Assembly: GCA_045546975.1 (NCBI GenBank) | Contig: JAZQDV010000007.1 | Span: 73,176 to 137,175 of the forward strand | Reading direction: 5' to 3' | Length of the DNA stretch: 64,000 nucleotides | Origin: Eubacteriales bacterium | Lineage (GTDB): Bacteria > Bacillota > Clostridia > Oscillospirales > JAAYXM01 | In this document: in pieces, positions 1 through 64,000 of the stretch | Layout: every line of letters starts with the position of its first letter | How positions within the stretch are numbered: position 1 is the stretch's first letter | The notes under the pieces: generated by a model | What the model saw: the letters and a program-made list of their open reading frames with translations, nothing else | Told to the model about the DNA's origin: nothing | Databases searched by the model: none | Made by a program: the position numbers and the translations under genes

Positions 1-1
1 C

Positions 2-550
2 GTTGACCGAAAGCTTCTTCTTATCGCTGGTGCGGCAATACTCGGCATAATCTTCTGTGTGCCTGAGATTTCAAACAGAATTATGTTCCTCTTCACCGCA
101 GACTTTGCAGCAGCAAACTCAACGGGCGGCAGAGGTGAGCGTTGGGCAATAGGCCTTGAGCTCTGGCAGACAAATCCCTTCTGGGGCTTTGGTCTAGGTC
201 GCTACGGCGGTGCGATAGCCATGCAAAACAAGGAGATAGATGACATCGTCTACTACTATATGGACAACTACTATCTGAAAACTCTCACCGAGATGGGAAT
301 TTTAGGCCTTGTTTCATACGTCTGGCTTCTTCTCAAGAATCTGCTTTGGTCGTGCAGATCACTTTTCAGATCTCAAAAAAACAGAATGTCCGTTCTTTCC
401 GCAGGTCTTCTTTCCGGAGAGATTGGCGTGCTTGCACATTCGTTTTTTGAAAACATATTTGAGGTGCCGTATATGAACTCCTATTTCTGGGGTTTTGCCG
501 CCCTCATCATGTATCTCGGATTTTTAAGACGCCGCAAAAACGATAAATAA
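2..550 (+). CDS. O-antigen ligase/polymerase-family membrane protein, C-terminal part (5' end lies outside the window)
   Basis: The frame is open from nt 2 with no stop. The product is hydrophobic and has a Wzy_C-like stretch, RGERWAIGLELWQTNPFWGFGLGRYGG. A hairpin terminator follows. Confidence 0.6.
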   Translation, partial: VDRKLLLIAGAAILGIIFCVPEISNRIMFLFTADFAAANSTGGRGERWAIGLELWQTNPFWGFGLGRYGGAIAMQNKEIDDIVYYYMDNYYLKTLTEMGILGLVSYVWLLLKNLLWSCRSLFRSQKNRMSVLSAGLLSGEIGVLAHSFFENIFEVPYMNSYFWGFAALIMYLGFLRRRKNDK

Positions 551-556
551 AAAGAT

Positions 557-596
557 AAAGCTTCTGCATAATAAATTATGCAGAAGCTTTTATTTT
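557..596. terminator. Bidirectional intrinsic terminator between convergent genes
   Basis: AAAGCTTCTGCATA / TATGCAGAAGCTTT stem flanked by an A-run and a T-run. Confidence 0.65.
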
Positions 597-608
597 GCAA
601 GCCTTTAA

Positions 609-791
609 CTACTTGCTTAAGTTCTGTTCATAAGACATGATCATCTTCTTAACCATCTGTCCACCGATAGAACCTGCCTGACGAGAAGTAAGGTCACCGT
701 TGTAACCCTGCTTGAGGTTAACACCTACCTCTGATGCAGCCTCCATCTTGAACTTATCAAGAGCCTCCTGTGCGTTCGGTACGATTGCCAT
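609..791 (-). CDS. Small acid-soluble spore protein, alpha/beta type
   Basis: 60 aa. Has the SASP signature KMEAASEVGV...LTSRQAGSIGGQMVKKMI. GGAGGTG RBS upstream. Confidence 0.85.
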   Translation of the reverse strand: MAIVPNAQEALDKFKMEAASEVGVNLKQGYNGDLTSRQAGSIGGQMVKKMIMSYEQNLSK

Positions 792-920
792 TTCAAATTC
801 ACCTCCCTGAAATTGACTTCAATAGTATTTTGTTCGCTTTGAAAGTTAATATGAGATGTAATTTTTGTATGTCAAAAAATGTACCAAAAAAGAATTTGAA
901 TTTTTTTGAGCAGAAAAGTC

Positions 921-949
921 TTGACAAAATGCCCTTTCATTCGTATAAT
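921..949 (+). promoter_or_regulatory. Sigma-A-type promoter for tRNA-Pro
   Basis: TTGACA (921-926), 17-nt spacer, TATAAT (944-949), about 25 nt upstream of the tRNA. Confidence 0.7.
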
Positions 950-973
950 TAAGTAGTTCGTTTGACGAATCAT

Positions 974-1050
974 CGAGATGTGGCTCAGTTTGGTAGAGCG
1001 CTGCGTTCGGGACGCAGAGGCCGCAGGTTCGAATCCTGTCATCTCGACCA
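974..1050 (+). tRNA. tRNA-Pro (anticodon CGG), CCA encoded
   Basis: Acceptor stem CGAGATG/CATCTCG, discriminator A plus CCA. D-arm GCTC..GAGC. Anticodon stem CTGCG/CGCAG with loop TTCGGGA. T-arm with GTTCGAATC. Confidence 0.9.
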
Positions 1051-1051
1051 T

Positions 1052-1090
1052 AAAAGCAGTACACTCAACAGAGTGTGCTGCTTTTATCTT
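1052..1090 (+). terminator. Intrinsic terminator after tRNA-Pro
   Basis: AAAAGCAGTACACTC-AACA-GAGTGTGCTGCTTTT hairpin with a T tract. Confidence 0.7.
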
Positions 1091-1236
1091 TTTGACATGA
1101 GAGGATTCGAAGCTCGAGGAGGCAACGAGCGTTAAAAAAACGATTGATAATCGTTTTTAGCGAAGTTGGTGCGAGACGGGTACTGCAAACAAAGTGCAGC
1201 GGTCGTCGAGCAGTGCGGATTGCTTTGCAATACGCC

Positions 1237-1254
1237 ATCCTGTCATCTCGACCA
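1237..1254 (+). repeat. 18-nt direct repeat of the tRNA-Pro 3' end (ATCCTGTCATCTCGACCA; the other copy is 1033-1050)
   Basis: Exact 18/18 match read directly from the sequence. It is not part of a foldable tRNA (no D- or T-loop). Confidence 0.85.
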
Positions 1255-1500
1255 AAGGGAAAGTCCTGTCGACTTTTGTCGATGGGATTTTTACTTTGTA
1301 TTATTCATTTTTCATTATTCAATATTCATCATTCATTTGACAGGATTTTCAATGAATAATGAAGTCGCTTCGCTGATGAATAATGAGTATTTTTCATTGT
1401 AGTTTTGCTCTGCAAAACACTTATTTTATAAAACACAAGGCTTAAAACCTTTACTGTTACTGCATTTACGCACAAATCCTATAAGAACATCCGCACCATA

Positions 1501-1540
1501 AAAACGGTAAACCCGTTCGGGTTTGCCGTTTTTATTTTTA
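1501..1540. terminator. Hairpin terminator (bidirectional architecture)
   Basis: ACGGTAAACCC-GTTC-GGGTTTGCCGT with flanking A and T runs. Confidence 0.6.
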
Positions 1541-1569
1541 ATACAGGGAGGAAAGAAACCTCGACAAAC

Positions 1570-1604
1570 AAAAAGTCCGTGGAGGTTTCTCCACGGACTT
1601 TTTA
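1570..1604. terminator. Terminator downstream of the uxu operon (minus strand)
   Basis: AGTCCGTGGAG-GTTT-CTCCACGGACT with flanking A and T runs, 10 nt from the stop of the SDR gene. Confidence 0.7.
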
Positions 1605-1613
1605 ATTTCTTTT

Positions 1614-2465
1614 TTATACGCCGCTATATGCTGAGAAGCCGCCGTCAACGGGAATTACAACACCGTTGACAAAGCTTGATGCGTCATTGCAGAGAAGGAA
1701 GAGGAGTGTGCCGATAAGCTCATCCTGGTCACCGAATCTTCCCATCGGAGTCTGCGAAAGAATCTTCTTTGAGCGCTCGGTGTACTCACCCTTTTCATCA
1801 ATCAAAAGATTTCTGTTCTGATTTGTGAGGAAGAAGCCCGGAGCGATTGCATTTACGCGGATACCGACCTTTGAAAAGTGTACCGCAAGCCACTGTGTAA
1901 AGTTTGATACAGCAGCTTTTGCACCTGAATATGCAGGGATTCTTGTGAGCGGAGTAAATGCATTCATTGAAGAAATGTTGATTATTGTTGCGTCCTTTTT
2001 GCCTATCAAATCAGTTGCAAAAACCTGTGTCGGAAGAAGTGTTCCGATAAAGTTTAAGTTAAACACAAACTGAACGCCATCGGGGTCAAGGTCAAAGAAG
2101 GTCTTTATCCCCTCAATGTTCTCATCGCCCATTTCGTAATAATCCTTTGTTGTTGTGCCCTTGGGGTTATTTCCGCCCGCACCGTTAATGAGGATATCAA
2201 CACTTCCGAGAGTGTCATTGATTATCTTTTTTGCAGTCTCAAGACTTGCCTTTTCAAGCACGTTTGCAGCTACTGCAATTGCCTTGCCGCCATCGGCAAC
2301 TATGTCATCGGCAACTACCTTTGCTGCAGCCTCGTTAAGGTCAAGCACTGCAACTGCAGCGCCGGTTTTTGCAATAGCCTTTGCAAACGATGCACAGAGT
2401 ATTCCGCCACCGCCTGTAACAGCAACAACTTTGTCCTTCAAATCTATTTCAAAAGGTAATTTCAT
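1614..2465 (-). CDS. SDR-family oxidoreductase, probably D-mannonate/fructuronate oxidoreductase
   Basis: TGGGGILC Rossmann motif and YSGAK catalytic motif. Ends 3 nt from uxuA (operon context). Confidence 0.8.
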   Translation of the reverse strand: MKLPFEIDLKDKVVAVTGGGGILCASFAKAIAKTGAAVAVLDLNEAAAKVVADDIVADGGKAIAVAANVLEKASLETAKKIINDTLGSVDILINGAGGNNPKGTTTKDYYEMGDENIEGIKTFFDLDPDGVQFVFNLNFIGTLLPTQVFATDLIGKKDATIINISSMNAFTPLTRIPAYSGAKAAVSNFTQWLAVHFSKVGIRVNAIAPGFFLTNQNRNLLIDEKGEYTERSKKILSQTPMGRFGDQDELIGTLLFLLCNDASSFVNGVVIPVDGGFSAYSGV

Positions 2466-2467
2466 TT

Positions 2468-3505
2468 TTATTCTCCTTTCTCAAGGGTTTCCCAGATGCC
2501 CGCCATATACATAGCACCGAGTGCTCTGTCATAAAGGCCGTAGCCGGGTTTACCCGTTTCGCCCCAGATCATTCTGCCGTGGTCAGGGCGAAGATATCCC
2601 TTAAAGCCAACCTCGTGGTACGCCTTAAGTATTTCAACAACATCGAGTGAACCACATTTTGAGTAGTGTCCGCTCTCTTCAAATGAGCCGTCTTCGAAAA
2701 TCTTTATATTGCGAACGTGGGCAAAATGGATTCTACCCATTGCACCGTACTTTCTTACCATTGCGGTGTAGTCATTAAACTTTGCACAGCCAAGACTTCC
2801 GCTGCAAAGCGTGAGGCCGTGGTGAACGTCATCATAAAGCGCGAGGAAACGGTCGATATTCTTCTCGTTTGTGATGATTCTCGGAATACCGAAAATGTTC
2901 CATGGCGGATCGTCCGGATGTATAGCCATGTTGACGTCGCACTCCACTGCAACAGGCATAATCTCGTTTATGAAGTACTTGAGATTTTCCCAGAGTCCTT
3001 CCTCGCCGATCTTTTTATATTCGTCGATAAGACCTGTCATCTCATCAACCGTGTATGATGCGTCCCAACCGGGAAGCGTCATCTTTGTCGGGTCCATCTT
3101 ATCGACATCAGGCTTATAATATGCAAGAGCGTTTGAACCGTCATAGAGCGGCTGGTCAAGGCGTGACCTTGTCCAGTCAAAAACGGGCATAAAGTTATAG
3201 CAAATGCACTTTACGCCGGCACGGGCAAGTCGGCGGATGTTCTCTTTGTAATTATCTATGTATTCCTGATACTTTCCGCGACGGAGCTTTATGTCCTCGT
3301 GGACGGGAACACTTTCAATAACCTCCATTTCAAGACCCTTTGCGTTTACGTCTGCACGCATTTTGTCAATCTCTTCCTGCGGCCATACCTCACCTACGGG
3401 TACGGAATAAACCGCGGTAACGACGCCCGTCATGCACGGAATCTGACGTATGTAGTCAAGGCTTATGCTATCATCAGGACCGTACCATCTGAATGTCATT
3501 TTCAT
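2468..3505 (-). CDS. uxuA: Mannonate dehydratase
   Basis: 345 aa. The N-terminus MKMTFRWYGPDD and the overall length are typical of UxuA. Confidence 0.88.
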   Translation of the reverse strand: MKMTFRWYGPDDSISLDYIRQIPCMTGVVTAVYSVPVGEVWPQEEIDKMRADVNAKGLEMEVIESVPVHEDIKLRRGKYQEYIDNYKENIRRLARAGVKCICYNFMPVFDWTRSRLDQPLYDGSNALAYYKPDVDKMDPTKMTLPGWDASYTVDEMTGLIDEYKKIGEEGLWENLKYFINEIMPVAVECDVNMAIHPDDPPWNIFGIPRIITNEKNIDRFLALYDDVHHGLTLCSGSLGCAKFNDYTAMVRKYGAMGRIHFAHVRNIKIFEDGSFEESGHYSKCGSLDVVEILKAYHEVGFKGYLRPDHGRMIWGETGKPGYGLYDRALGAMYMAGIWETLEKGE

Positions 3506-3520
3506 GATCTATACCACCTT

Positions 3521-4396
3521 TCAAAGTTTATAAACGCGAATTGCATTTTCACGGCAAATTTTCGCGTAGTTTTCTTCGCTTATAAGCTTCTCCGCCACAG
3601 CATTATCAAGCCATTCCGAGAGCGGGAGCTCCTGATTTGGAGCACAGATATCCGTTGCATACATTATCCTGTCGGCAAACTCATCAATGAACTTATATGC
3701 AAAATCGGGATCTCTTGAAAGCGCATTGAAGCCGCTTCCTGCAGAGAGGTCGCAGTAGAGATTCGGGTAAGCACGCATAAGCTTTGCAACCCTTCCCTCC
3801 TCGACCTTGCCCGTGGGATATCCGCTTCTTGTTTCCTCTGTGACGTCACTTCCGATTTCCGACCAGAAGCACTGAGAATGACCTATTATTTTAAGATTCG
3901 GGTGCTTTCGTAGCATTTTTTCAAGGCGCGGAAGATGAAGGTCATCTATAAGGCCATAGGTATCGTACTTTTTATGCGCAAGATGTATAGTCACCGGCAT
4001 ATCGCACAGCTCACAATGGTGGAAGAGGTTATCTACCATAGGGTCGTCGATATACAGATTTGAAACCAATTCACCAACTCCGACAGCGCCATGCTCCTTG
4101 CAGCGGTTGAGGTACGGCGAAAAGTCCGCACTCACGCTGTTTCCACCCATTCTTGGGTCAAGCCCTGCACACCACAGAAAAGTTTCGGGGTGCTCTTTTG
4201 CAATATACTCCGCCTCTTCGCTTGACTGAGGCAAAAAACCGCATTCAGCGCTCACAAGAGGCATAATGATTCCCTTTTCTACACCAAGAGAATCGTAGCT
4301 TTCCCTGACCTCTTCCGGAGTCACGCAAATGCCCTTTTTCTCTATCTGAGCCTTGCCCCACATTCTCGCGTGGACGTGAACGTCTATCTTTTTCAT
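3521..4396 (-). CDS. Amidohydrolase-family (TIM-barrel metal-dependent hydrolase) protein
   Basis: N-terminal IDVHVH metal-binding motif. 291 aa. First gene of the uxu cluster. Confidence 0.7.
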   Translation of the reverse strand: MKKIDVHVHARMWGKAQIEKKGICVTPEEVRESYDSLGVEKGIIMPLVSAECGFLPQSSEEAEYIAKEHPETFLWCAGLDPRMGGNSVSADFSPYLNRCKEHGAVGVGELVSNLYIDDPMVDNLFHHCELCDMPVTIHLAHKKYDTYGLIDDLHLPRLEKMLRKHPNLKIIGHSQCFWSEIGSDVTEETRSGYPTGKVEEGRVAKLMRAYPNLYCDLSAGSGFNALSRDPDFAYKFIDEFADRIMYATDICAPNQELPLSEWLDNAVAEKLISEENYAKICRENAIRVYKL

Positions 4397-4488
4397 ATAA
4401 TCACCACCGCGGGAAATATTCTTTTTTAATTATACCCTACGCAAGAAATTAAGTCCACCCTTTTTTGTAAAAAACAAATCTTTTTTCC

Positions 4489-4517
4489 TTGACCAAAACG
4501 CTTCAATATATTAGAAT
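4489..4517 (+). promoter_or_regulatory. Sigma-A-type promoter of the pnuC leader
   Basis: TTGACC (4489-4494), 17-nt spacer, TAGAAT (4512-4517). Confidence 0.55.
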
Positions 4518-4524
4518 ATAATCA

Positions 4525-4635
4525 TAAGTTATATATTTCTGCCACCGGGTAGAGAATGCAATGGCATTCACCATGCATATCGTTAGGTCTTTGAAGATAT
4601 GCACAGTGAATGCTTTTTGATTTCGGGAGGTTTTC
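4525..4635 (+). promoter_or_regulatory. Candidate riboswitch/attenuator leader upstream of pnuC
   Basis: Terminator: GCATTCAC-CA-TGCATATC...GATATGCA-CA-GTGAATGC plus TTTTT (4564-4618). A competing hairpin GAATGC-AATG-GCATTC (4554-4569) uses the 5' arm of the terminator. Confidence 0.45.
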
Positions 4636-5322
4636 ATGAATTTCATCAGAAGCATCAGGTCGCTCACAAAATTTGAGCTTTTATTATGGATATCATCTCT
4701 GATAATTGTGACGCTGTCTTTTCTGTTAGCACCGAACAAGGATTTCCTATCCCTGTCCGCATCGCTCATCGGTGTCACCGCCCTCATCTTTCTTGCCAAA
4801 GGATATATTCTGGGACAGCTTCTTTCCGTTGTATTTGCGATTTTTTACGGAATTATATCCTTTTTCTTTGCATACTACGGTGAGATGATAACTTATCTTC
4901 TTATGACAGCGCCCATGGCTGTTATGGCAGCTATTGAATGGTACAAGAATCCATACAACAACTCCGGCGAGGTCAAAATCAGCAGAGTCACAAAAACTCA
5001 GCTCATCGTGATGCTTGTTCTGACCGCAACCGTCACCTTTATCTTTTATTTTATCCTGAAGGCACTTGACACCACAAATCTCATGTTCAGCACCGTCTCA
5101 ATAGCAACGAGCTTTCTTGCATCATACCTCACATATCTGAGAAGCCCTTACTATGCTCTTGCCTATGCCGCAAACGACGTTGTTCTCATTATTTTGTGGA
5201 TACTTGCAAGCATCAGGGACACGGGATATATCCCGATGATACTCTGTTTTGTGATGTTCTTTTTCAATGATATCTACGGATATGTAAACTGGAAGAAAAT
5301 GATGGCAAGACAGTCGTCCTGA
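4636..5322 (+). CDS. pnuC: Nicotinamide riboside (PnuC-family) transporter
   Basis: 228 aa, multi-TM. The C-terminal FFFNDIYGYVNWKK and the IEWYKNP motif are typical of PnuC. Confidence 0.8.
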   Translation: MNFIRSIRSLTKFELLLWISSLIIVTLSFLLAPNKDFLSLSASLIGVTALIFLAKGYILGQLLSVVFAIFYGIISFFFAYYGEMITYLLMTAPMAVMAAIEWYKNPYNNSGEVKISRVTKTQLIVMLVLTATVTFIFYFILKALDTTNLMFSTVSIATSFLASYLTYLRSPYYALAYAANDVVLIILWILASIRDTGYIPMILCFVMFFFNDIYGYVNWKKMMARQSS

Positions 5323-5374
5323 CTGCGAAAGTGTATCTTTTTACTGTATCATCGCAGTTTTTTGGTTAGATATT

Positions 5375-5416
5375 AAAAAACAGGTGACTTCAAAGGAAGT
5401 CACCTGTCTGTTTTTT
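5375..5416. terminator. Bidirectional terminator between pnuC and hup
   Basis: ACAGGTGACTTC-AAAG-GAAGTCACCTGT flanked by A6 and T6. Confidence 0.75.
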
Positions 5417-5419
5417 GAT

Positions 5420-5692
5420 TTACTTTACTAAATCCTTGAATGCCTTACCAGCCTTGAATGCAGGCACCTTGCAAGCTGCGATCTTGATCTTAGCTCCTGT
5501 CTGCGGGTTCTTACCCTCACGAGCTGATCTTGCGCGGCTCTCGAAAGTACCGAAGCCAACAAGCTGAACCTTGTCTCCAGCCTTAACTGCACCCTGAACT
5601 GCCTCGATGAAAGCGTTAAGCATTGCTTCAGAATCCTTCTTGGAAGTTCCTGCCTTTGCTGCGATTGCTGCTACTAATTCTGTTTTATTCAT
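5420..5692 (-). CDS. hup: HU-family DNA-binding protein
   Basis: [11 protein letters not shown]...GFGTFE...RNPQTG signature. Start moved to the ATG behind the GGAGGAGG RBS. Confidence 0.9.
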
Positions 5693-5806
5693 TAAAAACA
5701 CCTCCTCCATATTTTGCTGTTTGAGTAATTATAACACATTTTTCGACATTGCACAATAGATTTTATGCAATTTTCTCAATTTTTGTAAATTTTTTCTTTT
5801 TTCTTA

Positions 5807-6568
5807 CTACCCTAAAAGAAAATCCAGAGCAAGCATAAACACAAAACCGACGAGTAAGAAGTATGTTGATTCGCGCGCATATCCGTGTGAGTGTGTCTCA
5901 GGTATCATCTCATCGCTCACCACATAAAGCATTGTTCCCCCTGCAAAAGCGAGTGCAAAAGGAAGAATGAACGAGGCTATATTGACCGCAAAATATCCGA
6001 TAAGCGTACCGATAACCTCAACCACACCTGTTGAAAATGCGATGAGAACAGTCCTTCTCCTGCTTATCCCCGCCGCGAGCATCGGCGCGATTATAACCAT
6101 TCCTTCAGGGATGTTCTGAAGCGCAATACCGCCCGCAACAGTGAGCGCACGCGATACGTTACCGTCTCCGAAGCTTACGCCTGCCGCAATTCCCTCGGGC
6201 AGGTTATGGATTGCAATTGCTATTACAAAAAGAAGAACGCGGTTTAGCTGTTTCTGCCTTGACGGGTGTGCTTCTGAATCCGCTCCGCTTATTCTATGCA
6301 GGTGCGGAACAAGCTTATCTATTAAATTCAGGCACACAGCACCAATGAAGATTCCTGCAACTGTTACAAGAACCGCTGTTATCCCGTTTCCGTACTCAAG
6401 GGACTGAAGTATAAGTCCGATAATTGCTGCAGATAGCATAACTCCCGCCGCGAAGGACATAATTATATCACTGAATTTATGCGATGGGTTTTTTATGAGA
6501 AATCCGAGCAGCGCACCGATGATTGTGGCACCGCCTATACCCACCGCTGTAAGTAACACCATTTGCAT
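5807..6568 (-). CDS. zupT: ZIP-family metal (zinc) transporter
   Basis: Multi-TM with the HNLPEG motif. Start set at MQMVLL (the upstream extension lacks an RBS). Confidence 0.8.
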   Translation of the reverse strand: MQMVLLTAVGIGGATIIGALLGFLIKNPSHKFSDIIMSFAAGVMLSAAIIGLILQSLEYGNGITAVLVTVAGIFIGAVCLNLIDKLVPHLHRISGADSEAHPSRQKQLNRVLLFVIAIAIHNLPEGIAAGVSFGDGNVSRALTVAGGIALQNIPEGMVIIAPMLAAGISRRRTVLIAFSTGVVEVIGTLIGYFAVNIASFILPFALAFAGGTMLYVVSDEMIPETHSHGYARESTYFLLVGFVFMLALDFLLG

Positions 6569-6677
6569 ATAATCACCGCCTTTTTCTCTATTATACTCCT
6601 TTTGATAAATAATACAATATTGAATATTTTTCTTGCCTGGTGTATAATTACGATAACAAAACAAAAGGAGAACTCTT

Positions 6678-7832
6678 ATGATTATTACAAATGATATCAA
6701 ATATATAGGCGTAAACGACCGCGAGATAGACCTCTTTGAGGGCTATTATACCGTTCCTGAGGGTATGGCATATAACTCCTATGTTATTCTCGACGAAAAG
6801 ATTGCGGTTATGGACACCGTAAGCTCAGGCTTTGGTGATGAGTGGCTTTCAAAGCTTCGCGCAGAGATTGGCGACAGAAAGCCCGATTACCTCGTGATCC
6901 AGCACATGGAGCCTGACCATTCTGCAAATATCAAAAACTTTGTAGATGCTTTCCCGGAGGCAAAAATCGTTTCTTCCGCAAAGGCATTTACAATGATGAA
7001 AAACTTTTTCGGTACCGATTTCGCTGAGCATCAGGTAGTTGTCGGCGAGGGCGCAACTCTCTCGCTCGGCCGTCACGAGCTTAACTTTGTGACCGCACCT
7101 ATGGTGCATTGGCCCGAGGTTATTCTCACCTATGACAGCACGGACAAGGTTCTCTTCTCTGCAGATGCATTCGGAAAATTCGGTGCGCTTGATGCAGACG
7201 AGGACTGGGCATGCGAGGCACGTCGCTACTACTTTGGAATAGTCGGAAAATTCGGTGTACAGGTACAGGCCGTCCTCAAGAAAGCAGCGGCGCTTGATAT
7301 TGCAATCATCTGCCCGCTCCACGGACCCGTACTTTCTGAAAACCTCGGATATTATCTTGATCTTTACAACAAGTGGTCAGCCTATGAGCCTGAGGAGGAA
7401 GGAATCCTCATCGCCTACACCTCGGTTTACGGCAACACAAAGCGTGCAGTTGAGCTTCTCGCCGAAAAACTTCGCGAGCTTGGGGCAAAAAAGGTTGAGG
7501 TATGCGACCTTGCAAGAAGCGATATGGCAGAAAATGTCGAGGACGCCTTCCGCTACAGTAAGCTTGTTCTTGCAACAACTACCTACAATTCCGAAATCTT
7601 CCCGTTTATGCGCGAGTTTATATCGCACCTTACCGAGCGCAACTTCAAAAACCGTACTGTTGCCCTTGTCGAAAACGGCAGCTGGGCACCGACGGCGGCA
7701 AACGTTATGCGCAAGATGTTTGAAAAGAGTAAGGATATAAAATTTACCGAGACTACCGTAAGGATTCTTTCGTCGATCAACAGCGAAAGTGAAGCAGCAC
7801 TCAATGCTCTTGCAAAAGAGCTTGTAGAATAA
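6678..7832 (+). CDS. FprA-family A-type flavoprotein (flavodiiron protein)
   Basis: Metallo-beta-lactamase-like HMEPDH motif plus a C-terminal flavodoxin-like domain. 384 aa. Confidence 0.85.
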   Translation: MIITNDIKYIGVNDREIDLFEGYYTVPEGMAYNSYVILDEKIAVMDTVSSGFGDEWLSKLRAEIGDRKPDYLVIQHMEPDHSANIKNFVDAFPEAKIVSSAKAFTMMKNFFGTDFAEHQVVVGEGATLSLGRHELNFVTAPMVHWPEVILTYDSTDKVLFSADAFGKFGALDADEDWACEARRYYFGIVGKFGVQVQAVLKKAAALDIAIICPLHGPVLSENLGYYLDLYNKWSAYEPEEEGILIAYTSVYGNTKRAVELLAEKLRELGAKKVEVCDLARSDMAENVEDAFRYSKLVLATTTYNSEIFPFMREFISHLTERNFKNRTVALVENGSWAPTAANVMRKMFEKSKDIKFTETTVRILSSINSESEAALNALAKELVE

Positions 7833-7847
7833 AAGGAGGAATTTTTT

Positions 7848-8006
7848 ATGAAAAAGTATGTATGTGACCTTTGCGGTTGGGAGTATGACGAAGCCATCGG
7901 CGATCCCGACAACGGAATAGAAGCAGGAACAAAATTCGAGGATCTCCCCGATGATTTTGCTTGCCCCCTCTGTGGCGCAGGCAAGGAAAATTTCGTTGAG
8001 GCTTAA
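7848..8006 (+). CDS. Rubredoxin (52 aa; too short for the supplied ORF track)
   Basis: Translation [52 protein letters not shown] has two CxxC pairs. AAGGAGG RBS upstream. Confidence 0.9.
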
Positions 8007-8024
8007 AGGGCAGGTTTCTGCTAC

Positions 8025-8058
8025 GCAGCGCAACCGTAACGGTTGCGCTGCTCTTTTA
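8025..8058 (+). terminator. Intrinsic terminator after rubredoxin; left edge of the accessory island
   Basis: GCAGCGCAACCG-TAA-CGGTTGCGCTGC followed by TCTTTT. Confidence 0.8.
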
Positions 8059-8196
8059 TTTGAAAAAGTGTTTGTTTTTTAACATTTTCATTATATAATG
8101 TGTGTTTTAATATGTGGAATCATTGACAACTTTTGTGGAATATTATTATTTTTATGGTAAAATAATAATATAATATGAAGAAAGGAAGTTGTTTCA

Positions 8197-9039
8197 ATGA
8201 CAAAAGCAATAACACAAGATTTAATTGAAAATTTCAAAAACCATTTAATCGACGAAGAAAAAGCTTCTGCCACTCTGGAAAAATACATCCGCGACATCAA
8301 GGCTTTTTATGTGTGGGTTTCAGGACTTGAAATCAGCAAGCGAACTGTCCTTGACTATAAGGAGTATTTAATTGGTACTTTTGCACCGGCTTCAGTCAAT
8401 TCCATGCTGTCATCTCTCAATGCTTTTTTTCAGTTTAATGACTGGCATGAACTGAAGGTGAAAATGCTGAAAATCCAAAAGCGGATTTTTGTGCAAAAGG
8501 ACAGAGAACTCACAAAGGCAGAATATGTGAGGTTACTCAAAGCCGCAAAAGAAAAAAACAACGAACGACTTTATTTGTTGATGCAAACTATATGCTCAAG
8601 CGGAATACGGGTATCCGAACTAAAATATGTAACGGTTGAATCCTTAAAGTCAAGAAGCGCGACTATTAACAACAAAGGCAAAATGAGAATTGTCCTTTTG
8701 CCCGCAAAGCTTTGCAGTACCCTAATGGAATATGCAAAGAGGCAAAAAATATCAAGCGGGTCCGTCTTTGTTACAAAAACAGGTAACCCGCTTGACAGAA
8801 GCACTATCTGGAAAATGATGAAGGCGCTTTGCATGAGAGCTCAGGTTTCTGAGCGGAAGGTGTTTCCGCATAACCTGAGACACCTTTTCGCGCGTACCTT
8901 TTACACACTCGAAAAAGATATTGTAAGACTTGCAGACATTCTCGGACATTCAAGCGTAAACACTTCACGGATATACACAATGGAAACGGGTGAAATACAC
9001 CGAAAGAAACTTCAAAAACTTGGGCTCTTGCAATTATAA
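8197..9039 (+). CDS. Small tyrosine site-specific recombinase (candidate DNA invertase)
   Basis: 280 aa. N-terminal SAM-like core-binding region. Candidate catalytic residues: R in GIRVSEL, HNLRH, LGH, Y in SRIYT. No arm-binding domain. The stop codon is 2 nt from the left recombination site. Confidence 0.9.
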   Translation: MTKAITQDLIENFKNHLIDEEKASATLEKYIRDIKAFYVWVSGLEISKRTVLDYKEYLIGTFAPASVNSMLSSLNAFFQFNDWHELKVKMLKIQKRIFVQKDRELTKAEYVRLLKAAKEKNNERLYLLMQTICSSGIRVSELKYVTVESLKSRSATINNKGKMRIVLLPAKLCSTLMEYAKRQKISSGSVFVTKTGNPLDRSTIWKMMKALCMRAQVSERKVFPHNLRHLFARTFYTLEKDIVRLADILGHSSVNTSRIYTMETGEIHRKKLQKLGLLQL

Positions 9040-9040
9040 A

Positions 9041-9071
9041 AAGCACCACATAATTGAAATTATGTGGTAAG
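9041..9071. repeat. Left recombination site of the invertible segment (AAGCACCACATAATTGAAATTATGTGGTAAG)
   Basis: Palindromic arms ACCACATAA/TTATGTGGT around the asymmetric core TTGAAA. Its partner at 9304-9334 carries TTTCAA. Confidence 0.8.
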
Positions 9072-9303
9072 ACATAACAAATCAGGCATCAAAGGGAACT
9101 AAATTACCGTATGGCAAACGCAAATTTTTTCAAAAAACGACACAGTATTTAGACCGGTCTTGTTGATTTTGTAAAACCGGTCTGCTCCGTTGTGCCATTT
9201 TTAATGCACATTGATGATTTTTTCATAAAATAATTGCGAATCATTGACAAACCCCCTTCGAGCATATTATAATACGTATGCTCGAATATTATTTTGAAAC
9301 AGA
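9072..9303. other. Invertible DNA segment (inverton) carrying a promoter
   Basis: Bounded by the two 31-bp sites, adjacent to the recombinase gene, and contains the 9244-9273 promoter. Confidence 0.7.
9244..9273 (+). promoter_or_regulatory. Near-consensus sigma-A promoter inside the invertible segment, currently facing tetR and the giant gene
   Basis: TTGACA (9244-9249), 18-nt spacer, TATAAT (9268-9273). The -10 element sits in the loop of the CGAGCATA...TATGCTCG hairpin. Confidence 0.7.
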
Positions 9304-9334
9304 AAGCACCACATAATTTCAATTATGTGGTAAG
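9304..9334. repeat. Right recombination site (AAGCACCACATAATTTCAATTATGTGGTAAG)
   Basis: 29/31 identical to 9041-9071. The only differences turn the central TTGAAA into its reverse complement TTTCAA. Confidence 0.8.
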
Positions 9335-9418
9335 GCTCTTTTTTTTACTTTACACCTGTAACGAGCATTACATAGTATTTATCCGCAGAGATGTGTTGTA
9401 TGAAAGGACTGAATTGAA

Positions 9419-9976
9419 ATGGACAGTTTTGATGAGTTCGACAAAAAGAAAGCAATCATTGCAAAGACCTGGGATTATCTTTTGAAAACCGGCCTCGCGA
9501 ATGCTTCAATAGGAGATTTGTGCAGAGAGACAAAGCTTGCTCAAAGCAGCTTGTATTATTGGTTTGAAAACAAGGACGATATATGGATAAGCGCCGGAAA
9601 GTACGGCACCTCAAAGGTAGTTGACGCACTCCTGGATTTTACTATGAACCACACAAACGATGTCAGCAAGTACTTCGACACTCTTTTAGACGAGGTCGAA
9701 AAGTACAAGTACGAGTTGCGCCTGGCTGTTCAGATTACCACAAGTCCCGTGTTCGGTAATCGTATGCGTGATAAGGCAAAGGATTTCAGGCTGTGGTATG
9801 AGCGCTATGCCGAAAAATTGATGAACATATTTGGCTGTTCCTATCTACAAGCAGAAACCTTTATTTATTCTATCATCGCCTATGTAATTGACTACGCTAT
9901 ATGGGATGATAGAGACAAAACACAAATGCTGCTTGATAATCTTCGCACGAGACTAAGCGACAAGCTCGGCATTTAG
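9419..9976 (+). CDS. TetR/AcrR-family transcriptional regulator
   Basis: 185 aa. N-terminal HTH ASIGDLCRETKLAQSSLYYWFENKDDI. Confidence 0.8.
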   Translation: MDSFDEFDKKKAIIAKTWDYLLKTGLANASIGDLCRETKLAQSSLYYWFENKDDIWISAGKYGTSKVVDALLDFTMNHTNDVSKYFDTLLDEVEKYKYELRLAVQITTSPVFGNRMRDKAKDFRLWYERYAEKLMNIFGCSYLQAETFIYSIIAYVIDYAIWDDRDKTQMLLDNLRTRLSDKLGI

Positions 9977-10003
9977 CAGACTTTTGAGAAAGGACGAAAA
10001 GGA

Positions 10004-10252
10004 TTGATAGAAAATACCTATGGAAGCTGGGAGCTCTTGGCAATAATTTTCGCAGTTCCCCTGCTATTGCTTATATTGCTTGCTTTTGTTGTGAATGTCT
10101 GGCTGCCCTTCATAAGAAACAGACATTACATAAAAAAAGAAATGCACAGATCAGACGGCGGTGAATACAGATACTGGAAGCGAGAGCTTAAACTGCTGTA
10201 TCTGAGGCACATTCCGATAGTCGGATGGTTTTTCCGTGAAAAATACAGATAA
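10004..10252 (+). CDS. Small single-pass membrane protein (TTG start)
   Basis: 82 aa. One clear TM helix (LLAIIFAVPLLLLILLAFVVNVWLPF) and a basic C-terminus. No family recognised. Confidence 0.45.
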   Translation: MIENTYGSWELLAIIFAVPLLLLILLAFVVNVWLPFIRNRHYIKKEMHRSDGGEYRYWKRELKLLYLRHIPIVGWFFREKYR

Positions 10253-10513
10253 ATATTCAGCTTCGGCTGTTTGTTTATATATTAAGGCGGCGAGCAATTT
10301 CCTTACTTTGACAGATGTTGGCAGTAGTTTGAATAAGTACATGCCGCCCGTAAAAAATTGACAACTGCCGCAAGACATCTTGGAGGTGAGGTCATTTATC
10401 CGCACATTATTTTGCAAAAAGAGCAGAGTCAGCAAAATAATATATCCCAGAAACTCTGCCCGAATGCGAAAACGGAATTTTCGCAAAAATCTATTTAAGG
10501 AGGCGTTTTTAAG

Positions 10514-13500
10514 TTGAGACTTAAAAGAATTATGGCTATGTTCCTTTGCTTTGCAATGGTACTTAGCACAATGGGAACAACAGTATTTGCAGAAAATACT
10601 GCTGTTGTTTCAGCCGAGGCAACCGCCGTTTCGGACAATAATCTGTATGTAAATACAGATTACAATTCCGAGACAGAAGGCTACGGCGTAACAAGATTTG
10701 CCAACTATAATGCGGCATATGCATATGCTGTAGCAAACAACACATCTGCAACCATTGTTGTCGAGAAAAACAACAGTATTTCCGGGTTCTGTTTTGATAA
10801 TAACCACAAGAATTATACTAAACTTGCGGTTGTAATTAAAGATGGAGCCACAATGGGTGTATCGCTTTCAAAGTGGGATATGACCTATCCTGTTACTGTA
10901 GAAGCAGGTGGTACTCTCACATGTGCTCGCCCGAAAAATGCCAGTGTCAGCAACATTCACATTAAGAATAAGCTAATCATTGGTACTGAGGGTTCTGATA
11001 AACAAGCATACTGCTATTTCCTAAGCGACAGCTACCAGGATTGTGATATTAGTATCCGTTACAACGGTTCTATTACTGCATACAATGCCGTTATGACCGT
11101 TCAGGATCTTGATGCACAAGGCAGCTTCACTGCAACCGATAGCAATATCACAGTTGACGGTGCATTCGCATCTGCCACTTGGTATGCTACAACGCTTACT
11201 GATTCGGATATGCAGATCAATGGTAACCAGATCAGCGGTGGCCTATCTGATTTTTCCGGTGGAGATAATAATCAACTCGGAAAAGTAACGCTGAACGGTG
11301 ATTCTTCTATTTCGTTTGCTGAAGGCTCAGCAGTTGATGTAGCGGCTACTGTTACTGTAAACGGAAACTCCTACATTACAGCTGACACGCTGACTGTTGA
11401 GAAAAATAAGAAAATTAACGTCAACGGTACATCTTCTGTAAGTGCTCAGACACTTACAAATAACGGTACCATCGCAACTACAAGCGGATCCACGGTAACT
11501 GCCAAAACAGTGAGCGAGGAATCCACCGGCACCGTAACGATTGACGGTGAAGAAGCTGCGTTTGATGAGAGCGGAAACCTTGTTCTCCCCGCTGCACCTG
11601 TCGCAACTGTCGACGGTGTACCTTACACAGAGCTTCAGGCTGCACTCGATGCGGCTGCAGCAGGCGAAGGCAATGTAACAGTTGAGATCCTTGAAAATAT
11701 CAATCTCACAAATGTTGACTGGAATCCCGTAACCGTAAGCGCTCCCAAATATCCTGTTGTTACTGTTAATGGTAACGGCAAGATAATTACAGGTCTGAAT
11801 GATATGCTCTTTGCGGGCACATGGGCTGGTGGCTCCGGCCTTATCATCAACGACCTTACAATTGCGGACTCCGCTATTATTAATGATAAAGACGATACAA
11901 ACGGCAATGTTGGCGTTGGTGCGTTCATTGGATTCCCCCAGGCAAGTGCAACAGTTACTCTCAACAACTGTCATCTTGTTGACTCCCGTGTTGAAGGTGG
12001 TCACTGGACAGGCGGTCTCATAGGTTATGCAGCAGGTTACGCTGGCAATGACGGTCCTGTATTCATGAATTTGACAATCAACGAGTGCTCCGTTACCGGC
12101 TCCACCATTACCGGTAAGGGCTCTGCAGGCGGTATCATCGGTCATGCTACAGGTAATGCTTGGACACAGGTTACCATCACAGATACAACTGTTTCCGGCA
12201 ATACCGTTGCGTCTACAGGTTCTTCTACCAACAAAGCCGGTGCTGTAATCGGTACTATTGGTGCTGCCGGTCAGGCGACAACTGTTAACGGTGTAGAAAA
12301 AACCGGCGGTGTATCCGTTGCAGCAACAGTTAGCGGTAACACTGTAACATCCAGCAGTACAACAATTACAACAATCTACGGTCGTCAGGGCACCGACACA
12401 GGTATGCTCTATGTATCTGGCGGTGAATATGACAATTATCCGATAGAAGAAAATGTTGCTTACGCTGCTCCTATCGAAGGGTATGAAATTGCAGATAATG
12501 GCAATGGTACTTGGGGCATAGCAGAAGAAACTATTCTCTCCGGCGCAGGTACACAGGAAGATCCTTATCTCATTGAAGATATCGATGACTTGACCCTCTT
12601 TAGAGATAACGTAAACAACGGAACAGATTATGACGGTCAGTATGTAAAGTTGATGAGTGATATCGACCTTACAAGCGTCGAAAACTGGATCCCGATTGGT
12701 GCGTATGGTTCACACGCAAACGAGATGACATTCCGCGGTTATTTTGATGGTAACAACAAAACTATCAGCAATCTGACCGTCAATGACACAACAAGCACAG
12801 CTGATATACTTGGCTTGTTCGGTCATATTCATGGCGACGGTATGAAGAATACTTTGGAGCCGTCTGTCAAGAATCTGACATTGACCAATGTAAACATCTC
12901 AAGCACAGACAGCGCTTCAAGAATCGGCGGTCTTGCAGGTAATCCTTACACATGTTATCTCGAGAATGTACATGTCTCAGGAACTATTTCAGGCGGTAAG
13001 TGGACCGGCGGTATCGCAGGTAACTGTTACACAGTATTTGAAAACTGTTCATTTACCGGAACTGTTGACAGTAACAACCAGGCAGGTGGTATTGCCGGCG
13101 CAGGCGATGCTCGTGTATACAACAGCAAGGTCATCGGTGATATTACCGCTACATATTGGGCAGGCGGTATCATCGGTAACGGTCAGGAAGGCGCTTCTGC
13201 TGTAGGCTGTTATGCAAAGGGTACTGTTACTGCTGAAAGCAACTGGTACTTTGGTGTCGGTGGTATTGCCGGTGTTGGCGGACACGGCTACGAAGGCAGT
13301 GTTTATGAAGATAACTACTTCGACGGTGAAGTATATCTCGGAGAAACCAAGGTAAATGCAATCGTTGTCGGTTTTGTAAACGCAGACGGCAACGAAGCAA
13401 TGAATACAGTTGTAGATGGCAACTCATGGAATACTGAATACTATGCAGCAGATACCCCGGTCGTTGTTACAGCTGATGTAACATCAGATATTTCTCCTGA

Positions 13501-16500
13501 GGACTGGGCAGCGTCCGCATCTGAGGAAAAGAGCTCAGTTCGTAACAACAATCTCGTTATGTTGGAAAGCGACATTCAGTATGTAGATGCAACTTCTATG
13601 GATAATGTTACCATTATGAAGTTCTCTGAGGTAACTGAAGAAGAGGTTGAGGTCCAGATCGAGAAAAACAACCTTGTTGCAAAGATAGGTGAAACCGGAT
13701 TCGCATCTCTCGCAGAAGCTATCGTGGCTGCAAATGCTATGACAGGCGATGTCACTGTTGAAATTTACGCTAAGGTTGAATATAACGACGCAACAGCAAG
13801 CCTTACAGGTGCATATGATTCTATCAACTTTGTTGGTAAAACAGAAGATGCTGAAATTTCTATCACCAGAAATGGCTCTAATGGTTACATTTCAGGCGAG
13901 GGCAATGATTGTAAGGTAACATTTACAGACCTTATTCTTTCAAAGCCCGAAGGGCATTACGCAAATGATGCGGGCTTCATGAACATGGCGTTCAGTGTTT
14001 ACAGAGTTGCCTCTGTCAAATATACGAACTGTCAGTTCCCCAACGGTGCATGTGCGGCAGGATGCCCGACTACATATACAAACTGTACTTTTGAAAAATC
14101 TCACGAAAAGTATGCTTTATGGGCATATGGTACAGAGGTTGTAGTTGACGAGTGTACATTCGATGATGACAGAGGTATAAAGATGTATGCTGAGGGCTCT
14201 GCAAAAACAACCGAACTTACAGTTACGAACACGGACTTCTCTAAATTGACATCAAAGCCTGCTATCGTAGCTACACTCGGCCAGAGCATAACTCTTTCAG
14301 GCAATACATATTCTGCCAAGGGTGTTCTCGAGCTTGAGGATAACGGCAGCTCCAACGGTATTGAAATTACTTCCGAGGATGTTGTGACCTGTATCAGTGA
14401 CGCATATCCGGACGGATGCGGTGTTCTTGTTGACGGTGCCATCTATCGTACTGTTGCAGAAGCAGCAGAAGTTGCAGAGGAAGGCAGCACGGTAACACTT
14501 CTTCACAATTCAACAGAAACAGTTGAACTTTCAGAGGGCGTAACCCTTGACAAGAACGGCTTCACTGCTGACGGTGTAACTGTTAAAGTATCTGTTGCCG
14601 CAAAAATCGGTGAGACATATTACGAGACCGTTCAGGCGGCAATCAATGCGGCGCAGAGTGGCGACACCGTTGAAATTCTCCCCGGAGAATATGACCCTAT
14701 CAACATCAGCAGCAAGAATATCACCATTCAGGGTACCGTAGGTGATAACGGTGAATTGCTTACCACCATCAAGGGCGGCAATCCTGCAATTACCGGCCAC
14801 TCTTTTAACGGTACGATTAAGGATCTTAAGATCGTTGATGCATGGAAGGTTATGTATGCAGAACCGGCAGGAAATATAACCGTTGATAATGTTTATGTAA
14901 CCGGTGCTACATACGGTTTCCACCTTGTAGCTTATTCTGAAGGTCTGACATGGACTATCCAGAATAGCTATATGGATTTGCGTTGGGCAAACTCCTTAGG
15001 TGTATACAAAGACGGTGATGCAGAAATCATCATCAAGGGTAACGAATTTGTTTCAACAGATCCGTACTACTCTGATTACGGTGCTCTTCATGTGAATTCG
15101 TTCTTGCCGAATGTAACTGTTGAAGAGAACATTTTCCGTGAAAACGCAAAGATTTACATCGATGCTTCTGTAACGGACACTTCCAACATCAATATTTCCA
15201 AGAACTATCATGCTGACGGTGTTGAAAATGCATTCGCAGATGATACTGACGGCGTGACGGTAAAAATTGATTCGTACTATACCGTAATAGAAGAAGACGG
15301 TACTCTTTCAGGCCTTGTAGAAGTTGTTGATCCCGCCGCAAAAATCGGCGATACAACATACGAAACACTTGCAGCGGCTATCGCGGCTGTCAAGGAAGGC
15401 GAAACAATCACAATGCTTGCTGATACAACTGTTTCAGAGAATGTTACACTTCCTGCAGGCATTACATTTAACGGTAATGGAAAGAAGATCAGCAGAGAAA
15501 ACGGTGCAATTATTTATGCGGGCGGCGAATTGACATTTGAAGGATATACAACTATTGCTAATTTCAATGCCAACGGCAAAACAATTAACATTGGCGAGGG
15601 TGCAACCCTTGAAACAACTGACGGAAGAATGGTTATCGGTCACGGAGCTACATTTAACATTACAGGCTCGATTGCCGATGCGAAAACTGCAGATGTAACA
15701 AATATTACACCTTCCCTCATTGCCCCCGGAGTATCATTCACAGGTGCAGGTGTGAACTTTAATGTAACAAATGCATATGTTAAATTTACAGCTTACTGTT
15801 CTTCAAAAAACAGTAATGCGAGCGGCACATATAACATTAATGTAAATAACAGCATTTGGGAACAGACAGGTTCTTTGGTTTTCTCAGAGCCTACAAACGG
15901 AATGGACCCGACCTTTAACTTCAAAGTTAAAGACAGCGTACTTAACAGCACAAGCCACCTTGTTTTTGCTGTAACAAAGGGCGAAATCGTTTTTGACAAT
16001 TCTGTTGTAAACGAAGGCGTACACAGACAGCTTGAAAACCGCAGCAACCTGACAATTAAGAACGGTTCTGTTGTTTATGCTGCTCACGCAACAAGCTCCA
16101 ACGCAAAGAATCCCGGCACAACTATCGTTGAAAACGCAACTTACATAGCTACCGGTGATTTTAGTGGCTCGGATGTCGGCACAGGCACACTTATTGTTAA
16201 GAAGGGTGCAATTGTGAATATGGGTAAGATTACCAAGGCAAATATCGTTGTTGACGCAACCGATATGGCTGCCGGCGATGTTGTTGGTATCACAGCTAAC
16301 CTGTCCGCCCTTGAAGGTACAATAAGTGTTGTCAATAACAATCTGGACGCTGAAATTGTAGACGGAGCGATTGTTCTTGTTGAAAAACCAGTTGCACAGA
16401 TTGGTGATGAGAAGTTTGCATCGCTCGAAGAGGCATTCAAAGCAGCAACCGATGGATGTACCATCACTTTGATGAGCGACATTACCGTAAGCGAGCTTTG

Positions 16501-18346
16501 GGATTGCCGTTACAACGGTGCAAAGTTCACTGTTCCTGTAACAATCGACGGTAACAACAAGACACTTAAACTCACGGGCGCAGTTGATGACAAGAACTGG
16601 AACACAGTATTCAGATTTGAGGCTGATGCTACAGTCAAGAACCTTACAATCGACGCGAGTGAAGCAACAGGCATCCAGAGAGGTATCTCTGCTAAGTCAA
16701 GCATTACTGTTGAAAACTGCACATTCATAGGTAACGGAACATCAACAAAGCGCGGTGTTATCTTCGGTGAAGGCGCAGGCACAGCACTTTCCGATGTAGT
16801 TGCAACAATTACAAACTCCAAATTCACAAATTGGAGCTATGGCGTTTCTGATAACCAGAGCGGTAAGGATGCAAAGTCTGTTTCTGTTACAGGCTCTACC
16901 TTCATTAACGCAAGCGCACTCTTGAGTGCTTCCGACTCGGTAACATTTACAGGCAATACTGTATCAGACGGTTATGTAAATATCACTTCTTACACCGCAG
17001 CTGATACTGCTACTGTTGTTGCAACAGGCAACAATCTTGTAGGCACTGATGATGAAATTACTGTAAATCCCGAAAACATAACCTCAGATGATTCATTCAT
17101 TACTCCTGTTGCCAAGATTGGCTCTAAGTATTATGAGACCTTAGATAAAGCAATCAGCAAGGCAGCAGTTGGTGACACAGTTGTTCTTTTAACTGATGTT
17201 GAGCTTTCGGATACAATTACAATTCCTACTGACAAGAAGATTACTCTTGACTTAAGCAGCAAGACAATCACAGGTACAGATAATACTGAAAAGAATTTCA
17301 GTCTTATCGATAACCGCGGTGATCTTACCATTACAGGAAACGGTACTATGACTCTTACTGCTACCGTCAACTCCGGATGGAACCGTTACTCTGCAGTTCT
17401 TGCAAACAACCCCGGCGGTAAGCTTACCATTGAAAACGGTACGTTTGAGCACCTCGGTGGCACCGATATGGCTTACGGTATTGACAACCTTACAAACGGC
17501 AAGGGAACCTATGCTGAAACCATAATTAACGGCGGTACAATCAAGTCCACTTACCGTGGTATCCGTCAGTTCCTCAACGGTATTGAAGCACAGAACATTC
17601 TCACAGTTAACGGCGGTACTGTTGAAGGCACTAACAAGTCTATCTGGATGCAGGATCCGAACAAGAACGCAAACACAGGTACACTTACTGTTACTGATGG
17701 CGCTACCTTGAACGGCGACGTGTATCTGACTGTAACAGAAGGTTCTACCGAATGGCCTGTTGAAGTAAGCATTGCTAAATCAGCAGTAAACGGACAGGTT
17801 CTTACTAATGGAAACGAGCCTGCAGGATATGAGCTGGTTGAAGAAAACGGAACCTACGGCGTAATAGAAAAAGAAATAGTAACTCCGTTCAAGGACGCTC
17901 CGTTGTTCTTGGCAGGACTTCCGGATGAAGTTATTGACGGTGTAACATACCACCCCGTTTATATGGCAACCTCTATTGATTCATTGAATTATAGAAAGGT
18001 CGGATTTGATTACACCTTCTCAATTTTCGATACTGAAACAGGCGAGGTTACTTTCTCGGTACCGTATACAACCGAAACAAGTGAGGTATACTCTTCTATC
18101 AGCGATGCTAATACAACATATACAGTTGACAGCATTGGCGGAAACGGTGAATACTTGTTTATGAATAAGTTGCTGTTCCACGCAGAACATTATCACAACA
18201 ATAACACAAAGGTTACCATCACACCGTACGCTATTGATACGAACGGAAACAAAATCACCGGCTGGACAATTGATATGACAAATGAATTCTATAAGTCACT
18301 TCAGTCTGGTGATGTAAAACAGGATATGTTCAAGGAGGGAAACTAA
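10514..18346 (+). CDS. Giant secreted surface protein (2610 aa) with GLUG-like motif blocks and multiple parallel beta-helix-type modules
   Basis: AGGAGG RBS 10 nt before the TTG start. Signal peptide MRLKRIMAMFLCFAMVLSTMGTTVFA|ENT. Two blocks of GG[LI][IA]G motifs. At least 6 recurrences of the module cap V-A-[KQ]-I-G-x-x-x-[YF]-x-[ST]-L-x-x-A. No LPXTG, SLH or dockerin seen. Confidence 0.9.
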   Translation: MRLKRIMAMFLCFAMVLSTMGTTVFAENTAVVSAEATAVSDNNLYVNTDYNSETEGYGVTRFANYNAAYAYAVANNTSATIVVEKNNSISGFCFDNNHKNYTKLAVVIKDGATMGVSLSKWDMTYPVTVEAGGTLTCARPKNASVSNIHIKNKLIIGTEGSDKQAYCYFLSDSYQDCDISIRYNGSITAYNAVMTVQDLDAQGSFTATDSNITVDGAFASATWYATTLTDSDMQINGNQISGGLSDFSGGDNNQLGKVTLNGDSSISFAEGSAVDVAATVTVNGNSYITADTLTVEKNKKINVNGTSSVSAQTLTNNGTIATTSGSTVTAKTVSEESTGTVTIDGEEAAFDESGNLVLPAAPVATVDGVPYTELQAALDAAAAGEGNVTVEILENINLTNVDWNPVTVSAPKYPVVTVNGNGKIITGLNDMLFAGTWAGGSGLIINDLTIADSAIINDKDDTNGNVGVGAFIGFPQASATVTLNNCHLVDSRVEGGHWTGGLIGYAAGYAGNDGPVFMNLTINECSVTGSTITGKGSAGGIIGHATGNAWTQVTITDTTVSGNTVASTGSSTNKAGAVIGTIGAAGQATTVNGVEKTGGVSVAATVSGNTVTSSSTTITTIYGRQGTDTGMLYVSGGEYDNYPIEENVAYAAPIEGYEIADNGNGTWGIAEETILSGAGTQEDPYLIEDIDDLTLFRDNVNNGTDYDGQYVKLMSDIDLTSVENWIPIGAYGSHANEMTFRGYFDGNNKTISNLTVNDTTSTADILGLFGHIHGDGMKNTLEPSVKNLTLTNVNISSTDSASRIGGLAGNPYTCYLENVHVSGTISGGKWTGGIAGNCYTVFENCSFTGTVDSNNQAGGIAGAGDARVYNSKVIGDITATYWAGGIIGNGQEGASAVGCYAKGTVTAESNWYFGVGGIAGVGGHGYEGSVYEDNYFDGEVYLGETKVNAIVVGFVNADGNEAMNTVVDGNSWNTEYYAADTPVVVTADVTSDISPEDWAASASEEKSSVRNNNLVMLESDIQYVDATSMDNVTIMKFSEVTEEEVEVQIEKNNLVAKIGETGFASLAEAIVAANAMTGDVTVEIYAKVEYNDATASLTGAYDSINFVGKTEDAEISITRNGSNGYISGEGNDCKVTFTDLILSKPEGHYANDAGFMNMAFSVYRVASVKYTNCQFPNGACAAGCPTTYTNCTFEKSHEKYALWAYGTEVVVDECTFDDDRGIKMYAEGSAKTTELTVTNTDFSKLTSKPAIVATLGQSITLSGNTYSAKGVLELEDNGSSNGIEITSEDVVTCISDAYPDGCGVLVDGAIYRTVAEAAEVAEEGSTVTLLHNSTETVELSEGVTLDKNGFTADGVTVKVSVAAKIGETYYETVQAAINAAQSGDTVEILPGEYDPINISSKNITIQGTVGDNGELLTTIKGGNPAITGHSFNGTIKDLKIVDAWKVMYAEPAGNITVDNVYVTGATYGFHLVAYSEGLTWTIQNSYMDLRWANSLGVYKDGDAEIIIKGNEFVSTDPYYSDYGALHVNSFLPNVTVEENIFRENAKIYIDASVTDTSNINISKNYHADGVENAFADDTDGVTVKIDSYYTVIEEDGTLSGLVEVVDPAAKIGDTTYETLAAAIAAVKEGETITMLADTTVSENVTLPAGITFNGNGKKISRENGAIIYAGGELTFEGYTTIANFNANGKTINIGEGATLETTDGRMVIGHGATFNITGSIADAKTADVTNITPSLIAPGVSFTGAGVNFNVTNAYVKFTAYCSSKNSNASGTYNINVNNSIWEQTGSLVFSEPTNGMDPTFNFKVKDSVLNSTSHLVFAVTKGEIVFDNSVVNEGVHRQLENRSNLTIKNGSVVYAAHATSSNAKNPGTTIVENATYIATGDFSGSDVGTGTLIVKKGAIVNMGKITKANIVVDATDMAAGDVVGITANLSALEGTISVVNNNLDAEIVDGAIVLVEKPVAQIGDEKFASLEEAFKAATDGCTITLMSDITVSELWDCRYNGAKFTVPVTIDGNNKTLKLTGAVDDKNWNTVFRFEADATVKNLTIDASEATGIQRGISAKSSITVENCTFIGNGTSTKRGVIFGEGAGTALSDVVATITNSKFTNWSYGVSDNQSGKDAKSVSVTGSTFINASALLSASDSVTFTGNTVSDGYVNITSYTAADTATVVATGNNLVGTDDEITVNPENITSDDSFITPVAKIGSKYYETLDKAISKAAVGDTVVLLTDVELSDTITIPTDKKITLDLSSKTITGTDNTEKNFSLIDNRGDLTITGNGTMTLTATVNSGWNRYSAVLANNPGGKLTIENGTFEHLGGTDMAYGIDNLTNGKGTYAETIINGGTIKSTYRGIRQFLNGIEAQNILTVNGGTVEGTNKSIWMQDPNKNANTGTLTVTDGATLNGDVYLTVTEGSTEWPVEVSIAKSAVNGQVLTNGNEPAGYELVEENGTYGVIEKEIVTPFKDAPLFLAGLPDEVIDGVTYHPVYMATSIDSLNYRKVGFDYTFSIFDTETGEVTFSVPYTTETSEVYSSISDANTTYTVDSIGGNGEYLFMNKLLFHAEHYHNNNTKVTITPYAIDTNGNKITGWTIDMTNEFYKSLQSGDVKQDMFKEGN

Positions 18347-18347
18347 G

Positions 18348-18509
18348 ATGAGAAATTACGAAGAACCAAGACTTGATATTATTGAGCTTGAAGCAAAGGA
18401 TATCATTCAGACAAGCGGCATCTTAACTCCGGGTGGAGATGCCCAGATTCCGGGAACGGGAGTAATCGTACCTATTCCGGGAGCTTCCGCCTTAGATAGC
18501 ACGTATTAA
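18348..18509 (+). CDS. 53-aa ORF starting 1 nt after the giant gene's stop codon
   Basis: The ATG starts 1 nt after the TAA of the giant gene. Translation: MRNYEEPRLDIIELEAKDIIQTSGILTPGGDAQIPGTGVIVPIPGASALDSTY. No signal peptide and no Cys. It shares TGVIVP[IL]P with the next gene. Confidence 0.5.
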   Translation: MRNYEEPRLDIIELEAKDIIQTSGILTPGGDAQIPGTGVIVPIPGASALDSTY

Positions 18510-18524
18510 GAAATAAATATCTCG

Positions 18525-18560
18525 AATAACGGGCAGGTAAACAGCCTGCCCGTTATTTGC
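18525..18560 (+). terminator. Hairpin (probably a partial terminator) after the 53-aa ORF
   Basis: AATAACGGGCAGG-TAAACAG-CCTGCCCGTTATT, followed by a weak T tract. Confidence 0.5.
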
Positions 18561-18589
18561 AGATACAAACAGCAAAGGAATGATAAACA

Positions 18590-19459
18590 GTGAGAAATTT
18601 CATTAAAACTATATGTTTGTTGTTAGCAACACTTAATTTGTTTTCCATTACTGCTTTTGCAGAGCTGGAGGTAGGCAATAATTTTGACCTTGGCAATTCA
18701 ACCGGCGTTATTGTTCCGCTTCCGAGCGATGATAAAGATGACGGACAGCAGGGTTCTTCATCCAATAGTAACAACAACGGAAATGGCAACGGCGGCAATA
18801 ACAGCGTTGGTGGCGGTGGCGGTTCTTACATACCGGCTACAAAACCGGACAAGGAGACCGAAACACAACAAGAATCAACGCAAACAGAAAATAATATCAA
18901 AACTTTTTCCGATATAAAACAAAACGATTGGTTTTACAGTGATGTAATGTTTGTTTCTAATAATAAGATTATGACAGGTACGAGCGAGAGTGAATTTTCA
19001 CCGAACACCACACTTAATCGTGCCATGATGATTACAATTTTACATAGGATTGACGGAGACAGTTCCACTTATAAAAAAGATATATTTAATGATGTTGAAA
19101 AAAACAGCTGGTACGAAAATGCTGTAAATTGGGGATATGAAAATAAAATCGTTACAGGCACAAGTGCGAATACCTTTGCTCCCAAAAACAATTTAACCCG
19201 TGAGCAGCTTTGCGTCATGCTTTACAATTATACAAAACATATTGGAGTTAAAACTGAATTTGCCGACACATCCTCTTTCTCTGACAACAACACAGTTTCA
19301 GATTGGGCAAAAGATGCCGTTTCCTGGGCAGTGCAGGAGAAGATTGTGACAGGAAAAGGAAACAATACACTTGCTCCCAAGGACAGTGCCACAAGAGCGG
19401 AAGCAGCAGCGGTTATAAGACGGTACACAGAAAAATTTGTAGAAATCGAGGAAAAATAA
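18590..19459 (+). CDS. Secreted protein with three C-terminal SLH (S-layer homology) domains
   Basis: GTG start. Signal peptide ...LFSITAFA|ELEV. Low-complexity N/G/S linker. Three SLH repeats (FSDI..DWFYSDV, FNDV..SWYENAVNW, FSDN..SDWAKDAVSW). Confidence 0.88.
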   Translation: MRNFIKTICLLLATLNLFSITAFAELEVGNNFDLGNSTGVIVPLPSDDKDDGQQGSSSNSNNNGNGNGGNNSVGGGGGSYIPATKPDKETETQQESTQTENNIKTFSDIKQNDWFYSDVMFVSNNKIMTGTSESEFSPNTTLNRAMMITILHRIDGDSSTYKKDIFNDVEKNSWYENAVNWGYENKIVTGTSANTFAPKNNLTREQLCVMLYNYTKHIGVKTEFADTSSFSDNNTVSDWAKDAVSWAVQEKIVTGKGNNTLAPKDSATRAEAAAVIRRYTEKFVEIEEK

Positions 19460-19460
19460 A

Positions 19461-19886
19461 TTGCCACCATCATTGATTTCCAGATCATTAAGGTTTTTTA
19501 TTACAAGCATAATTTGTTCTTTGCCCATATTTATCGGACAGTTGCTGTCAATCACAGATAACGGTATATTGTTTTTTTCTTTTATAGTTTTTGCTATTGA
19601 GATAGGCATTGACTCATACCATTTTTCTTTTGTTTTCTTAGGAATAGAAAATTATTGTTTTTATCAGCTTTTGCCACTCGTTATATATCTTATTACCGGT
19701 TTTTTTACTTGTTTGTTATTTCCGCCTTTTATATTCAACAGAATTTTTCTGCCTCTAAGATTTGCAGGAATCTTCGGAATGAGTACTATTGCATCAATAG
19801 CCATCACTTCGATAATCTTTATAGTAATAGTGACCGTTCTGAGGTTTTTCGGAGCAAGAGCAGGTCGTTTATTTGCAAATATGTAA
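19461..19886 (+). CDS. Possible polytopic membrane protein (TTG start)
   Basis: 141 aa, very hydrophobic, AT-rich DNA, no clear RBS. It could be an artefact of composition. Confidence 0.3.
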   Translation: MPPSLISRSLRFFITSIICSLPIFIGQLLSITDNGILFFSFIVFAIEIGIDSYHFSFVFLGIENYCFYQLLPLVIYLITGFFTCLLFPPFIFNRIFLPLRFAGIFGMSTIASIAITSIIFIVIVTVLRFFGARAGRLFANM

Positions 19887-19956
19887 ATGTTCACTGTGAC
19901 CTTGCGAAGTTTTTGTATGGTGACGGCATCGTGGATTTAAGCAAAGGAGAAAGTAT

Positions 19957-20148
19957 ATGTTTGGAAAGAATAAAATATGTACAAAATGCAAGATAGGAAA
20001 AGAAAGTTACGAACTTGATAAACTTTCTCATGTATGTCCGTACATTGTGTGTTGGAAACACGGCAAATGCAAATACTTTTTACCACTTGAAAAGCCAGAA
20101 CGAACAGATTTCTTTAAGAGACTCAAAAATTATGTGTTGCATAAATAG
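19957..20148 (+). CDS. Small Cys-rich protein (63 aa), family unknown
   Basis: AAAGGAGA RBS 6 nt upstream. CTKC...CPYIVC...C pattern suggests metal binding. Confidence 0.5.
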   Translation: MFGKNKICTKCKIGKESYELDKLSHVCPYIVCWKHGKCKYFLPLEKPERTDFFKRLKNYVLHK

Positions 20149-20185
20149 GCTCGGAAAACTTCTTGAGGCTTAATCTTCAAAAAAT

Positions 20186-20226
20186 AAAACTCACAAGGGA
20201 TGAAATTCCTTGTGAGTTTTTCTTTT
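20186..20226. terminator. Bidirectional terminator; right edge of the accessory island
   Basis: AAAACTCACAAGG-GATGAAATT-CCTTGTGAGTTTT. Confidence 0.75.
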
Positions 20227-20231
20227 CTCTA

Positions 20232-20603
20232 TTATGCTTTCCAGAGGCTGTGGAGGTTGCAGTATTCATAAACTCCTACTACTTTGCGTCCGCCTGTTGC
20301 AAATGCCGCACGGGGCGCCTCACCCGGCTTTAAGTACTTTATATCAAAGCCATCTGCATACTCAACGCAAATCCACTCGATGTAGTGCTCCTCCGCCATC
20401 GGGTGCTCTACCGAGCCAACCGTAACGCTGAGAGTATCACCCGATACCTCATATACGGGGATGTGCTTTTCAGTTGCAGCATCTGTTGTTCCGGGGACTA
20501 TCTCCTGCATCTTTTCACCGCAGCATACTACGGGGACCTTGCGGTCACGAACCTTAGTTACGATGTTTCCGCAATGTGAACAGATAAAAAACTTCATTTT
20601 CAT
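20232..20603 (-). CDS. Desulfoferrodoxin (superoxide reductase)
   Basis: 123 aa. N-terminal desulforedoxin-like CSHCGN...CCGEKM. C-terminal SOR domain with EKHIPV and HPM..EHYIEW. Confidence 0.85.
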   Translation of the reverse strand: MKMKFFICSHCGNIVTKVRDRKVPVVCCGEKMQEIVPGTTDAATEKHIPVYEVSGDTLSVTVGSVEHPMAEEHYIEWICVEYADGFDIKYLKPGEAPRAAFATGGRKVVGVYEYCNLHSLWKA

Positions 20604-20618
20604 TCTCCTTTTTTGAAA

Positions 20619-21416
20619 TTATATTTCGCCGCGTGCCATTCTGACGATATCACCTACACCGTCGAGAACAATCGACGGACGATATGCGTATGTTTTAAGC
20701 GTTTCCCGTGTCGAAACTCCCGAGAGAACAAGAACGGTTGACATACCGCTTTCAAGTCCCGAAATAATATCAGTGTCCATTCTGTCTCCTACCATTACCG
20801 CATCCGCGGAATGGCAATCAAGAAGCTTGAGTCCCGTTCTCATCATAAGCGGATTTGGTTTTCCGCAAAAGTATGCGCGCGTTCCCGTGGCAATCTCAAT
20901 CGGAGCAACAAGCGCACCGCACGCAGGTGCGATTCCGCTGTCAATCGGCCCTGACACGTCAGAGTTTGCACCGATAAGCTTTGCTCCACCAAGGACGAGG
21001 TTCGTTGCCTTTGTGAGTGTATCAAGTGAATATGACTTTGCCTCACCGACTACAACATAGTCAGGATTTACATCATTCATCATAATACCCGCATCATAAA
21101 GCGCGTTGGTAAGACCTGCCTCACCGATAGCATACACCGAACAACCGGGTGCCTGCTCCTTTAAGAACGCTGCAGTAGCAAGAGCGCTTGTGTAGAAATG
21201 CTCCTCGCCGACCTCAAGGCCAAGGCGGTGAAGCTTCTGCTGAAGCTCGCGTCTCGTATAACCGCTGTTGTTGGTTAAGAAAAGATATTCCTTCTTTTCG
21301 TCGTGCAGCCATTTTATGAACTCGGCAACGCCGGGAAGAACCGTATTGCCGTGATAGATAACACCGTCCATATCACATATAAAGCCGCATTTTGAATTAA
21401 ACTCTATTTTGCTCAA
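20619..21416 (-). CDS. HAD-IIA family sugar phosphatase (NagD-like)
   Basis: DMDGVIY motif I, LTNNS motif II, GDRMDTDI motif IV. 265 aa. Confidence 0.8.
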   Translation of the reverse strand: MSKIEFNSKCGFICDMDGVIYHGNTVLPGVAEFIKWLHDEKKEYLFLTNNSGYTRRELQQKLHRLGLEVGEEHFYTSALATAAFLKEQAPGCSVYAIGEAGLTNALYDAGIMMNDVNPDYVVVGEAKSYSLDTLTKATNLVLGGAKLIGANSDVSGPIDSGIAPACGALVAPIEIATGTRAYFCGKPNPLMMRTGLKLLDCHSADAVMVGDRMDTDIISGLESGMSTVLVLSGVSTRETLKTYAYRPSIVLDGVGDIVRMARGEI

Positions 21417-21563
21417 TGTTTTTCTCCTTATACATATATTACTCTATAATTTTAACATTATTTTCCTTATGCCGTCAACTTAAATCTTTTTTTGTTTACA
21501 TTATGATGTGATTTTGATATAATGATACACGGATTTTTAAGCTGAAGCCTCAAGGAGAAAGTT

Positions 21564-23150
21564 ATGATTCTTATAGGAAATCTCAAGCTCGCGCTTTCCG
21601 AGAGCGAGGAAAAACTTAATATGAAAGCTGCGCGCGTTCTCGGTATACACCCGCGAGAGATATCCTCTCTCCGAATAACGAAGAAGGCGGTTGATGCGCG
21701 TGATAAATCCGACGTGCATTTTGTCTTTTCGGTAGAGGTTTCCCTCTCCTGCAATGAGGAGAGGACCGTTGCGCGTCTTAAGCGACGCGACATTACGTTA
21801 AAACCTCACGAGGACAAGCTCCCATATATTAACCCAACCCTTCCCACACTTCGCCCTGTTGTTGCAGGAGCAGGTCCGGCAGGACTCTTTGCCGCGCTCA
21901 CACTTGCAAGAGCAGGCGCCGCGCCCGTTCTCATCGAACGCGGAGAGTGTGTAGAAAAAAGAGCTGAGACTGTTCGGCGTTTCTGGGAAAAAGGTGAGCT
22001 CCGAGAATCCTCAAACGTACAGTTTGGCGAAGGCGGTGCGGGTGCGTTTTCCGACGGAAAACTAAACTCCGGCACCCACGACAGACGACGCTTTGAGGTA
22101 TACCGCACCTTTGTTTCTCACGGCGCGCCGAGTGAGATTATGTATATCAAAAATCCTCACATCGGCTCAGACAAGCTTCCAAAGGTTGTCTCCGGAATAC
22201 GCGAGGAGATAAAATCACTTGGCGGTGACGTCCTGTTCTCTCATAAGCTCACAAAAATTCACGAAAAGAACGGTTCTCTTTCCGCCGTCACCTGTGAAAC
22301 ACCAAACGGAGAGGTAACATTTGAGACAAATCATTTAATTCTTGCGGTCGGTCACTCCGCGCGCGATGTTTTTGCACTTCTTCGCAACATGGGTGTAACC
22401 CTCGCGCAAAAGCCGTTTTCAATGGGTGTCAGAGTTGAACACCTGCAGAGCGATATCGACAGATGCCGCTTTGGAGAATTTGCAGGACACCCTGCCCTCG
22501 GTGCGGCGGACTACAAGCTTTCAAACAAACTCACAAACGGAAGATGCGTGTACACCTTCTGCATGTGCCCCGGTGGTCTCGTTATAAATGCATCGAGCGA
22601 AGAGGGCGGACTTGTGACAAACGGTATGAGTCTCTTTGCGAGAAACGAAAAAAACGCAAACAGCGCCCTTCTCGTAAATGTCACCCCCGAGGACTTCGGC
22701 GGCAACGATTCCCTTGCCGGCGTGGACCTGCAGAGAAAAATTGAAAAGGCAGCATTTTCGCTCGGTGGCGGAAATTACTTTGCACCTGTGCAGACGGTCG
22801 AAGGTTTTATAAAGAACAAGCTCACGGGATTTGGCAGAGTTTCACCGTCATTCTTGCCCGGTGTTTCGGAAGCAAACATCGCAGAGCTTTTCCCTGAATA
22901 TATAACTGAATCGCTGAAAGCCGGACTTTCAGGTTTTTCGCGACTCATCCCTGCCTTTTCCGACGGTGAGGCGGTGCTGACCGCACCTGAAACGCGCTCA
23001 TCCTCACCCGTAAGGATTTGCAGGAATGAAAAAATGATATCCTCGCTCCCGGGGCTCTTCCCCTGTGGCGAGGGAGCAGGCTATGCAGGAGGGATTCTTT
23101 CCTCCGCGGTTGACGGCATAAAGGTTGCCGAGGCAGTACTTGGAATTTAG
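21564..23150 (+). CDS. FAD-dependent oxidoreductase of unknown specificity (COG2509-like)
   Basis: GAGPAGLFAAL dinucleotide-binding motif. 528 aa. AAGGAGA RBS. Confidence 0.7.
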   Translation: MILIGNLKLALSESEEKLNMKAARVLGIHPREISSLRITKKAVDARDKSDVHFVFSVEVSLSCNEERTVARLKRRDITLKPHEDKLPYINPTLPTLRPVVAGAGPAGLFAALTLARAGAAPVLIERGECVEKRAETVRRFWEKGELRESSNVQFGEGGAGAFSDGKLNSGTHDRRRFEVYRTFVSHGAPSEIMYIKNPHIGSDKLPKVVSGIREEIKSLGGDVLFSHKLTKIHEKNGSLSAVTCETPNGEVTFETNHLILAVGHSARDVFALLRNMGVTLAQKPFSMGVRVEHLQSDIDRCRFGEFAGHPALGAADYKLSNKLTNGRCVYTFCMCPGGLVINASSEEGGLVTNGMSLFARNEKNANSALLVNVTPEDFGGNDSLAGVDLQRKIEKAAFSLGGGNYFAPVQTVEGFIKNKLTGFGRVSPSFLPGVSEANIAELFPEYITESLKAGLSGFSRLIPAFSDGEAVLTAPETRSSSPVRICRNEKMISSLPGLFPCGEGAGYAGGILSSAVDGIKVAEAVLGI

Positions 23151-23167
23151 CACAAAGGAAGTTTAGG

Positions 23168-24304
23168 ATGACAAAACGAGATATCTTAAAAACAAAGCTC
23201 CGCCCCGTTGACGCTTTCATAAAAGAGAATGTCGTTACGGTCATTGCTTTTTTTGCAGCAATTATAACAAGTATTTTCGTACCTGTTGACCGCGAGTATC
23301 TCGGCTATTTTGACTTCAAGACCTTAACCTGCCTTTTCTGCGTGCTTGCGGTTGTATGCGCGCTTCGCAACATAAACTTCTTTTACGTTCTCGCAAAGAA
23401 GATAGTCCGACTTTTTGCAAACGCAAGGCTTTCCATTCTGGCACTTGTGTATATAACCTTTATCGGGTCAATGCTTATCGCAAACGATATGGCACTTCTG
23501 ACCTTCCTCCCGCTCGGGTACTTTGTTCTTACCACAACGGGTAAGGAAAAGTATATGGCGTTCACCTTTATTATGCAGAATATCGCGGCAAACCTCGGCG
23601 GTATGCTGACTCCCTTCGGCAATCCGCAAAACCTGTATCTCTACACAAAATTCAACATCCCGACAGGCGAGTTTTGTTCGATTATGCTCGCACCGTTTGT
23701 TTTGTCTGTCGTCTTAATCACCGTTTGCTGCGTCTTTATTGTAAAGCCCGAACCACTCGAAATCGAGGATGAGAAGGTTTATCTTGAGCCGAAAAGAACA
23801 GTTTTGTATCTCCTTCTTTTTGCGCTTTCCATCGCGATAGTTTTCCGCACAGTACCGTATCTCATCGGACTTGTTATTATCCCGGCGGTACTCTTTTTCG
23901 CTGACCGGAAGGCACTGCGCGATGTCGACTACCCGCTTCTTCTGACCTTTGTTTTCTTCTTCATATTTGCAGGCAATATGGCGCGGATAGACGCAGTTAA
24001 CAACATTTTTTCCTATCTTCTCGACAAGAGCACACTCCTTTTCAGCGTTGCCTCGTGCCAGGTCATAAGCAACGTTCCCTCATCCATTCTCCTTTCGCAG
24101 TTTGCCACAAACTATAGGGACCTGCTTGTGGGTGTAAACATCGGCGGCGTCGGGACAATTATCTCTTCCCTTGCAAGCCTTATAACAATGCGTGAATACT
24201 CAAAGCACAATCCGGGAAAACTCGGACAGTACATATTTGTCTTTTCAATATATAACTTCGGTTTTCTCTTTATTCTCACAGCGTTTATGATGATTATACG
24301 CTAA
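23168..24304 (+). CDS. Anion permease (ArsB/NhaD / citrate-transporter-like superfamily)
   Basis: 378 aa with about 10 TM helices. Contains LTPFGNPQNL, typical of this superfamily. Confidence 0.65.
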   Translation: MTKRDILKTKLRPVDAFIKENVVTVIAFFAAIITSIFVPVDREYLGYFDFKTLTCLFCVLAVVCALRNINFFYVLAKKIVRLFANARLSILALVYITFIGSMLIANDMALLTFLPLGYFVLTTTGKEKYMAFTFIMQNIAANLGGMLTPFGNPQNLYLYTKFNIPTGEFCSIMLAPFVLSVVLITVCCVFIVKPEPLEIEDEKVYLEPKRTVLYLLLFALSIAIVFRTVPYLIGLVIIPAVLFFADRKALRDVDYPLLLTFVFFFIFAGNMARIDAVNNIFSYLLDKSTLLFSVASCQVISNVPSSILLSQFATNYRDLLVGVNIGGVGTIISSLASLITMREYSKHNPGKLGQYIFVFSIYNFGFLFILTAFMMIIR

Positions 24305-24338
24305 AAGCAGTCTGATTTATAAATCAGACTGCTTTTTT
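24303..24338. terminator. Bidirectional terminator overlapping both stop codons
   Basis: AAAAGCAGTCTGATTT-AT-AAATCAGACTGCTTTT. Confidence 0.75.
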
Positions 24339-24845
24339 GTTCGCTATTTTTAAGATTATCGGGATTAAGACGAGCTGGAGAATTATTCCCGGGAGCGCAT
24401 CGGCAAAGCCCTCTGCAAAGAACATCCCTAAAGCAAATGTTTTTCCTGCCGCTCCTAAAAGTGCTGCCTTTGTAATACCCCAGACTATTCTGCCGAGAAG
24501 CATAGTTATAAGAAGAGCGGGAAAAATTAGCTTAAAGCGTCTTTTGAATATTTTTTCAAAAAAGATTGAGATGAATACTCCGTATGTTGCAAGCTCTGCC
24601 GCCATCCACACAGCATTCGGGTAAATCGGCGGCATGCCGAAAATAGCCGAGCGCAAAAACGGGAGAAGCAATCCACAGGCAAGACCGTATTTCCACCCGC
24701 AGAAAAGTCCGCATAGCATTATGCAAAGATGCATGGGAAGTAATGAGTCGCCTATCTCCTTTATCTGAAAGGTGAGAAGCGGAAGCACCATTCCGAGTGC
24801 AACGAACACGGCCGCATATATAAGTTTTTTTAGCGATTTCTCCAT
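24324..24845 (-). CDS. ECF-transporter S (substrate-capture) component, substrate unknown
   Basis: 173 aa with 5-6 TM helices. Architecture typical of small ECF S components. Confidence 0.55.
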   Translation of the reverse strand: MEKSLKKLIYAAVFVALGMVLPLLTFQIKEIGDSLLPMHLCIMLCGLFCGWKYGLACGLLLPFLRSAIFGMPPIYPNAVWMAAELATYGVFISIFFEKIFKRRFKLIFPALLITMLLGRIVWGITKAALLGAAGKTFALGMFFAEGFADALPGIILQLVLIPIILKIANKKAV

Positions 24846-24956
24846 ATTTTCTCCCTCGCTTTTCTGTTATGAGATATTATACCATTTGCCGAGGTTTATT
24901 ACAAGTTTACAAATCGGTTTGGCGGTGGTAAAATATATATTGAAGTATTATGCAAG

Positions 24957-26927
24957 GTGGTGAGACGAAGTTTGGGCAAGTTTGTTATACATTCCGACTA
25001 CAAACCGACAGGCGACCAGCCGCGAGCTATAGACGAGCTTTCGCGCGGTATTCGGCTTGGTATGAGCGAACAGACACTTCTTGGCGTTACGGGTTCAGGT
25101 AAGACCTTTACCATGGCAAACATCATCGAGCGCGTGCAGAAACCCACTCTCGTTCTTGCCCATAACAAAACTCTTGCCGCCCAGCTCTGCTCTGAGCTAA
25201 AGGCATTTTTCCCCGAAAATGCGGTGGAATATTTTGTTTCCTACTTTGACTATTATCAGCCAGAGGCATACATTCCCCACACTGATACCTATATAGAGAA
25301 GGATTCCTCAACAAACGAGGAGATTGACCGTCTCCGCCACAGCGCAACGGCGTCACTCGGAGAGCGGCGCGATGTTATCATTGTCGCAAGCGTTTCGTGT
25401 ATATACGGCCTCGGTGACCCTATTGACTATTCAAGCATGGTAGTCTCGCTTCGTCCCGGTATGACGCGCGAACGCGACGAGGTTATCAGGAAGCTTATCG
25501 AAATAAGATACGAGCGCAATGACGTTGCCTTTGAACGAAACAAGTTCCGTGTACGCGGAGACACGATAGAAATTTTCCCCGTATACTCAACCGATACGGG
25601 TATCCGCGTGGAGTTTTTTGGTGATGAGGTTGATAAAATCTCTGAAATTAACATAGTTACTGGCTCGGTAAAGTGTGAGCTCTCACACGTTGCAATATAT
25701 CCTGCATCTCACTACGTCTCAACACCCGAAAAAATGGCAAAAGCATGCAATGAAATCATTGACGAGATGGAGCATTGTGTAAAGATATTTGAAGATGACG
25801 GGAAGCTTCTGGAGGCACAACGTCTCCGTCAGAGAACGGAATACGACGTTGAAATGATAGAGGAGCTCGGGTACTGCACGGGTATCGAAAACTACTCGCG
25901 TATTATAAGCGGCCGTGAGCCTGGCTCTGCCCCGTTCACACTTATGGACTACTTCCCCGACGATTTTCTCCTTATAGTTGACGAGTCGCACGTCACGCTT
26001 CCGCAGGTGCGCGGAATGTATGCAGGTGACCGTGCGCGAAAGGAAACTCTTGTTAAATACGGCTTCAGGCTCCCCTCGGCGTTTGACAACCGTCCTCTCA
26101 ATTTCGAGGAGTTTGAAAATCACATAAACCAGGTAATCTACGTTTCTGCAACCCCGGGTGAGTATGAAAGAACACGCTCAGCTCAGATAACCGAGCAGCT
26201 CATCCGCCCGACAGGGCTTTTAGATCCCGAGGTTATCATACGCCCCACCGAAGGCCAGATTGACGACCTTATCGGTGAGATAAATGCACGCGTGGAAAAG
26301 AAGGAACGCGTCCTTGTGACGACGCTCACGAAAAAGATGGCAGAAAACCTAACCACGTACCTTGAGGGTGCAGGAATAAGAGTAAAGTATCTCCACCACA
26401 ACGTCGAAACAATTGAACGCATGGAGATTATACGCGACCTCCGTCTCGGTACATTTGATGTGCTTGTGGGAATCAACCTTCTGCGTGAGGGTCTTGATAT
26501 CCCGGAGGTTTCGCTCGTTGCAATACTTGATGCCGATAAGGAGGGCTTTCTCCGAAGCGAGACCTCGCTTATTCAGACGATGGGCCGAGCTGCAAGAAAC
26601 GAAAACGGAAAGGTCATTATGTACGCCGATACCGTAACCGGCTCAATGCAGCGCGCAATGGATGAAACAAAGCGTAGGAGAAGTCTTCAGCAATCTTACA
26701 ACACCGAGCACGGAATTGTTCCGAAGACGATAAAGAAGGATGTTGCGGCACTCCTTGAAATTTCAAAGGGCGCAGAGAGAGGAAAGGCGGACAAGCTTTC
26801 AAAACAGGAACGCGAAGAGCTTATCCGCAAGCTCGAAAAGGATATGAGGGAAGCGGCAAAGCTTCTTGAGTTTGAATACGCGGCACTTCTCCGCGACAGA
26901 ATAATGGAACTACGCTCCGAAAAATAA
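24957..26927 (+). CDS. uvrB: Excinuclease ABC subunit B
   Basis: [16 protein letters not shown] Walker A and the C-terminal UVR motif [12 protein letters not shown]. The true start may be the TTG at 24972. Confidence 0.95.
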
Positions 26928-26945
26928 TCTGTAGGATTTGAGAAT

Positions 26946-29774
26946 ATGAGTAAAGAAATTTTTATTAAAGGTGCAAGAGAGCACAACTTAAAAAACATAG
27001 ATGTTAAAATCCCGCGCGACAGCCTTGTTGTCGTTACTGGGCTTTCAGGCTCGGGTAAGTCAAGCCTTGCCTTTGATACTGTCTATGCAGAGGGCCAGAG
27101 GCGGTATGTGGAGTCTCTCTCATCATACGCAAGAATGTTCCTCGGCAGGATGGAAAAGCCGGATGTCGACTACATTGAGGGGCTCTCTCCCGCTATATCC
27201 ATTGACCAGAAAACGACATCAAAAAACCCGCGTTCTACAGTAGGAACGGTTACGGAAATTTACGACTATCTCCGTCTTTTGTGGGCGAGAGTAGGCACTC
27301 CCCACTGCCCCGTATGCGGAAAGGTCATTGAGCAGCAGACGGTTGACCAGATTTGCGACAGGATAATGGAGCTTGCTGAGGGTACCAAGTTCCAGATTCT
27401 CGCACCCGTTGTGCGCGGTCGCAAGGGTGAGCACGAAAAGGTTTTTGAGAACGCGAAGAAGTCTGGCTTTGTGCGCGCAAGGGTAGATGGCAATCTGTAT
27501 GACCTTTCAGAGACAATAAAGCTTGAAAAGAATAAAAAGCACAATATTGAGATTATAATCGACCGCCTCGTTATAAAGAGCGGCATTGAGATGCGCCTTG
27601 CAGACTCTATCGAGACTGCGACAAACCTTGCAGGCGGACTTGTTCTTGTCGATGTTATCGGTGGAGAGGAACTTTCATTCTCTCAGAACTATGCCTGCGA
27701 TGATTGCGGAATAAGCATAGAGGAGCTCACTCCGCGCATGTTCTCCTTCAACAACCCCCACGGCGCATGCCCTGAGTGTGCAGGTCTCGGCTCACTTTTG
27801 CGTGTTGATCCCGATTCGATAATCCCCGATAAGTCGAAGTCAATTCTTGACGGTGCGATACACGCATCGGGCTGGGGAAACCCTATACCCGGCTCAATTT
27901 CGCGTATGTACTACGACGGTCTTGCAAAGGTCTATAGCTTTGACCTTTCTACCCCCGTGTGCGATATTCCGGAAGCGGCATATAACGCTCTCCTCTACGG
28001 TACGGGTGGCGAAAAAATCCCCCTGCATTACGACAAATCGTACGGAAAGGGCGATTATACTCAGGCTTTTGAAGGCCTCGTTGCAAACCTTGAGCGCAGA
28101 TACCACGAGACTGCAAGTGAATACTCAAAGGCAGAGATTGAGGAGTGTATGATAAATACACCCTGCCCTAAATGTAACGGAAAAAGGCTTCGAGCAGAGG
28201 CACTTGCAGTTACCGTTGGCGGTATAAATATCGCCGAAATGTGCGAAAAGTCAGTTGTTGACGCACTCAAATTTATATGCGAGGTTGAAGATACCCTTAC
28301 GCAAAGGCAGAAAAAAATAGCTGAGCTTATTCTCCGCGAGATTAAGGCAAGACTCGGCTTTCTCGAGAGTGTTGGACTTTCATACCTCACACTTTCAAGA
28401 AGTGCCGGCACTCTTTCGGGCGGCGAGAGTCAGAGAATACGCCTTGCAACTCAGATAGGTTCTTCTCTTATGGGTGTTTTATATATCCTTGACGAGCCGT
28501 CAATCGGTCTTCATCAGAAGGACAACGCGAAGCTTCTCACGACTCTTGAAAGACTTCGCGACCTCGGAAACACGCTTATCGTTGTTGAACACGACGAGGA
28601 CACTATGCGCGCAGCTGACCACATTATTGATGTCGGACCGGGCGCAGGTGTTCACGGCGGTGAGATTGTAGCAAGCGGTACAATCTCCGATATAATCGCG
28701 CAGCCACGCTCAATCACAGGCCAGTACCTCTCAGGCAAAAAGACCATCCCCGTCCCCGAGGTACGCCGCAGCGGAAACGGAAAGTTTATTGAAATCCGAG
28801 GCGCAAAGGAAAACAACCTCAAAAACATAGACGTTAAAATCCCGCTTGGAAAACTCACCTGCATCACGGGTGTTTCCGGCTCAGGAAAGAGCTCACTCAC
28901 AAACGAAATCCTCTATAAACATCTTGCAGCGTGTCTCAACGGTGCAAAAACGCATCCTGGAAAGTTTGATGAGTTTCGCGGCATAGAGCACCTTGATAAG
29001 ATTATAGACATCGACCAGTCACCTATCGGGCGCACTCCGCGTTCAAACCCGGCAACATACACGGGCGTTTTCGGAGATATACGAAGTCTCTTTGCGATGA
29101 CGCCCGATGCAAAAATGCGCGGATACACAAGCGGTCGCTTCTCATTTAACGTAAAGGGCGGAAGGTGTGAGGCATGCGCAGGTGACGGCGTAAACAAAAT
29201 TGAGATGCATTTTCTCCCCGATATTTATGTCACCTGTGATGTGTGCCACGGTATGAGATACAACCGTGAAACGCTCGAGGTAAAATATAAGGGCAAGAAT
29301 ATAGCAGAGGTTCTTGATATGACGTGTGAAGAGGCATATGAGTTCTTCCGCCATGTTCCAAAAATTGCAAGCAAGCTCAAAACACTCAACGACGTTGGTC
29401 TTGGATATATAAAGCTCGGCCAGTCCTCCACCACCTTGTCCGGAGGCGAGGCACAGCGAGTAAAGCTTGCAACAGAGCTCTCTCGTCGCAGTACGGGAAA
29501 AACCATATACATCCTTGACGAGCCGACAACAGGTCTTCACGTTGCAGACGTACACAGGCTCATCGATATGCTCTCGCTCCTTACCGATGCCGGCAATACG
29601 GTAGTTGTCATCGAGCACAATCTTGATGTTATAAAGACCGCAGACCATATCATCGACCTCGGTCCCGACGGCGGTGACGGTGGCGGCAGAATTGTCTGCG
29701 AAGGAACACCCGAGGAAGTCGCAAAGTGTAAAAAATCATACACCGGCGAATATCTTAAAAATATATTGAAGTAG
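26946..29774 (+). CDS. uvrA: Excinuclease ABC subunit A
   Basis: 942 aa. Two ABC modules ([12 protein letters not shown] and [10 protein letters not shown]), zinc-finger cysteines, LSGGE signatures. Confidence 0.95.
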
Positions 29775-29782
29775 GTGGAAGT

Positions 29783-30535
29783 ATGTTAAAAACAAAAAGC
29801 GGAATAGGACTTTCTGCATTTGCTCTTAAAATTATCGCGATTGCCTCTATGCTTTCCTCTCATATCTCGATAATGTTCCCAGACAACATTCCAAAAAAGT
29901 TTTTGCTCCCCATGGTTCTTTTCGGAAGACTCGCTTTCCCCATTTTTGCCTTCTTTGTGGCAAATGGCTGGGAAAAGACAAGAAGCAGGTGGAAATATGC
30001 ATTCAGGCTTTTTGTCATGGCAGTTTTTTCGCAAATTCCATTTCTTGTAGGACTTCACGGAATTGCATGGCAGGGGCTTTCAACTGTAACAAGCTTTCCG
30101 ACGCTCAATATAGGTTTCACCTTTCTTCTTGCAATGCTCTCACTCCTTGTCTATGACTTTTTGAGAGATATGAAGCTTCCAAAACCACTTTCCCTTATTA
30201 TTGCACTTATCCCCGCCCTCGCTTTTGAGTTTCTTACCCCTCTGCATGTGGAATACGGATATGTGGGCATTTTTCTCGTTCTTGTTATGTATATAACAAA
30301 AAACGACGCTCTCACCTTTGCGCTTTCAACAATCGCCACCCTTGCATTTATGATCGGAAGAATTGACCTACCGGTATTCTCGGTCAATCTCTACCTTCTC
30401 GCTACATATATCGTTTCAATCGCCCTGCTCCTTCTCTATAACGGAAGACGCGGTGCGAGTGCCAAGTATCTCTTCTATGTATTCTATCCGTTGCACATAA
30501 TAGTTCTTCTGCTTATAAAGAACATTGTATTTTAG
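29783..30535 (+). CDS. TraX-family membrane protein
   Basis: 250 aa, polytopic. N-terminal LSAFALKIIAIASMLSSHI is typical of TraX. Confidence 0.75.
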   Translation: MLKTKSGIGLSAFALKIIAIASMLSSHISIMFPDNIPKKFLLPMVLFGRLAFPIFAFFVANGWEKTRSRWKYAFRLFVMAVFSQIPFLVGLHGIAWQGLSTVTSFPTLNIGFTFLLAMLSLLVYDFLRDMKLPKPLSLIIALIPALAFEFLTPLHVEYGYVGIFLVLVMYITKNDALTFALSTIATLAFMIGRIDLPVFSVNLYLLATYIVSIALLLLYNGRRGASAKYLFYVFYPLHIIVLLLIKNIVF

Positions 30536-30543
30536 TTCAAAAC

Positions 30544-30586
30544 AAAAAACCGATTTGAGACTTCCTGTCTCAAATCGGTTTTTTTA
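30544..30586. terminator. Bidirectional terminator between traX-like and ftsH
   Basis: AAAAAACCGATTTGAGAC-TTCCT-GTCTCAAATCGGTTTTTT. Confidence 0.8.
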
Positions 30587-30588
30587 TT

Positions 30589-32493
30589 TTATTCTTCTGT
30601 TTTGTCGTCCTGTACTTCAGGAGTTTCCTCTTCGCTTTTCTCCTCACGCTCGGGAACTGATTCACCAAAGAGTGCGTAGAAGTCCTCCGCCTCCATGGTT
30701 TCCTTTTCGAGAAGGAAGCTTGCAACGCTGTGGAGCTTATCCATGTTTTCATTCAGGATAGCTTCGCACTTCTTGTACGCATCATCGACGATTGAACGAA
30801 CCTCGCTGTCGATGATTCCTGCGACTTCTTCAGAATAGGCGCGTTTTTCAGCAAAGTCACGACCGAGGAATACCTCGTTGTGATCAGACGCAAAGCTTAT
30901 CGGACCGAGGCGGTCGCTCATGCCGTATTTTGTTACCATATCGCGTGCAATTGCGGATGCACGCTGAAGGTCGTTTGAAGCACCTGTGGAAATATCGTCA
31001 AGCACAAGCTTTTCTGCAACACGTCCGCCAAGGAGAGATATGATGTCCTCGTTCATAGCAGTTTTGGACTTTGTGTATACATCCTCACGCGGAAGTGAGA
31101 TTGTATATCCGTTTGCCATACCGCGCGGTATAATTGAGATGTGATGAACGGGGTCCTGCGTCGGAAGGAACTTCATTGCTATCGCGTGGCCTGCCTCGTG
31201 GTATGCGACAAGCTTGTTTTCCTGCTCGCTTCTTACACGGTTTTTCTTTGCTGGACCTGCGATAATCTTGAGCATTGATTTTTCAATATCGTCCTGCTCT
31301 ATTTCCTTGACTCCGCGACGTGCAGCAAGGAGAGCCGCTTCGTTGAGGAGGTTTTCAAGATCTGCAGGAGTGAAACCGCTGGTGGTTTTTGCAACTGTGC
31401 GAAGGCTTACATCTTTTCCGACTTTTTTGTTGCGCGCGTGAATTTCAAGCACCTTTTCACGGTCACGAAGGTCGGGAACTCCCACATAAACCTGGCGGTC
31501 AAATCTTCCCGGACGCATAAGCGCAGGGTCGAGAATGTCCGGGCGGTTTGTAGCCGCGATGATTATTACACCCTCGTTATTTCCAAAGCCGTCCATCTCA
31601 ACAAGGAGCTGGTTGAGGGTCTGCTCACGCTCATCGTGTCCACCGCCGTAACCCGCACCACGGTGACGGCCAACAGCATCAATTTCGTCTATAAAGATAA
31701 TAGCGGGCGCTACCTTTTTTGCCTGTTCAAAGAGGTCGCGGACGCGAGATGCACCTACACCTACATAGAGCTCGACAAAGTCAGAGCCTGATATCGAAAG
31801 GAATGGCACCCCCGCCTCTCCTGCAACCGCCTTTGCAATATATGTTTTACCTGTTCCCGGAGGTCCGACAAGAAGCACGCCTTTCGGGATTCTTGCGCCG
31901 ATTTCGGTAAACTTTTTGGGGTCTTTGAGGAAGTCTACTATCTCTGCAAGCTCCTGCTTTTCTTCCTCAGCACCTGCAACATCTGCAAAGGTGACTTTCT
32001 TCTTTTCATCGCTTCCAAGCTTTGTTCTCGCCTTGCCAAAGCGCATTGCCTTGCCTGCACCGCCGTCTGCTTTGTTGAACATAAAGAACCACATAAGACC
32101 GATTACAACAAAGACGAGAAGATACGGAAGGATTACCATCCACCACGGAGTTCCCTCTTCGGGCATTCTATCGTCATTTTCGATAATACCTTCACTTCTC
32201 TGAACACGGAGAAGCTCACCGAGGTCGTTTCTGAAGTCTGCTCTTACCTGTGGGTCGGTAAGGTCAAAGGTTATTATGTCCTGACCGTTTTCATAGGGTT
32301 TTTTCAGCTTTGCGGTCAGCATTCCGCCGTCTATAACATATTCCTTGACATTCTCCGCCTCGAACTGACGGACAACCTCGGCATAAGTTATCTTCTCCTG
32401 CGGAGTGCCGTCAAACAGGTATGTTGCAAACGACACAAGTATGGATATTATGAGAATAAATATCAAAATATCTCTGGTGTTGTTTTTCTTCAC
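30589..32493 (-). CDS. ftsH: ATP-dependent zinc metalloprotease FtsH
   Basis: GPPGTGKT Walker A, the AAA second region of homology, and the HEAGH zinc motif. Confidence 0.95.
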
Positions 32494-32510
32494 AATGTCA
32501 CTTCCTTAGG

Positions 32511-33065
32511 TTATTTTTCGTAAACTTCGCGCTTGAGTATTCCTACATACGGTAGGTTTCTGTATTTTTCTGCATAATCGAGTCCGTAACCGACCACGAA
32601 CTCATTTTCTATATCAAAGCCGATGTAATCAGCTTTTACCTCAACAGTTCTGCGCTCGGGCTTGTTAAGAAGTACACAGAGAGCGACAGAACGTGCACCG
32701 CGCCCCATAAGAATCGGGAAAAGTCTTGAGAGGGTGACTCCCGTATCAAGAATATCCTCGACGACGATAACATCGCGATCCTTTATGTCTGTCGACAAAT
32801 CCTGCTTTATATTAAGCTCGCCGGATGTTACGGTACCCTCACCGTAGCTTGATACCTTCATAAAATCGATATCACACGGAAAATCGAGTGCACGTACAAG
32901 GTCCGCCGTGAATATGAGCGAGCCTTTCAATATACATAATATAAGCGGATTTTTCCCCTCGTATTCGCATTTTATTTCATTTGCAAGTTTTTTTACTTTT
33001 TCGGCAATTTCCTCTTCTGTAATAAGGATTCTCTCAATGTCTTTTTGCAAGTCCCCACACCTCAA
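32511..33065 (-). CDS. hpt: Hypoxanthine phosphoribosyltransferase
   Basis: VVVEDILDTGVTL PRPP-binding motif. Lies between tilS and ftsH. The exact start is uncertain. Confidence 0.9.
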   Translation of the reverse strand: MRCGDLQKDIERILITEEEIAEKVKKLANEIKCEYEGKNPLILCILKGSLIFTADLVRALDFPCDIDFMKVSSYGEGTVTSGELNIKQDLSTDIKDRDVIVVEDILDTGVTLSRLFPILMGRGARSVALCVLLNKPERRTVEVKADYIGFDIENEFVVGYGLDYAEKYRNLPYVGILKREVYEK

Positions 33066-34411
33066 ATTCTTTCTGTCTCTATTTTTAACGCTGTTTCCCC
33101 TTCAGAAACCGCTGTCCTTTCGTCGGCACCAAAACCGTATACGAAAAGCACATTGTCCCCGTCTGTAATTACAGGGATTTTTTCTCTTTCATTTTTCGGG
33201 ATTTTCCCGTCGATAAAAAGCTTTTTGAGTGTCCTTCGCGGACGCTTTTTTAGCTTTAGTTCATCTCCCGTTTTCCGTGTGCGGACCGCAAGACCGTCCT
33301 CTATTCTACCACAGGAAATATGGAAAATATTTAATGAATTATGAATTTTTTCATTTTCATCCAATTTTTTTACGGTTATTTTATATCCGCCCCAGAAGTT
33401 CTCACCAAGATCGAGCTTTTGTGGTTTTAGTGTTTCTTCCTCTGCCCTTTTCTCAAAAACGAGCTTTTCATACTCTCTGCGACAGAAAAGTCCCATTGGT
33501 AACGTAATCTCACCTGACGGTGAGCGGCTTGAGAGGAGCTTTTCGATATCCGATATATGGCACGCGGAGAGCGTGTACGAACCGTCCTCCATCGCGTTTT
33601 TTGAAAGGATAGCACATACACCTGCAAAAAGCACGGGCTCACATCCAAGCAGGTCCTCACACCTGCACGAAGTGTGGGTCAGCGCGATTTCGCGAAACTT
33701 CTCCTTTGCCGCGGCAGAAATAAAATCTGCTGCACGACCGACAATGCGCGAGGTCCTGTATGCATTTGCAACAGCGCCGGAATTCACCTTCAGAAGCGCC
33801 GGAATCGCGTTGTGTCGAATCATATTGCGAGAGTATACTGTATCGTCGTTTGACTTATCAACGCAGTAATCAATACCGTTTTTCTTCGCATACTCCTCAA
33901 TTTCCTCACGGCTTACGGAAATAAGCGGACGGATTATATTGTCACGGGTGACAGGTATACCTGAAAGGCCGTCAATTCCGCTTCCGCGCGCAAGATTCAA
34001 GAGAATCGTTTCAAGGTTATCGTTTGCGTTATGCGCTGTTGCAATCTTTGTTGCCAAAAGCTTTTCCTTTGCCCGCATGAGAAACTCATAACGCACATTT
34101 CGCGCAGAAAGCTCTATTGACTCGCGAGTGTCTTTTGCGATTGCCGCGACATCTGCCCTCTCGGATATAAAATCAATGCCGTATTTCTCGCACTTTGCTC
34201 TTGCAAACTCCTCATCACTCAAAGAATCCTCACCGCGGAGCATGTGGTTTAAGTGCGCCGCACAAACGGAGATTCCAAGCTCGTCTGAGAGTGCTATCAG
34301 TGCATCAAGCATAACGGAAGAATCCATACCGCCCGAAAGTGCGCACAAAACCCGGTCACCACGGGATAAGAGATTATTCTGTTTTACTGTATCTGTAATC
34401 TTAGTAAGCAT
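33062..34411 (-). CDS. tilS: tRNA(Ile)-lysidine synthetase
   Basis: SGGMDS PP-loop. Start trimmed to MLTKITD (the longer ORF overlaps dnaB). Confidence 0.85.
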   Translation of the reverse strand: MLTKITDTVKQNNLLSRGDRVLCALSGGMDSSVMLDALIALSDELGISVCAAHLNHMLRGEDSLSDEEFARAKCEKYGIDFISERADVAAIAKDTRESIELSARNVRYEFLMRAKEKLLATKIATAHNANDNLETILLNLARGSGIDGLSGIPVTRDNIIRPLISVSREEIEEYAKKNGIDYCVDKSNDDTVYSRNMIRHNAIPALLKVNSGAVANAYRTSRIVGRAADFISAAAKEKFREIALTHTSCRCEDLLGCEPVLFAGVCAILSKNAMEDGSYTLSACHISDIEKLLSSRSPSGEITLPMGLFCRREYEKLVFEKRAEEETLKPQKLDLGENFWGGYKITVKKLDENEKIHNSLNIFHISCGRIEDGLAVRTRKTGDELKLKKRPRRTLKKLFIDGKIPKNEREKIPVITDGDNVLFVYGFGADERTAVSEGETALKIETERI

Positions 34412-35714
34412 GTGAGTTGTCAATTGAAGTAAACTTCGTATACTTTCCGTCCCAATGCAGGTCAATATCGCCTGTGCTTCCGTGGCGGTTTTTCTCTATA
34501 AGGAGCTTTACCGTCTCAGGAGTTTCGGGGTTTTCGCGATAAAGAATCATTACAACGTCAGCATCCTGCTCAATTGCGCCCGATTCACGAAGGTCGGAAA
34601 GGCGCGGACGGCGTTCCTGCTTATCACTACTTCGAGAAAGCTGTGAAAGGCAGAGAATCGGTACATTCAAATCCTTTGCCATAATCTTGAGTGCTCTGGA
34701 AATTGCCGCAACCTCGTTTGCGCGGCTGTCCGAACGGATACCTGACGACACAAGCTGGAGATAGTCGACTATTACAAGGCCGATTTCTTCACCGAGGCGA
34801 CGGCACTTTGCCTTCATTTCGCTTACTGTTATTCCCGTTGCATCGGCGAGATAAATTTTTGTCTTTGCAAGGGTTTCGGATGCATGGGCGATAGACACCC
34901 ACTCATCCTCACTCAGAAGTCCTGTTCTGAGCTTTTTGGAATCAACAAGCGCCTCTCCTGAAATAAGACGGAGAGCAAGCTGTTCGTTTGACATTTCAAG
35001 AGAGAAAACAACTACTGCCTTACCGCTCTGCTTTGCAGCATTTGTGCAGATATTGAGCGCAAAGCTCGTTTTACCGACACCGGTATTAGCCGCAAGGATA
35101 ACAAGGTCTGAGTTATTAAGACCCGTCAGGAATGAGTCTACGGTAGAAAAGCCCGTGGGTGTTCCCGGGAGCTTTCCTGCGTTCTTTGCAAGGTTTCCTA
35201 GATGCGTGTATGTACTCTCCAGAACGTCACGGATAGGCGCGATTGCACGGCTCTTCTTCTCGCTTCGGATTTCATATATCTTCTGCTCTGCAAGCTCGAC
35301 AACATCGTCCGCCTCACCCTCGCCCGATGCGATTATATTGTGAATCTCAGCGGCGGTTTCGTCCAGATTACGAAGAAGGGATTTGTCCCTGACTATCCTT
35401 ATATACTGCGCGACATTTGCAGCTGTCGGAGTTATGTCGAGCAGCTTTAAGATATACGAACGTCCGCCCGCGGCATCCAAAGTGCCGCTGACGGTGAGTT
35501 TGTTTATGACGGTGACGGGGTCTACCGTTTCATTTAGCGTGAACATGCTCTGGATTGCCTCGAAAATAGCTCTGTTCTGTGAAACATAAAAGTCGTCTGC
35601 GCGGAGATGCTCAAGTACCTCAGGCACACAGCCTGCGTCCAGAAGCATTGAGCCGAGAACTGACTGTTCTGCCTCTACATTATGCGGAAGCTTTGCACCG
35701 ATAAGCTCGTCCAT
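34401..35714 (-). CDS. dnaB: Replicative DNA helicase
   Basis: N-terminal PHNVEAEQSVLGSML, Walker A ANTGVGKTSFAL, and IVDYLQL. Confidence 0.95.
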   Translation of the reverse strand: MDELIGAKLPHNVEAEQSVLGSMLLDAGCVPEVLEHLRADDFYVSQNRAIFEAIQSMFTLNETVDPVTVINKLTVSGTLDAAGGRSYILKLLDITPTAANVAQYIRIVRDKSLLRNLDETAAEIHNIIASGEGEADDVVELAEQKIYEIRSEKKSRAIAPIRDVLESTYTHLGNLAKNAGKLPGTPTGFSTVDSFLTGLNNSDLVILAANTGVGKTSFALNICTNAAKQSGKAVVVFSLEMSNEQLALRLISGEALVDSKKLRTGLLSEDEWVSIAHASETLAKTKIYLADATGITVSEMKAKCRRLGEEIGLVIVDYLQLVSSGIRSDSRANEVAAISRALKIMAKDLNVPILCLSQLSRSSDKQERRPRLSDLRESGAIEQDADVVMILYRENPETPETVKLLIEKNRHGSTGDIDLHWDGKYTKFTSIDNSHAY

Positions 35715-35747
35715 TGCTTTCCCCTCCCTTAAAGCCGATTTTTCGGC

Positions 35748-36194
35748 TTATGCTTCTTTTACAACTACGGAAAGCTTTCCGCTTACCTCATTATAAAGCT
35801 TTACTTTTACCTCGTATGTTCCAAACTGCTTTATGTTCTCTTCAAGAACAATCTTGTGACGGTCAATTTCAATCTTGTGCTGGGATTTCAGCGCATCTGC
35901 AATGTCACTTGCGGTTACCGAGCCGAAAAGACGTCCGTTTGAACCTGCCTTTGCTTTAACCTCTGCCTTTATTGTGGCAAGCTTCTTTGCAAGGTCCTCT
36001 GCTGCCGCCTTCTCACGCGCGATTCTCGCAATTTCAGCCTCTTCCTTAAGCTTTGCAACATTCAAGTTGTCTGCCGTTGCCTCTTTTGCAAGATTTTTGG
36101 GGAAAAGGAAGTTTCTTGCGTATCCGTCTGATACGTTTACTATCTGTCCCTTCTTGCCCTGACCTTTAACGTCTGCATTCAAAATTACCTTCAT
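35748..36194 (-). CDS. rplI: 50S ribosomal protein L9
   Basis: [32 protein letters not shown]. Confidence 0.95.
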
Positions 36195-36204
36195 TTTATT
36201 TCTC

Positions 36205-38187
36205 CTATCCTAAAACATCGTCTATAACATTTTTGAGCTCTGCTGTTGCCTCTTCGAGCGTCTTGTCGCGAAGCTGGACTCCTGCAGTGTCAAAGTGACC
36301 TCCGCCGCCAAGCTTCTCTAAAATCACCTGTACGTTTATCTCGCCGAGTGAACGCGCGGAAATATTTATAACATCCTGCTCACGGTAGAGCACAAACGAT
36401 GCCTTGACACCACGGATTGACAGAAGCTCATCTGCCGCCTGTGCCGAAATCTTTCGCGTGCTTAACCCGTTATATGAAACGATTGCAACATCGTCGTGAT
36501 ACATCTCGGCAAGCTTGACCATCTCTGCACGCTTGACATAGGTATCAATATCGTCCTGCAATATGCGTTTGAGCTCTGTTGTATCCGCACCTGCGCGACG
36601 AAGATATGCCGCCGCCTCAAATGTCCTTACACCGGTTTTCATTGTGAAGCGTTTAGTGTCGATAACTATACCTGACAGTATCGCCTCTGCCTCAGAACTC
36701 AATATATCACGCGCCTCAACTATATACTGCAAAAGCTCTGAAACAAGCTCGCAGGTAGAAGATGCATACGGCTCGTGGAAATTGAGTACCGCGCCGTCGA
36801 TATAGTCCGTTCCGCGTCTGTGGTGGTCGATGACTGCGACCTTGTTCGCGGACTCCAGAAGGGCCTCCGACTCTACCATTGAAGTTCTGTTGGTGTCCAC
36901 TATTACAAGAAGTGTGTTGCTGTCAGCGTCAAGAAGCGCATCCTCTGCAGTTATAAACACACCCTCGTATTCCTTCTCCGACTTTATCCTTGCAAGGAGA
37001 GAATCTGCACTCGTTTTGGAGCCTACGACGATTGAAACAGGTTTACCCTGCTTTCTTGCAATACACGCAATGCCGACTGCCGCTCCGATACTGTCATTAT
37101 CCGCGCTCTTGTGTCCCATTATCATAACACCGGAGCTATCCTGTATAAGACCGACAAGCGCGTTTGCCATAACACGGGATTTTACCTTTGTGCGTTTTTC
37201 TACCTCTTGTGAGCGACCGCCGAAAAACTCAAAGTTGAAACGGTTTCTTATGACTGCCTGGTCGCCGCCACGGGAGAGCGCCATATCTATCGCCAGACGC
37301 GCATTGTTGTGGTTTTCTCTGAAATCCTGACCGTCTTTTCCAACACCTATGCTGAGCGTAACACGTATTCCGTTCTTGCTTTCTATCTCGCGGACAGAGT
37401 CAAGAATCGAAAACCTCTCTTCCGTGTACTGATCAAGGTATCTTTTCTCAAAAATGTAGAGGTATTTATCGCGCTCGTACTTCATAAAAATACCCTTTGA
37501 GAAGTCAGTCCACTCATAAAGACGTTTGTCGACCTCTGCAATTATCGCTGAGCGCTCAGAGTCATTAAGGCCGTTCATGAGCTCCTCGTAGTTATCAATC
37601 ATAATGACTGAAACTGTCTGGAGTGAGCGGTTGAACTCATTAATACTGTCAGAATACTCGGAGACATCGAGCCAGTAGAGTGTTAAGAGTGCGCCACCGT
37701 CCTCATTTTCGTCTCTTCTGAAAATACTTCCGTAAATGCGGTAGGTTTTGTCGTCTATCTTGATTTCTGTCGGGCATTCGTTTTTGCCCTCTGCCGCCCA
37801 GAGAATATCAAACTCAGGGATTATCTCAAAAAGACGCTTTTCAAAAATATGATCGAGATTTCCTGTCATATTTTCAAATGCGGGGTTTGCCCAGATGATG
37901 CTGTTGGAGTCAAGCTCCACTACGGCTGTCGGCATGGGAAAATTGAGTGTTGATTCCTTACTCGCCCGGTTTATCTCCGACATCGTTGCATCAATATATT
38001 TACGCATTTTAAGTGCGCGTGAGTTTTCGCCTATTATAAAGACGATAAGAACTATCAAAGAGATGGCGGTTTCCGCAATGGCGATTTTTATGTCAGTAAA
38101 AAAGAATGCCACTACAGAGAAAAGAAACAGCATAATAAAGCCGAGGCTGTATCTCGGTTCTTTATTTTTGCCGGACTGCTTTCCCAT
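36205..38187 (-). CDS. gdpP: Membrane-anchored DHH/DHHA1 phosphodiesterase (GdpP-type cyclic-di-AMP phosphodiesterase)
   Basis: Two N-terminal TM helices, a PAS-like region, a degenerate GGDEF region, a DHH motif (DHHRR) and GGGH. Canonical position upstream of rplI-dnaB. Confidence 0.85.
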
Positions 38188-38354
38188 ACCTTGAACCTTC
38201 CTTCCCTGAAAATGTAAAAATGGATGTATAGTATAGTATAGCACAAACTTTTCCTGTTGTCCATTTAATAAGTAGAGAATATTATAAAAAGTTTTGACCT
38301 TTTATACAAATAGTGGTAATATATAGGTGACTACCTGAAAAGGAGGTGCGAAAA

Positions 38355-39482
38355 TTGTCCGATTTTATGAAACATCTTAAAAACTTTTTCCGGCAGATAG
38401 ACGCAAAGCTTCTCATCGCTGCAATTATCGCATCTATCTTTGGTCTTATACTTATTTCAAGCGCGACGCAAAGTCTTGGCAGCGGCAGTTTTCTCAAAGT
38501 GCAGATTGCCTCGACCGTTCTCGGAATTTGCCTTTATCTTGTAATTTCGTGGCTTGACCTTGACTCTGTAAGTTCCTGGTGGAAATACGTTTACGCTGTG
38601 CTTTTTCTCCTCATTCTCTCCCTCGTCCTCTTTGGTACGGGAAGCGAGGAAACGGGTAACCGCGCATGGATTCGCTTTGGCGGTATCGGCATTCAGCCGG
38701 CGGAGCTTGGAAAGGTGCTCTTTATCGTAGCCTTTGCAGGCGAGATAAACGCTCTTGAGGACAGGCTCAACTCCCCTCTTGCAATCATTGCTCTCGCGCT
38801 GTCTGCTCTCGTACCCATCGGTCTTTTGTATGTTATTTCATCCGACCTTGGTTCCGTGCTTGTTTATCTCTTGATTTTTATTGTTATGATGTTCTGTGCA
38901 GGGATTCGTCTACGTTGGTTTGCGGGTGCTGCAGTTGCGCTCGGCGCGCTCTCTCCGCTTATCTGGAAGTTTTTCCTGCGCGAGGACCAGAAGATGCGAA
39001 TCCGCGTCGTTTTTAATCCTGAGCTTGACCCGTTGGGACGCGGATACCATGCTATCCAGAGCAAAATAGCAATCGGTTCGGGACAGTTTTTCGGAAGAGG
39101 CCTTGGTGAGGGCACACAAACACAGCTCGGATACCTTCCCGCAAAACAAACGGACTTCATCTTCTCTGTTGCGGGAGAGGAGCTCGGCCTCATCGGTTGC
39201 CTTCTCATAATCATAATCCTCGCTGTAATAATCGCAAGGTGCCTTGAAATTTCGATGCGCTCATCGTCATTCTCTTCGTACCTGATTTGCGCCGGAGTTT
39301 CTGCAATGCTCATTGCGCAAACCATAGAAAATATAGGTATGTGTATAGGCCTTATGCCCGTTATCGGACTTACCCTTCCGCTTTTTTCATACGGCGGCTC
39401 AAGTGTGCTTGCCGTATATATGGCACTCGGCCTTATAAGCTCGGCGCGTATGCGTGCGCGTCCGCCACGACTTTTACGATAG
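38355..39482 (+). CDS. FtsW/RodA/SpoVE-family peptidoglycan glycosyltransferase
   Basis: About 10 TM helices. Contains QPAELGK, TDFIFSVAGEELG and PLFSYGGSS motifs. TTG start 8 nt after AGGAGG. Confidence 0.85.
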   Translation: MSDFMKHLKNFFRQIDAKLLIAAIIASIFGLILISSATQSLGSGSFLKVQIASTVLGICLYLVISWLDLDSVSSWWKYVYAVLFLLILSLVLFGTGSEETGNRAWIRFGGIGIQPAELGKVLFIVAFAGEINALEDRLNSPLAIIALALSALVPIGLLYVISSDLGSVLVYLLIFIVMMFCAGIRLRWFAGAAVALGALSPLIWKFFLREDQKMRIRVVFNPELDPLGRGYHAIQSKIAIGSGQFFGRGLGEGTQTQLGYLPAKQTDFIFSVAGEELGLIGCLLIIIILAVIIARCLEISMRSSSFSSYLICAGVSAMLIAQTIENIGMCIGLMPVIGLTLPLFSYGGSSVLAVYMALGLISSARMRARPPRLLR

Positions 39483-39535
39483 GAAAAACCTGTATCATCC
39501 CTTTGAAATTGAAAACTTAAAACAGTTTTTATAAG

Positions 39536-39563
39536 AAAATCCGTGCTCAGCACGGATTTTTTG
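39536..39563. terminator. Bidirectional hairpin overlapping the stop codon of the AGCS gene
   Basis: AAAATCCGTGC-TCA-GCACGGATTTT. Confidence 0.65.
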
Positions 39564-40884
39564 CTTCTCTGATTACTGTCGGCGAGAGCAAAATAAGCGC
39601 TATGATATTCGGTATCATCATAAGTCCGTTCGCCATATCGGCGATCTCCCAGACCTCCTCCATACCTGCTATCGCACCAAGAAATACAGATGCGGCAAAT
39701 ATGATTCTGTATACCTTTTTTGAGCCTTCGCGCGGAATGAGATAAAAAACACACATCTCGCCATAATACGACCAGCCGAGTATTGTTGCAAGTGCAAAAA
39801 GAACTGTTGCTCCACCTACAAAAGCTCCGCCAAAGCTTCCGAAAAACTCAGAAAACGCAAGAGTTACAATGCCCGCTCCCGAAGAAATGCTGAGGTCTAT
39901 ACCCGAGGCAAGAATCGCAATCGCAGTTATTGAACAGACTAAGATTGTGTCCACAAAGACCTCAAACATCCCCCAAAAGCCTTGATTTACCGCACTTTTA
40001 ACGTTCGCAGAGGCGTGAATTATCGGTGCGCTCCCAAGCCCTGCCTCGTTTGAAAAGACGCCACGCGCCACACCGTATCTCACAGCGCGACGAAGCATCT
40101 CCCCCGCCGCGCCACCGTATACGGCGCGCGGAGTGATCGCCTCGCGGAAAATAGTGCAGATTGCATTATAGGAAGAGAGCGGGGAAATAAAAATTATTGC
40201 AACCCCGCCGATAAGATACAGCCCTGCCATTACAGGAACAAGAAACTCGGATATTTTTGAAATTTTTGCGATTCCTCCGCTTATTGCCGTAAAAGCAACA
40301 AGAGCGAGCGCTATACCGCTTACCGAGGTTGGAATATTCAATCCGTCCCGCATTACATACGATATTGTATTTGACTGGCTCATCGCACCCATACCTATAC
40401 ACGCAACAGCTCCTGCAAGAGAAAAGAACACCGCAAGCGGTCGATATCCCTTGCCAAGCCCTTTTTCAATATAGTACATAGGGCCACCGTAAAAACCGTT
40501 TCTTCCCTTTCTCCGAAATTTTATAGCAAGTACTATCTCGGCAAACTTTATTGCCATACCGAAGAATGCAGAAACCCACATCCAGAAAATCGCACCTGCA
40601 CCGCCTGCGGTAATTGCGGTCGCAACACCAACTATATTCCCCGTGCCGATAGACGAAGCAAGAGCCGCAAAAACTGCACGTCGCGGCGAGACCTCGCCTT
40701 TCTTGACCTTGTCCTTTTTAAGCAGCGTTCCAAACGTCGCGCCTGTCCATTCCTTAAAGCGCCCTATCTGCAAAAAACCAAGCCGTACCGTATAATAAAT
40801 TCCGGAGCCACACACAAGAATGAGCATCGGCACTCCCCAGACGGTTTTTGAAACTGCACTTATAATCTCCGACATTTCACACAC
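39547..40884 (-). CDS. Alanine/glycine:cation symporter (AGCS family)
   Basis: 445 aa, polytopic. Contains LASSIGTGNIVGVATAI and FSNEAGLGSAPI motifs. Confidence 0.88.
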   Translation of the reverse strand: MCEMSEIISAVSKTVWGVPMLILVCGSGIYYTVRLGFLQIGRFKEWTGATFGTLLKKDKVKKGEVSPRRAVFAALASSIGTGNIVGVATAITAGGAGAIFWMWVSAFFGMAIKFAEIVLAIKFRRKGRNGFYGGPMYYIEKGLGKGYRPLAVFFSLAGAVACIGMGAMSQSNTISYVMRDGLNIPTSVSGIALALVAFTAISGGIAKISKISEFLVPVMAGLYLIGGVAIIFISPLSSYNAICTIFREAITPRAVYGGAAGEMLRRAVRYGVARGVFSNEAGLGSAPIIHASANVKSAVNQGFWGMFEVFVDTILVCSITAIAILASGIDLSISSGAGIVTLAFSEFFGSFGGAFVGGATVLFALATILGWSYYGEMCVFYLIPREGSKKVYRIIFAASVFLGAIAGMEEVWEIADMANGLMMIPNIIALILLSPTVIREAKNPC

Positions 40885-41007
40885 TCCCCCCTTAAGTGCA
40901 ACCTATGAGAAATGTTTTGGAAATATTACAATTACGGCTTCCGTCTTGCAAAAAAGACAGCAAAACTGTATAATTATATTACCAATGATGACAAGGAGGT
41001 GTCTACT

Positions 41008-42099
41008 TTGAAAAAGATAGTCGCGCTTTCCCTCATTCTTGCTCTGTGCGTTGCCCTTTTTGCAGTACCCACGAGCGCAGAGGGTGAGATTTTTGTTGCA
41101 TCCGGAAATACCGTGATTCCACTTACCGACGCAATGCCGATAAGATCTAACGGAGTGTGGTATGTTGACTATCAGGTTTTTACAAAGGGAGACCACAAAG
41201 TAAACAGCTCTTATAGCTCCGTTGATAGAAAGCTTGTTCTGTATACTTGGGATACAACACTTATCTTTGACCTCAATAATACAACTGCCTATACCGCGGC
41301 AGAGAGAATTCCGTACAAAGCCGTTTCCTTCCTTTCAAACGGCACAGTTTATGTCCCCGTACAGTTTGCAGCCCAGATGCTCGGGTTTGAAGTATCCTAT
41401 ATATCCGAAGTTTCGCTTATCAGAATAAAGAAGTCGACCGACATCCCGGACAGTATGTTCAAATATATCGCCAAAGACGCAATTCCAAACATTCTCAAAG
41501 CATATAACGATAAGAAAAACACCCAACAAGCAGTGGAGGAAAACTCAAAAATCTCAATAAAACTTTCCTTTAACATAACAAATGCATCAACGCTTAAGAA
41601 GATTCTTGACGAGCTTTACCGCTACGGAACACGCGCCACCTTCTTTGTCTCCCCGTCGCAAATCACAGACTGCCAGAACGAGCTGCGGCGCGCGGTTGCG
41701 CTGGGACACACGCTCGGAATCCTCACATCAGACCCCGAATCCATTGATGAAACGAACGACCTTTTATTTGATATTGCGAAGGTCAAAACCCGTCTTGTAA
41801 GAATACCGAACGGTACTCAGAGTATATCATCTGACATCGTAAACTCCTTTATTTCAAAGGGGATGAGGCTTTGGGATCAGACCTTCTCTCCGTCGGGAAG
41901 CACCTCAAACGGTGTTTACAACTCTACGGTAAGCCAACTGAAAAAGGCTTCTAACGGCGCGGTGTTCACGTTCTCTGACGGAAGCGCCACAACGAGCGCA
42001 CTGTCCCGGATTCTGCGTTACTTCTCAACAAACAAGGTTACTGCGACAAGCCTCACAGTTCTCGACACACCGGTCAATAAAATTTCTGAGAAAAGATAA
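41008..42099 (+). CDS. Secreted protein: copper-amine-oxidase-N-like stalk domain plus polysaccharide-deacetylase-like domain
   Basis: TTG start behind AAGGAGG. Signal peptide ...AVPTSA|EGE. The TRATFFV...LGHTLG region resembles NodB-type deacetylases. Confidence 0.6.
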   Translation: MKKIVALSLILALCVALFAVPTSAEGEIFVASGNTVIPLTDAMPIRSNGVWYVDYQVFTKGDHKVNSSYSSVDRKLVLYTWDTTLIFDLNNTTAYTAAERIPYKAVSFLSNGTVYVPVQFAAQMLGFEVSYISEVSLIRIKKSTDIPDSMFKYIAKDAIPNILKAYNDKKNTQQAVEENSKISIKLSFNITNASTLKKILDELYRYGTRATFFVSPSQITDCQNELRRAVALGHTLGILTSDPESIDETNDLLFDIAKVKTRLVRIPNGTQSISSDIVNSFISKGMRLWDQTFSPSGSTSNGVYNSTVSQLKKASNGAVFTFSDGSATTSALSRILRYFSTNKVTATSLTVLDTPVNKISEKR

Positions 42100-42106
42100 G
42101 CACGAT

Positions 42107-42142
42107 AAAAAATGCTCTCTGTAATTACAGAGAGCATTTTTA
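42107..42142. terminator. Bidirectional terminator
   Basis: AAAAATGCTCTCTGTA-AT-TACAGAGAGCATTTTT. Confidence 0.8.
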
Positions 42143-42150
42143 TTGAATAT

Positions 42151-42381
42151 TTAATCATCCTCCAGCAATTTGGAAGGTGAAATGTTCAAAACTTGAGATA
42201 TTTTGAAGAGTGTTTCCAAAGATACACCACGGATAGTGCCTGTACCTTCAATTTGTCCAACGAAATTCACACTCTTTCCTATAAGCTCCGCAAAGGTTTC
42301 CTGCGTATATCCGCATTTCTTTCTATAGTAAGCAATTTTCAAGCCCAAAGTTATATACCGTTCCGGAAATTCAGTCTTCAT
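42151..42381 (-). CDS. XRE-family helix-turn-helix transcriptional regulator
   Basis: 76 aa. YYRKKCGYTQETFAELIGKSVNFVGQIE is a Cro/C1-type HTH. Confidence 0.85.
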   Translation of the reverse strand: MKTEFPERYITLGLKIAYYRKKCGYTQETFAELIGKSVNFVGQIEGTGTIRGVSLETLFKISQVLNISPSKLLEDD

Positions 42382-42454
42382 ATCACACCTCCTCCGTCTG
42401 TTTATATTCTATCAATAAAGAAGGTGGATTATAATTGATTACTATTCTATTTTT

Positions 42455-42484
42455 ATTTACTTTAAGTAAATAATATTGTATAAT
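42455..42484 (+). promoter_or_regulatory. Promoter of the SLOG/DUF1273-like gene with an overlapping 17-bp palindromic operator
   Basis: TTTACT, 17-nt spacer, TATAAT (42479-42484). The palindrome ATTTACTTTAAGTAAAT (42455-42471) covers the -35. A half-site ATTTACTT recurs at 42497-42504. Confidence 0.55.
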
Positions 42485-42521
42485 GATTAAAATATCATTT
42501 ACTTCAAGGAGAATGGGTGCG

Positions 42522-43031
42522 ATGAGGAATACCTGTTGCTTTTTCGGACACCGAAAAATCTATATAACGGATGAGCTGATATCAAAACTGCACAATGTCA
42601 TTGAAAAACTAATTATCGACAACGATGTTGATTGTTTTCTTTTTGGCAGCAAAAGTCAATTTAACGATTTATGCTACCAAATTGTCAGTGAAATAAGAGT
42701 TTGCTACCCCTATATAAAAAGAATTTATGTCAGAGCACATTTTCCTCACATTGACGACAGTTATAAATCCTATTTGCTTCAGGGATATGAGGAAACTTAT
42801 TACCCAAGAAATATAATAAAAGCGGGTAAGTTAGCTTATATTATGAGAAACCGTGAAATGATAGACAAAAGCGAGTTTTGCGTAGTATATTTAGACGAAA
42901 ACTATATACCGATCAAACGGAATAGAGAAGGCATGGATTTGACTGTTCATAGCCCTAAAAGCGGCACGAAACTCGCCTATGATTATGCACTAAAAAAGCA
43001 GAGGACTGTCATAAACATTTTCATAAAATAA
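42522..43031 (+). CDS. DUF1273/SLOG-like protein
   Basis: N-terminal CCFFGHRK matches the DUF1273 (YpsA/YoqJ) signature. Start set at the ATG 10 nt after AGGAG. Confidence 0.65.
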   Translation: MRNTCCFFGHRKIYITDELISKLHNVIEKLIIDNDVDCFLFGSKSQFNDLCYQIVSEIRVCYPYIKRIYVRAHFPHIDDSYKSYLLQGYEETYYPRNIIKAGKLAYIMRNREMIDKSEFCVVYLDENYIPIKRNREGMDLTVHSPKSGTKLAYDYALKKQRTVINIFIK

Positions 43032-43045
43032 AAGACTGAACGGAA

Positions 43046-43309
43046 GGGTGGCGCTTCATAGGGATAAAACGCCAAAAAACCACGATTTTGGCACATAACT
43101 GCATCAAAAAAGCTCCCAACCCGTCAGGGTTGCGAGCTTTTTAATCTTGTTCTGCACTCAAACTTATGATTTTTTGGTGCAAAGCAGTTTTGGGTTAGAT
43201 ATTTTTCGAATTAGAGAAATTAAAAAATGCGGACATACTGACGTATGTCTGTATTTTTTTGTGTACTATAAACGAAAAAGAGCAAGCCAAAACCGTATTC
43301 TCCCTATGA
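43046..43309 (+). mobile_element. 264-bp MITE-like non-autonomous element, copy A
   Basis: Terminal inverted repeats GGGTGGCGCTTCATAGGGA...TCCCTATGAAGCACCACCC. Two internal terminator-like hairpins. No credible ORF. Inserted in the loop of the hairpin AAAAGACTGAACGG/CCGTTCAGTCTTTT. A second copy lies at 61440-61713. Confidence 0.75.
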
Positions 43310-43345
43310 AGCACCACCCAAACCGTTCAGTCTTTTGTCTTTTTG

Positions 43346-43801
43346 TTAGTCTTCGCAGTGGCAGGAGCAACCCCCGTCGCACTCGTCATCAGCAAGGTCG
43401 TCAAGGTCAAACTCAAGCTCTTCACCGCAACCCGGGCAGGAGATGGTACCGAGGGCAAGAATGTCCTCATCAACCATAATGGAATCTCCGCAGGTCGGGC
43501 ATACAACTTCGTAGTGGAAGTCGTCGCAGTCGCAGTCGCAGTCGCAGTCATCGCCACAGTCGCAATCGTCACCGCAAGTGCCGTCATCAAATGCGCCCTC
43601 AAGCTCCAAAAGCTCTTCTGCAACTTCATCGAGCTCATCGCTCATTTCATCTGTGATATCTTCAAGATCTGCAACGGATGCTGCAAGCTCATCGATAACG
43701 TCTACAATAGCAAGGAGAAGCTTCCCTTCCTTTGTGTCAGAATCAATGTCAAGCCCGTCGCAAAGGCCACGAAGATATGCTGCTCTTTCAATTATATCCA
43801 T
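43346..43801 (-). CDS. Highly acidic zinc-ribbon protein with a Cys-Asp repeat (resembles the clostridial CD1247-type family found next to efp)
   Basis: GGAGGA RBS. 151 aa. CPTCG...CPGCG zinc ribbon. The CDCGDDCDCDCDCDD tract is encoded by (GTCGCA)4. Immediately upstream of efp. Confidence 0.7.
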   Translation of the reverse strand: MDIIERAAYLRGLCDGLDIDSDTKEGKLLLAIVDVIDELAASVADLEDITDEMSDELDEVAEELLELEGAFDDGTCGDDCDCGDDCDCDCDCDDFHYEVVCPTCGDSIMVDEDILALGTISCPGCGEELEFDLDDLADDECDGGCSCHCED

Positions 43802-43819
43802 TAAAATAATCCTCCGAAA

Positions 43820-44380
43820 CTACTTCGCACGCTCGAGGTATTCGCCTGTTCTTGTATCAATCTTGATCTTATCGCCAATATTGATAAAGAGCGGAACACG
43901 AACCTCAGCACCTGTTTCTACAACAGCAGGCTTTGTAACGTTTGTAGCTGTATCGCCCTTAAGGCCCGGCTCAGTTTCAGTAATCTCAAGCTCAACGAAG
44001 TTAGGCGGCTCGATACCGAAAACCTGGCCCTTGAAAGAAAGAATCTTAACAGGCATATTCTCTTTTACAAACTTAAAACTGTCTGTGAGAACATCTGCAT
44101 TGAGCGGAATCTGCTCATAACTCTCCATATCCATGAAGTAGTAAAGCTCGCCGTCGTTATAGAGGTACTCTGTGTCCTTGCGCTCTACGAATGCAGGCGG
44201 GAATTTATCGGTCGGGTTGAACGCACGCTCAACAACAGCACCTGTAACAACGTTACGGTACTTTGTGCGAACGAACGCCGCACCCTTACCCGGCTTAACA
44301 TGCTGGAACTCGATAATTTGCATTACCTGTCCGTCCATTTCAAAAGTCATACCATTTCTGAATTCACCAGCAGAAATCAT
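43820..44380 (-). CDS. efp: Elongation factor P
   Basis: [14 protein letters not shown]...[18 protein letters not shown]. Confidence 0.95.
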
Positions 44381-44466
44381 TTGTAAATCCTCCAATTTTT
44401 ATTGTATATCTTTATATATTTTACCCTATTTTGGTCTTTATTGCAAGAACAACTTTGCTTTTTCCC

Positions 44467-44898
44467 CTACTTTTCACAAAGTGCCTTTACGCCGAGCGGA
44501 TATACGCGCTTTCCAAGACCCATTATTACATCACAGCAAACGTCGGAGAGCACAGATTTATGCCTGAACTCTTCCCTTTCTCGGATGTTTGAAAGGTGCA
44601 CCTCAATGCAGGGTATTTTTGTTCCTGATATCGCATCGCGGATAGCAATGCTGTAGTGGGTATACGCGCCTGCATTCAGTACTATTCCGTCATATTTCTC
44701 AAAATATGCGCGGTGAATGAGGTCGCAAATCTCTCCCTCGCAGTTTGTCTGGTATGCAGAAATCTCCACACCAAGGTCTTTTGTTTCTTCCTTTGTGTAC
44801 TCGATTATATCCCCGAGTGTGTCATGCCCGTATATCTCGGGCTCACGCGTACCGAGGAGATTTAAGTTCGGGCCGTTTATTATCATTATCCTTTTCAT
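44467..44898 (-). CDS. aroQ: Type II 3-dehydroquinate dehydratase
   Basis: INGPNLNLLGTREPEIYG and HLSNI motifs. 143 aa. Confidence 0.9.
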   Translation of the reverse strand: MKRIMIINGPNLNLLGTREPEIYGHDTLGDIIEYTKEETKDLGVEISAYQTNCEGEICDLIHRAYFEKYDGIVLNAGAYTHYSIAIRDAISGTKIPCIEVHLSNIREREEFRHKSVLSDVCCDVIMGLGKRVYPLGVKALCEK

Positions 44899-45338
44899 TA
44901 TTCAAACATTCTCCTTTTCCCGAGCGGGGGCACCTTTATCGCAAGTATTCCAAATCGTCGTGCGCCGAAGATATCTGTTGTTATTTTATCGCCCATAAGC
45001 GCGGTAGTCTTTTTTGTTCCTCCGAGCTTTTCCATTGCAAGACGGAGTGTTCTCCTTCCCGGTTTCCCGCTCTTCCAGTAGAAATCAACACCGAGCGGAG
45101 TGCAAAACTTCTCCACTCTCTCGCGATCGTTGTTTGAAACGACAGCTATCCTGACCCCGTGACGCGAAAGCTCTTCTACCCACGCAATGGTTGCATCGTC
45201 CGGTACATCGTTTTCGTATTTTCCGAGAGTGTTGTCAAGGTCGCAGATAAGTACCTTTATCCCAAGCTTCCGTGCAAGGTCACCATCAAGCTCAAAGATG
45301 TTATGAAGTTTTAAGTTTGGCAATATGAGTCTTATCAT
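44898..45338 (-). CDS. YqeG-family HAD-IIIA phosphatase
   Basis: CDLDNTL motif I, VVSNN motif II, GDKITTDI motif. 146 aa. Confidence 0.8.
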   Translation of the reverse strand: MIRLILPNLKLHNIFELDGDLARKLGIKVLICDLDNTLGKYENDVPDDATIAWVEELSRHGVRIAVVSNNDRERVEKFCTPLGVDFYWKSGKPGRRTLRLAMEKLGGTKKTTALMGDKITTDIFGARRFGILAIKVPPLGKRRMFE

Positions 45339-45371
45339 ATCATGCCTCCCAAAACAGTGTTCTTGTTGTTT

Positions 45372-45926
45372 TTACGCTTTCCCGGTTTTTGCCTTTTTCG
45401 GCTCAAGGATATCGTATCTAACAATTCCGACGATGACGGAAATGAGTATGCCGATGTGGGTTACGAGATTTGCCCAGGCAACAGGTGCTGCCATAAAGTC
45501 ATAGGTTGTCCAGATAATCATATTGAAGAAGAAAATAATTCTTGTAAAACGCGGATTTGTTGAGCTTACTCCGACAAGGAAGAGGATTGAACCGAGAGTC
45601 GGTAGAAGGTCATACGGAACGCGGACGCTTCCTGCCATATAGAGAACGCCTGCGGAAACAAGTGCATAAATAAAGAAGAAAATAACGGCAATGTACTTTG
45701 GCGGATTTTTATCCTTGCGGAGGAAAAAGTAATTAATAAGAGTATGTATGCCACCAACAAGGCACATTGCACCGCCTGTGATTTTTGAAAGGTCAAGGAA
45801 CAGGTAGCTGAGCGCTACAAGAAGATTTGAAAGGCACTGCGAAATGATTATCTGCCACTGCTTCTTAAGCTGGAAGCCGACAATGGCAACCACAGTTCCG
45901 ATGTAACCTAAGATAAGAGATGTCAT
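45372..45926 (-). CDS. YgjV-like inner membrane protein
   Basis: About 185 aa with 5-6 TM helices. Start set at MTSLILG behind the AAAGGTGGG RBS. Confidence 0.5.
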   Translation of the reverse strand: MTSLILGYIGTVVAIVGFQLKKQWQIIISQCLSNLLVALSYLFLDLSKITGGAMCLVGGIHTLINYFFLRKDKNPPKYIAVIFFFIYALVSAGVLYMAGSVRVPYDLLPTLGSILFLVGVSSTNPRFTRIIFFFNMIIWTTYDFMAAPVAWANLVTHIGILISVIVGIVRYDILEPKKAKTGKA

Positions 45927-46089
45927 AATTAACCCACCTTTGAAATTTCTCTCTGCTTTGGGCCCGTGTTCTTCGGGCCTCATTTTTGTGTTTTTTCTGC
46001 ATATCTATTAAAAGACGGATATTCCGCTTTTTGCATGAGATTATTATACCATAAATTTGTTTTTTATCAATATTAAAAGGAGCAAAACC

Positions 46090-46815
46090 ATGAAAATATG
46101 TCTCAACTTCTCAGCAAGTGAACGGGAACGTGCAGAGCGTTTCAATTTTGACATCGGTTGTCTTTCATACGCAGCACACGGAAGTGCGCTCTATTCTGAA
46201 AAAAGTGAAACACCGCCATCGGGCGATGTTATGATAATATGTGTAAAAAGTGCGGATTCGCACGTTGCGGCGGCAATATACGACGAGTGTCGGAAGCGGA
46301 AGTTCCGTGCCGTGTTTCTTGACTCGGAAGTAACCTCCAATGAGCTCACACTGCTTTCAGAATCGCTCTCACGCCGCGGCATCCCTCTTTTCTCTCCGAT
46401 AGAGATATCCCACACTCTTCCCGGCTCCCGCCCCGTTGCGGAGCTTGCAGTTTCAGGTGGCAGCATCACGGAATATCTTGAAACTCTGCTCTCGCGCCAC
46501 AAGACTCTTGCGCTGTCACTTCCGAGAATTGCGCTTCGATTTGATATGGGAGAGGATACCTCAATCGGGGTTCCGATTTCGAAAAGAGAAGTCAGACGGC
46601 TCATGAACATACACGATGCAAAGGTTTTCTACTCTCCCGCAATGATGATAAATTACTTTATCTTTTCTCCCGCCCCGCACAATGCAAGTTATATCCTTTT
46701 TGACGATGCGCGCTCGCTTAGCGAAAAAATACGCCTTGCCAAAAAGCAAGGCGTATCTGACCTTTTTCTTACATACAGCGAAATTGCAGATATAATATCA
46801 GCTATTTCCTTTTAA
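46090..46815 (+). CDS. Hypothetical protein (no family recognised)
   Basis: Start set at MKICLNF behind a GGAG RBS. The 3' end overlaps convergent rqcH by 18 nt. Confidence 0.5.
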   Translation: MKICLNFSASERERAERFNFDIGCLSYAAHGSALYSEKSETPPSGDVMIICVKSADSHVAAAIYDECRKRKFRAVFLDSEVTSNELTLLSESLSRRGIPLFSPIEISHTLPGSRPVAELAVSGGSITEYLETLLSRHKTLALSLPRIALRFDMGEDTSIGVPISKREVRRLMNIHDAKVFYSPAMMINYFIFSPAPHNASYILFDDARSLSEKIRLAKKQGVSDLFLTYSEIADIISAISF

Positions 46816-48549
46816 TTTTGAGAGAAGTTCCTCGTCTGGATCAACGTATGCTGTATAGTAGTTTGTGTAAATTACTCTTCCGGGAGCTGCGCCCTGCGGT
46901 TTTTTCACATATCTTACCTCGGCATAGTCGACGGGCACATTTTTTGAATCCTTTGCGCGCGAGAGCGTTGCCGCGATAATTGCAGCTTCCGTATAAAGGC
47001 GTGCCGGCGGCTCGTCGTCAAATGCACGCTCGACTATTACGTGTGAGCCCGGAATATTCTTTGTGTGAAACCACAGGTCGTACTTCTCCGCGCTTTTTAA
47101 GGTAAGTGCATCGTTTTGCTTGTTGTTTCTTCCTGCATATATCGTATATCCGTCGCTTGAAATAAACCTGTACGGACGAAGTGCCGTCTGCTTTTTGTCG
47201 CGGCGGATATTTTTGTCAACATACCCCATTTCGCGAAGCTCCTCGCGGATTTCCGCAATATCAGCCGTGCTTTCGGCCTTCTCAATGCTCTCAAGCACGC
47301 TTTCAAGGTATATGAGCTCCTCCTCACCGGCACTTATCTGCTCGGTTATATACTTTTCCGCATTCTTCATTCTGCGATATGAACGAAAAAGCTTTTCCGA
47401 GTTTTCCTGCGGAGTAAGTCGCGGATCCAGCTCTATCTCAACCTCTTCGTTGTCGGCAAAGTAGTTTATAGCGCAAAAAGAGGACATACCCTTCTCTAAC
47501 CGGTAGATGTTTGCCGCAATAAGCTCACCCGTCTCGCGAAGACCCTCGCGATTTTCTGCGCGCAAAAGCTCCTCTTTCTGGAGTGCAAGTTTCTTTTCCG
47601 TTCTCGAAATCGAGTTTTTTACCACCTGCAAAATACCGTGGGCGTGTGAGCGAAGCCCCTCACGAAGCTCGCGAATTTCATAGAAATCAGAAAGCACCTC
47701 AGAGAGCGTTTCACGCTCCTCGCACCGCATAGTTTCCTCGTACTGCCGTATCGGGAAGTATGAGAATTCGTACGGATGCTTGCCGTCAAACACAATACAC
47801 GGGCATTTCTTTTCGTTTACCGTTTCAAAAATTGCCGCTGCAAGCTTTTCGCGCTCTGAGAGATCAAAATCTCGCATAAGAAAAGCGGTGTCTCCCGTCG
47901 CAAGATATGAAAGCTCGCGCGCGACAAGCGGAGAAAAGCCGAGAAATGTGGATATTATCCATTTATCGCACGGGATATCTCCCTTTTCGTTGCAGATAAT
48001 CTCAAACAGCTCTGCGCGCGAGTATCCTCGCGGATTGAGCTTTTCCTGCGCCGGAGGAAGCGTATAAAAGAGCCCCGGAAGTACCTGACGCTTTTCACTC
48101 ATTCCTATATCGACACGCTTTAAGCACTCTATGACCCTATCCTCGCCATCACGCAGGATTATATTTGAATGACGACCCATAAGCTCACATGTGAGCGTTC
48201 TTGTGGTCGCAACACCCATCTCGTCGTTTACTGAAAGCTTTATGTCGATAATCCTCTCCATCTCAGGAGATGAGACCGAGATAATCTTTCCGTTTGTGAG
48301 ATGCTTTCGCAAAAGCATACAGAACATCGGCGCATTTGCGGGGTTTTCCCTTGTACGCTCGGTTAAGTGAATGCGCGGAAATGACGCGTTTGCTGAAACG
48401 ATAAGGCGTTTTCCTTTTACAAACGGGCCGCGGAGCGCGATTACTATATCGTCGCGCTGAGGCTGATGTATCTTGTCTATCCTTGCATCTTTTAAGGTGT
48501 TATTCAGTTCTTCGGCAAGCGCACTTATAAATACTGCGTCAATTGCCAT
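46798..48549 (-). CDS. rqcH: Ribosome quality-control protein RqcH (NFACT / FbpA family)
   Basis: 583 aa. N-terminal NFACT-N (IDKIHQP...), a coiled-coil middle region, and C-terminal NFACT-R (DLWFHTKNIPGSHVI). Confidence 0.85.
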   Translation of the reverse strand: MAIDAVFISALAEELNNTLKDARIDKIHQPQRDDIVIALRGPFVKGKRLIVSANASFPRIHLTERTRENPANAPMFCMLLRKHLTNGKIISVSSPEMERIIDIKLSVNDEMGVATTRTLTCELMGRHSNIILRDGEDRVIECLKRVDIGMSEKRQVLPGLFYTLPPAQEKLNPRGYSRAELFEIICNEKGDIPCDKWIISTFLGFSPLVARELSYLATGDTAFLMRDFDLSEREKLAAAIFETVNEKKCPCIVFDGKHPYEFSYFPIRQYEETMRCEERETLSEVLSDFYEIRELREGLRSHAHGILQVVKNSISRTEKKLALQKEELLRAENREGLRETGELIAANIYRLEKGMSSFCAINYFADNEEVEIELDPRLTPQENSEKLFRSYRRMKNAEKYITEQISAGEEELIYLESVLESIEKAESTADIAEIREELREMGYVDKNIRRDKKQTALRPYRFISSDGYTIYAGRNNKQNDALTLKSAEKYDLWFHTKNIPGSHVIVERAFDDEPPARLYTEAAIIAATLSRAKDSKNVPVDYAEVRYVKKPQGAAPGRVIYTNYYTAYVDPDEELLSKLKGNS

Positions 48550-48561
48550 AAAAGCTCACCT

Positions 48562-49350
48562 CTATATCGTGAAAAAATCTGTACAGTCAAAATTCGATTT
48601 TGCAACAGAAACAGAAAGCGACGGGAATGCGCTTTTAATTATCTCCTCAATTTTCGGACAAACTATATTTTCCGTTGCAAAATGCCCTGCATCAATTGCG
48701 TTTATCCCAAGTTCACGCGCCTCTAAAAAGTGGTTGTGCTTTATGTCTGCAGTAACTATTGTATCAAAGCCGAGCTTTGTTGCATAGGCAACAAAATCAC
48801 CGCACGAGCCACCGCCCACCGCGACGCGATGTACAGGGCGATCTTCATCGTGATACTTTACTCCGGAAACGGAAAGTTTTTTGCACACAGTCTCCATAAA
48901 GTCTTGAAGCTTCATCTTGCTCTTTAAGTTTCCGCATCTGCCAAGGCCTGATTTACTATCATCTTTAGGTTCAATGACTTCGGTATCGGAAAGTCCGAGA
49001 GTTTCTGCAAGAATGTCGTTTACTCCACCGCGTGCGCTGTCAAGATTTGTGTGCATACAGATTCCTGCAATGTTTTTTTCTATCATCGAAAGGATGATGT
49101 TTCCCATAACGTCGCTGTCGCAGATATTGGTTCTCGGTGTGAAAATCACAGGGTGGTGCGATACTATAAGCTCTGCCCCGATTTCTTCAGCCTCGCGCAC
49201 AACATCGCTTGTTATATCAAGGGCGACGAGCACCTTTTTAACCTCACGCTCTCCTCTTCCAACGAGAAAGCCCGGGTTGTCAAAGCTCTCCGCAAGAGAG
49301 AGCGGGGCCACCTTTAACAGTGCGTCCAAAATTTTATTTACTGTCGGCAT
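48562..49350 (-). CDS. Nif3-like dinuclear metal-centre protein
   Basis: 262 aa. Contains LVSHHP and TADIKHH motifs. Lies next to trmK. Confidence 0.85.
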   Translation of the reverse strand: MPTVNKILDALLKVAPLSLAESFDNPGFLVGRGEREVKKVLVALDITSDVVREAEEIGAELIVSHHPVIFTPRTNICDSDVMGNIILSMIEKNIAGICMHTNLDSARGGVNDILAETLGLSDTEVIEPKDDSKSGLGRCGNLKSKMKLQDFMETVCKKLSVSGVKYHDEDRPVHRVAVGGGSCGDFVAYATKLGFDTIVTADIKHNHFLEARELGINAIDAGHFATENIVCPKIEEIIKSAFPSLSVSVAKSNFDCTDFFTI

Positions 49351-50012
49351 AGCTTTTCCATCTCCTCAATGTCGCGCATTTGCGCTTCTTCTTCGTCTTT
49401 TTTTAGGACTCCCGCCCTCTTCCTGTTTTCAAACTCATAAGAAAGGCGGTTTCGGACTTTTTGTATATACGCGTGAGCGTTTTCTTCCGAAAGCCCTGTT
49501 CGGCTTATATACTTTTCAAACGACTCAAATCCGTCTTTTCCGTCGAAGTGCGCGGTAATTACACAGTACATATGTCCGTTATGGGAAACAAACTTTTCTC
49601 TTTTTATCGAAAAGCCCTCGCGGTATAAAAACTCCCGCAGGATTTCCGAGCGCGTCATCGGTTGCAGCACGAGCGTGCATCTATCTTTGGTCCAATTTGC
49701 CCGTGAAATGATATCTGCTATCGTTTCACCGCCCATACCTGCAATTACAACACAATCGTGATGCTCTATTCCCGAAAGCCCGTCAGTCAGCACGGTTTCT
49801 ATCTTATCCCCCTGCCCTGACGCTTCTATTTCCCTCTTTGCATTTTTAAGCGGGCCCTCGTTTATATCACTTGCTGTTATTTTCTTCGCAAGGCCCCTCT
49901 CTGCCGCACATATCGAAACATAGCCGTGGTCACAGCCGACGTCAACAAGTGTTTCGCATACGGGGATCGACTCTAAAACCGCCGAGAGGCGCGCATCAAG
50001 TTTCTTGTCCAA
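49338..50012 (-). CDS. trmK: tRNA (adenine22-N1)-methyltransferase
   Basis: DVGCDHGY SAM-binding motif and IAGMGG. TTG start 7 nt after GGAGG. Confidence 0.8.
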   Translation of the reverse strand: MDKKLDARLSAVLESIPVCETLVDVGCDHGYVSICAAERGLAKKITASDINEGPLKNAKREIEASGQGDKIETVLTDGLSGIEHHDCVVIAGMGGETIADIISRANWTKDRCTLVLQPMTRSEILREFLYREGFSIKREKFVSHNGHMYCVITAHFDGKDGFESFEKYISRTGLSEENAHAYIQKVRNRLSYEFENRKRAGVLKKDEEEAQMRDIEEMEKLCRQ

Positions 50013-50077
50013 GCCTTTTCCTCCAAGTCCCTGTATAAAAATTGCGTGGCAGAAGGCCACGCAATTTTGGTTTTATA

Positions 50078-50281
50078 TTACTTGCCCTCGAGGTGGTTGT
50101 TGAGCTTCTCAAGAAGAGCGTCAACGTCTACACCGTGAACCATGCAAGCCTGCTCAAGTGTTTCGCCGCGGGAAGCAGGGCATCCAAGGCAGTGCATACC
50201 AATCTCAAAAAAGTAAGGTGCTGTAGTAACATCCATATCGAGAATATCGCCGATAATGGTATCTCTTGTAATCTGTGCCAT
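50078..50281 (-). CDS. DUF1858-domain protein (hybrid-cluster-protein-associated redox disulfide domain)
   Basis: 67 aa. Contains the GMHCLGCP motif. Confidence 0.75.
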   Translation of the reverse strand: MAQITRDTIIGDILDMDVTTAPYFFEIGMHCLGCPASRGETLEQACMVHGVDVDALLEKLNNHLEGK

Positions 50282-50418
50282 ATCAAAAACTCCTTTTACT
50301 TTGATACTTATATTATATACTCAAAACATGGTTTTTTCAAGAGCATTTTTATTTTTGGATATCATTTACTTTAACCCTCAAATTTGGTATAATTATATAA
50401 AATTACGCTATATGAGAG

Positions 50419-51120
50419 GTGTTAGTCTTGGCAGAAGGACACCGCGAAAGATTAAGGCGCCGTTTCCGAGAGGAAAACATCGATACCATTCCGGATTACG
50501 TCGTTCTTGAAATGATGCTTCAGGGGATTATCTCCCGTCGCGATACCAGAGAAATAGGCCGTGAGCTAATACGCGTTTTCGGCGGTCTCCCTCAGGTTCT
50601 GGATGCGCCTGAAAGTGAGCTCTGCAAAATCCCCGGTATGGGCGAGAGTGCGGCGCAGTTCATAAAGCTTATCCCGTCCTTTTATCGCAGATACTGTGCG
50701 GATAAGTGGAAGGAGCCAATCATCTTCTCAGGGGTTGAGGACGCCTGCAAATATCTCGAAACCCGTTTTATCGGCTATAAGTCAGAGGTTCTTATTGCGA
50801 TGTGTATGGACGCAAACAGTAAACTCATTGCCTGCCGTCCTGTCTTTGAAGGCTCTGTCAACGCCGTTGATGTGAGTGTCAGGGCCGTTTTGCAGTTTGC
50901 TCTTGCGTTTAACGCGAGTCGTGTTATCATCGGGCACAATCACCTGCACGGCGATGCTTTCCCGTCCTATGATGACCTTGAAACCACAAAGAAAATCTAT
51001 AACGCACTCTCTTATGTCAACATACACCTTGACGACCATATAATCGTTGTTGAAAACGACCACGTATCACTTGCACAAAGCGGATTTCTTCCGCAGGCAA
51101 AAACCAAGGAGGAAAAATAA
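50419..51120 (+). CDS. radC: RadC-like JAB-domain protein
   Basis: N-terminal GHRERLRRRF, HhH region, and C-terminal JAB motif HNHLHGDAFPSYDD. Confidence 0.85.
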   Translation: MLVLAEGHRERLRRRFREENIDTIPDYVVLEMMLQGIISRRDTREIGRELIRVFGGLPQVLDAPESELCKIPGMGESAAQFIKLIPSFYRRYCADKWKEPIIFSGVEDACKYLETRFIGYKSEVLIAMCMDANSKLIACRPVFEGSVNAVDVSVRAVLQFALAFNASRVIIGHNHLHGDAFPSYDDLETTKKIYNALSYVNIHLDDHIIVVENDHVSLAQSGFLPQAKTKEEK

Positions 51121-51122
51121 CG

Positions 51123-53270
51123 ATGTCTTATGCAGAAACTATCGCAAAGGAATTTTCCGTACGCGAGGATTATGTTTCAAATATAATTTCGCTTCTCGAT
51201 GAAGGAAATACGATTCCGTTTATCGCGCGTTACCGCAAGGAAATGCACGGTACTATGGACGACCAGCTCATCAGAAGTATTTCCGAAAAACTTGAATATC
51301 TCAGAAACCTCGATGCACGCCGTGAGGAAGTGCGCGCTCTTATCGACGGTCAGGGCAATCTCACAGATGAGATAAGCGCCTCTCTTAATGCAGCCGAAAC
51401 TCTTGCGGAAATCGACGATATTTACCGTCCCTTCCGTCCAAAGCGCAAAACAAGGGCTTCTGTTGCAAAGGAAAAGGGGCTTGAGCCTCTCGCAGAGCTC
51501 ATTTTCTCCTCTCAGGAGACAGACGCAAATCCCGAAGAGCTTGCACTTCCGTTTGTCGATGCGGAAAAGGGTGTAGAGGACGTTGCGGCAGCACTTGCAG
51601 GTGCATCTGACATTATTGCCGAAATGGTATCCGACGATGCAGAGGTCAGAAAAAGAGTCCGAAACCTTTGCAGAATCCACGGCATTGTCACCTCAACTGC
51701 CTCAAAGGATGCAGAGGACAGTGTTTATTCAATGTACTACGAATTCACCCAGCCCGTAGCAAAGCTTGCAGGACACAGAGTTCTTGCTCTTAACCGCGGT
51801 GAAAAAGAAGAGTTCTTAAAGGTCTCAATCGACCTTGACGAAACCCGTCCCTTAAACTCTATCCGTTCACTTTTTGTAAAAGGTGCTTCCGCTTGCGCAA
51901 GCCTTGTAAATGCGGCTTGTGAGGATGCATATTCCCGTCTTATCTTCCCCTCCATTGAGCGTGAAATCCGTTCAGAGCTTACCGATGCGGCAAACGAAGA
52001 TGCAATTAAGCTCTTTGCAACAAACCTCCGTCAGCTTCTTATGGCTCCGCCCGTAAAAGGCAAGGTCGCGCTCGGACTTGACCCCGGATACCGTACAGGC
52101 TGCAAGCTTGCGGTAGTTGACGCAACGGGAAAGGTTCTTGACACATCGGTTATATACGTCACCCACGGCGAGGCGCAGGAGAAAAAGTCCGCCGAGGTAT
52201 TAAAGCAGAAAATTGCAAAATGGGGCGTTGAGATAATTGCTATCGGCAACGGTACCGCATCAAAGGAAACTGAGCTTTTCTGCGCAAAGGTACTTCGCGA
52301 GATTCCACAGAAGGTCGCATATATGGTTGTATCTGAGGCGGGCGCCTCCGTCTATTCCGCTTCAAAAGCAGCAGCTCTTGAGATGCCCGAATTTGACCTT
52401 ACGCTCCGAAGTGCAGTCTCTATTGCAAGACGTCTTCAGGACCCTCTTGCAGAGCTTGTAAAAATCGAGCCGAAGGCAATCGGAGTCGGGCAGTATCAGC
52501 ACGATATGCCGCAAAAACAGCTTGAAGGCGCGCTCGACGGTGTAGTTGAGGACTGCGTAAACAGTGTGGGTGCTGACCTTAATACTGCATCAAGCGCACT
52601 TTTGGGACACATTTCAGGTCTTTCTCAGGCAGTTTGCAAAAACATCGTAGCATACCGCGAGGAAAATGGCAGCTTCAAATCCCGTTCAGAGCTTTTGAAG
52701 GTTTCAAAGCTCGGCGCAAAGGCATACGAGCAGTGCGCAGGATTTTTGCGCGTTCCCGGAAGCCGCAATCCGCTTGACAACACAGGTGTTCACCCCGAAT
52801 CCTACAAGGCTACGGAAGCGCTTCTGAAGCTTTTTGATATCGACATCAAAAACCTCTCACAAATGGGAGCAGTTATTTCAGAAAAGGCAAAATCCGAGGG
52901 GCTCCCCTCACTTGCTGAGAAGCTTGGAGTCGGCGTCCCCACGCTCTCCGACATTCTCCGCGAGCTCGGAAAACCGGGCCGTGACCCGCGCGACGAGCTT
53001 CCGCCTCCGCTTCTCCGCGAGGACGTACTTGATATGAAGGACTTAAAGGAAGGTATGACGCTCAAGGGTACAGTGCGAAACGTAATCGACTTTGGCGCGT
53101 TTGTCGATATTGGCGTTCATCAGGACGGACTTGTCCACATCTCCCAGATAAGCGACAGGTTTATAAAGCATCCGTCAGAAGCATTGAAGGTGGGCGATGT
53201 CGTCACCGTAAAGGTGCTCGGCGTTGACCTTGACAAAAAGAGAATAAGCCTCACAATGAAGGGCGTATAA
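51123..53270 (+). CDS. Tex-like transcription accessory protein with S1 RNA-binding domain
   Basis: 715 aa. N-terminal IPFIARYRKE, YqgF-like and HhH regions, C-terminal S1 domain (GTVRNVIDFGAFVDIG). Confidence 0.9.
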   Translation: MSYAETIAKEFSVREDYVSNIISLLDEGNTIPFIARYRKEMHGTMDDQLIRSISEKLEYLRNLDARREEVRALIDGQGNLTDEISASLNAAETLAEIDDIYRPFRPKRKTRASVAKEKGLEPLAELIFSSQETDANPEELALPFVDAEKGVEDVAAALAGASDIIAEMVSDDAEVRKRVRNLCRIHGIVTSTASKDAEDSVYSMYYEFTQPVAKLAGHRVLALNRGEKEEFLKVSIDLDETRPLNSIRSLFVKGASACASLVNAACEDAYSRLIFPSIEREIRSELTDAANEDAIKLFATNLRQLLMAPPVKGKVALGLDPGYRTGCKLAVVDATGKVLDTSVIYVTHGEAQEKKSAEVLKQKIAKWGVEIIAIGNGTASKETELFCAKVLREIPQKVAYMVVSEAGASVYSASKAAALEMPEFDLTLRSAVSIARRLQDPLAELVKIEPKAIGVGQYQHDMPQKQLEGALDGVVEDCVNSVGADLNTASSALLGHISGLSQAVCKNIVAYREENGSFKSRSELLKVSKLGAKAYEQCAGFLRVPGSRNPLDNTGVHPESYKATEALLKLFDIDIKNLSQMGAVISEKAKSEGLPSLAEKLGVGVPTLSDILRELGKPGRDPRDELPPPLLREDVLDMKDLKEGMTLKGTVRNVIDFGAFVDIGVHQDGLVHISQISDRFIKHPSEALKVGDVVTVKVLGVDLDKKRISLTMKGV

Positions 53271-53369
53271 TCGTTCTAAGCATGCCATGGTACAGGCGTG
53301 GTATGGTGCTTTTTCCGTATTCCGTCTATTATTATAGAGAGAAACACATTTCATAAGGAGGTAATTCGT

Positions 53370-53942
53370 TTGAAAAAAAACATGTCATTTATTTTAGTTT
53401 TGGTATTGGTCTGCGTGTTGGGTCTGGTCGGTTGTTCCAACCCGAGCAACGAGCAAAATGATTACGATATACCGGAAAATACAAAGTCAAACCTTTCTGA
53501 AATTGCAGTTGAAGAGCCCTTGGATTTAGAAACAAGTTCCGGAGTCGGTGTTGAAATCGCTTTTGAAAGTGAGAATATGCTTATTTTCTACGGCGAGTTT
53601 GGCTTGTTTGGTTATGACTTGAAATCAAGTGAATTAAAGTTCTCCGTTGATTTTGTAAAAGCAGTTGGTATTGAAGGAAGTGTTCAGGGCAGTTACGGTA
53701 CAGCTGTTGATGTGAGTGAGGATGGTAATACAATTATTATTTCCGAATACAATGTCGAAGGAGAAACAAGAGGAAAAACTTGTTATATTGATATACCCTC
53801 TATGACCTATGAACACAGTGAATATCAGCCTTTAGAAACTGCTTTCCTAAAGGAAAACATCAACGGCTCTATCTATCCGGGCTTAAAAATCAGTCAGATA
53901 AAATATATGCTTGGCGATAAAGAATGGAATTTGTTTGAATAA
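53370..53942 (+). CDS. Lipoprotein, unknown function
   Basis: TTG start behind AAGGAGG. Lipobox LGLVGC|S. Confidence 0.6.
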   Translation: MKKNMSFILVLVLVCVLGLVGCSNPSNEQNDYDIPENTKSNLSEIAVEEPLDLETSSGVGVEIAFESENMLIFYGEFGLFGYDLKSSELKFSVDFVKAVGIEGSVQGSYGTAVDVSEDGNTIIISEYNVEGETRGKTCYIDIPSMTYEHSEYQPLETAFLKENINGSIYPGLKISQIKYMLGDKEWNLFE

Positions 53943-53966
53943 AATAGCTTCCAATTAGTCGAAAAT

Positions 53967-54006
53967 AAAAAGAGGCTGTGATTATAAATAATCACAGCCT
54001 CTTTTT
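53967..54006. terminator. Bidirectional terminator
   Basis: AAAAAGAGGCTGTGATT-ATAAAT-AATCACAGCCTCTTTTT. Confidence 0.8.
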
Positions 54007-54007
54007 A

Positions 54008-55507
54008 CTATTTTGCAAAATCAAGAAGTGTTTTTGCGTCGAGCTTATCATAGTTTGCGATGAACTCTGAAAGCTCTCCGGCTATCTTTTTTGCGCCGCC
54101 TGTCTTTGCGCTCTCAATGTTGAGCGGAAGAAGCGGGTCGTGGAGAGAAAGGCGAAGTAAGAACCAACCGTCGCCGACGTTTACGCGAACGCCCTCGTAG
54201 TTGCTCGGAGCAAGGCTCCAGCCGTCTTTTTTCTCTGCATATTCCTTGAGATCCTCAATGACCTTCTGTCCGTATTCCTTAAAGTCGTCAAGCTTTATGT
54301 TCATGCGGAACTCAACGCTCTCTGCCGGCTCTTCAAGACTCTCAATGAGAGATTCAAGTGTGTAGCCGTTCTTTCTGCCGCGTGCAAGCTCAATTAAAAG
54401 CTTTGTTACAAGGTATGCACCGTCGTCGAGGAAGTAGTTTTCCTTAAGTGCGCCGTGACCTGATGTCTCGATTGCGAGCTGGCTGTCACGACCCTCATTA
54501 TTGAGGCGGATAGACTCGTTGATAACGTTTCTGTATCCGCGCTTAAAGCGGTGATGTACACCACCCTTTTCTGCGATGAACTTTGCAAGACCCTCTGATG
54601 TGATAGAGTCCGTAACAATAGTTGTGCCCGGATGCTCACGCAAAAGGATTGCTGCAAGCATTGCAATTATGCGGTTGCGGTTTAATTCACTTCCGTCAGA
54701 GAGAACTGCGCCTGCGCGGTCAACGTCAGTATCGAAGATAATACCGAGATCTGCTCCCGTCTCGCGCACTGCCTCTGTGATGCTCTCCATAGCCTCTTTG
54801 TTCTCGGGGTTCGGGATATGATTCGGGAAGCTTCCGTCAGGCTCGAGGAATCGGCTTCCTGCAGTTTCTGCACCAAGGGGTTTTAAGACCTTGTCTACAT
54901 AGAAGCCGCCGGCACCGTTACCTGCGTCCACGACCACCTTGAATCCTGCAAGGGGCTTTTCTTCGCCGCAAGCGGTACGGATTTTATCTGCAAGAATTTC
55001 GGAATACTTATCCATAAACTCGCCCGTAACGTATGTACCCTTGGGGAGATTTGTCTTCTCATTACTTTCTGCAAACGCGAGAATCTCCTTGATGTTTGAA
55101 GACTCAAGACCGCCATCCTTTGTAAAGAACTTAAAGCCGTTTCTGTTAAACGGGAGATGACTTGCGGTAATCATAACCGTACCGTCAAAGCTGTATCCTT
55201 CCGTAACAGTTGCCATAAACATTGCAGGAGTACTTGCCATGCCGAAATCTGTAACATCAATTCCCTCTTCAACAAGGGCGGATGCAAGCCAGCTTGCAAG
55301 GTTTTCACCCGAAAGTCGTGAATCACGACCTATAGCAACTCGGATGCCTGAGCCCTTGCCTGTCTTTTTCATAATCCAGAGAGCAAAACCGCGACCGATG
55401 TCCTTACATACGCTTTCTGTAAGATTTACGCTCTGCCCTTCTATTCCCTCAAGAGCAACACCGCGTATATCACTGCCGTTCTGAAGCTTCTTGTAATCCA
55501 TTTCCAT
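54008..55507 (-). CDS. Phosphoglucomutase/phosphomannomutase-family protein
   Basis: 499 aa. Active-site loop TASHLPFNRNG, metal loop DTDVDR, sugar loop ETSGH. Confidence 0.88.
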   Translation of the reverse strand: MEMDYKKLQNGSDIRGVALEGIEGQSVNLTESVCKDIGRGFALWIMKKTGKGSGIRVAIGRDSRLSGENLASWLASALVEEGIDVTDFGMASTPAMFMATVTEGYSFDGTVMITASHLPFNRNGFKFFTKDGGLESSNIKEILAFAESNEKTNLPKGTYVTGEFMDKYSEILADKIRTACGEEKPLAGFKVVVDAGNGAGGFYVDKVLKPLGAETAGSRFLEPDGSFPNHIPNPENKEAMESITEAVRETGADLGIIFDTDVDRAGAVLSDGSELNRNRIIAMLAAILLREHPGTTIVTDSITSEGLAKFIAEKGGVHHRFKRGYRNVINESIRLNNEGRDSQLAIETSGHGALKENYFLDDGAYLVTKLLIELARGRKNGYTLESLIESLEEPAESVEFRMNIKLDDFKEYGQKVIEDLKEYAEKKDGWSLAPSNYEGVRVNVGDGWFLLRLSLHDPLLPLNIESAKTGGAKKIAGELSEFIANYDKLDAKTLLDFAK

Positions 55508-55588
55508 TTCCTCCGTTTGTCTTATATTTACCTTTGCTGTTTACTTTTGTTCTATGCTATTGTATCATACATTTCAAATTTCTACAAC

Positions 55589-55617
55589 TTGAAAAGCATT
55601 TTTTATTCTGCTATAAT
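55589..55617 (+). promoter_or_regulatory. Sigma-A promoter for the small Cys-rich gene
   Basis: TTGAAA, 17-nt spacer, TATAAT (55612-55617). Confidence 0.6.
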
Positions 55618-55653
55618 TGTGAAGAATTGAGTCTTGGCGTCTGAGGTGATTTG

Positions 55654-55833
55654 ATGGAAAATACAATGTGTGAGTTCTGCCTCAATTACGAATACGATTA
55701 TGAGGTGGGCGAATATTACTGTATCATAGATATGGACGAGGATGAGATTGCAAACTTTGACATCTTCAGAAAGCGCGGATGTCCGTATTACCACCCCGGT
55801 GATGAATATACAATTGTCCGAAAACAGAACTAA
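55654..55833 (+). CDS. Small Cys-rich acidic protein (DUF6472-like)
   Basis: 59 aa. CEFC...C...CPYY pattern. GAGGTGA RBS. A hairpin follows at 55834-55863. Confidence 0.55.
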   Translation: MENTMCEFCLNYEYDYEVGEYYCIIDMDEDEIANFDIFRKRGCPYYHPGDEYTIVRKQN

Positions 55834-56005
55834 AGAATGCGACTTCAAAAGAAGTCGCATTCTGCGTATTTCAGGCTTTCTTTTTACGCCCCAACATATT
55901 AATGATAACACAACCACTACACCAAAGTCAATGATTTTTTCTATCCCTCAAGACATTTCTCCGTTTTTAATAAAAGAATTGCATAAATTTTGGCGTTTTT
56001 GCCTA

Positions 56006-56295
56006 TTGAATACCCTCTAAAAGTGTGTTAATATTTAGACAAAGAAAGGGTGATACCAATGTTCCAGAAGTAAATACGGAGCTTTGACGGGAGAAATAAA
56101 AACACAAACTCCAATCTCTTAAATGAGAAATTTTAATATAGATCATCTCCCCGAAAAGAAAACCGTAGGCATCATTCCGATATCAGGAAAGAGAGGTTAA
56201 ATTGATGTTAGATATCAAGAGTTCACAGAAATAACCCTCGGTCGTATGTAAGGTGAAAGATTACATCGGTCGAGGGTTATTTCTATTTTGTTCTC
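56006..56295 (+). ncRNA. Candidate orphan non-coding transcript (promoter to terminator, about 250 nt)
   Basis: TTGAAT, 17-nt spacer, TG-n-TAATAT (56006-56034). A 23-bp stem at 56228-56283 is followed by a T-rich tract. Only tiny ORFs lie inside (4, 9 and 25 codons). Confidence 0.3.
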
Positions 56296-56299
56296 TTTT

Positions 56300-56596
56300 T
56301 TACTTTTTGGGCAATATTATGGTTTTGTTCTTTTTCGATTCGCGATAGACAACAAACTTGTTTCCTATACACTGCACAGGACTTGCTCCCGTCGCATCGC
56401 AAACATCTCCGCACGCCTGCCTTACATCAAGGAAGGCGTTTTCTAAAATCTTAACCTTTATGATTTCATTTGCCTCAAGTGCAAGGTCTATCATTCTGAT
56501 TGTCTCATCATCAATACCGCCCTTGCCTATCTGGTGTTTTGCTTCAATTCCATTTGCGATTCCCCGCAAATATGCTCTTTGCTTTCCTGTCATCAT
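56300..56596 (-). CDS. yhbY: YhbY-like CRM-domain RNA-binding protein (ribosome assembly)
   Basis: 98 aa. Contains LTGKQRAYLRG...IGKGGI and KVKIL motifs. Confidence 0.85.
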   Translation of the reverse strand: MMTGKQRAYLRGIANGIEAKHQIGKGGIDDETIRMIDLALEANEIIKVKILENAFLDVRQACGDVCDATGASPVQCIGNKFVVYRESKKNKTIILPKK

Positions 56597-56781
56597 CTTC
56601 TCCTCTGTCTTTTATCCTGTTTTAAGGAATTTCCTGCATATAATCATATTCTTTATTCTATCATTTGTCGTATTCAAATTCAATACCACAGAGTAAAATC
56701 TTTCTTCATTATAAACTTGCTGTTTTTATTTGGTATGGTATATAATATCAATATAAGAACAATTAGAATCAGGAGGAAATA

Positions 56782-57630
56782 ATGAACAAGCTTACTGATA
56801 CATTTACACTTAAAAACGGGTACGAAATCCCATGTATAGGCTATGGCACTTGGCAGGTTGAGGACGGTGACGTCGCAGTTACGGCTATAAAGGAAGCGCT
56901 CAAATGCGGTTACCGCCACATTGATACTGCTGCGGTATACGGCAACGAGGTAAGTGTGGGCCGTGCCATAAAGGAGGGCGGAATCAATCGCGAGGAGCTT
57001 TTTATCACAAGCAAGGTGTGGAATACCGAGCGCGGTTATGAAAAGGCACTTGCAGCCTTTGAGGAAACACTTAAAAAACTTCAGCTCGATTATCTTGATT
57101 TATATCTCATACATTGGCCTGCATCGCCCTCGCGTTTTGAAAATGCGGATGAACTCAACCTCGGCACATGGAAGGCACTCACAGAGCTTTACAAGGCAGG
57201 AAAAATAAAGGCAATAGGTGTGTCAAACTTCTTGCCGCACCATCTTGAGCCACTTGTAAAGACGGAAATAGTTCCTATGGTAAACCAAATAGAGTTCCAC
57301 CCCGGATATATGCAGGCGGAAGCTGTAGAATACTGCAAGAAACACGACATCCTCATCGAGGCATGGAGCCCGCTCGGAAGGGGTGAAATGCTCGGCAACG
57401 AAACACTCATAAAAATCGCCGCAAAGTATAATAAATCCGTTGCACAGCTTTGCATACGCTGGTGCCTGCAGAACGGAGCTCTTCCACTTCCGAAATCCAT
57501 AACTCCTTTGAGAATCCTTGAAAACACAAAGGTGTTTGATTTTGAGATATCAAAAGAGGATATGGAAACTATAAACGCTATGGAATACTTCAGCGGCTCA
57601 GGAAGCCATCCGGATAAGATAAGCTTTTAA
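56782..57630 (+). CDS. Aldo/keto reductase
   Basis: 282 aa. Contains GYGTWQ, GYRHIDTAAVYGNE, LDYLDLYLIHWP and IPKS motifs. Confidence 0.9.
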   Translation: MNKLTDTFTLKNGYEIPCIGYGTWQVEDGDVAVTAIKEALKCGYRHIDTAAVYGNEVSVGRAIKEGGINREELFITSKVWNTERGYEKALAAFEETLKKLQLDYLDLYLIHWPASPSRFENADELNLGTWKALTELYKAGKIKAIGVSNFLPHHLEPLVKTEIVPMVNQIEFHPGYMQAEAVEYCKKHDILIEAWSPLGRGEMLGNETLIKIAAKYNKSVAQLCIRWCLQNGALPLPKSITPLRILENTKVFDFEISKEDMETINAMEYFSGSGSHPDKISF

Positions 57631-57691
57631 CCCGTAAAGTCCAAAGTCCGCTTTACGATAGATAAATAAATACAGATAAGGGGTTGATAGT

Positions 57692-58420
57692 ATGAAAAGG
57701 AACATTAAATGGACTGTTCTCTCGCTTGTGATTCTTTTTGCGCTTCCGCTTTTGGTCGCAAAGTTTGCAGGCACAAGCGGAATGGCACTTTGCTTTATAA
57801 TGTTCTTTGCCGTCAACCCTGTATTTTTTATTGCTGAGGGCATTTCCTCAGGTAAAGATATCAAACGGCATTGGTTTATGCCACTTGTTTCGGCGCTTAT
57901 ATATCTGCTGTCCACGTGGATAGTATTTGATATGGGCGAAACCGCTTTTGTGCTTTATTCCGGCATTTACCTTGCAATAGGTATTATTGTAATGTTAATC
58001 ACATCGGCAATATGCTATATCTCCGCAAAAAAAGAAATTCCAAAAGAGAGAATCACAATCTACGCAGTACTTACTTTATTCCTGATTGTATTTGTAGCCA
58101 TTATAACGGTTTTGGGAGTGTGGAAGCACAACAGAACCTTTACCGTTCACAGATGGATGGAAAATGTCGAGAACAGACACCACATAGTTAACAATATGCT
58201 TTCAAAGCACAAGCTTGTTGGTATGACCGAAAAGGAAATCATTGAACTTCTCGGCGAGGAAACTGAACACGCACCAGAGAGCTTCAAATATCCCCGAGGG
58301 GAGTTTCCGGACGAAAGCACGCTTACATATTATCTCGGTGTGGATTTTATGGATAATAATTGGCTTATTATTTCTATCGAAAATGGCAAAGCAACAAGTT
58401 ATAAAATAGGTCTTACATAA
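57692..58420 (+). CDS. Membrane protein with a C-terminal BamE/SmpA-like small domain
   Basis: Five predicted TM helices, then GMTEKEIIELLGEE, reminiscent of SmpA/OmlA-type folds. First gene of a tightly spaced 4-gene operon. Confidence 0.55.
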   Translation: MKRNIKWTVLSLVILFALPLLVAKFAGTSGMALCFIMFFAVNPVFFIAEGISSGKDIKRHWFMPLVSALIYLLSTWIVFDMGETAFVLYSGIYLAIGIIVMLITSAICYISAKKEIPKERITIYAVLTLFLIVFVAIITVLGVWKHNRTFTVHRWMENVENRHHIVNNMLSKHKLVGMTEKEIIELLGEETEHAPESFKYPRGEFPDESTLTYYLGVDFMDNNWLIISIENGKATSYKIGLT

Positions 58421-58433
58421 GGAGAAATGTAGT

Positions 58434-59378
58434 ATGAATAAAAAAGTATTGATAATAAGTTTAGTGATATGCTCTTTATTTCTTGCTGCCTGTCAGCATG
58501 ATTTGCCGCTGAATGAAACTGCCGAAATCGATGAGCAAGGCGTAATCAAAGGTCAGTTCGGTGAGCAGCTTGAAAAGAAGCCTATCAGAATGTTTAATGT
58601 TGACGGTGATTTGTATTACGATTCAGGACTTGTGAGCGAAAGCACTCCCCGTTGCGGAACGATGGATGGAGAGCTTACAAATACCGTTTCCGAAAACGAA
58701 ATACCTCTTAAATCAGGAGAAGCAAACTTCGATATTGACGGTTATCAGCACGCAACAAGTATTACAAAAGAAGTAAATATAGATGGCAAATGGCTTATTT
58801 TCAAGAAATATAACACCTATGAAAAAAACCTTGAAGATTTGAAATATTGCTATTACATAAAAGGTCATTTGAACAATGCTGCAGTAGATAGTGAATTTGT
58901 AGTTTTAACAGATAACATAAATGTTACTTTTAATGATGTCATTTCACCGATGTTAAGTTTTGTGAAAGAAAACGATAACAACGACTATCGTATATCCCAT
59001 AATATGATTGTATCCGGCGATAAATGGGGTATCACACTCTATACTGATAATGTAACTCCAAAAGGATTAACATTAAAAATTGAGCAGTTCGGTGGTAATC
59101 CTTCAGGAACCCTTGAATACGGAACACCATACACTCTTGAAACAACGGTTGATGATGAATGGCAAGAAGTGAAAACAATAACCGGTGAGCCTTTGGTTTG
59201 GACTCTGCCCGCTTATGGCATTAAGATGAACGACATTACGGAAATGAATATAAATTGGGAATATGGCTACGGAAAATTAAAGCCCGGTTTTTACCGTCTT
59301 AGGAAAGAAATCATGGACTTCAGAGAAAGCGGAGATTACGATAAGGAAACCTACGAGGTATATTTTACTATTGAGTAA
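58434..59378 (+). CDS. Lipoprotein, unknown function
   Basis: AAGGAGA RBS. Lipobox LFLAAC|Q. 314 aa. Confidence 0.6.
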   Translation: MNKKVLIISLVICSLFLAACQHDLPLNETAEIDEQGVIKGQFGEQLEKKPIRMFNVDGDLYYDSGLVSESTPRCGTMDGELTNTVSENEIPLKSGEANFDIDGYQHATSITKEVNIDGKWLIFKKYNTYEKNLEDLKYCYYIKGHLNNAAVDSEFVVLTDNINVTFNDVISPMLSFVKENDNNDYRISHNMIVSGDKWGITLYTDNVTPKGLTLKIEQFGGNPSGTLEYGTPYTLETTVDDEWQEVKTITGEPLVWTLPAYGIKMNDITEMNINWEYGYGKLKPGFYRLRKEIMDFRESGDYDKETYEVYFTIE

Positions 59379-59391
59379 GGAGGAATGACAA

Positions 59392-60894
59392 TTGAGAAAA
59401 TATGTAGGCTACATTCCGGCGGTACTCTTTACTGCATTTTATCTGTTTTCAGGACTTTCCGGAGTAAGTTTAACAATGCCAATGATCGTGTTTTGGCTTG
59501 TTTGCTTTTGGGTTTCTGCCTTTCTCCTGCACAAAGGTCTGTTCTGGGGCGGGGTGTTCGGTTTCGTTCCTGCGATAAATATGCTTTATATGGGCGGTGG
59601 ATATAGGGGACAAGTCATAAATATTGAAATCCCCTTAGGTGTTTTGTTATTGCTATTTTATGTACTCTTTGGCATATATCTTTGGAAGAAAAGGCGCGAC
59701 GCCGCTGCCCTCAAAGTAGAAACCAAGGAAATAGTCCTTTTGGCAGTCAAGTTTTTACTTACAATTGCGGTTATAATGATAAGCGCCTATATCGGTGTGC
59801 TGTCAAGTCTGATACTGACCTCAGAAGGCATACACAGTGCTATTGTTTTCGTTGGTGCATTGCTTCTCCCCTCTTTGCTATTTCCTCTGATATGGCTGAA
59901 GAAGAGAAAGCGCTTCTTCCTTATATGGCTTGCACCCGCCCTTGTTTATTTTATCGTCTTGGGCATTAACTACGGAATCGTCAGGTACGACAAGAGCATT
60001 ACCGTAGACACAGCACCAAACATTAATGTACATGAATATCTCCCGTTTAAGGAAGATTCAAAAATAGTAAAGCTCAATAGTAAAACGCTGAAGTTCACAG
60101 ATAATTTACCGATAATTGACGGTGCGGCGGCACTGTTTCCTGTTTACTCCGCATTTGTCAATGCGACATATCCTGACACAACGGAACTTCGTTATGACGG
60201 TCCTTTCCAGTATAACAACACTCCCGACGGTTACCGTCTTTTAGCGGAAAAGCAAACGGATATCTTCATCGGCGTTTACCCGTCTGAAGAGCAGCAGGCG
60301 TACGCAGAACATCGTAATACAACTTTCCGATACACACCTATCGGAGCGGAGGGCTTTGTGTTCTTTGTCCACAAGGATAACCCGATTGACAATCTCACAA
60401 CAGAGCAGCTTCGGGGTATTTATTCAGGTGAGATAACTAATTGGAGTGAGGTCGGCGGTAAAAACGAAAAGATTGAGGCCTTCCAACGAAACGAGGGTAG
60501 CGGAAGCCAGAGTATGCTGAAAAGGTTTATGGGCGACAAGCCCATAATGGATGCACCTAAAGAGCTCCGAAACGATTTGATGGTGGGTATTATTGAGAGA
60601 GTATCCAACTACAAGAGCAAAACCAATTCTATCGGCTTCTCGTTCAGATTTTATGTTGAGGGCATTATAAAGAATCCCGATATAAAAATGGTTTCCATCG
60701 ACGGTGTTGCACCTACGGCAGAGAACATCAAAAGCGGCAAATATCCCGTTGTGACGCCGATATATGCAGTAACGTATGAAGAACAACCAAGTGAAAATGT
60801 TTCTCGACTTCTTGATTGGATTCTTTCAGACGAAGGACAGTACATTATTGAAGAAACCGGCTATGTCGGTATAGTATCGGACTTTGCAGAATAA
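59392..60894 (+). CDS. Polytopic membrane domain fused to a PstS-family (phosphate-type) periplasmic binding domain
   Basis: About 200 aa with 6 TM helices, followed by a PBP domain. Contains IDGAAALFPVYSAF and NLTTEQLRGIYSGEITNWSEVGG. Confidence 0.65.
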   Translation: MRKYVGYIPAVLFTAFYLFSGLSGVSLTMPMIVFWLVCFWVSAFLLHKGLFWGGVFGFVPAINMLYMGGGYRGQVINIEIPLGVLLLLFYVLFGIYLWKKRRDAAALKVETKEIVLLAVKFLLTIAVIMISAYIGVLSSLILTSEGIHSAIVFVGALLLPSLLFPLIWLKKRKRFFLIWLAPALVYFIVLGINYGIVRYDKSITVDTAPNINVHEYLPFKEDSKIVKLNSKTLKFTDNLPIIDGAAALFPVYSAFVNATYPDTTELRYDGPFQYNNTPDGYRLLAEKQTDIFIGVYPSEEQQAYAEHRNTTFRYTPIGAEGFVFFVHKDNPIDNLTTEQLRGIYSGEITNWSEVGGKNEKIEAFQRNEGSGSQSMLKRFMGDKPIMDAPKELRNDLMVGIIERVSNYKSKTNSIGFSFRFYVEGIIKNPDIKMVSIDGVAPTAENIKSGKYPVVTPIYAVTYEEQPSENVSRLLDWILSDEGQYIIEETGYVGIVSDFAE

Positions 60895-60908
60895 GGAGTG
60901 TAAAATTA

Positions 60909-61421
60909 ATGAAGAAAATGGCATGGGTTTTATTGATAATAGTTCTCCTGGCTATTGGCGGATGCAAAGACAAAAAGGACCTCTATCTCCCCGAAGCGAA
61001 AAACGATAAAGTATTTACCACCATTGGCGGTGAAGATACGACACATCAGGGCGACGGTTATACCTTGACTGTGACTGCAAAGAATTACCGTTACGAAAAG
61101 GACTATGACGACGGTAATTTAGAAGAGGCGTGGGACTACACAAAAAAAGAAGATGTAGAAATCAGAGTCACAACATATAAAAACTCGGATGAGATCTCTG
61201 CAAGACGCAGATTCTTAAGGGAGAACGATGACTATATCTTTGAGGACTTAACCGGTTTTTCTGTTTGCGGAATCGAGCCCGACGGAGATACATTGTGGTT
61301 TAATATTCATGAAGCAAACGGAACAGTCTATATTGTTTCGTGGGAATATCCAAAAAACACAAAGGAAAATCTGAAAAATGAACTTGCCCAAATAGCGCAA
61401 ACTTTCAAGACAGTAAATTGA
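60909..61421 (+). CDS. Lipoprotein, unknown function
   Basis: AAGGAG RBS. Lipobox LAIGGC|K. 170 aa. Confidence 0.6.
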   Translation: MKKMAWVLLIIVLLAIGGCKDKKDLYLPEAKNDKVFTTIGGEDTTHQGDGYTLTVTAKNYRYEKDYDDGNLEEAWDYTKKEDVEIRVTTYKNSDEISARRRFLRENDDYIFEDLTGFSVCGIEPDGDTLWFNIHEANGTVYIVSWEYPKNTKENLKNELAQIAQTFKTVN

Positions 61422-61439
61422 GAAAATCCCGTACACATT

Positions 61440-61713
61440 GGGTGGTGCTTCATAGGGAGAATACGGTTTTTGATTGCTCTTTTTCGTTTATAGTGCACAA
61501 AAAAATACAGACATACGTCAGTATGTCCGCATTTTTTAATTTCTCTAATTCGAAAAATATCTAACCCAAAACTGCTTCGCACCAAAAAATCATAAGTTTG
61601 AGTGCAGAACAAGATAAAAAAGCTCGCAACCCTGACGGGTTGGGAGCTTTTTTGATGCAGTTATGTGCCAAAATCGTGGTTTTTTGGCGTTTTATCCCTA
61701 TGAAGCGCCACCC
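61440..61713 (-). mobile_element. 264-bp-class MITE-like element, copy B (inverted relative to copy A)
   Basis: The reverse complement matches 43046-43309 with about 5 substitutions (counted by eye). Inserted in the loop of a different hairpin, AAAATCCCGTACACA/TGTGTACGGGATTT. Confidence 0.75.
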
Positions 61714-61738
61714 TTTGTGTACGGGATTTATTTTCATT

Positions 61739-62413
61739 TTAACCGTTTGTTGCGTTACCGTCGCCGGAAACGGGGATTTTCTCCCCAAGGAAAGTTGGTT
61801 CGGGCTTATATATTGTCTTTAAGAAATCCTTGCACCTTGCAAGAATTTCGCGTGCTTCACGGTATGATTGCCCTCGATACGTCCGATAATCAGCGTCTAC
61901 GCCATATACTTCAATACCAAGCTTTTCGGCAATATACAAAGCTCGGTACAGGTGATACTTTTGCGTCACAACTATAATCTTATCGGCATCAAAAACTTCC
62001 TTTGCGCGGTACATACTCTCGTATGTTGAAAAGCCTGCGTGGTCCATGAAAATATCATCCGAGGGAATTTGCGAATCAAGAGCTACCTGCTTCATTGTAT
62101 TTACTTCGTCATACACCTTTCTTCCGTGGTCCCCGCTCATAATTATTTTGGGTGCCGCGCCCCCGTTGTAGAGTGCAATTCCTCTTTTCAGTCTGTCCGC
62201 AAGCATATCGCTCGGTTTTCCGTCGTCCTTGACCTGACATCCCAGCACCACGATACAGTCAATGTCGCGAAGTTCCATTGCTTCTTCGGGAGTAAGGATA
62301 TTTTCGCCGCCAACGTTCTTTACATGAGCGTTTATGGTAAAAACCGTTACTGCCCCCAAAATTACGAGGCCAAGAAGCGCAATTATAATTTTTTTAAGAA
62401 CTTTTTTCTTCAT
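61739..62413 (-). CDS. SanA/YdcF (DUF218) family protein
   Basis: N-terminal TM anchor. Contains IVVLGC...DRL and VTQKYHLYRALY motifs. Confidence 0.78.
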   Translation of the reverse strand: MKKKVLKKIIIALLGLVILGAVTVFTINAHVKNVGGENILTPEEAMELRDIDCIVVLGCQVKDDGKPSDMLADRLKRGIALYNGGAAPKIIMSGDHGRKVYDEVNTMKQVALDSQIPSDDIFMDHAGFSTYESMYRAKEVFDADKIIVVTQKYHLYRALYIAEKLGIEVYGVDADYRTYRGQSYREAREILARCKDFLKTIYKPEPTFLGEKIPVSGDGNATNG

Positions 62414-62565
62414 TTTTTCCTCTTTGTGAATTGGATTTGTTTTTTATATTATACCACAAATCCGTGGGTTTTCAATGTTGCGGTGGGAAATGACGATTTT
62501 AGAGAAGAGTGAAGAGAGCAGAATACCAAGAGAGACCCCGCATCTTTTCGATGTGGGGTCTCTCT

Positions 62566-62585
62566 TGGTGCGGGCGGTGGGACTT
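62566..62585 (-). repeat. 20-nt direct repeat of the tRNA-Leu 3' end (AAGTCCCACCGCCCGCACCA on the minus strand)
   Basis: Exact copy of 62709-62728. Followed by its own strong hairpin (62531-62563). Confidence 0.85.
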
Positions 62586-62708
62586 CTTTTCTGCAGAAAA
62601 GCCACGGCGGTTGCGGCGTGCCACCGGCACCCCGCCAAGAGCCGCCTTTCAAGTCCCTGCACATCCATATACCAAAAAAGAACACCGACTCTCGTCGGTG
62701 CTCTTTTT

Positions 62709-62791
62709 TGGTGCGGGCGGTGGGACTTGAACCCACACGTCGGGGACACTGGCTCCTAAGACCAGCGCGTCTGCCATTCCGCCACGCCCGC
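62709..62791 (-). tRNA. tRNA-Leu (anticodon TAG), CCA encoded
   Basis: Minus strand GCGGGCG...CTTAGGA anticodon loop, long variable arm, GGTTCAAGTCC T-arm, CGCCCGC-A-CCA. A hairpin terminator at 62679-62708 follows. Confidence 0.9.
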
Positions 62792-62843
62792 GGATATATA
62801 ATAATGCAGAATTATTCTTATCTTTTCATTAAATATGATTTTA

Positions 62844-63443
62844 TCACATTTCGCGTCTTCCTTCAAGTGCTCTTGTCAGAGTCATCTCGTCAGCATACTC
62901 AAGGTGACCGCCGACGGGGATACCGTATGCAAGGCGAGTTGAGACAACACCGAAAGGCTTTAAGAGACGTGCGATATACATCGCCGTTGCCTCACCCTCG
63001 GTATCAGGGTTTGTCGCAAGAATAACCTCGCGTATCTCGCCCTTTGAAACTCTTTCGCAGAGCTCCTTGATTCTTACATCGTCAGGGCCCACTCCGTTCA
63101 TAGGAGAGATGCACCCATGTAGTATATGATAAAGCCCGTTATACTCGCGCGTTTTTTCAATTGCCGCAACGTCTTTGGGGTCGGACACTACGCACACAAC
63201 ACTTTTATCACGCGCATCGTCTGAACAGATACTGCATATTTCCGTATCCGTGAGATTCTGACACACGCTACAGAACTTTACCGTTTTTTTTGCGGAGAGA
63301 ATTGCGTTTGCAAAGCCCTCTGCCTCGGCATCCGGGAGCGAAAGCATAAAAAATGCAAGTCTTTGCGCAGTCTTTCTTCCAACACCCGGCAGTTTCTGGA
63401 ACTGCTCTATTAAGTTTTCAACCGGTGCCGTAAAAAAGCGCAT
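62844..63443 (-). CDS. recR: Recombination protein RecR
   Basis: [14 protein letters not shown] HhH motif, CxxC zinc finger, Toprim domain. 199 aa. Confidence 0.95.
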
Positions 63444-63462
63444 AACTTCTCCCTCCGAAAAA

Positions 63463-63816
63463 TTAGAACATACCGGGGAGATTCATTCCTCCGGTGATTT
63501 TTTTCATCTCACTTGCTGCTGCATTTTCCGCCTTATTCATAGCCTCGCTGATTGCCGCAACAATGAGGTCTTCAAGCATCTCTACATCGTCAGGATCGCA
63601 TGCTTCGGGTGAAATTTTTATTGCAGTTACACGGTTTTTGCCGTTTACTGTCGCTTCTACAACTCCGCCGCCCGCACTTGCAGTATATGTCTTTTCCTGA
63701 AGCTCTTCCTGCATCTGCATCATATCCTGCTGCATCTTCTGAGCCTGCTTTATCATATTCATATTTATTCCGCCGCCACCGGGAAATCTGCCGCCCGGAA
63801 ATCCGCCTCTTGCCAT
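63463..63816 (-). CDS. ybaB: YbaB/EbfC-family nucleoid-associated protein
   Basis: 117 aa. Contains [12 protein letters not shown]-like and [11 protein letters not shown] motifs. Canonical dnaX-ybaB-recR order. Confidence 0.9.
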
Positions 63817-63828
63817 AATGTTTTCTCC

Positions 63829-64000
63829 TTACTTTACAGTTAATCCTTCCATGCCCTCAAGGCCTTCTAAAAGCTCATCAAGTCCACTTGTCACGGGAGC
63901 TTCTTTTTTTATTTCACGCACAACGGTTATGTTTATACCGGGTGCTACTTTTCCTGCCGCGCGCCTTAAGATATCCATATTTTCGCTTCTGGTAAGCATC
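63829..64000 (-). CDS. C-terminal end of a gene running off the window, probably DNA polymerase III gamma/tau (dnaX)
   Basis: The frame is open from the window edge to the TAA at 63829-63831 (...EAPVTSGLDELLEGLEGMEGLTVK). The call rests on synteny with ybaB-recR only. Confidence 0.5.
   Translation of the reverse strand, partial: MLTRSENMDILRRAAGKVAPGINITVVREIKKEAPVTSGLDELLEGLEGMEGLTVK

Follow-up and report, generated by a model that had tools for sequence, protein, structure and literature searches.

Firmicute lasso-peptide gene clusters of the paeninodin and pseudomycoidin type encode short precursors whose leader carries an aromatic-xx-P-x-L motif and a Thr two residues before a Gly-initiated core (PMC7533575, PMC10368454), together with a PqqD/B1 recognition protein, an HPr-kinase homologue, a PF14907 nucleotidyltransferase and an ABC exporter (PMC8498205). 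In a different context, the SLH-anchored scaffoldins of cellulosomes (SdbA, OlpB, Orf2p) hold large secreted proteins at the cell surface through non-covalent cohesin-dockerin pairs, whereas in the TapA-SipW-TasA system of Bacillus subtilis, as in chaperone-usher donor-strand exchange, an anchoring or assembly protein donates a short N-terminal segment to the Ig-like fold of the main secreted protein (PMC10151520, PMC9674648). Finally, large surface proteins are in some cases controlled by invertible promoters, such as the gut invertons and CwpV/RecV of C. difficile.

The locus described here shows partial similarities to each of these systems. A 53-residue peptide gene, located between a giant secreted protein and a cell-wall-anchored protein, carries the same 8-residue motif as the free tip of that anchor, and similar pairings with other motifs recur in many related gene clusters of gut and rumen Clostridia, which points to an undescribed peptide-based docking system. 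As in lasso clusters, the leader motif and Thr are present, and distant cassettes carry the recognition protein, the HPr-kinase homologue, the nucleotidyltransferase and the exporter. However, no lasso cyclase or B2 protease was found among the called genes of any cassette, where an S24/S26-like peptidase takes that place, the ring-forming Asp/Glu is not conserved, the clusters nearly always lie next to a large secreted protein, and the core is copied at a tether tip. As in cellulosomes, an SLH-anchored protein with a long linker would hold a large secreted protein non-covalently through a module at the C-terminus of the cargo, but no cohesin or dockerin domain is detected by Pfam in either protein, the anchor offers only an 8-residue linear motif, the folded module would be on the cargo, and a soluble mimic of the ligand is encoded alongside. 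With regard to TapA/TasA, there is no sequence relationship and no evidence of polymerisation, and the donor segment also exists as a separate peptide with a leader, although related cassettes contain a SipW/archaeal-type signal-peptidase-like gene with weak matches.

Organization of the locus

The window, that is, the whole stretch of 64,000 nucleotides analysed, contains one copy of a conserved cassette with the following features:

8197..9039 (+), tyrosine recombinase of the phage-integrase family, first gene of the conserved cassette
9045..9331 (no strand assigned), putative invertible promoter element with perfect 24-nt inverted repeats at 9045-9068 and 9308-9331
9419..9976 (+), TetR-like regulator, 185 aa
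10004..10252 (+), small membrane protein, 82 aa, conserved upstream of the giant gene
10514..18346 (+), giant secreted protein, 2610 aa, with a signal peptide, beta-helix-type repeats and no known anchor
17870..18343 (+), type A C-terminal domain of the giant (aa 2453-2610), the proposed receptor for the motif
18348..18509 (+), 53-aa precursor-like peptide, with leader aa 1-24 (nt 18348-18419, YEEPRL...DIIQTSG) and core aa 25-53
18456..18479 (+), TGVIVPIP motif in the peptide core
18518..18565 (+), strong conserved hairpin followed by a short T-run, a probable, possibly leaky, terminator between the giant/peptide unit and the SLH gene
18590..19459 (+), wall tether, 289 aa, with a predicted signal peptide (18590-18661), a motif-bearing N-terminal tip, a G/N/S-rich linker and three SLH repeats
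18701..18724 (+), TGVIVPLP motif at the free N-terminal tip of the tether
19461..19886 (+), membrane protein of 141 aa with four predicted transmembrane segments by inspection (4TM protein)
19957..20148 (+), 63-aa Cys-rich (CxxC) protein conserved at the end of the cassette

The recombinase was identified by Pfam (Phage_integrase, E=3e-24) and holds the same position in three related loci, L006, L007 and L010 (related loci are hereafter numbered with L). The inverted repeats (0 matches expected by chance) enclose a consensus promoter, TTGACA-17-TATAAT, which starts at 9246 and points towards the operon, and the same architecture follows the integrase gene in L006 (twice), L007 and L010. The cassette also appears phase-variable, with the recombinase, repeats and enclosed promoter expected of an inverton, although only one orientation is present in the assembly, inversion has not been observed and the presence of both orientations in a population was not tested, as this needs raw reads. 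Contrary to a switch placed directly before the surface protein, this one sits upstream of the TetR-like gene. The TetR assignment rests on a weak Pfam TetR_N hit and on a position conserved in L006, L007, L010 and L011. The small membrane protein was matched by tblastn with an 86-aa ORF of L006 (50% identity, E=5e-15), and the Cys-rich protein with a 62-aa ORF of L007 (46% identity, E=5e-13). The 4TM protein starts 1 nt after the SLH stop, carries a conserved FNRIFLPLRF and invariant Cys, Asn and Arg residues, is 52-60% identical across both cassette classes described below and is present in every SLH-type cassette. It shows no Pfam hit and its function is unknown, but it may be an exporter.

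The giant shows no anchor domain in Pfam searches, and its end (...SGDVKQDMFKEGN) is hydrophilic and lacks LPXTG, so that the features expected for sortase anchoring are absent. The small ORF (MRNYEEPRLDIIELEAKDIIQTSGILTPGGDAQIPGTGVIVPIPGASALDSTY) has an AGGAGG Shine-Dalgarno sequence 9 nt upstream, and its ATG lies 1 nt after the stop of the giant ORF. The hairpin that follows it (-31.9 kcal/mol) has the same ACGGGCAGG...CCTGCCCGT stem in all class 1 and class 2 loci. The SLH ORF has a GTG start and three stretches matching PF00395 (E=1.1e-34). Its signal peptide (MRNFIK, a hydrophobic core and the cleavage site TAFA|ELEVG) was recognized by inspection and not by a dedicated predictor, and the motif is located 13 residues after that site. 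No plasmid match and no tandem repeats were found.

Conservation of the shared motif

The sequence-only reading had reported that the small ORF and the mature N-terminus of the SLH protein share a TGVIVPxP motif held at the protein level, and this observation is confirmed. The pattern G[VIL][VIL][VIL]PxP occurs only at these two places in the six-frame translation of all 64 kb. A 7-of-8 match arose in 2 of 3000 shuffles, and the analytic expectation is 2.4e-4. The two DNA copies share 17 of 24 nt, with six synonymous third-position changes and one first-position change (I/L), so that six of the seven identical residues use different codons. The copy-specific codons are kept in orthologous loci, which indicates that this is not a recent duplication or gene conversion. 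One detail of that reading, a shared ELE upstream of both motifs, is not supported as homology and seems coincidental: in the small ORF it lies in the family-wide leader, where orthologues have EFE or EID, whereas in the SLH protein it is the mature N-terminus, [ED]L[EQK][VTK]G.

A lack of conservation in orthologous loci had been put forward from the start as one of the results that would speak against the docking idea. The opposite was found, since both copies are conserved in every orthologous locus recovered (class 1), while the adjacent linkers diverge. The motif appears as G[TV]G[VT][IV]VP[ITV]P in 12 homologues of the peptide, and STGVIVPLP is invariant at the SLH tip in all class 1 loci.

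A family of precursor-like peptides

The small ORF is not an orphan, but a member of a large uncurated family of 30-60-aa peptides with a lasso-type leader (YxxPxL...TSG) and a hypervariable core, which resembles a RiPP precursor (a ribosomally made peptide that is cut and often modified). No Pfam or NCBIfam model matches it. The family comprises 106 representative clusters at 50% identity, which share profile positions 1-30 and diverge afterwards, with Y4, P7, L9 and T22 of the leader conserved. A large secreted protein lies directly upstream of the peptide in nearly all loci. A lasso-peptide identity was nevertheless rejected, as there is no cyclase or B2 protease among the called genes of any cassette or in the window and no conserved ring acceptor at core position 7-9: the window peptide has G24...D31, but homologues P0002-P0004 have Asn there and others differ.

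More distant cassettes (L022-L024 and many of L025-L104) carry PqqD, an HPr-kinase-like protein (ScmC), an S24/S26-like peptidase, an ABC exporter and a nucleotidyltransferase, and at least 505 metagenomic stretches encode a relative of the HPr-kinase-like gene that accompanies these cassettes. On the other hand, no ScmC, PqqD, S24, nucleotidyltransferase or dedicated ABC gene was found in the 64-kb window, the part of the genome that was searched, and the peptide has no signal peptide, so that its export here is assumed. Literature searches on SynChlorMet, on PF14907/PF05402, on HPr kinase with PqqD and S24, on RiPPs with SLH proteins and adhesins, and with the sequence word DVITTS found nothing on this family or cassette.

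Co-variation of peptide, tether and giant

In a second class of cassettes (class 2), the peptide carries ENE[LT]PFNP and the SLH N-terminus ENETPFLP, and the C-terminal domain of the giant is swapped for an unrelated one (type B). The giants are mosaics that keep the signal peptide and the C-terminal domain. The window giant shows 78% identity to that of L006 over the last 158 aa, while the middle of the protein is rearranged. Class 1 and class 2 giants are 56-72% identical in shared blocks up to the domain boundary (similarity stops at aa 2458-2468), and hhalign finds no relation between the type A and type B domains (probability 0.1%). The SLH proteins are 57-66% identical overall between the classes, but their predicted signal peptides and motif-bearing N-termini differ. 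The type B domain family occurs with several motif classes, so domain family alone does not predict the motif.

The pairing of peptide core with the tip of an envelope tether recurs with at least seven motif classes and four anchor types. Examples from more distant cassettes, in which both members of each pair run to the stop codon, are PIELPLVPLR/PIELPLVPLR, DDLLERD/DDFLERDND, DDGMNWSPLTPIE/DDGLNWSPLVPVE, ITLPEI/IELPEI, DENEWA/DENEWA and GELPFVPAV/IELPFVPAL. The motif always sits at the end opposite the anchor, being N-terminal with C-terminal SLH or transmembrane anchors, and C-terminal with an N-terminal lipobox or transmembrane anchor. In a set of hand-picked loci, the own-locus peptide/tether score sum was 308 against 201 +/- 18 in permutations, a value reached in 0 of 100000. 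In an automatic set, 12 of 29 loci exceeded the cross-locus 95th percentile, whereas the other 17 showed no match above it.

A possible docking system

The analysis itself establishes that the 8-residue motif is held by selection in two unrelated contexts (the tip of a wall-anchored, linker-rich tether, and the core of a small peptide with a lasso-type leader translationally coupled to the giant), that the two copies change together across cassette types, and that when they change, the C-terminal domain of the giant changes too. What follows is our inference, and a tentative one. The giant would be exported by Sec without an anchor of its own, and its C-terminal domain would bind the short proline-containing motif, which the SLH protein, fixed to the wall by its C-terminal repeats, would present on a flexible linker, holding the giant on the cell surface. 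The small peptide would lose its leader after ...TSG and be exported, through PqqD, the HPr-kinase-like protein, the S24/S26-like peptidase and the ABC transporter in relatives, and here by machinery supplied in trans or by the 4TM protein. The exported peptide would be a soluble copy of the ligand occupying the same site, either as a cap during or after export of the giant, or as a competitor that sets the ratio of tethered to released protein. In this view, the conserved terminator after the peptide gene would make the tether sub-stoichiometric, and the inverted-repeat promoter element would switch the whole module on and off.

This scheme agrees with the fact that the giant, the tether and, if it is exported, the peptide are the only cassette products predicted to be wholly extracytoplasmic, and TapA/TasA offers a precedent for an anchor donating a terminal segment to a partner's Ig-like fold. 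However, no binding was computed or measured. For the C-terminal domain alone, AF2 with a two-row alignment gave a beta-sandwich at a poor pLDDT of 59, Foldseek against PDB returned only generic Ig-like sandwiches at TM about 0.35, which is uninformative, and a word-indexed search with the domain found a single fragment. A sandwich fold is thus predicted at low confidence, without a model of the domain together with the motif, and donor-strand complementation is neither favoured nor excluded by these data. Moreover, the C-terminal domain, the peptide and the SLH N-terminus are contiguous in the DNA, so their co-inheritance could be linkage, and only the similarity between the two motif copies requires a shared constraint.

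The interpretation offered by the sequence-only reading is therefore partly supported. It had proposed a strand-type ligand for a domain of the giant, with the SLH protein as wall anchor in a two-component adhesin and the 53-aa peptide as a chaperone, competitor or plug. A shared ligand with the SLH protein as wall anchor is a good reading, but the peptide is not a generic chaperone, and both the strand-type binding mode and the giant as receptor remain inference.

A broader and more doubtful, though not excluded, possibility is that gut and rumen Clostridia use an undescribed modular surface-display system, in which variable giant cargo proteins would carry a hallmark C-terminal receptor domain, an envelope tether (anchored by SLH repeats, a lipid or a transmembrane helix) would present a short cognate motif at its free end, and a RiPP-type pathway derived from lasso-peptide machinery would make a soluble copy of that motif, which caps the cargo or releases it. 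Receptor domain and ligand would be exchanged together as specificity modules, and in the window's type the whole module would be switched by an invertible promoter. If the docking reading holds, this would be a new way for Gram-positive bacteria to hold very large adhesin- or enzyme-like proteins on the cell, through a linear motif at a tether tip instead of a sortase, SLH or cohesin-dockerin link on the cargo, and, to our knowledge, the first case in which a RiPP-type pathway makes a peptide that copies a segment of the cell's own surface protein. It would also assign a function to a large family of small genes, predict exchangeable receptor/ligand specificity pairs that could be reused for surface display, and link phase variation to surface architecture in abundant, mostly uncultured gut and rumen Clostridia.

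Alternative explanations

The motif could instead be a ligand for a partner other than the giant, such as a sensor kinase, another membrane protein, another cell or a host or plant surface. The small peptide would then be a diffusible signal of pheromone type, the tether would present the same epitope in cell-bound form, as a tethered agonist, decoy or adhesive tip, and the giant would simply be co-regulated cargo. The leader-plus-variable-core layout, the exporter, PqqD and peptidase of relatives, an AgrC-like kinase and a LytTR regulator next to the L022/L023 cassette, the several tandem precursors of some loci (L048) and the occurrence of the type B domain with several motif classes fit this idea. 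However, it seems less likely than the docking reading, given that the precursor is coupled to a large secreted protein in nearly all loci, with or without a kinase, that in class 1 its start lies 1 nt after the giant's stop, that the C-terminal domain swaps together with the motif, and that the window cassette has a TetR-like regulator and no peptide-sensing kinase. Less likely still, peptide and tether could be two substrates of one processing or modifying enzyme, such as a protease, a transpeptidase or the 4TM protein, with the motif as its recognition site. Cassettes encode an S24/S26-like peptidase, an HPr-kinase-like protein and a nucleotidyltransferase, the homologous enzymes of Firmicute lasso clusters modify the C-terminal residue of the peptide (PMC8498205), and the 4TM protein has the invariant residues mentioned above. 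But these enzymes have no signal peptide, whereas the tether tips are extracytoplasmic, in lipoprotein-type tethers the motif is the extreme C-terminus, so nothing lies beyond it to cleave, the 4TM protein shows no class-specific divergence, and the window lacks these enzymes.

A relic of an old duplication, or chance resemblance without shared function, perhaps with an unexpressed small ORF, is strongly disfavoured. The match is only 8 residues long and a comparable one did arise in shuffles, but both copies are conserved with saturated synonymous sites, they co-vary in at least seven motif classes, and the ORF has a strong Shine-Dalgarno sequence and is conserved at 45-75% identity in more than 12 homologues. 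A +1 frameshift fusion of the giant and the peptide was also considered and rejected, because the peptide has its own Shine-Dalgarno sequence, AAC-to-ACU re-pairing is poor, and class 2 loci have 26-42-nt spacers. Finally, two long Bacteroidetes-type proteins, P0005 and P0015, hit the peptide profile through a repeated DLDVSNIVKTSGAFTPG segment, which was judged to be chance similarity amplified by repeats.

A shared motif in the small peptide and the wall-anchored protein

The observation made in the sequence-only reading, that a 53-aa ORF and the neighbouring SLH protein share an eight-residue motif, holds as described. The features involved are the following:
10514..18346, ORF of the giant protein (2610 aa)
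18348..18509, forward strand, small ORF (53 aa)
18456-18479, TGVIVPIP motif within the small ORF
18590..19459, forward strand, SLH ORF with a GTG start (289 aa)
18701-18724, TGVIVPLP motif within the SLH ORF

The pattern G[VIL]3PxP occurs nowhere else in the six-frame translation of the 64-kb window. A 7-of-8 match between shuffled versions of the two proteins arose in 2 of 3000 trials, and the analytic expectation is 2.4e-4. The two DNA copies share 17 of 24 nt, and six of the seven differences are synonymous third positions. The small ORF is preceded by an AGGAGG Shine-Dalgarno sequence, and its ATG lies 1 nt after the stop codon of the giant ORF. The SLH protein contains three SLH repeats (Pfam E=1.1e-34) and, as judged by inspection, a signal peptide ending in TAFA|ELEVG. 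The giant protein shows a signal-peptide-like N-terminus, no Pfam or NCBIfam domain, and a hydrophilic C-terminus without any anchor signal.

Conservation in orthologous loci

Related loci (numbered here with the prefix L) come from gut and rumen metagenome-assembled genomes labelled as Clostridia bacterium, Congzhengia sp. (Oscillospiraceae) or Lachnospiraceae. The homologues of the small ORF with 66-73% identity all keep GTGVIVP[IV]PGA, and their contigs keep the gene order giant protein, small peptide, SLH protein and a protein of about 141 aa with four predicted transmembrane segments, judged by inspection (4TM protein). More distant homologues, with 45-64% identity, do the same. In every locus of the window type (class 1), the predicted mature N-terminus of the SLH protein reads [ED]L[EQK][VTK]GN[ND][FIL]D[LI][GS][NSD]STGVIVPLP, while the linker that follows diverges. 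Moreover, the two copies keep copy-specific codons across loci (GTA ATC GTA CCT in the peptide gene and GTT ATT GTT CCG in the SLH gene), which excludes recent gene conversion. A lack of motif conservation in orthologous loci had been put forward in the sequence-only reading as a result that would count against it, and these loci show the opposite. On the other hand, the upstream ELE that the same reading considered as shared is not homologous; in the peptide it belongs to the leader.

A family of small peptides with a lasso-type leader

A full HMMER search with the four closest peptides found 106 representative clusters at E<=1e-3, nearly all of them 30-60 aa long. Their members share M-[KR]-x-Y-E-x-P-x-h-x-h-h-x-F-x-x-x-D-[VI]-I-x-T-S-G and diverge completely after it. 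No Pfam or NCBIfam model matches any of the members tested, and the sequence word DVITTS occurs in no searchable paper. Two long Bacteroidetes-type surface proteins from the same search (P0005 and P0015) match the peptide profile 7-16 times through the repeated segment DLDVSNIVKTSGAFTPG, which was judged to be a chance resemblance amplified by repetition. The leader shows the aromatic-xx-P-x-L motif and the Thr near the cleavage site that characterise lasso-peptide leaders bound by the PqqD-type B1 protein (PMC7533575, PMC10368454, PMC8498205).

Distant members of the family sit in fuller cassettes (loci L022/L023 and L024), with the gene order large secreted protein, small peptide, linker-rich lipoprotein, ScmC/HPr-kinase-like protein, PqqD, S24/S26-like peptidase, ABC transporter and PF14907 nucleotidyltransferase. 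This is the accessory gene set of Firmicute lasso clusters, without the cyclase and the B2 protease. The same leader is used by a subfamily with Cys-rich cores (L042, L044, L054, L063, L067, L074 and L091), which are followed instead by a radical SAM enzyme of about 460 aa (Pfam Radical_SAM E=3e-19 in L042), whereas one locus (L048 5143-5900) has five tandem precursors with acidic cores, so that the leader platform serves several peptide chemistries. A metagenome scan with the ScmC-like protein found at least 505 relatives in gut and rumen samples.

Neither the window nor loci L001 and L012 have maturation or export genes nearby, and processing in the window must occur in trans, or through the 4TM protein, or not at all. 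Action in trans is made plausible by L006 (2483-4277 and 13045-14956), where one contig carries a full cassette followed by the start of a second one, with a second integrase, inverted-repeat element and TetR-like gene placed after a single ScmC-like/S24-like gene pair. This suggests several giant cassettes per genome that share one maturation set. The 4TM protein of the window (19461-19886, 141 aa) has invariant Cys19, Asp33, Asn93, Arg94 and Arg100 and the stretch FNRIFLPLRF, but no Pfam family. It is present in all SLH-type cassettes, which lack the ABC transporter seen in distant cassettes, and it may be the exporter, or an enzyme.

Co-variation of the peptide core and the tether end

The peptide core matches the free end of an envelope-tethered protein encoded beside it. 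The motif differs between cassettes, and the two copies change together.

Table. Peptide cores and tether ends by locus or class. Each line gives the locus or class, the peptide core, the tether end and the tether anchor; (end) marks the C-terminal end of the protein.
Class 1 (window type); GVIVP[ITV]P; GVIVPLP at the N-terminal tip; SLH repeats at the C-terminus
Class 2 (L010, L012, L015, L016); [EQ]NE[LT]PFNP; ENETPFLP at the N-terminal tip; SLH repeats at the C-terminus
L024; GELPFVPAV(end); IELPFVPAL(end); lipoprotein (N-terminal lipid)
L036; PIELPLVPLR(end); PIELPLVPLR(end); lipoprotein
L028; DDLLERD(end); DDFLERDND(end); lipoprotein
L040; DDGMNWSPLTPIE(end); DDGLNWSPLVPVE(end); lipoprotein
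L047; SPPEGKQVDPFAG(end); SPEGELLDPFE(end); lipoprotein
L067; DENEWA(end); DENEWA(end); N-terminal hydrophobic segment, type not examined
L073; ITLPEI(end); IELPEI(end); N-terminal transmembrane helix
L029, L032; TPFEP[VA](end); [ED]LPFVP[DA] just after the signal peptide; C-terminal transmembrane helix

The motif always lies at the end opposite the anchor. For 12 hand-picked loci, the summed own-locus score was 308 against 201 +/- 18 for permuted pairings, and no permutation in 100000 reached it. An automatic selection gave 29 non-redundant loci with a tether-like neighbour, of which 12 exceeded the cross-locus 95th percentile and 6 exceeded the 99th, although the null is inflated by related loci. 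The rule is therefore frequent but not universal. The lipoprotein-type tether of L024 (2020-2658) carries four motif-like segments (GELPVIF, DLPEIMV, GETPFIPAV and the terminal IELPFVPAL), and may therefore be multivalent. In L020 (2226-2642), an ORF joins the N-terminus of the ScmC-like protein (MFTVKLAELNICIENKY) to the C-terminal SLH repeats, apparently as a deletion or recombination remnant that removed the tether tip, and the peptide at this locus has a third type of core (GGENGTISGNAGSGIW).

Exchange of the C-terminal domain of the giant protein

A large secreted protein is encoded immediately upstream of the precursor in nearly all loci, including those of the radical SAM type. These proteins differ greatly in length and internal architecture, but share a C-terminal domain. 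The type A domain is found in the class of the window, and is 78% identical between the window and L006 over the last 158 aa, although the middle of the protein is rearranged. The type B domain was identified in 19 loci, and neither type has a Pfam model. Class 1 and class 2 giants share internal blocks at 56-72% identity, but the similarity stops at window residue 2458-2468, which is the start of the type A domain, and the two domain types are unrelated by hhalign (probability 0.1%). Between the classes, the SLH proteins are 57-66% identical overall, although their predicted signal peptides and motif-bearing tips differ; the 4TM proteins are 52-60% identical. So a contiguous module, which consists of the C-terminal domain, the peptide core and the SLH signal peptide with its tip, has been exchanged as a unit.

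A possible docking system for the giant protein

The sequence comparisons themselves show that two copies of a short motif are held by selection, that they co-vary between the peptide and the tether tip, that the motif lies at the end opposite the anchor, and that the cassette is coupled to a giant secreted protein whose C-terminal domain is swapped together with the motif. What follows is inferred from them. The motif would be a short linear ligand, and its receptor would be the C-terminal domain of the giant protein, given that the giant, the tether and, if exported, the peptide are the only cassette products predicted to be wholly extracytoplasmic. In this view, the SLH protein would tether the otherwise anchorless giant, and the leader-bearing peptide would be processed and exported as a soluble mimic, acting either as a cap or as a competitor. 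No interaction was computed, the structural model of the domain alone is poor, and the fold search was uninformative. The proposal in the sequence-only reading of a ligand for a domain of the giant protein, with the SLH protein as wall anchor and the peptide competing for or plugging the same site, is partly supported. An anchoring protein that supplies a terminal segment to the Ig-like fold of a partner has a precedent in TapA, which donates its N-terminus to TasA (PMC10151520, PMC9674648).

The translational coupling of the peptide to the giant, together with a conserved strong hairpin before the SLH gene (18518-18565, -31.9 kcal/mol), fits a peptide made in step with the giant and a scarcer tether. 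The hairpin is followed by a short T-run, and its ACGGGCAGG/CCTGCCCGT stem is conserved in all class 1 and class 2 loci, with a clearer T-tract in those of class 2. It is probably a partly leaky terminator that lowers the expression of the tether relative to the giant and the peptide.

Because the swapped parts are contiguous, co-inheritance with the C-terminal domain could be linkage, and only the similarity between the two motif copies demands a common constraint. Moreover, the type B domain occurs with several motif classes. The main alternative is that the common partner is something else, such as a sensor kinase, in which case the peptide would be a signal. An AgrC-like histidine kinase (HATPase_c_5) and a LytTR response regulator are encoded divergently from the large secreted protein of the distant cassette L022 (1700-3851), which fits peptide sensing in some lineages.

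With regard to described systems, the peptide works like a RiPP precursor with a lasso-type leader, but fails as a lasso peptide because there is no cyclase, no B2 protease and no conserved ring acceptor. The SLH protein is a bona fide member of its class, whereas the proposed tethering works like an anchoring scaffoldin or like TapA/TasA, but has none of their domains. No curated family and, within the open-access literature searched, no paper describing the peptide family, the cassette or the peptide/tether mimicry was found. The architecture can therefore be regarded as new in kind, although built from familiar parts, and its function as unproven.

Other elements of the cassette

Two further small conserved genes of the cassette have no known function:
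10004-10252, 82-aa single-pass membrane protein, between the TetR-like gene and the giant gene
19957-20148, 63-aa CxxC-rich protein

Finally, perfect 24-nt inverted repeats, ACCACATAATTGAAATTATGTGGT and ACCACATAATTTCAATTATGTGGT, lie 239 nt apart between the tyrosine recombinase gene and the TetR-like gene (9045-9331). Each repeat is itself a palindrome with an asymmetric GA/TC centre, and the pair encloses a consensus TTGACA-17-TATAAT promoter that points at the operon. This element looks like a phase-variable invertible promoter, and the same layout is present in L006 (twice), L007 and L010.

Follow-up and report, generated by a model that had tools for sequence, protein, structure and literature searches.

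Within the 64-kb stretch of DNA analyzed here (the window), about 11% of which is non-coding, a repeat of 274 bp lies between two convergent genes (copy A), and a second copy of it (copy B) lies between another pair of convergent genes. The left-hand neighbor of copy A encodes a 182-aa hypothetical protein that matched no Pfam or NCBIfam family; the label "SLOG-like", which a first reading made from the sequence alone had attached to it, is thus without profile support from either collection. The right-hand neighbor encodes an acidic protein with a zinc ribbon. The convergent arrangement of these two genes, as described in the sequence-only reading, was borne out, and so was the layout that it gave for the flanks: the sequence runs AAAAGACTGAACGG-AA-element-AAA-CCGTTCAGTCTTTT, in which the outer arms form a perfect 14-bp inverted repeat. 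We refer to this pair of arms as hairpin A and to the equivalent pair around copy B as hairpin B. The coordinates of all these features are collected in Table 1.

Table 1 Features of the two insertion loci and internal organization of the element.
Feature	Position in window	Strand	Position in element	Remarks
182-aa hypothetical gene	42483..43031	+		Transcript runs into copy A; absent from relatives L009 and L010
Left arm, host terminator hairpin A (AAAAGACTGAACGG)	43030..43043	+		Overlaps stop codon of 182-aa gene
AA dinucleotide	43044..43045	+		Between left arm A and element; possible loop remnant or single copy of a 2-bp target duplication
Left terminal inverted repeat	43046..43071	+	1-26	26 bp; 18/19 and 23/26 positions match the right end
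Imperfect palindrome P1	43072..43177		27-132	About 106 bp
Spacer			133-140	8 nt
Imperfect palindrome P2	43186..43293		141-248	About 108 bp
Right terminal inverted repeat	43294..43319	+	249-274	26 bp; pairs with left end
AAA	43320..43322	+		Between element and right arm A
Right arm, host terminator hairpin A (CCGTTCAGTCTTTT)	43323..43336	+		10 nt from stop codon of zinc-ribbon gene
Acidic gene, CD1247 N-terminal domain and zinc ribbon	43346..43801	-		Convergent on copy A
170-aa gene	60909..61421	+		Convergent on copy B; 171-aa orthologue flanks the empty site
Arm, host terminator hairpin B (AAATCCCGTACACA on plus strand)	61424..61437	+		2 nt past stop codon of 170-aa gene
Element copy B	61440..61713	-		274 bp, inverted relative to copy A
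Other arm, host terminator hairpin B (TGTGTACGGGATTT)	61716..61729	+		
DUF218/YdcF gene	61739..62413	-		Convergent on copy B; 83%-identical orthologue flanks the empty site

The 182-aa gene is itself divergent from a gene encoding an XRE-type HTH protein (42151-42381, minus strand), and the two make up a small two-gene island that adjoins copy A (window 42142-43029). Both genes are missing at the same place in two relatives, L009 and L010, where the zinc-ribbon gene directly faces a polysaccharide deacetylase gene.

Copy A occupies positions 43046-43319, its first letters being GGGTGGCGCTTCATAGGGATAAAACGCC and its last letters CCGTATTCTCCCTATGAAGCACCACCC. The start had been placed at the same nucleotide in the sequence-only reading, which also recognized imperfect terminal inverted repeats with 18 of 19 matching positions and a similarity extending to about 26 nt; we count 18/19 and 23/26. 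The right-hand coordinates of that reading were 10 bp short, as it gave an element of 264 bp ending at 43309 and closed the whole feature at 43326, inside the right arm of the hairpin. When the window was scanned with the terminal-repeat 19-mer GGGTGGYGCTTCATAGGGA, allowing at most 3 mismatches, we retrieved 4 sites (0.05 expected), which are the two ends of copy A and the two ends of copy B. The copies are 98.2% identical across 278 nt, and the identity breaks off at an AA dinucleotide on both sides. They differ by five substitutions (element positions 98, 136, 219, 241, and 243), which are uninformative on structure and none of which falls in the terminal inverted repeats.

Copies A and B constitute an inverted pair 18 kb apart that could mediate inversion of the segment of housekeeping genes between them (efp, aroQ, and others). 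An inversion between the copies was considered and rejected, because the gene order is collinear with that of the relatives L010, L013, and L016 on both sides.

Between its terminal repeats the element is made up of two imperfect palindromes, P1 and P2, each bearing at its apex one of the two A-run/hairpin/T-run structures that had been pointed out in the sequence-only reading, and both were scored as terminator-like in a consensus scan. The apex of P1, AGCTCCCAACCC-GTCA-GGGTTGCGAGCT (43111-43138), is flanked by A6 and T5 runs and is terminator-like on both strands (43117-43132). That of P2, GACATAC-TGAC-GTATGTC (43232-43249), is flanked by A6 and T7 runs and is terminator-like on the minus strand (43249-43232); on the plus strand, the T7 run begins 3 nt past the stem. 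Copy B contains the same terminator-like hairpins, and the consensus scan found no promoter-like site inside either copy. Together with the host arms, the element is predicted to fold at about -137 kcal/mol on either strand, compared with -66 to -69 kcal/mol for shuffled sequences (z about -14). The element matched no family of Rfam 15, in which the gathering scan of the window passed two tRNAs only, and the best match in a permissive scan of the element (E = 0.017) was far below the family threshold. The earlier statement that the element has no credible ORF also stands: the ORFs at 43147-43479 and 61328-61612 merely read through it and have their first ~57 aa in common (~50 aa in the earlier estimate), and a concatenated six-frame query of the element against 5.8 billion proteins matched no predicted protein.

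A transcript coming from either of the neighboring genes would meet a terminator-like hairpin after about 70-100 nt and would be expected to end there, so the 3' ends of the genes are probably preserved despite the insertion, on the evidence of consensus terminator scans only.

At copy B, the flanks read AAATCCCGTACACA-AA-element-AA-TGTGTACGGGATTT in the orientation of the element, with arms that are again perfect over 14 bp. This copy is therefore also found at the apex of a hairpin, and the stem of hairpin B is unrelated in sequence to that of hairpin A. Judging by the source names of homologues, the window comes from an Oscillospiraceae-type bacterium, and a protein with 100% identity to the DUF218 protein (P0121) is encoded on a 203-kb NCBI contig. 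The most informative comparison came from a sister species, the RecR-region contigs of which show 88-90% nucleotide identity to the window. Its orthologue of the DUF218 protein (P0122, 83% identical) is encoded on L013, L014, and L015, three Logan contigs that each come from a different sample, and on all of them the gene is followed by the orthologous convergent gene for a 171-aa protein. All three contigs carry hairpin B unbroken, AAATCCCGTACACA-TT-TGTGTACGGGATTT, between these same two genes, where each of them has the sequence ...TAAggcgaaaatAAATCCCGTACACAttTGTGTACGGGATTTtatcag.... Both arms of this empty site are identical to those of the window at 14/14 positions; the spacer next to them has accumulated differences. 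In L016, which is more distantly related, the DUF218 gene is followed by an intact hairpin, CCCCGTACAC-ttaagagat-GTGTACGGGG. Two further relatives, L025 and L026, have a different gene context and are uninformative.

The genes on the far side of the 170-aa gene were compared as well. From the aldo/keto reductase gene to the 170-aa gene, the window (57631-60894) contains a Big_14-domain gene and a 500-aa PBP_like_2 gene, whereas a DUF2651 gene only is present between the aldo/keto reductase and 171-aa genes of the sister species (L013 919-2749).

The unbroken hairpin B of the sister species shows that the arms are host DNA and that the element was inserted into the loop. Hairpin B is thus ancestral, the repeat is an insertion, and the insertion point of copy B is the loop of a pre-existing hairpin. 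The sequence-only reading had proposed a landing in the loop of a terminator hairpin and had recommended a search for empty sites in related strains, which succeeded at the copy-B locus on the three sister-species contigs and supported the proposal for this copy. It had also cautioned that the hairpin flanks might turn out to be part of the repeat itself; they are not, as the arms differ between copies A and B, and those of hairpin B occur in the sister species with no element between them.

For copy A, no strict empty site was present in the closest relatives L009 and L010, which lack the XRE and 182-aa genes. In these two relatives (L009 shows 85% nucleotide identity), a single intact bidirectional terminator of different sequence directly follows the 3' end of the zinc-ribbon gene. 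By analogy with copy B, we infer that copy A was likewise inserted into the loop of its hairpin.

Comparison of the filled and empty sites at the copy-B locus revealed a net gain of 276 bp, i.e. 274 + 2, such that removal of the element and one AA restores the sister-species length exactly. This gain is the length predicted by a 2-bp target duplication. We infer such a duplication, which is unproven because the element is flanked by AA on both sides but the empty loop reads TT; a simple target duplication would need an extra event, either a flip of the loop or two substitutions. Three options are possible. The loop may have differed in the ancestor of the window lineage (by two substitutions or a loop flip, in a spacer that has diverged by about 25%), a duplication of TT may have been followed by a flip of the DNA that the 14-bp arms enclose, or the AA may be carried by the element and the loop removed, as in a mild version of the apical deletion made by IS1272. 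The data behind all three options are two copies and one empty site.

We then asked how the two target sites compare with other hairpins of the window. Both insertions are located at the center of perfect 14-bp hairpins with unrelated stems and a loop of 2-5 nt. Apart from hairpins A and B, the window contains 19 perfect hairpins whose arms measure 10 bp or more, all different from each other and most of them with the A-run/stem/T-run organization of bidirectional terminators, so that 2 out of 21 hairpins are occupied. The arms of hairpins A and B are unique in the window and are not members of a repeated REP family. The loop positions of the hairpins amount to 80 nt, corresponding to 0.125% of the window and to 1.1% of its non-coding part (roughly 7 kb). 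If two insertions occurred at random, the probability of both hitting a loop would be about 1.6e-6 in the whole window or about 1.3e-4 in its non-coding DNA only. With two cases, a target preference is indistinguishable from the survival of harmless insertions alone.

Short sequence elements are also common to the two sites. The octamer AAAATAAA occupies positions -21 to -14 relative to the element's left end (43021-43028, and 61730-61737 on the minus strand), and TTTT is found at +14 to +17 on the right. With two sites only, these may be just the A/T tracts of bidirectional terminators, or they may be part of the recognized target.

In order to find further members of the family and a possible source of transposase, several collections were searched with the terminal repeats. 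The exact 19-mer retrieved one isolated match from GTDB genomes (in Rubrobacter) and four from JGI metagenomes, none of them with a second end or an extension, and no match from IMG/VR; a 16-mer core gave eight isolated chance matches of the same kind in IMG/VR. These isolated matches lie in high-GC or unrelated DNA and are taken as chance occurrences. Using blastn with the element and with each end, nothing was retrieved from plasmid and phage collections, and the fetched loci of relatives contained no further copy. No transposase was identified among the window ORFs of at least 280 aa, and the window contains no further terminal-repeat match. No autonomous partner sharing the terminal inverted repeats was found in the window or in the GTDB, JGI, IMG/VR, plasmid, and phage collections, and the known copies of the element are two, both within the 64-kb window. 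With no relative among the searched public collections, the element is best read, from its sequence, as a new MITE family, and its mode of insertion would be a variant of known structure-dependent transposition.

We consider it fairly probable that the element is a non-autonomous DNA transposon (MITE), 274 bp long and of a new family, that carries its own terminators and is mobilized in trans by a transposase preferring hairpins or palindromes. It is small and non-coding, it has terminal inverted repeats, and it occupies a site that is empty in a relative. This MITE would have entered two bidirectional intrinsic terminators, unrelated to one another and located between convergent genes, at the apical loop, leaving both 14-bp arms intact, one on each side. 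Both copies have sharp, identical ends and terminal inverted repeats of 26 bp, which point to mobilization in trans by a transposase, presumably of the DDE type and encoded elsewhere. As two different stems were struck exactly at their center, this enzyme may recognize palindromic or hairpin (cruciform) geometry rather than sequence, and it would probably cut the center of the hairpin with a 2-nt stagger. The terminator-like hairpins of the element would then stop transcripts arriving from either gene, rendering the insertion nearly harmless.

A bolder and distinctly more tentative proposal is that the new MITE family homes to the apical loops of terminators by structure and not by sequence, splits the hairpin where IS1272 would delete it and IS1630 duplicate it, and brings its own pair of bidirectional terminators as a replacement, a self-contained "safe-harbour" strategy of a DNA parasite whose host genome is gene-dense. 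In that case, the replacement of TT by its complement (AA..AA) would reflect either an unusual way of joining or a flip of the arm-bounded DNA.

The main competitor is the same MITE with no target preference. The element would land more or less at random, and the only insertions to survive would be those in the terminator loops of convergent gene pairs, since these disrupt no gene or promoter and the element's own terminators maintain 3'-end formation. Such an explanation fits a compact genome with about 11% non-coding DNA, in which convergent genes are separated by short, mostly hairpin spacers (41-56 bp in relatives), and it fits an element that carries terminator-like hairpins. We nevertheless find it unlikely: two loop insertions are improbable even within non-coding DNA (about 1e-4), both are centered on a 2-5-nt loop with arms of equal length (14 bp), and Firmicute insertion sequences are known to target hairpins mechanistically (PMC4923244, PMC5678879).

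Spread without any transposase appears quite improbable. Template switching or repair at stalled hairpins would copy the element from apex to apex through microhomology of the A/T runs, for which the strong self-folding described above (on either strand), the A-run junctions, the replacement rather than plain duplication of the loop dinucleotide (TT to AA..AA), and the failure to find a transposase partner in the collections searched could be cited. Well-conserved 26-bp terminal repeats and identical, sharp ends in both copies are, however, typical of transposase recognition, and identical boundaries at two loci would be hard to obtain from 2-nt microhomology. Even less weight can be given to a primarily functional module, i.e. 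a gene for a structured small RNA or a portable cassette acting as a bidirectional terminator, which is selected at gene 3' ends and mobile only incidentally. Both copies are indeed at gene 3' ends, with a strong predicted structure and two terminator-like hairpins, but there is neither an Rfam match nor a promoter-like site inside the element, the sister species lacks it at the copy-B locus, and two copies provide no covariation evidence; we regard this reading as very improbable. Finally, perfect arms of an equal 14 bp at both copies might suggest that the flanking inverted repeats were made by the insertion (as an inverted target duplication) or are borne by the element, which is hardly credible given that the arm sequences differ between copies A and B, that hairpin B is complete without the element in the sister species (refuting the idea for copy B), and that a diverged form of it exists in L016.

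Two classes of known transposons were also tried as a source of the element and rejected. An IS200/IS605-type or IS110-type (bridge-RNA) origin does not agree with the presence of true terminal inverted repeats and with two targets that differ in sequence. A miniature element of the Tn3 type would be expected to show a 5-bp duplication, which is absent, and only one end has what we take to be a vague resemblance to Tn4430.

Among the known systems to which the favored MITE can be compared, IS1272 and TnSha1 (IS1182 family, staphylococci) undergo a structure-dependent "stem-loop replacing" transposition into hairpins or intrinsic terminators that vary in size and share no sequence consensus. 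It leaves no clear target duplication, and the targets are usually just downstream of genes (PMC4923244, PMC5678879). The element resembles them in its Firmicute host and in target hairpins of unrelated sequence. In contrast, IS1272 removes the stem-loop in part or in full, whereas here both 14-bp arms are kept and only the 2-nt loop differs. Furthermore, IS1272 is autonomous, about 1.9 kb long, and bounded by 16-bp inverted repeats, compared with 274 bp, no coding capacity, and 26-bp inverted repeats for the element, to which no IS1182-type transposase is linked. The model presented for these transposons includes a third outcome, in which joining occurs at the loops and only the loop is duplicated (PMC5678879), and this loop-joining outcome would be the best fit for the element.

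Inverted repeats of variable sequence are the targets of IS1630 according to a title cited in PMC2853133. IS1630 (like ISMhom-1, an IS30-type sequence of mycoplasmas) duplicates the whole inverted repeat (16-26 bp), resulting in a full hairpin on each side. The element differs by splitting the hairpin, with one arm per flank and at most 2 bp duplicated. Canonical IS30 generates a 2-3-bp duplication and has palindromic hot spots. It would fit better than IS1630 with regard to the central geometry and the 2-bp gain in length, but the dinucleotide does not match the empty site.

Palindromes of the REP type are targets of IS1397, ISKpn1, and members of five insertion-sequence families (PMC1525189). 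The element is similar to IS1397 and ISKpn1 (IS3 family) in being inserted inside an extragenic palindrome (PMC1525189); their targets, however, belong to one repeated REP family recognized by the transposase, whereas the terminators hit here are unique and have unrelated stems. As for other miniature elements, Correia, RUP, Nezha, Chunjie, and SPRITE are small, AT-rich, intergenic, and non-coding, with terminal inverted repeats and stable stem-loops, and SPRITE has a Rho-independent terminator-like motif (PMC10969869, PMC3184786). Compared with these MITEs, the layout terminal repeat-palindrome-palindrome-terminal repeat with two internal bidirectional terminators is particular to the element, and no MITE inserted at a hairpin apex is described in these two reviews of bacterial MITEs (PMC10969869, PMC3184786).

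Two other repeat-associated features were observed elsewhere in the window. A gene for a 280-aa tyrosine recombinase (8197-9039, Pfam Phage_integrase) is directly followed by a pair of 24-bp inverted repeats, ACCACATAATTGAAATTATGTGGT (9045-9068) and ACCACATAATTTCAATTATGTGGT (9308-9331), whose complementarity is perfect. These enclose 239 nt with a near-consensus TTGACA-N18-TATAAT promoter, which points at an ORF of 2610 aa with no Pfam match (10514-18346). Altogether, the region from 8197 to 9331 looks like an invertible-promoter (phase-variation) switch. The second feature is a 47-nt direct repeat, 83% identical (26969-27015 and 28799-28845), inside a 942-aa ORF (26946-29774), and is probably an ordinary internal gene duplication, such as two ATP-binding modules.

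In summary, elements of this kind break short-read assemblies and give rise to spurious ORFs (two in this window), and a pair of inverted copies could invert the 18-kb segment between them. If the proposed explanation is correct, landing in terminator loops and substituting for the function thereby interrupted would let a mobile element spread through a compact genome nearly free of cost. If the preference for the apex is mechanistic, structure-dependent transposition into terminators would have a third outcome, the splitting of the hairpin, besides its deletion by IS1272 and its duplication by IS1630, and a transposase able to sense hairpin or cruciform geometry whatever the sequence would be of mechanistic interest.

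Follow-up and report, generated by a model that had tools for sequence, protein, structure and literature searches.

Elements of the IS30 family are recognized by target duplications of 2-3 bp and inverted repeats of 20-30 bp, and IS30 itself generates 2-bp duplications and prefers palindromic hot spots that have a common sequence consensus. Terminator hairpins with no sequence consensus are the targets of IS1272/TnSha1, a DDE-type element of the IS1182 family in staphylococci (Firmicutes), which is autonomous (1.9 kb, with 16-bp inverted repeats) and inserts into hairpins with stems of 7-13 bp, often located just downstream of genes; the cut is made in or at the foot of the stem, the stem-loop is partly or wholly removed, and no duplication is formed (PMC4923244, PMC5678879). 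Wan et al. proposed a model in which one route (pathway c) starts with an attack on the loops of a cruciform after its extrusion and duplicates the loop alone; they set this route against the loss of the stem-loop that they had seen with IS1272 (PMC4923244, PMC5678879). IS1630 (IS30 family, Mycoplasma fermentans) is reported to target and duplicate inverted repeats, with duplications of 16-26 bp and TIRs of 27 bp (PMC3317919). IS1397 and ISKpn1 (IS3 family) and several IS110-family elements insert in REP palindromes, and this specificity is set by the transposase (PMC1525189). Among miniature elements, pneumococcal SPRITE resembles a rho-independent terminator, and Correia, RUP, and ERIC are fold-back MITEs; the target duplication, where known, is usually TA (PMC10969869; PMC3049150), and insertion of these elements into host terminator loops is not reported in the review (PMC10969869).

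In the window (the whole stretch of 64,000 nucleotides that was analyzed), two copies of a 274-bp non-coding element were located, copy A at 43046-43319 on the plus strand and copy B at 61440-61713 on the minus strand. Copy B is the reverse complement of copy A with 5 substitutions and 0 indels (98.2% identity). The TIRs are 19 bp long, with 18/19 positions matching at the tips, and belong to a longer 26-bp repeat that matches at 23/26 positions. The left TIR (GGGTGGCGCTTCATAGGGA, 61695-61713, minus strand) and the right TIR (GGGTGGTGCTTCATAGGGA on the plus strand, 61440-61458) of copy B were obtained as exact pattern matches, and the TIR pattern GGGTGGYGCTTCATAGGGA is present at both ends of each copy, with 4 occurrences in the window against 0.05 expected by chance. 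From one subfamily to another, the tips at the two ends vary together (pairs 1/277 and 4/274). The element has no coding capacity, each of the six frames being either broken or occupied by nothing more than spurious ORFs that extend into the flanks. Two such ORFs of the window (43147-43479 and 61328-61612; 94-110 aa for ORFs of this kind) begin in the MITE and exit into the flank, and ORFs of the same kind are annotated as genes in public metagenomes (P0121, P0122, P0243-P0248), so that 'hypothetical protein' clusters are overcounted. Seven copies with sharp ends were found at seven loci in all, and the site of copy B is empty in three contigs of a related species (L009-L011). Since dispersed copies, sharp ends, and one orthologous empty site demonstrate mobility, the element is a real mobile element of the MITE type in uncultured, gut-type Oscillospiraceae (a placement taken from the names of homologues), and the family is previously undescribed.

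Copy B falls between the stop codons of two convergent genes. The one on the plus strand is a lipoprotein-like ORF of 170 aa (60909-61421), and the one on the minus strand is a DUF218/SanA gene (61739-62413). Its target is a terminator with a 10-bp stem (CCCGTACACA/TGTGTACGGG) that is cut between the arms. The left half (AAAAT followed by CCCGTACACA; in full, AAAATCCCGTACACA) was read from the sequence at 61423-61437 and is followed by TT at 61438-61439, which is AA in the orientation of the element and is one of the two copies of a 2-bp target duplication or else one half of the loop. On the other side, a second TT, also read from the sequence (61714-61715), precedes the right half (TGTGTACGGG followed by ATTT; in full, TGTGTACGGGATTT) at 61716-61729, which was delimited from the sequence, the hairpin of the relatives, and folding. 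When the flanks of copy B were joined without the element, they folded at about -23 kcal/mol. This layout, with copy B in opposite orientation to copy A, TT on both sides, and a split stem, had been proposed in the initial annotation of the window, and every detail of it matches the sequence.

Contigs carrying the corresponding locus were reached via SanA homologues (83% protein identity), and the empty site of copy B, AAATCCCGTACACA-TT-TGTGTACGGGATTTT without the element, was found in the three Logan contigs L009, L010, and L011; exact look-ups of the SanA and lipoprotein sequences next to copy B returned no record. The spacer between the SanA and lipoprotein genes in these contigs is 41 bp (GAAAATAAATCCCGTACACA-TT-TGTGTACGGGATTTTATC), and the hairpin fills most of it. 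In blastn alignments between the window and the relatives, colinearity stops exactly at 61437/61716. In a more distant relative (L012, 79% identity), the stem CCCCGTACAC/GTGTACGGGG is kept and the loop is different. From the intact hairpin in L009-L011 and the stem in L012, it follows that the terminator is ancestral and that the element was inserted at its centre. The empty site of L009 reads TT on the strand where the window has AA..AA, and the pre-insertion loop of the window lineage is therefore inferred rather than seen. The reconstruction of the pre-insertion site that the initial annotation had called for was thus obtained for copy B, the hairpin of the relatives being both intact and empty. 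At first sight, the inverted symmetry around the copies continues beyond the TIRs, as would be expected if the element itself had made it, through extended termini or palindrome growth, at a place where no terminator had existed before. The initial annotation had named extended termini as the finding that would overturn its proposal; such an origin is refuted by the empty site, since the hairpin is intact without the element in L009-L011, its stem is conserved with a different loop in L012, and the flanking stems differ wholly between copies.

At lower window coordinates than copy B, a segment of about 2.8 kb (58047-60851) is missing in L009 and L010; it holds a protein with a Big_14 domain (58434-59378) and a PBP-like membrane protein of 500 aa (59392-60894). 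In these two contigs, the lipoprotein gene is directly followed by the orthologue of the 242-aa ORF of the window (57692-58420; DUF2651 in L009) and then by an aldo-keto reductase gene.

Copy A is likewise placed between convergent genes, a 182-aa ORF (42483-43031, plus strand) and a gene for a protein with a CD1247 N-terminal domain (43346-43801, minus strand). Its flanks are AAAAGACTGAACGG-AA on the left and AA-A-CCGTTCAGTCTTTT on the right; the sequence and the folding of the flanks define a left terminator half at 43030-43045 (AAAA, GACTGAACGG, and AA) and a right half at 43320-43336 (AA, A, CCGTTCAGTC, and TTTT). The joined flanks folded at about -22 kcal/mol with the junction inside the loop. 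Comparison with the closest relatives (L015 and L016), in which the terminator differs and the CD1247-like gene converges directly on a polysaccharide-deacetylase gene, gave no orthologous empty site for copy A. Adjacent to copy A, a two-gene cassette (42100-43333) was noted that consists of an XRE-type HTH gene (42151-42381, minus strand) and the 182-aa ORF, which has no family match. Cassette and copy A are all missing from L015 and L016, and copy A is therefore at the edge of a strain-specific insertion.

Gene callers often predict spurious ORFs across MITEs, and for this reason further copies were sought by a protein-database search with the six-frame peptides of the element, followed by an exhaustive HMMER search (one match). 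Five more members were obtained in metagenome contigs (L013, L014, L017, L018, and L019). The copies in L013, L014, and L017 are each exactly 274 bp long, with 88-89% identity to the window copies and 97-99% among themselves (98.9% between L013 and L017), and this group has CGGCGG tips versus GGGTGG in the window copies. The copy in L018 is 277 bp long with about 60% identity and GGGCGG tips, and that in L019 (275-450) is a 176-bp one-arm form with the TIRs and arm 2 only, without arm 1, both ends being of the GGGAGAAT type. With regard to L019, arm 1 (about 105 bp and itself palindromic) seems to be a module that is gained or lost as a whole.

The targets of these members were compared with those of the window copies. 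The L013 copy is inserted in AAAAACACACCTTG-CTA/CAAGGTGTGTTTTT (the slash marks the insertion point) between convergent genes, and the L017 copy in AAAAAACTCC(TCT)CGT-A/TGG-ACGGGAGTTTTTT. Those in L018 and L019 each lie within a larger terminator-like stem (AATAACTCC.../...GGAGTTATT and AAATACCCCT/AGGGGTATTT, respectively), beside an extra small inner hairpin. At the L014 copy, a convincing hairpin is absent, and only a plausible right half-terminator (CGGGGGGATTTTT) is seen. Terminator-like hairpins thus enclose six of the seven copies, and four (A, B, L013, and L017) are in a simple loop, in each case with a perfect or near-perfect stem, both arms intact, an A-run before, and a T-run after. 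The stems GACTGAACGG, CCCGTACACA, ACACACCTTG, and ACTCC..CGT are all different, each is found once only in the window, and no sequence is common to the target stems of the family. The cataloguing of copies and inspection of their flanks that the initial annotation had recommended hence agree with its reading: its description of the two window targets as unrelated in sequence and each split at the loop holds and extends to L013 and L017, and its proposal that DNA structure is recognized rather than a fixed sequence is supported by the insertion of copies into hairpins with unrelated stems.

Two of the metagenome loci had additional peculiarities. In L018, the MITE is separated from the right arm of the terminator around it by a 32-nt hairpin (GCAGTTTTGAA...TTCATAAAACTGC, 527-567) with a stem similar to the base of arm 2 of the element (GCAGTTTTG.../...CAAAAC); this hairpin may be a remnant or footprint of an older copy. 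The L014 copy (noted at 232-261) combines a left tip of the window type (GGGTGG) with a right tip of the L type (CCGCCG), without a left terminator arm or a duplication, and looks like the product either of recombination between two copies or of an insertion with partial loss of the hairpin, as with IS1272.

Because only about 0.2-0.3% of window positions are in loops of perfect hairpins whose stem measures 8-10 bp or more, the location of both window copies (2/2) in such loops is far beyond chance. After removal of both elements (63 kb remaining), the number of distinct perfect hairpins with a stem of 10 bp or more was about 20, and their loop junctions make up 0.19% of window positions and about 1.7% of the approximately 7.2 kb of intergenic-like sequence. 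At p = 0.017, at least 4 simple-loop insertions in 7 have a probability of about 3e-6 (calculated here). The number of flank pairs spanning the junction was rejected as a test statistic for lack of stringency (8 or more such pairs were counted at 39-45% of random sites), and loop membership and free-energy thresholds were used instead. Most hairpins of the window are without a MITE, only 2 of about 20 being occupied.

Several other repeats of the window were recorded in the course of this analysis. Many terminators are near-perfect palindromes with 14-20 bp per arm and a centre of 0-2 nt (for example, 557-590, 24303-24336, and 42108-42141; another at 53690-53731 in pre-insertion coordinates, corresponding to about 53966-54007 of the window), and they are bidirectional because the A-runs and T-runs are included in the arms. 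A 47-nt direct repeat (26969-27015 and 28799-28845, 83% identity, 1830 bp apart) within a 942-aa ORF (26946-29774) seems to reflect a duplication inside a two-domain protein rather than a mobile repeat. A single ORF of 2610 aa is present at 10514-18346.

An excess of copies in loops might also have arisen from essentially random insertion, if selection spared only the loops of terminators shared by convergent genes, where the stem is re-formed by the repeats of the element and termination is taken over by its internal hairpins. Such filtering would suit the empty-site spacer, which at 41 bp is mostly hairpin, the predicted transcript fold, in which the flank stems and the TIR stem are stacked, and the presence in the element of terminator-like hairpins that seem built to make it harmless in a loop. 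It is nevertheless unlikely, given that hairpin loops account for so little of the approximately 7 kb of intergenic-like sequence in the window, that four independent insertions at or next to the loop would be improbable even in a 41-bp spacer, that other MITE families are commonly found at other intergenic positions (PMC10969869), and that a transposase that targets hairpins is directly documented (PMC4923244, PMC5678879).

Flanking dinucleotides in the orientation of the element were AA on both sides in copies A and B, as had been pointed out before, and also in L018, versus TA and CA (left and right) in L013, CA and TA in L017, and AG and TA in L014. Of the two explanations offered at the outset for AA, namely a 2-bp duplication or a preference for A-rich loops, the first fits the three AA/AA copies and does not extend to L013 and L017, which show no 2-bp duplication. 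These two differ from each other by only 1.1%, and it is thus unlikely that both have lost a duplication by decay since they were inserted. We give roughly equal weight to a 2-bp staggered cut in the subfamily with GGG tips, which fits the 2-nt centre of the empty site, and to blunt insertion into A-rich loops of 3-6 nt.

The same flanks bear on a possible HUH (Y1) transposase, which would move the element as single-stranded DNA, as with IS200/IS605 miniatures, and insert it 3' of a short motif exposed in a loop, in fixed orientation and without duplication. In keeping with such a transposase, six of the seven copies have an A just 5' of the left end (element orientation), no target duplication is seen in the two most recent subfamily copies (L013 and L017), and the element is very rich in hairpins, with both strands folding equally well. 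The true TIRs, however, reach the very tips and co-vary between the ends, features that IS200/IS605 elements do not have; no common motif of 4-5 nt precedes the left end (ACGGAA, CACAAA, TTGCTA, CGTCCA, GCAAAA, and CGGGAG); and there is no HUH gene nearby. Transposition by an HUH enzyme is accordingly judged distinctly improbable.

The fold of the element was predicted with RNAalifold from four and then six sequences, with the same architecture both times. The TIRs pair into a terminal stem (columns 1-26 with 252-277), and the sequence between them forms arm 1 (27-135) and arm 2 (145-251). Both arms are long, imperfect palindromes, and at the tip of each, an A-run and a T-run enclose a GC-rich stem of 7-11 bp with a 4-nt loop. 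Compensatory changes were counted in 22 of 103 predicted pairs against 7.4 +/- 1.9 in shuffles (0/500 reaching 22) and 0-3 in shifted-register controls, a count to be read in view of the few sequences and of a structure derived from the same alignment. Substitutions that define the subfamilies keep pairs, the clearest being the replacement of AAA/TTT by CTG/CAG in the four-sequence alignment (columns 29-31 and 128-130), and substitutions private to single copies disrupt them. This pattern is what one expects of active master copies under structural constraint and of inserted copies that decay.

The predicted transcript structure is strong (z of about -14), and together with the covariation it might indicate a duplicated structured RNA gene or regulatory cassette rather than a transposon. 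No family in Rfam matched the element at the gathering threshold or at relaxed E-values, no promoter-like site was found inside the element in a scan of copies A and B, and the two strands, when compared for a sign of the transcribed one, folded equally well, so that the constraint looks like palindromy at the DNA level and not like that of a single transcribed RNA. Against an RNA gene there are also the marks of a transposon, namely TIRs, sharp boundaries, both orientations, unrelated loci, and an empty site, and an identity as RNA gene or cassette is considered very improbable.

The apical hairpins scored as intrinsic terminators in the terminator scan, hairpin 1 on both strands. In copy B, hairpin 1 at the tip of arm 1 (61616-61653) consists of an A-run, GCTCGCAACCC, a TGAC loop, GGGTTGGGAGC, and a T-run, and hairpin 2 at the tip of arm 2 (61499-61537) of an A-run, a stem, a GTCA loop, a stem, and a T-run; the corresponding hairpins of copy A are located at 43106-43142 (hairpin 1) and 43222-43260 (hairpin 2). 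Hairpin 2 shows changes between G-U and G-C pairs as well as compensatory changes, and L018, at 60% identity, keeps both apical hairpins with other stem sequences. The internal hairpins are predicted to terminate transcription, and a transcript from either neighbouring gene would reach one of them within about 70-100 nt.

Taken together, these data are best explained by a MITE on which a transposase probably acts in trans, picking out palindromic DNA that can form hairpins. In the mechanism that we propose, a transposase encoded elsewhere would move the non-autonomous 274-bp element and pick its target by DNA shape, that is, a palindrome that is probably extruded as a cruciform or hairpin. The ends of the element would be joined within the loop or at its edge, by a cut that may be blunt or staggered by 2 bp with duplication of the loop dinucleotide, and both stem arms would be left intact. 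The internal A-run/T-run hairpins would then probably substitute as bidirectional terminators for the two convergent genes, and with these replacement terminators the insertion would be nearly harmless. A wider proposal is held only tentatively, and we regard it as possible but doubtful: that a shape-reading transposase, integration into loops with intact arms, and the evolution, under selection that shows in the covariation, of two bidirectional terminators of its own would make the element a 'terminator-hopping' MITE that is nearly neutral to the host.

The search for the source of transposition was carried out in several collections. No full-length IS or transposase with these ends was found in the window. 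When GTDB genomes, JGI metagenomes, and viral contigs were scanned with the exact TIR pattern (GGGTGGYGCTTCATAGGGA), which is too strict for the variable tips of the family (CGGCGG and GGGCGG), only isolated chance hits on unrelated soil contigs came up. A conserved internal 23-mer had no match in viral contigs, and plasmids and phages yielded only noise when compared with the element by blastn.

Other classes of element were considered as relatives and rejected. These were IS630/Tc1-mariner-type MITEs with TA duplication (AA on both sides in the window copies and L018, and TA on one side only in the L subfamily), miniatures derived from IS200/IS605 (clear TIRs in the MITE and left flanks without a common motif), Tn3-derived TIMEs (their 5-bp duplication and 38-bp GGGG repeats being absent here), IS110-type guided insertion (unrelated targets), and integron attC sites.

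Targets chosen by structure would explain how such elements spread in gene-dense genomes without killing genes, the terminators of convergent genes being ubiquitous safe harbours. Elements of this kind can change 3'-UTRs and termination in gut Clostridia; they also break short-read assemblies and can be mis-annotated as ORFs, which was the route to the extra copies here. If confirmed, the family would be a clean case of a mobile element bearing replacement terminators, and insertion into the loop with intact arms would be a third outcome beside the removal of the stem-loop by IS1272 and its duplication by IS1630. The principle has already been published for staphylococcal and mycoplasma insertion sequences, and no new field is opened.

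The initial annotation knew of no such targeting for an element of this type; hairpin targeting is in fact already documented for IS1272 and IS1630, and the comparison with these and other systems is as follows. Like IS1272, the MITE is found in hairpins without sequence consensus (six of the seven copies), and pathway c of the IS1272 model matches the window copies if AA is a duplication. Unlike IS1272, it inserts in the loop and leaves both arms intact in copies A, B, L013, and L017, only L014 being compatible with partial deletion, and it is non-autonomous, 274 bp long, and bounded by repeats of 19-26 bp. It also differs from IS1630, which duplicates the whole inverted repeat, in that its targets are split and at most 2 bp are duplicated. 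The repeat length of the MITE is compatible with the IS30 family, its flanks are ambiguous as to a duplication (AA/AA in three copies), and its targets, unlike the IS30 hot spots, have no sequence consensus. REP-targeting insertion sequences use one repeated, sequence-defined family (REP/PU), in contrast to the unique host terminators with unrelated stems that were found here. With SPRITE, Correia, RUP, and ERIC, the MITE shares a small, non-coding, multi-copy form with inverted-repeat ends and strongly folding transcripts, but no sequence relation to them was found. The principle of structure-directed insertion is thus already known, and this MITE differs from the described systems in the outcome, insertion into the loop with intact arms, and in the targets, which are unique terminators.
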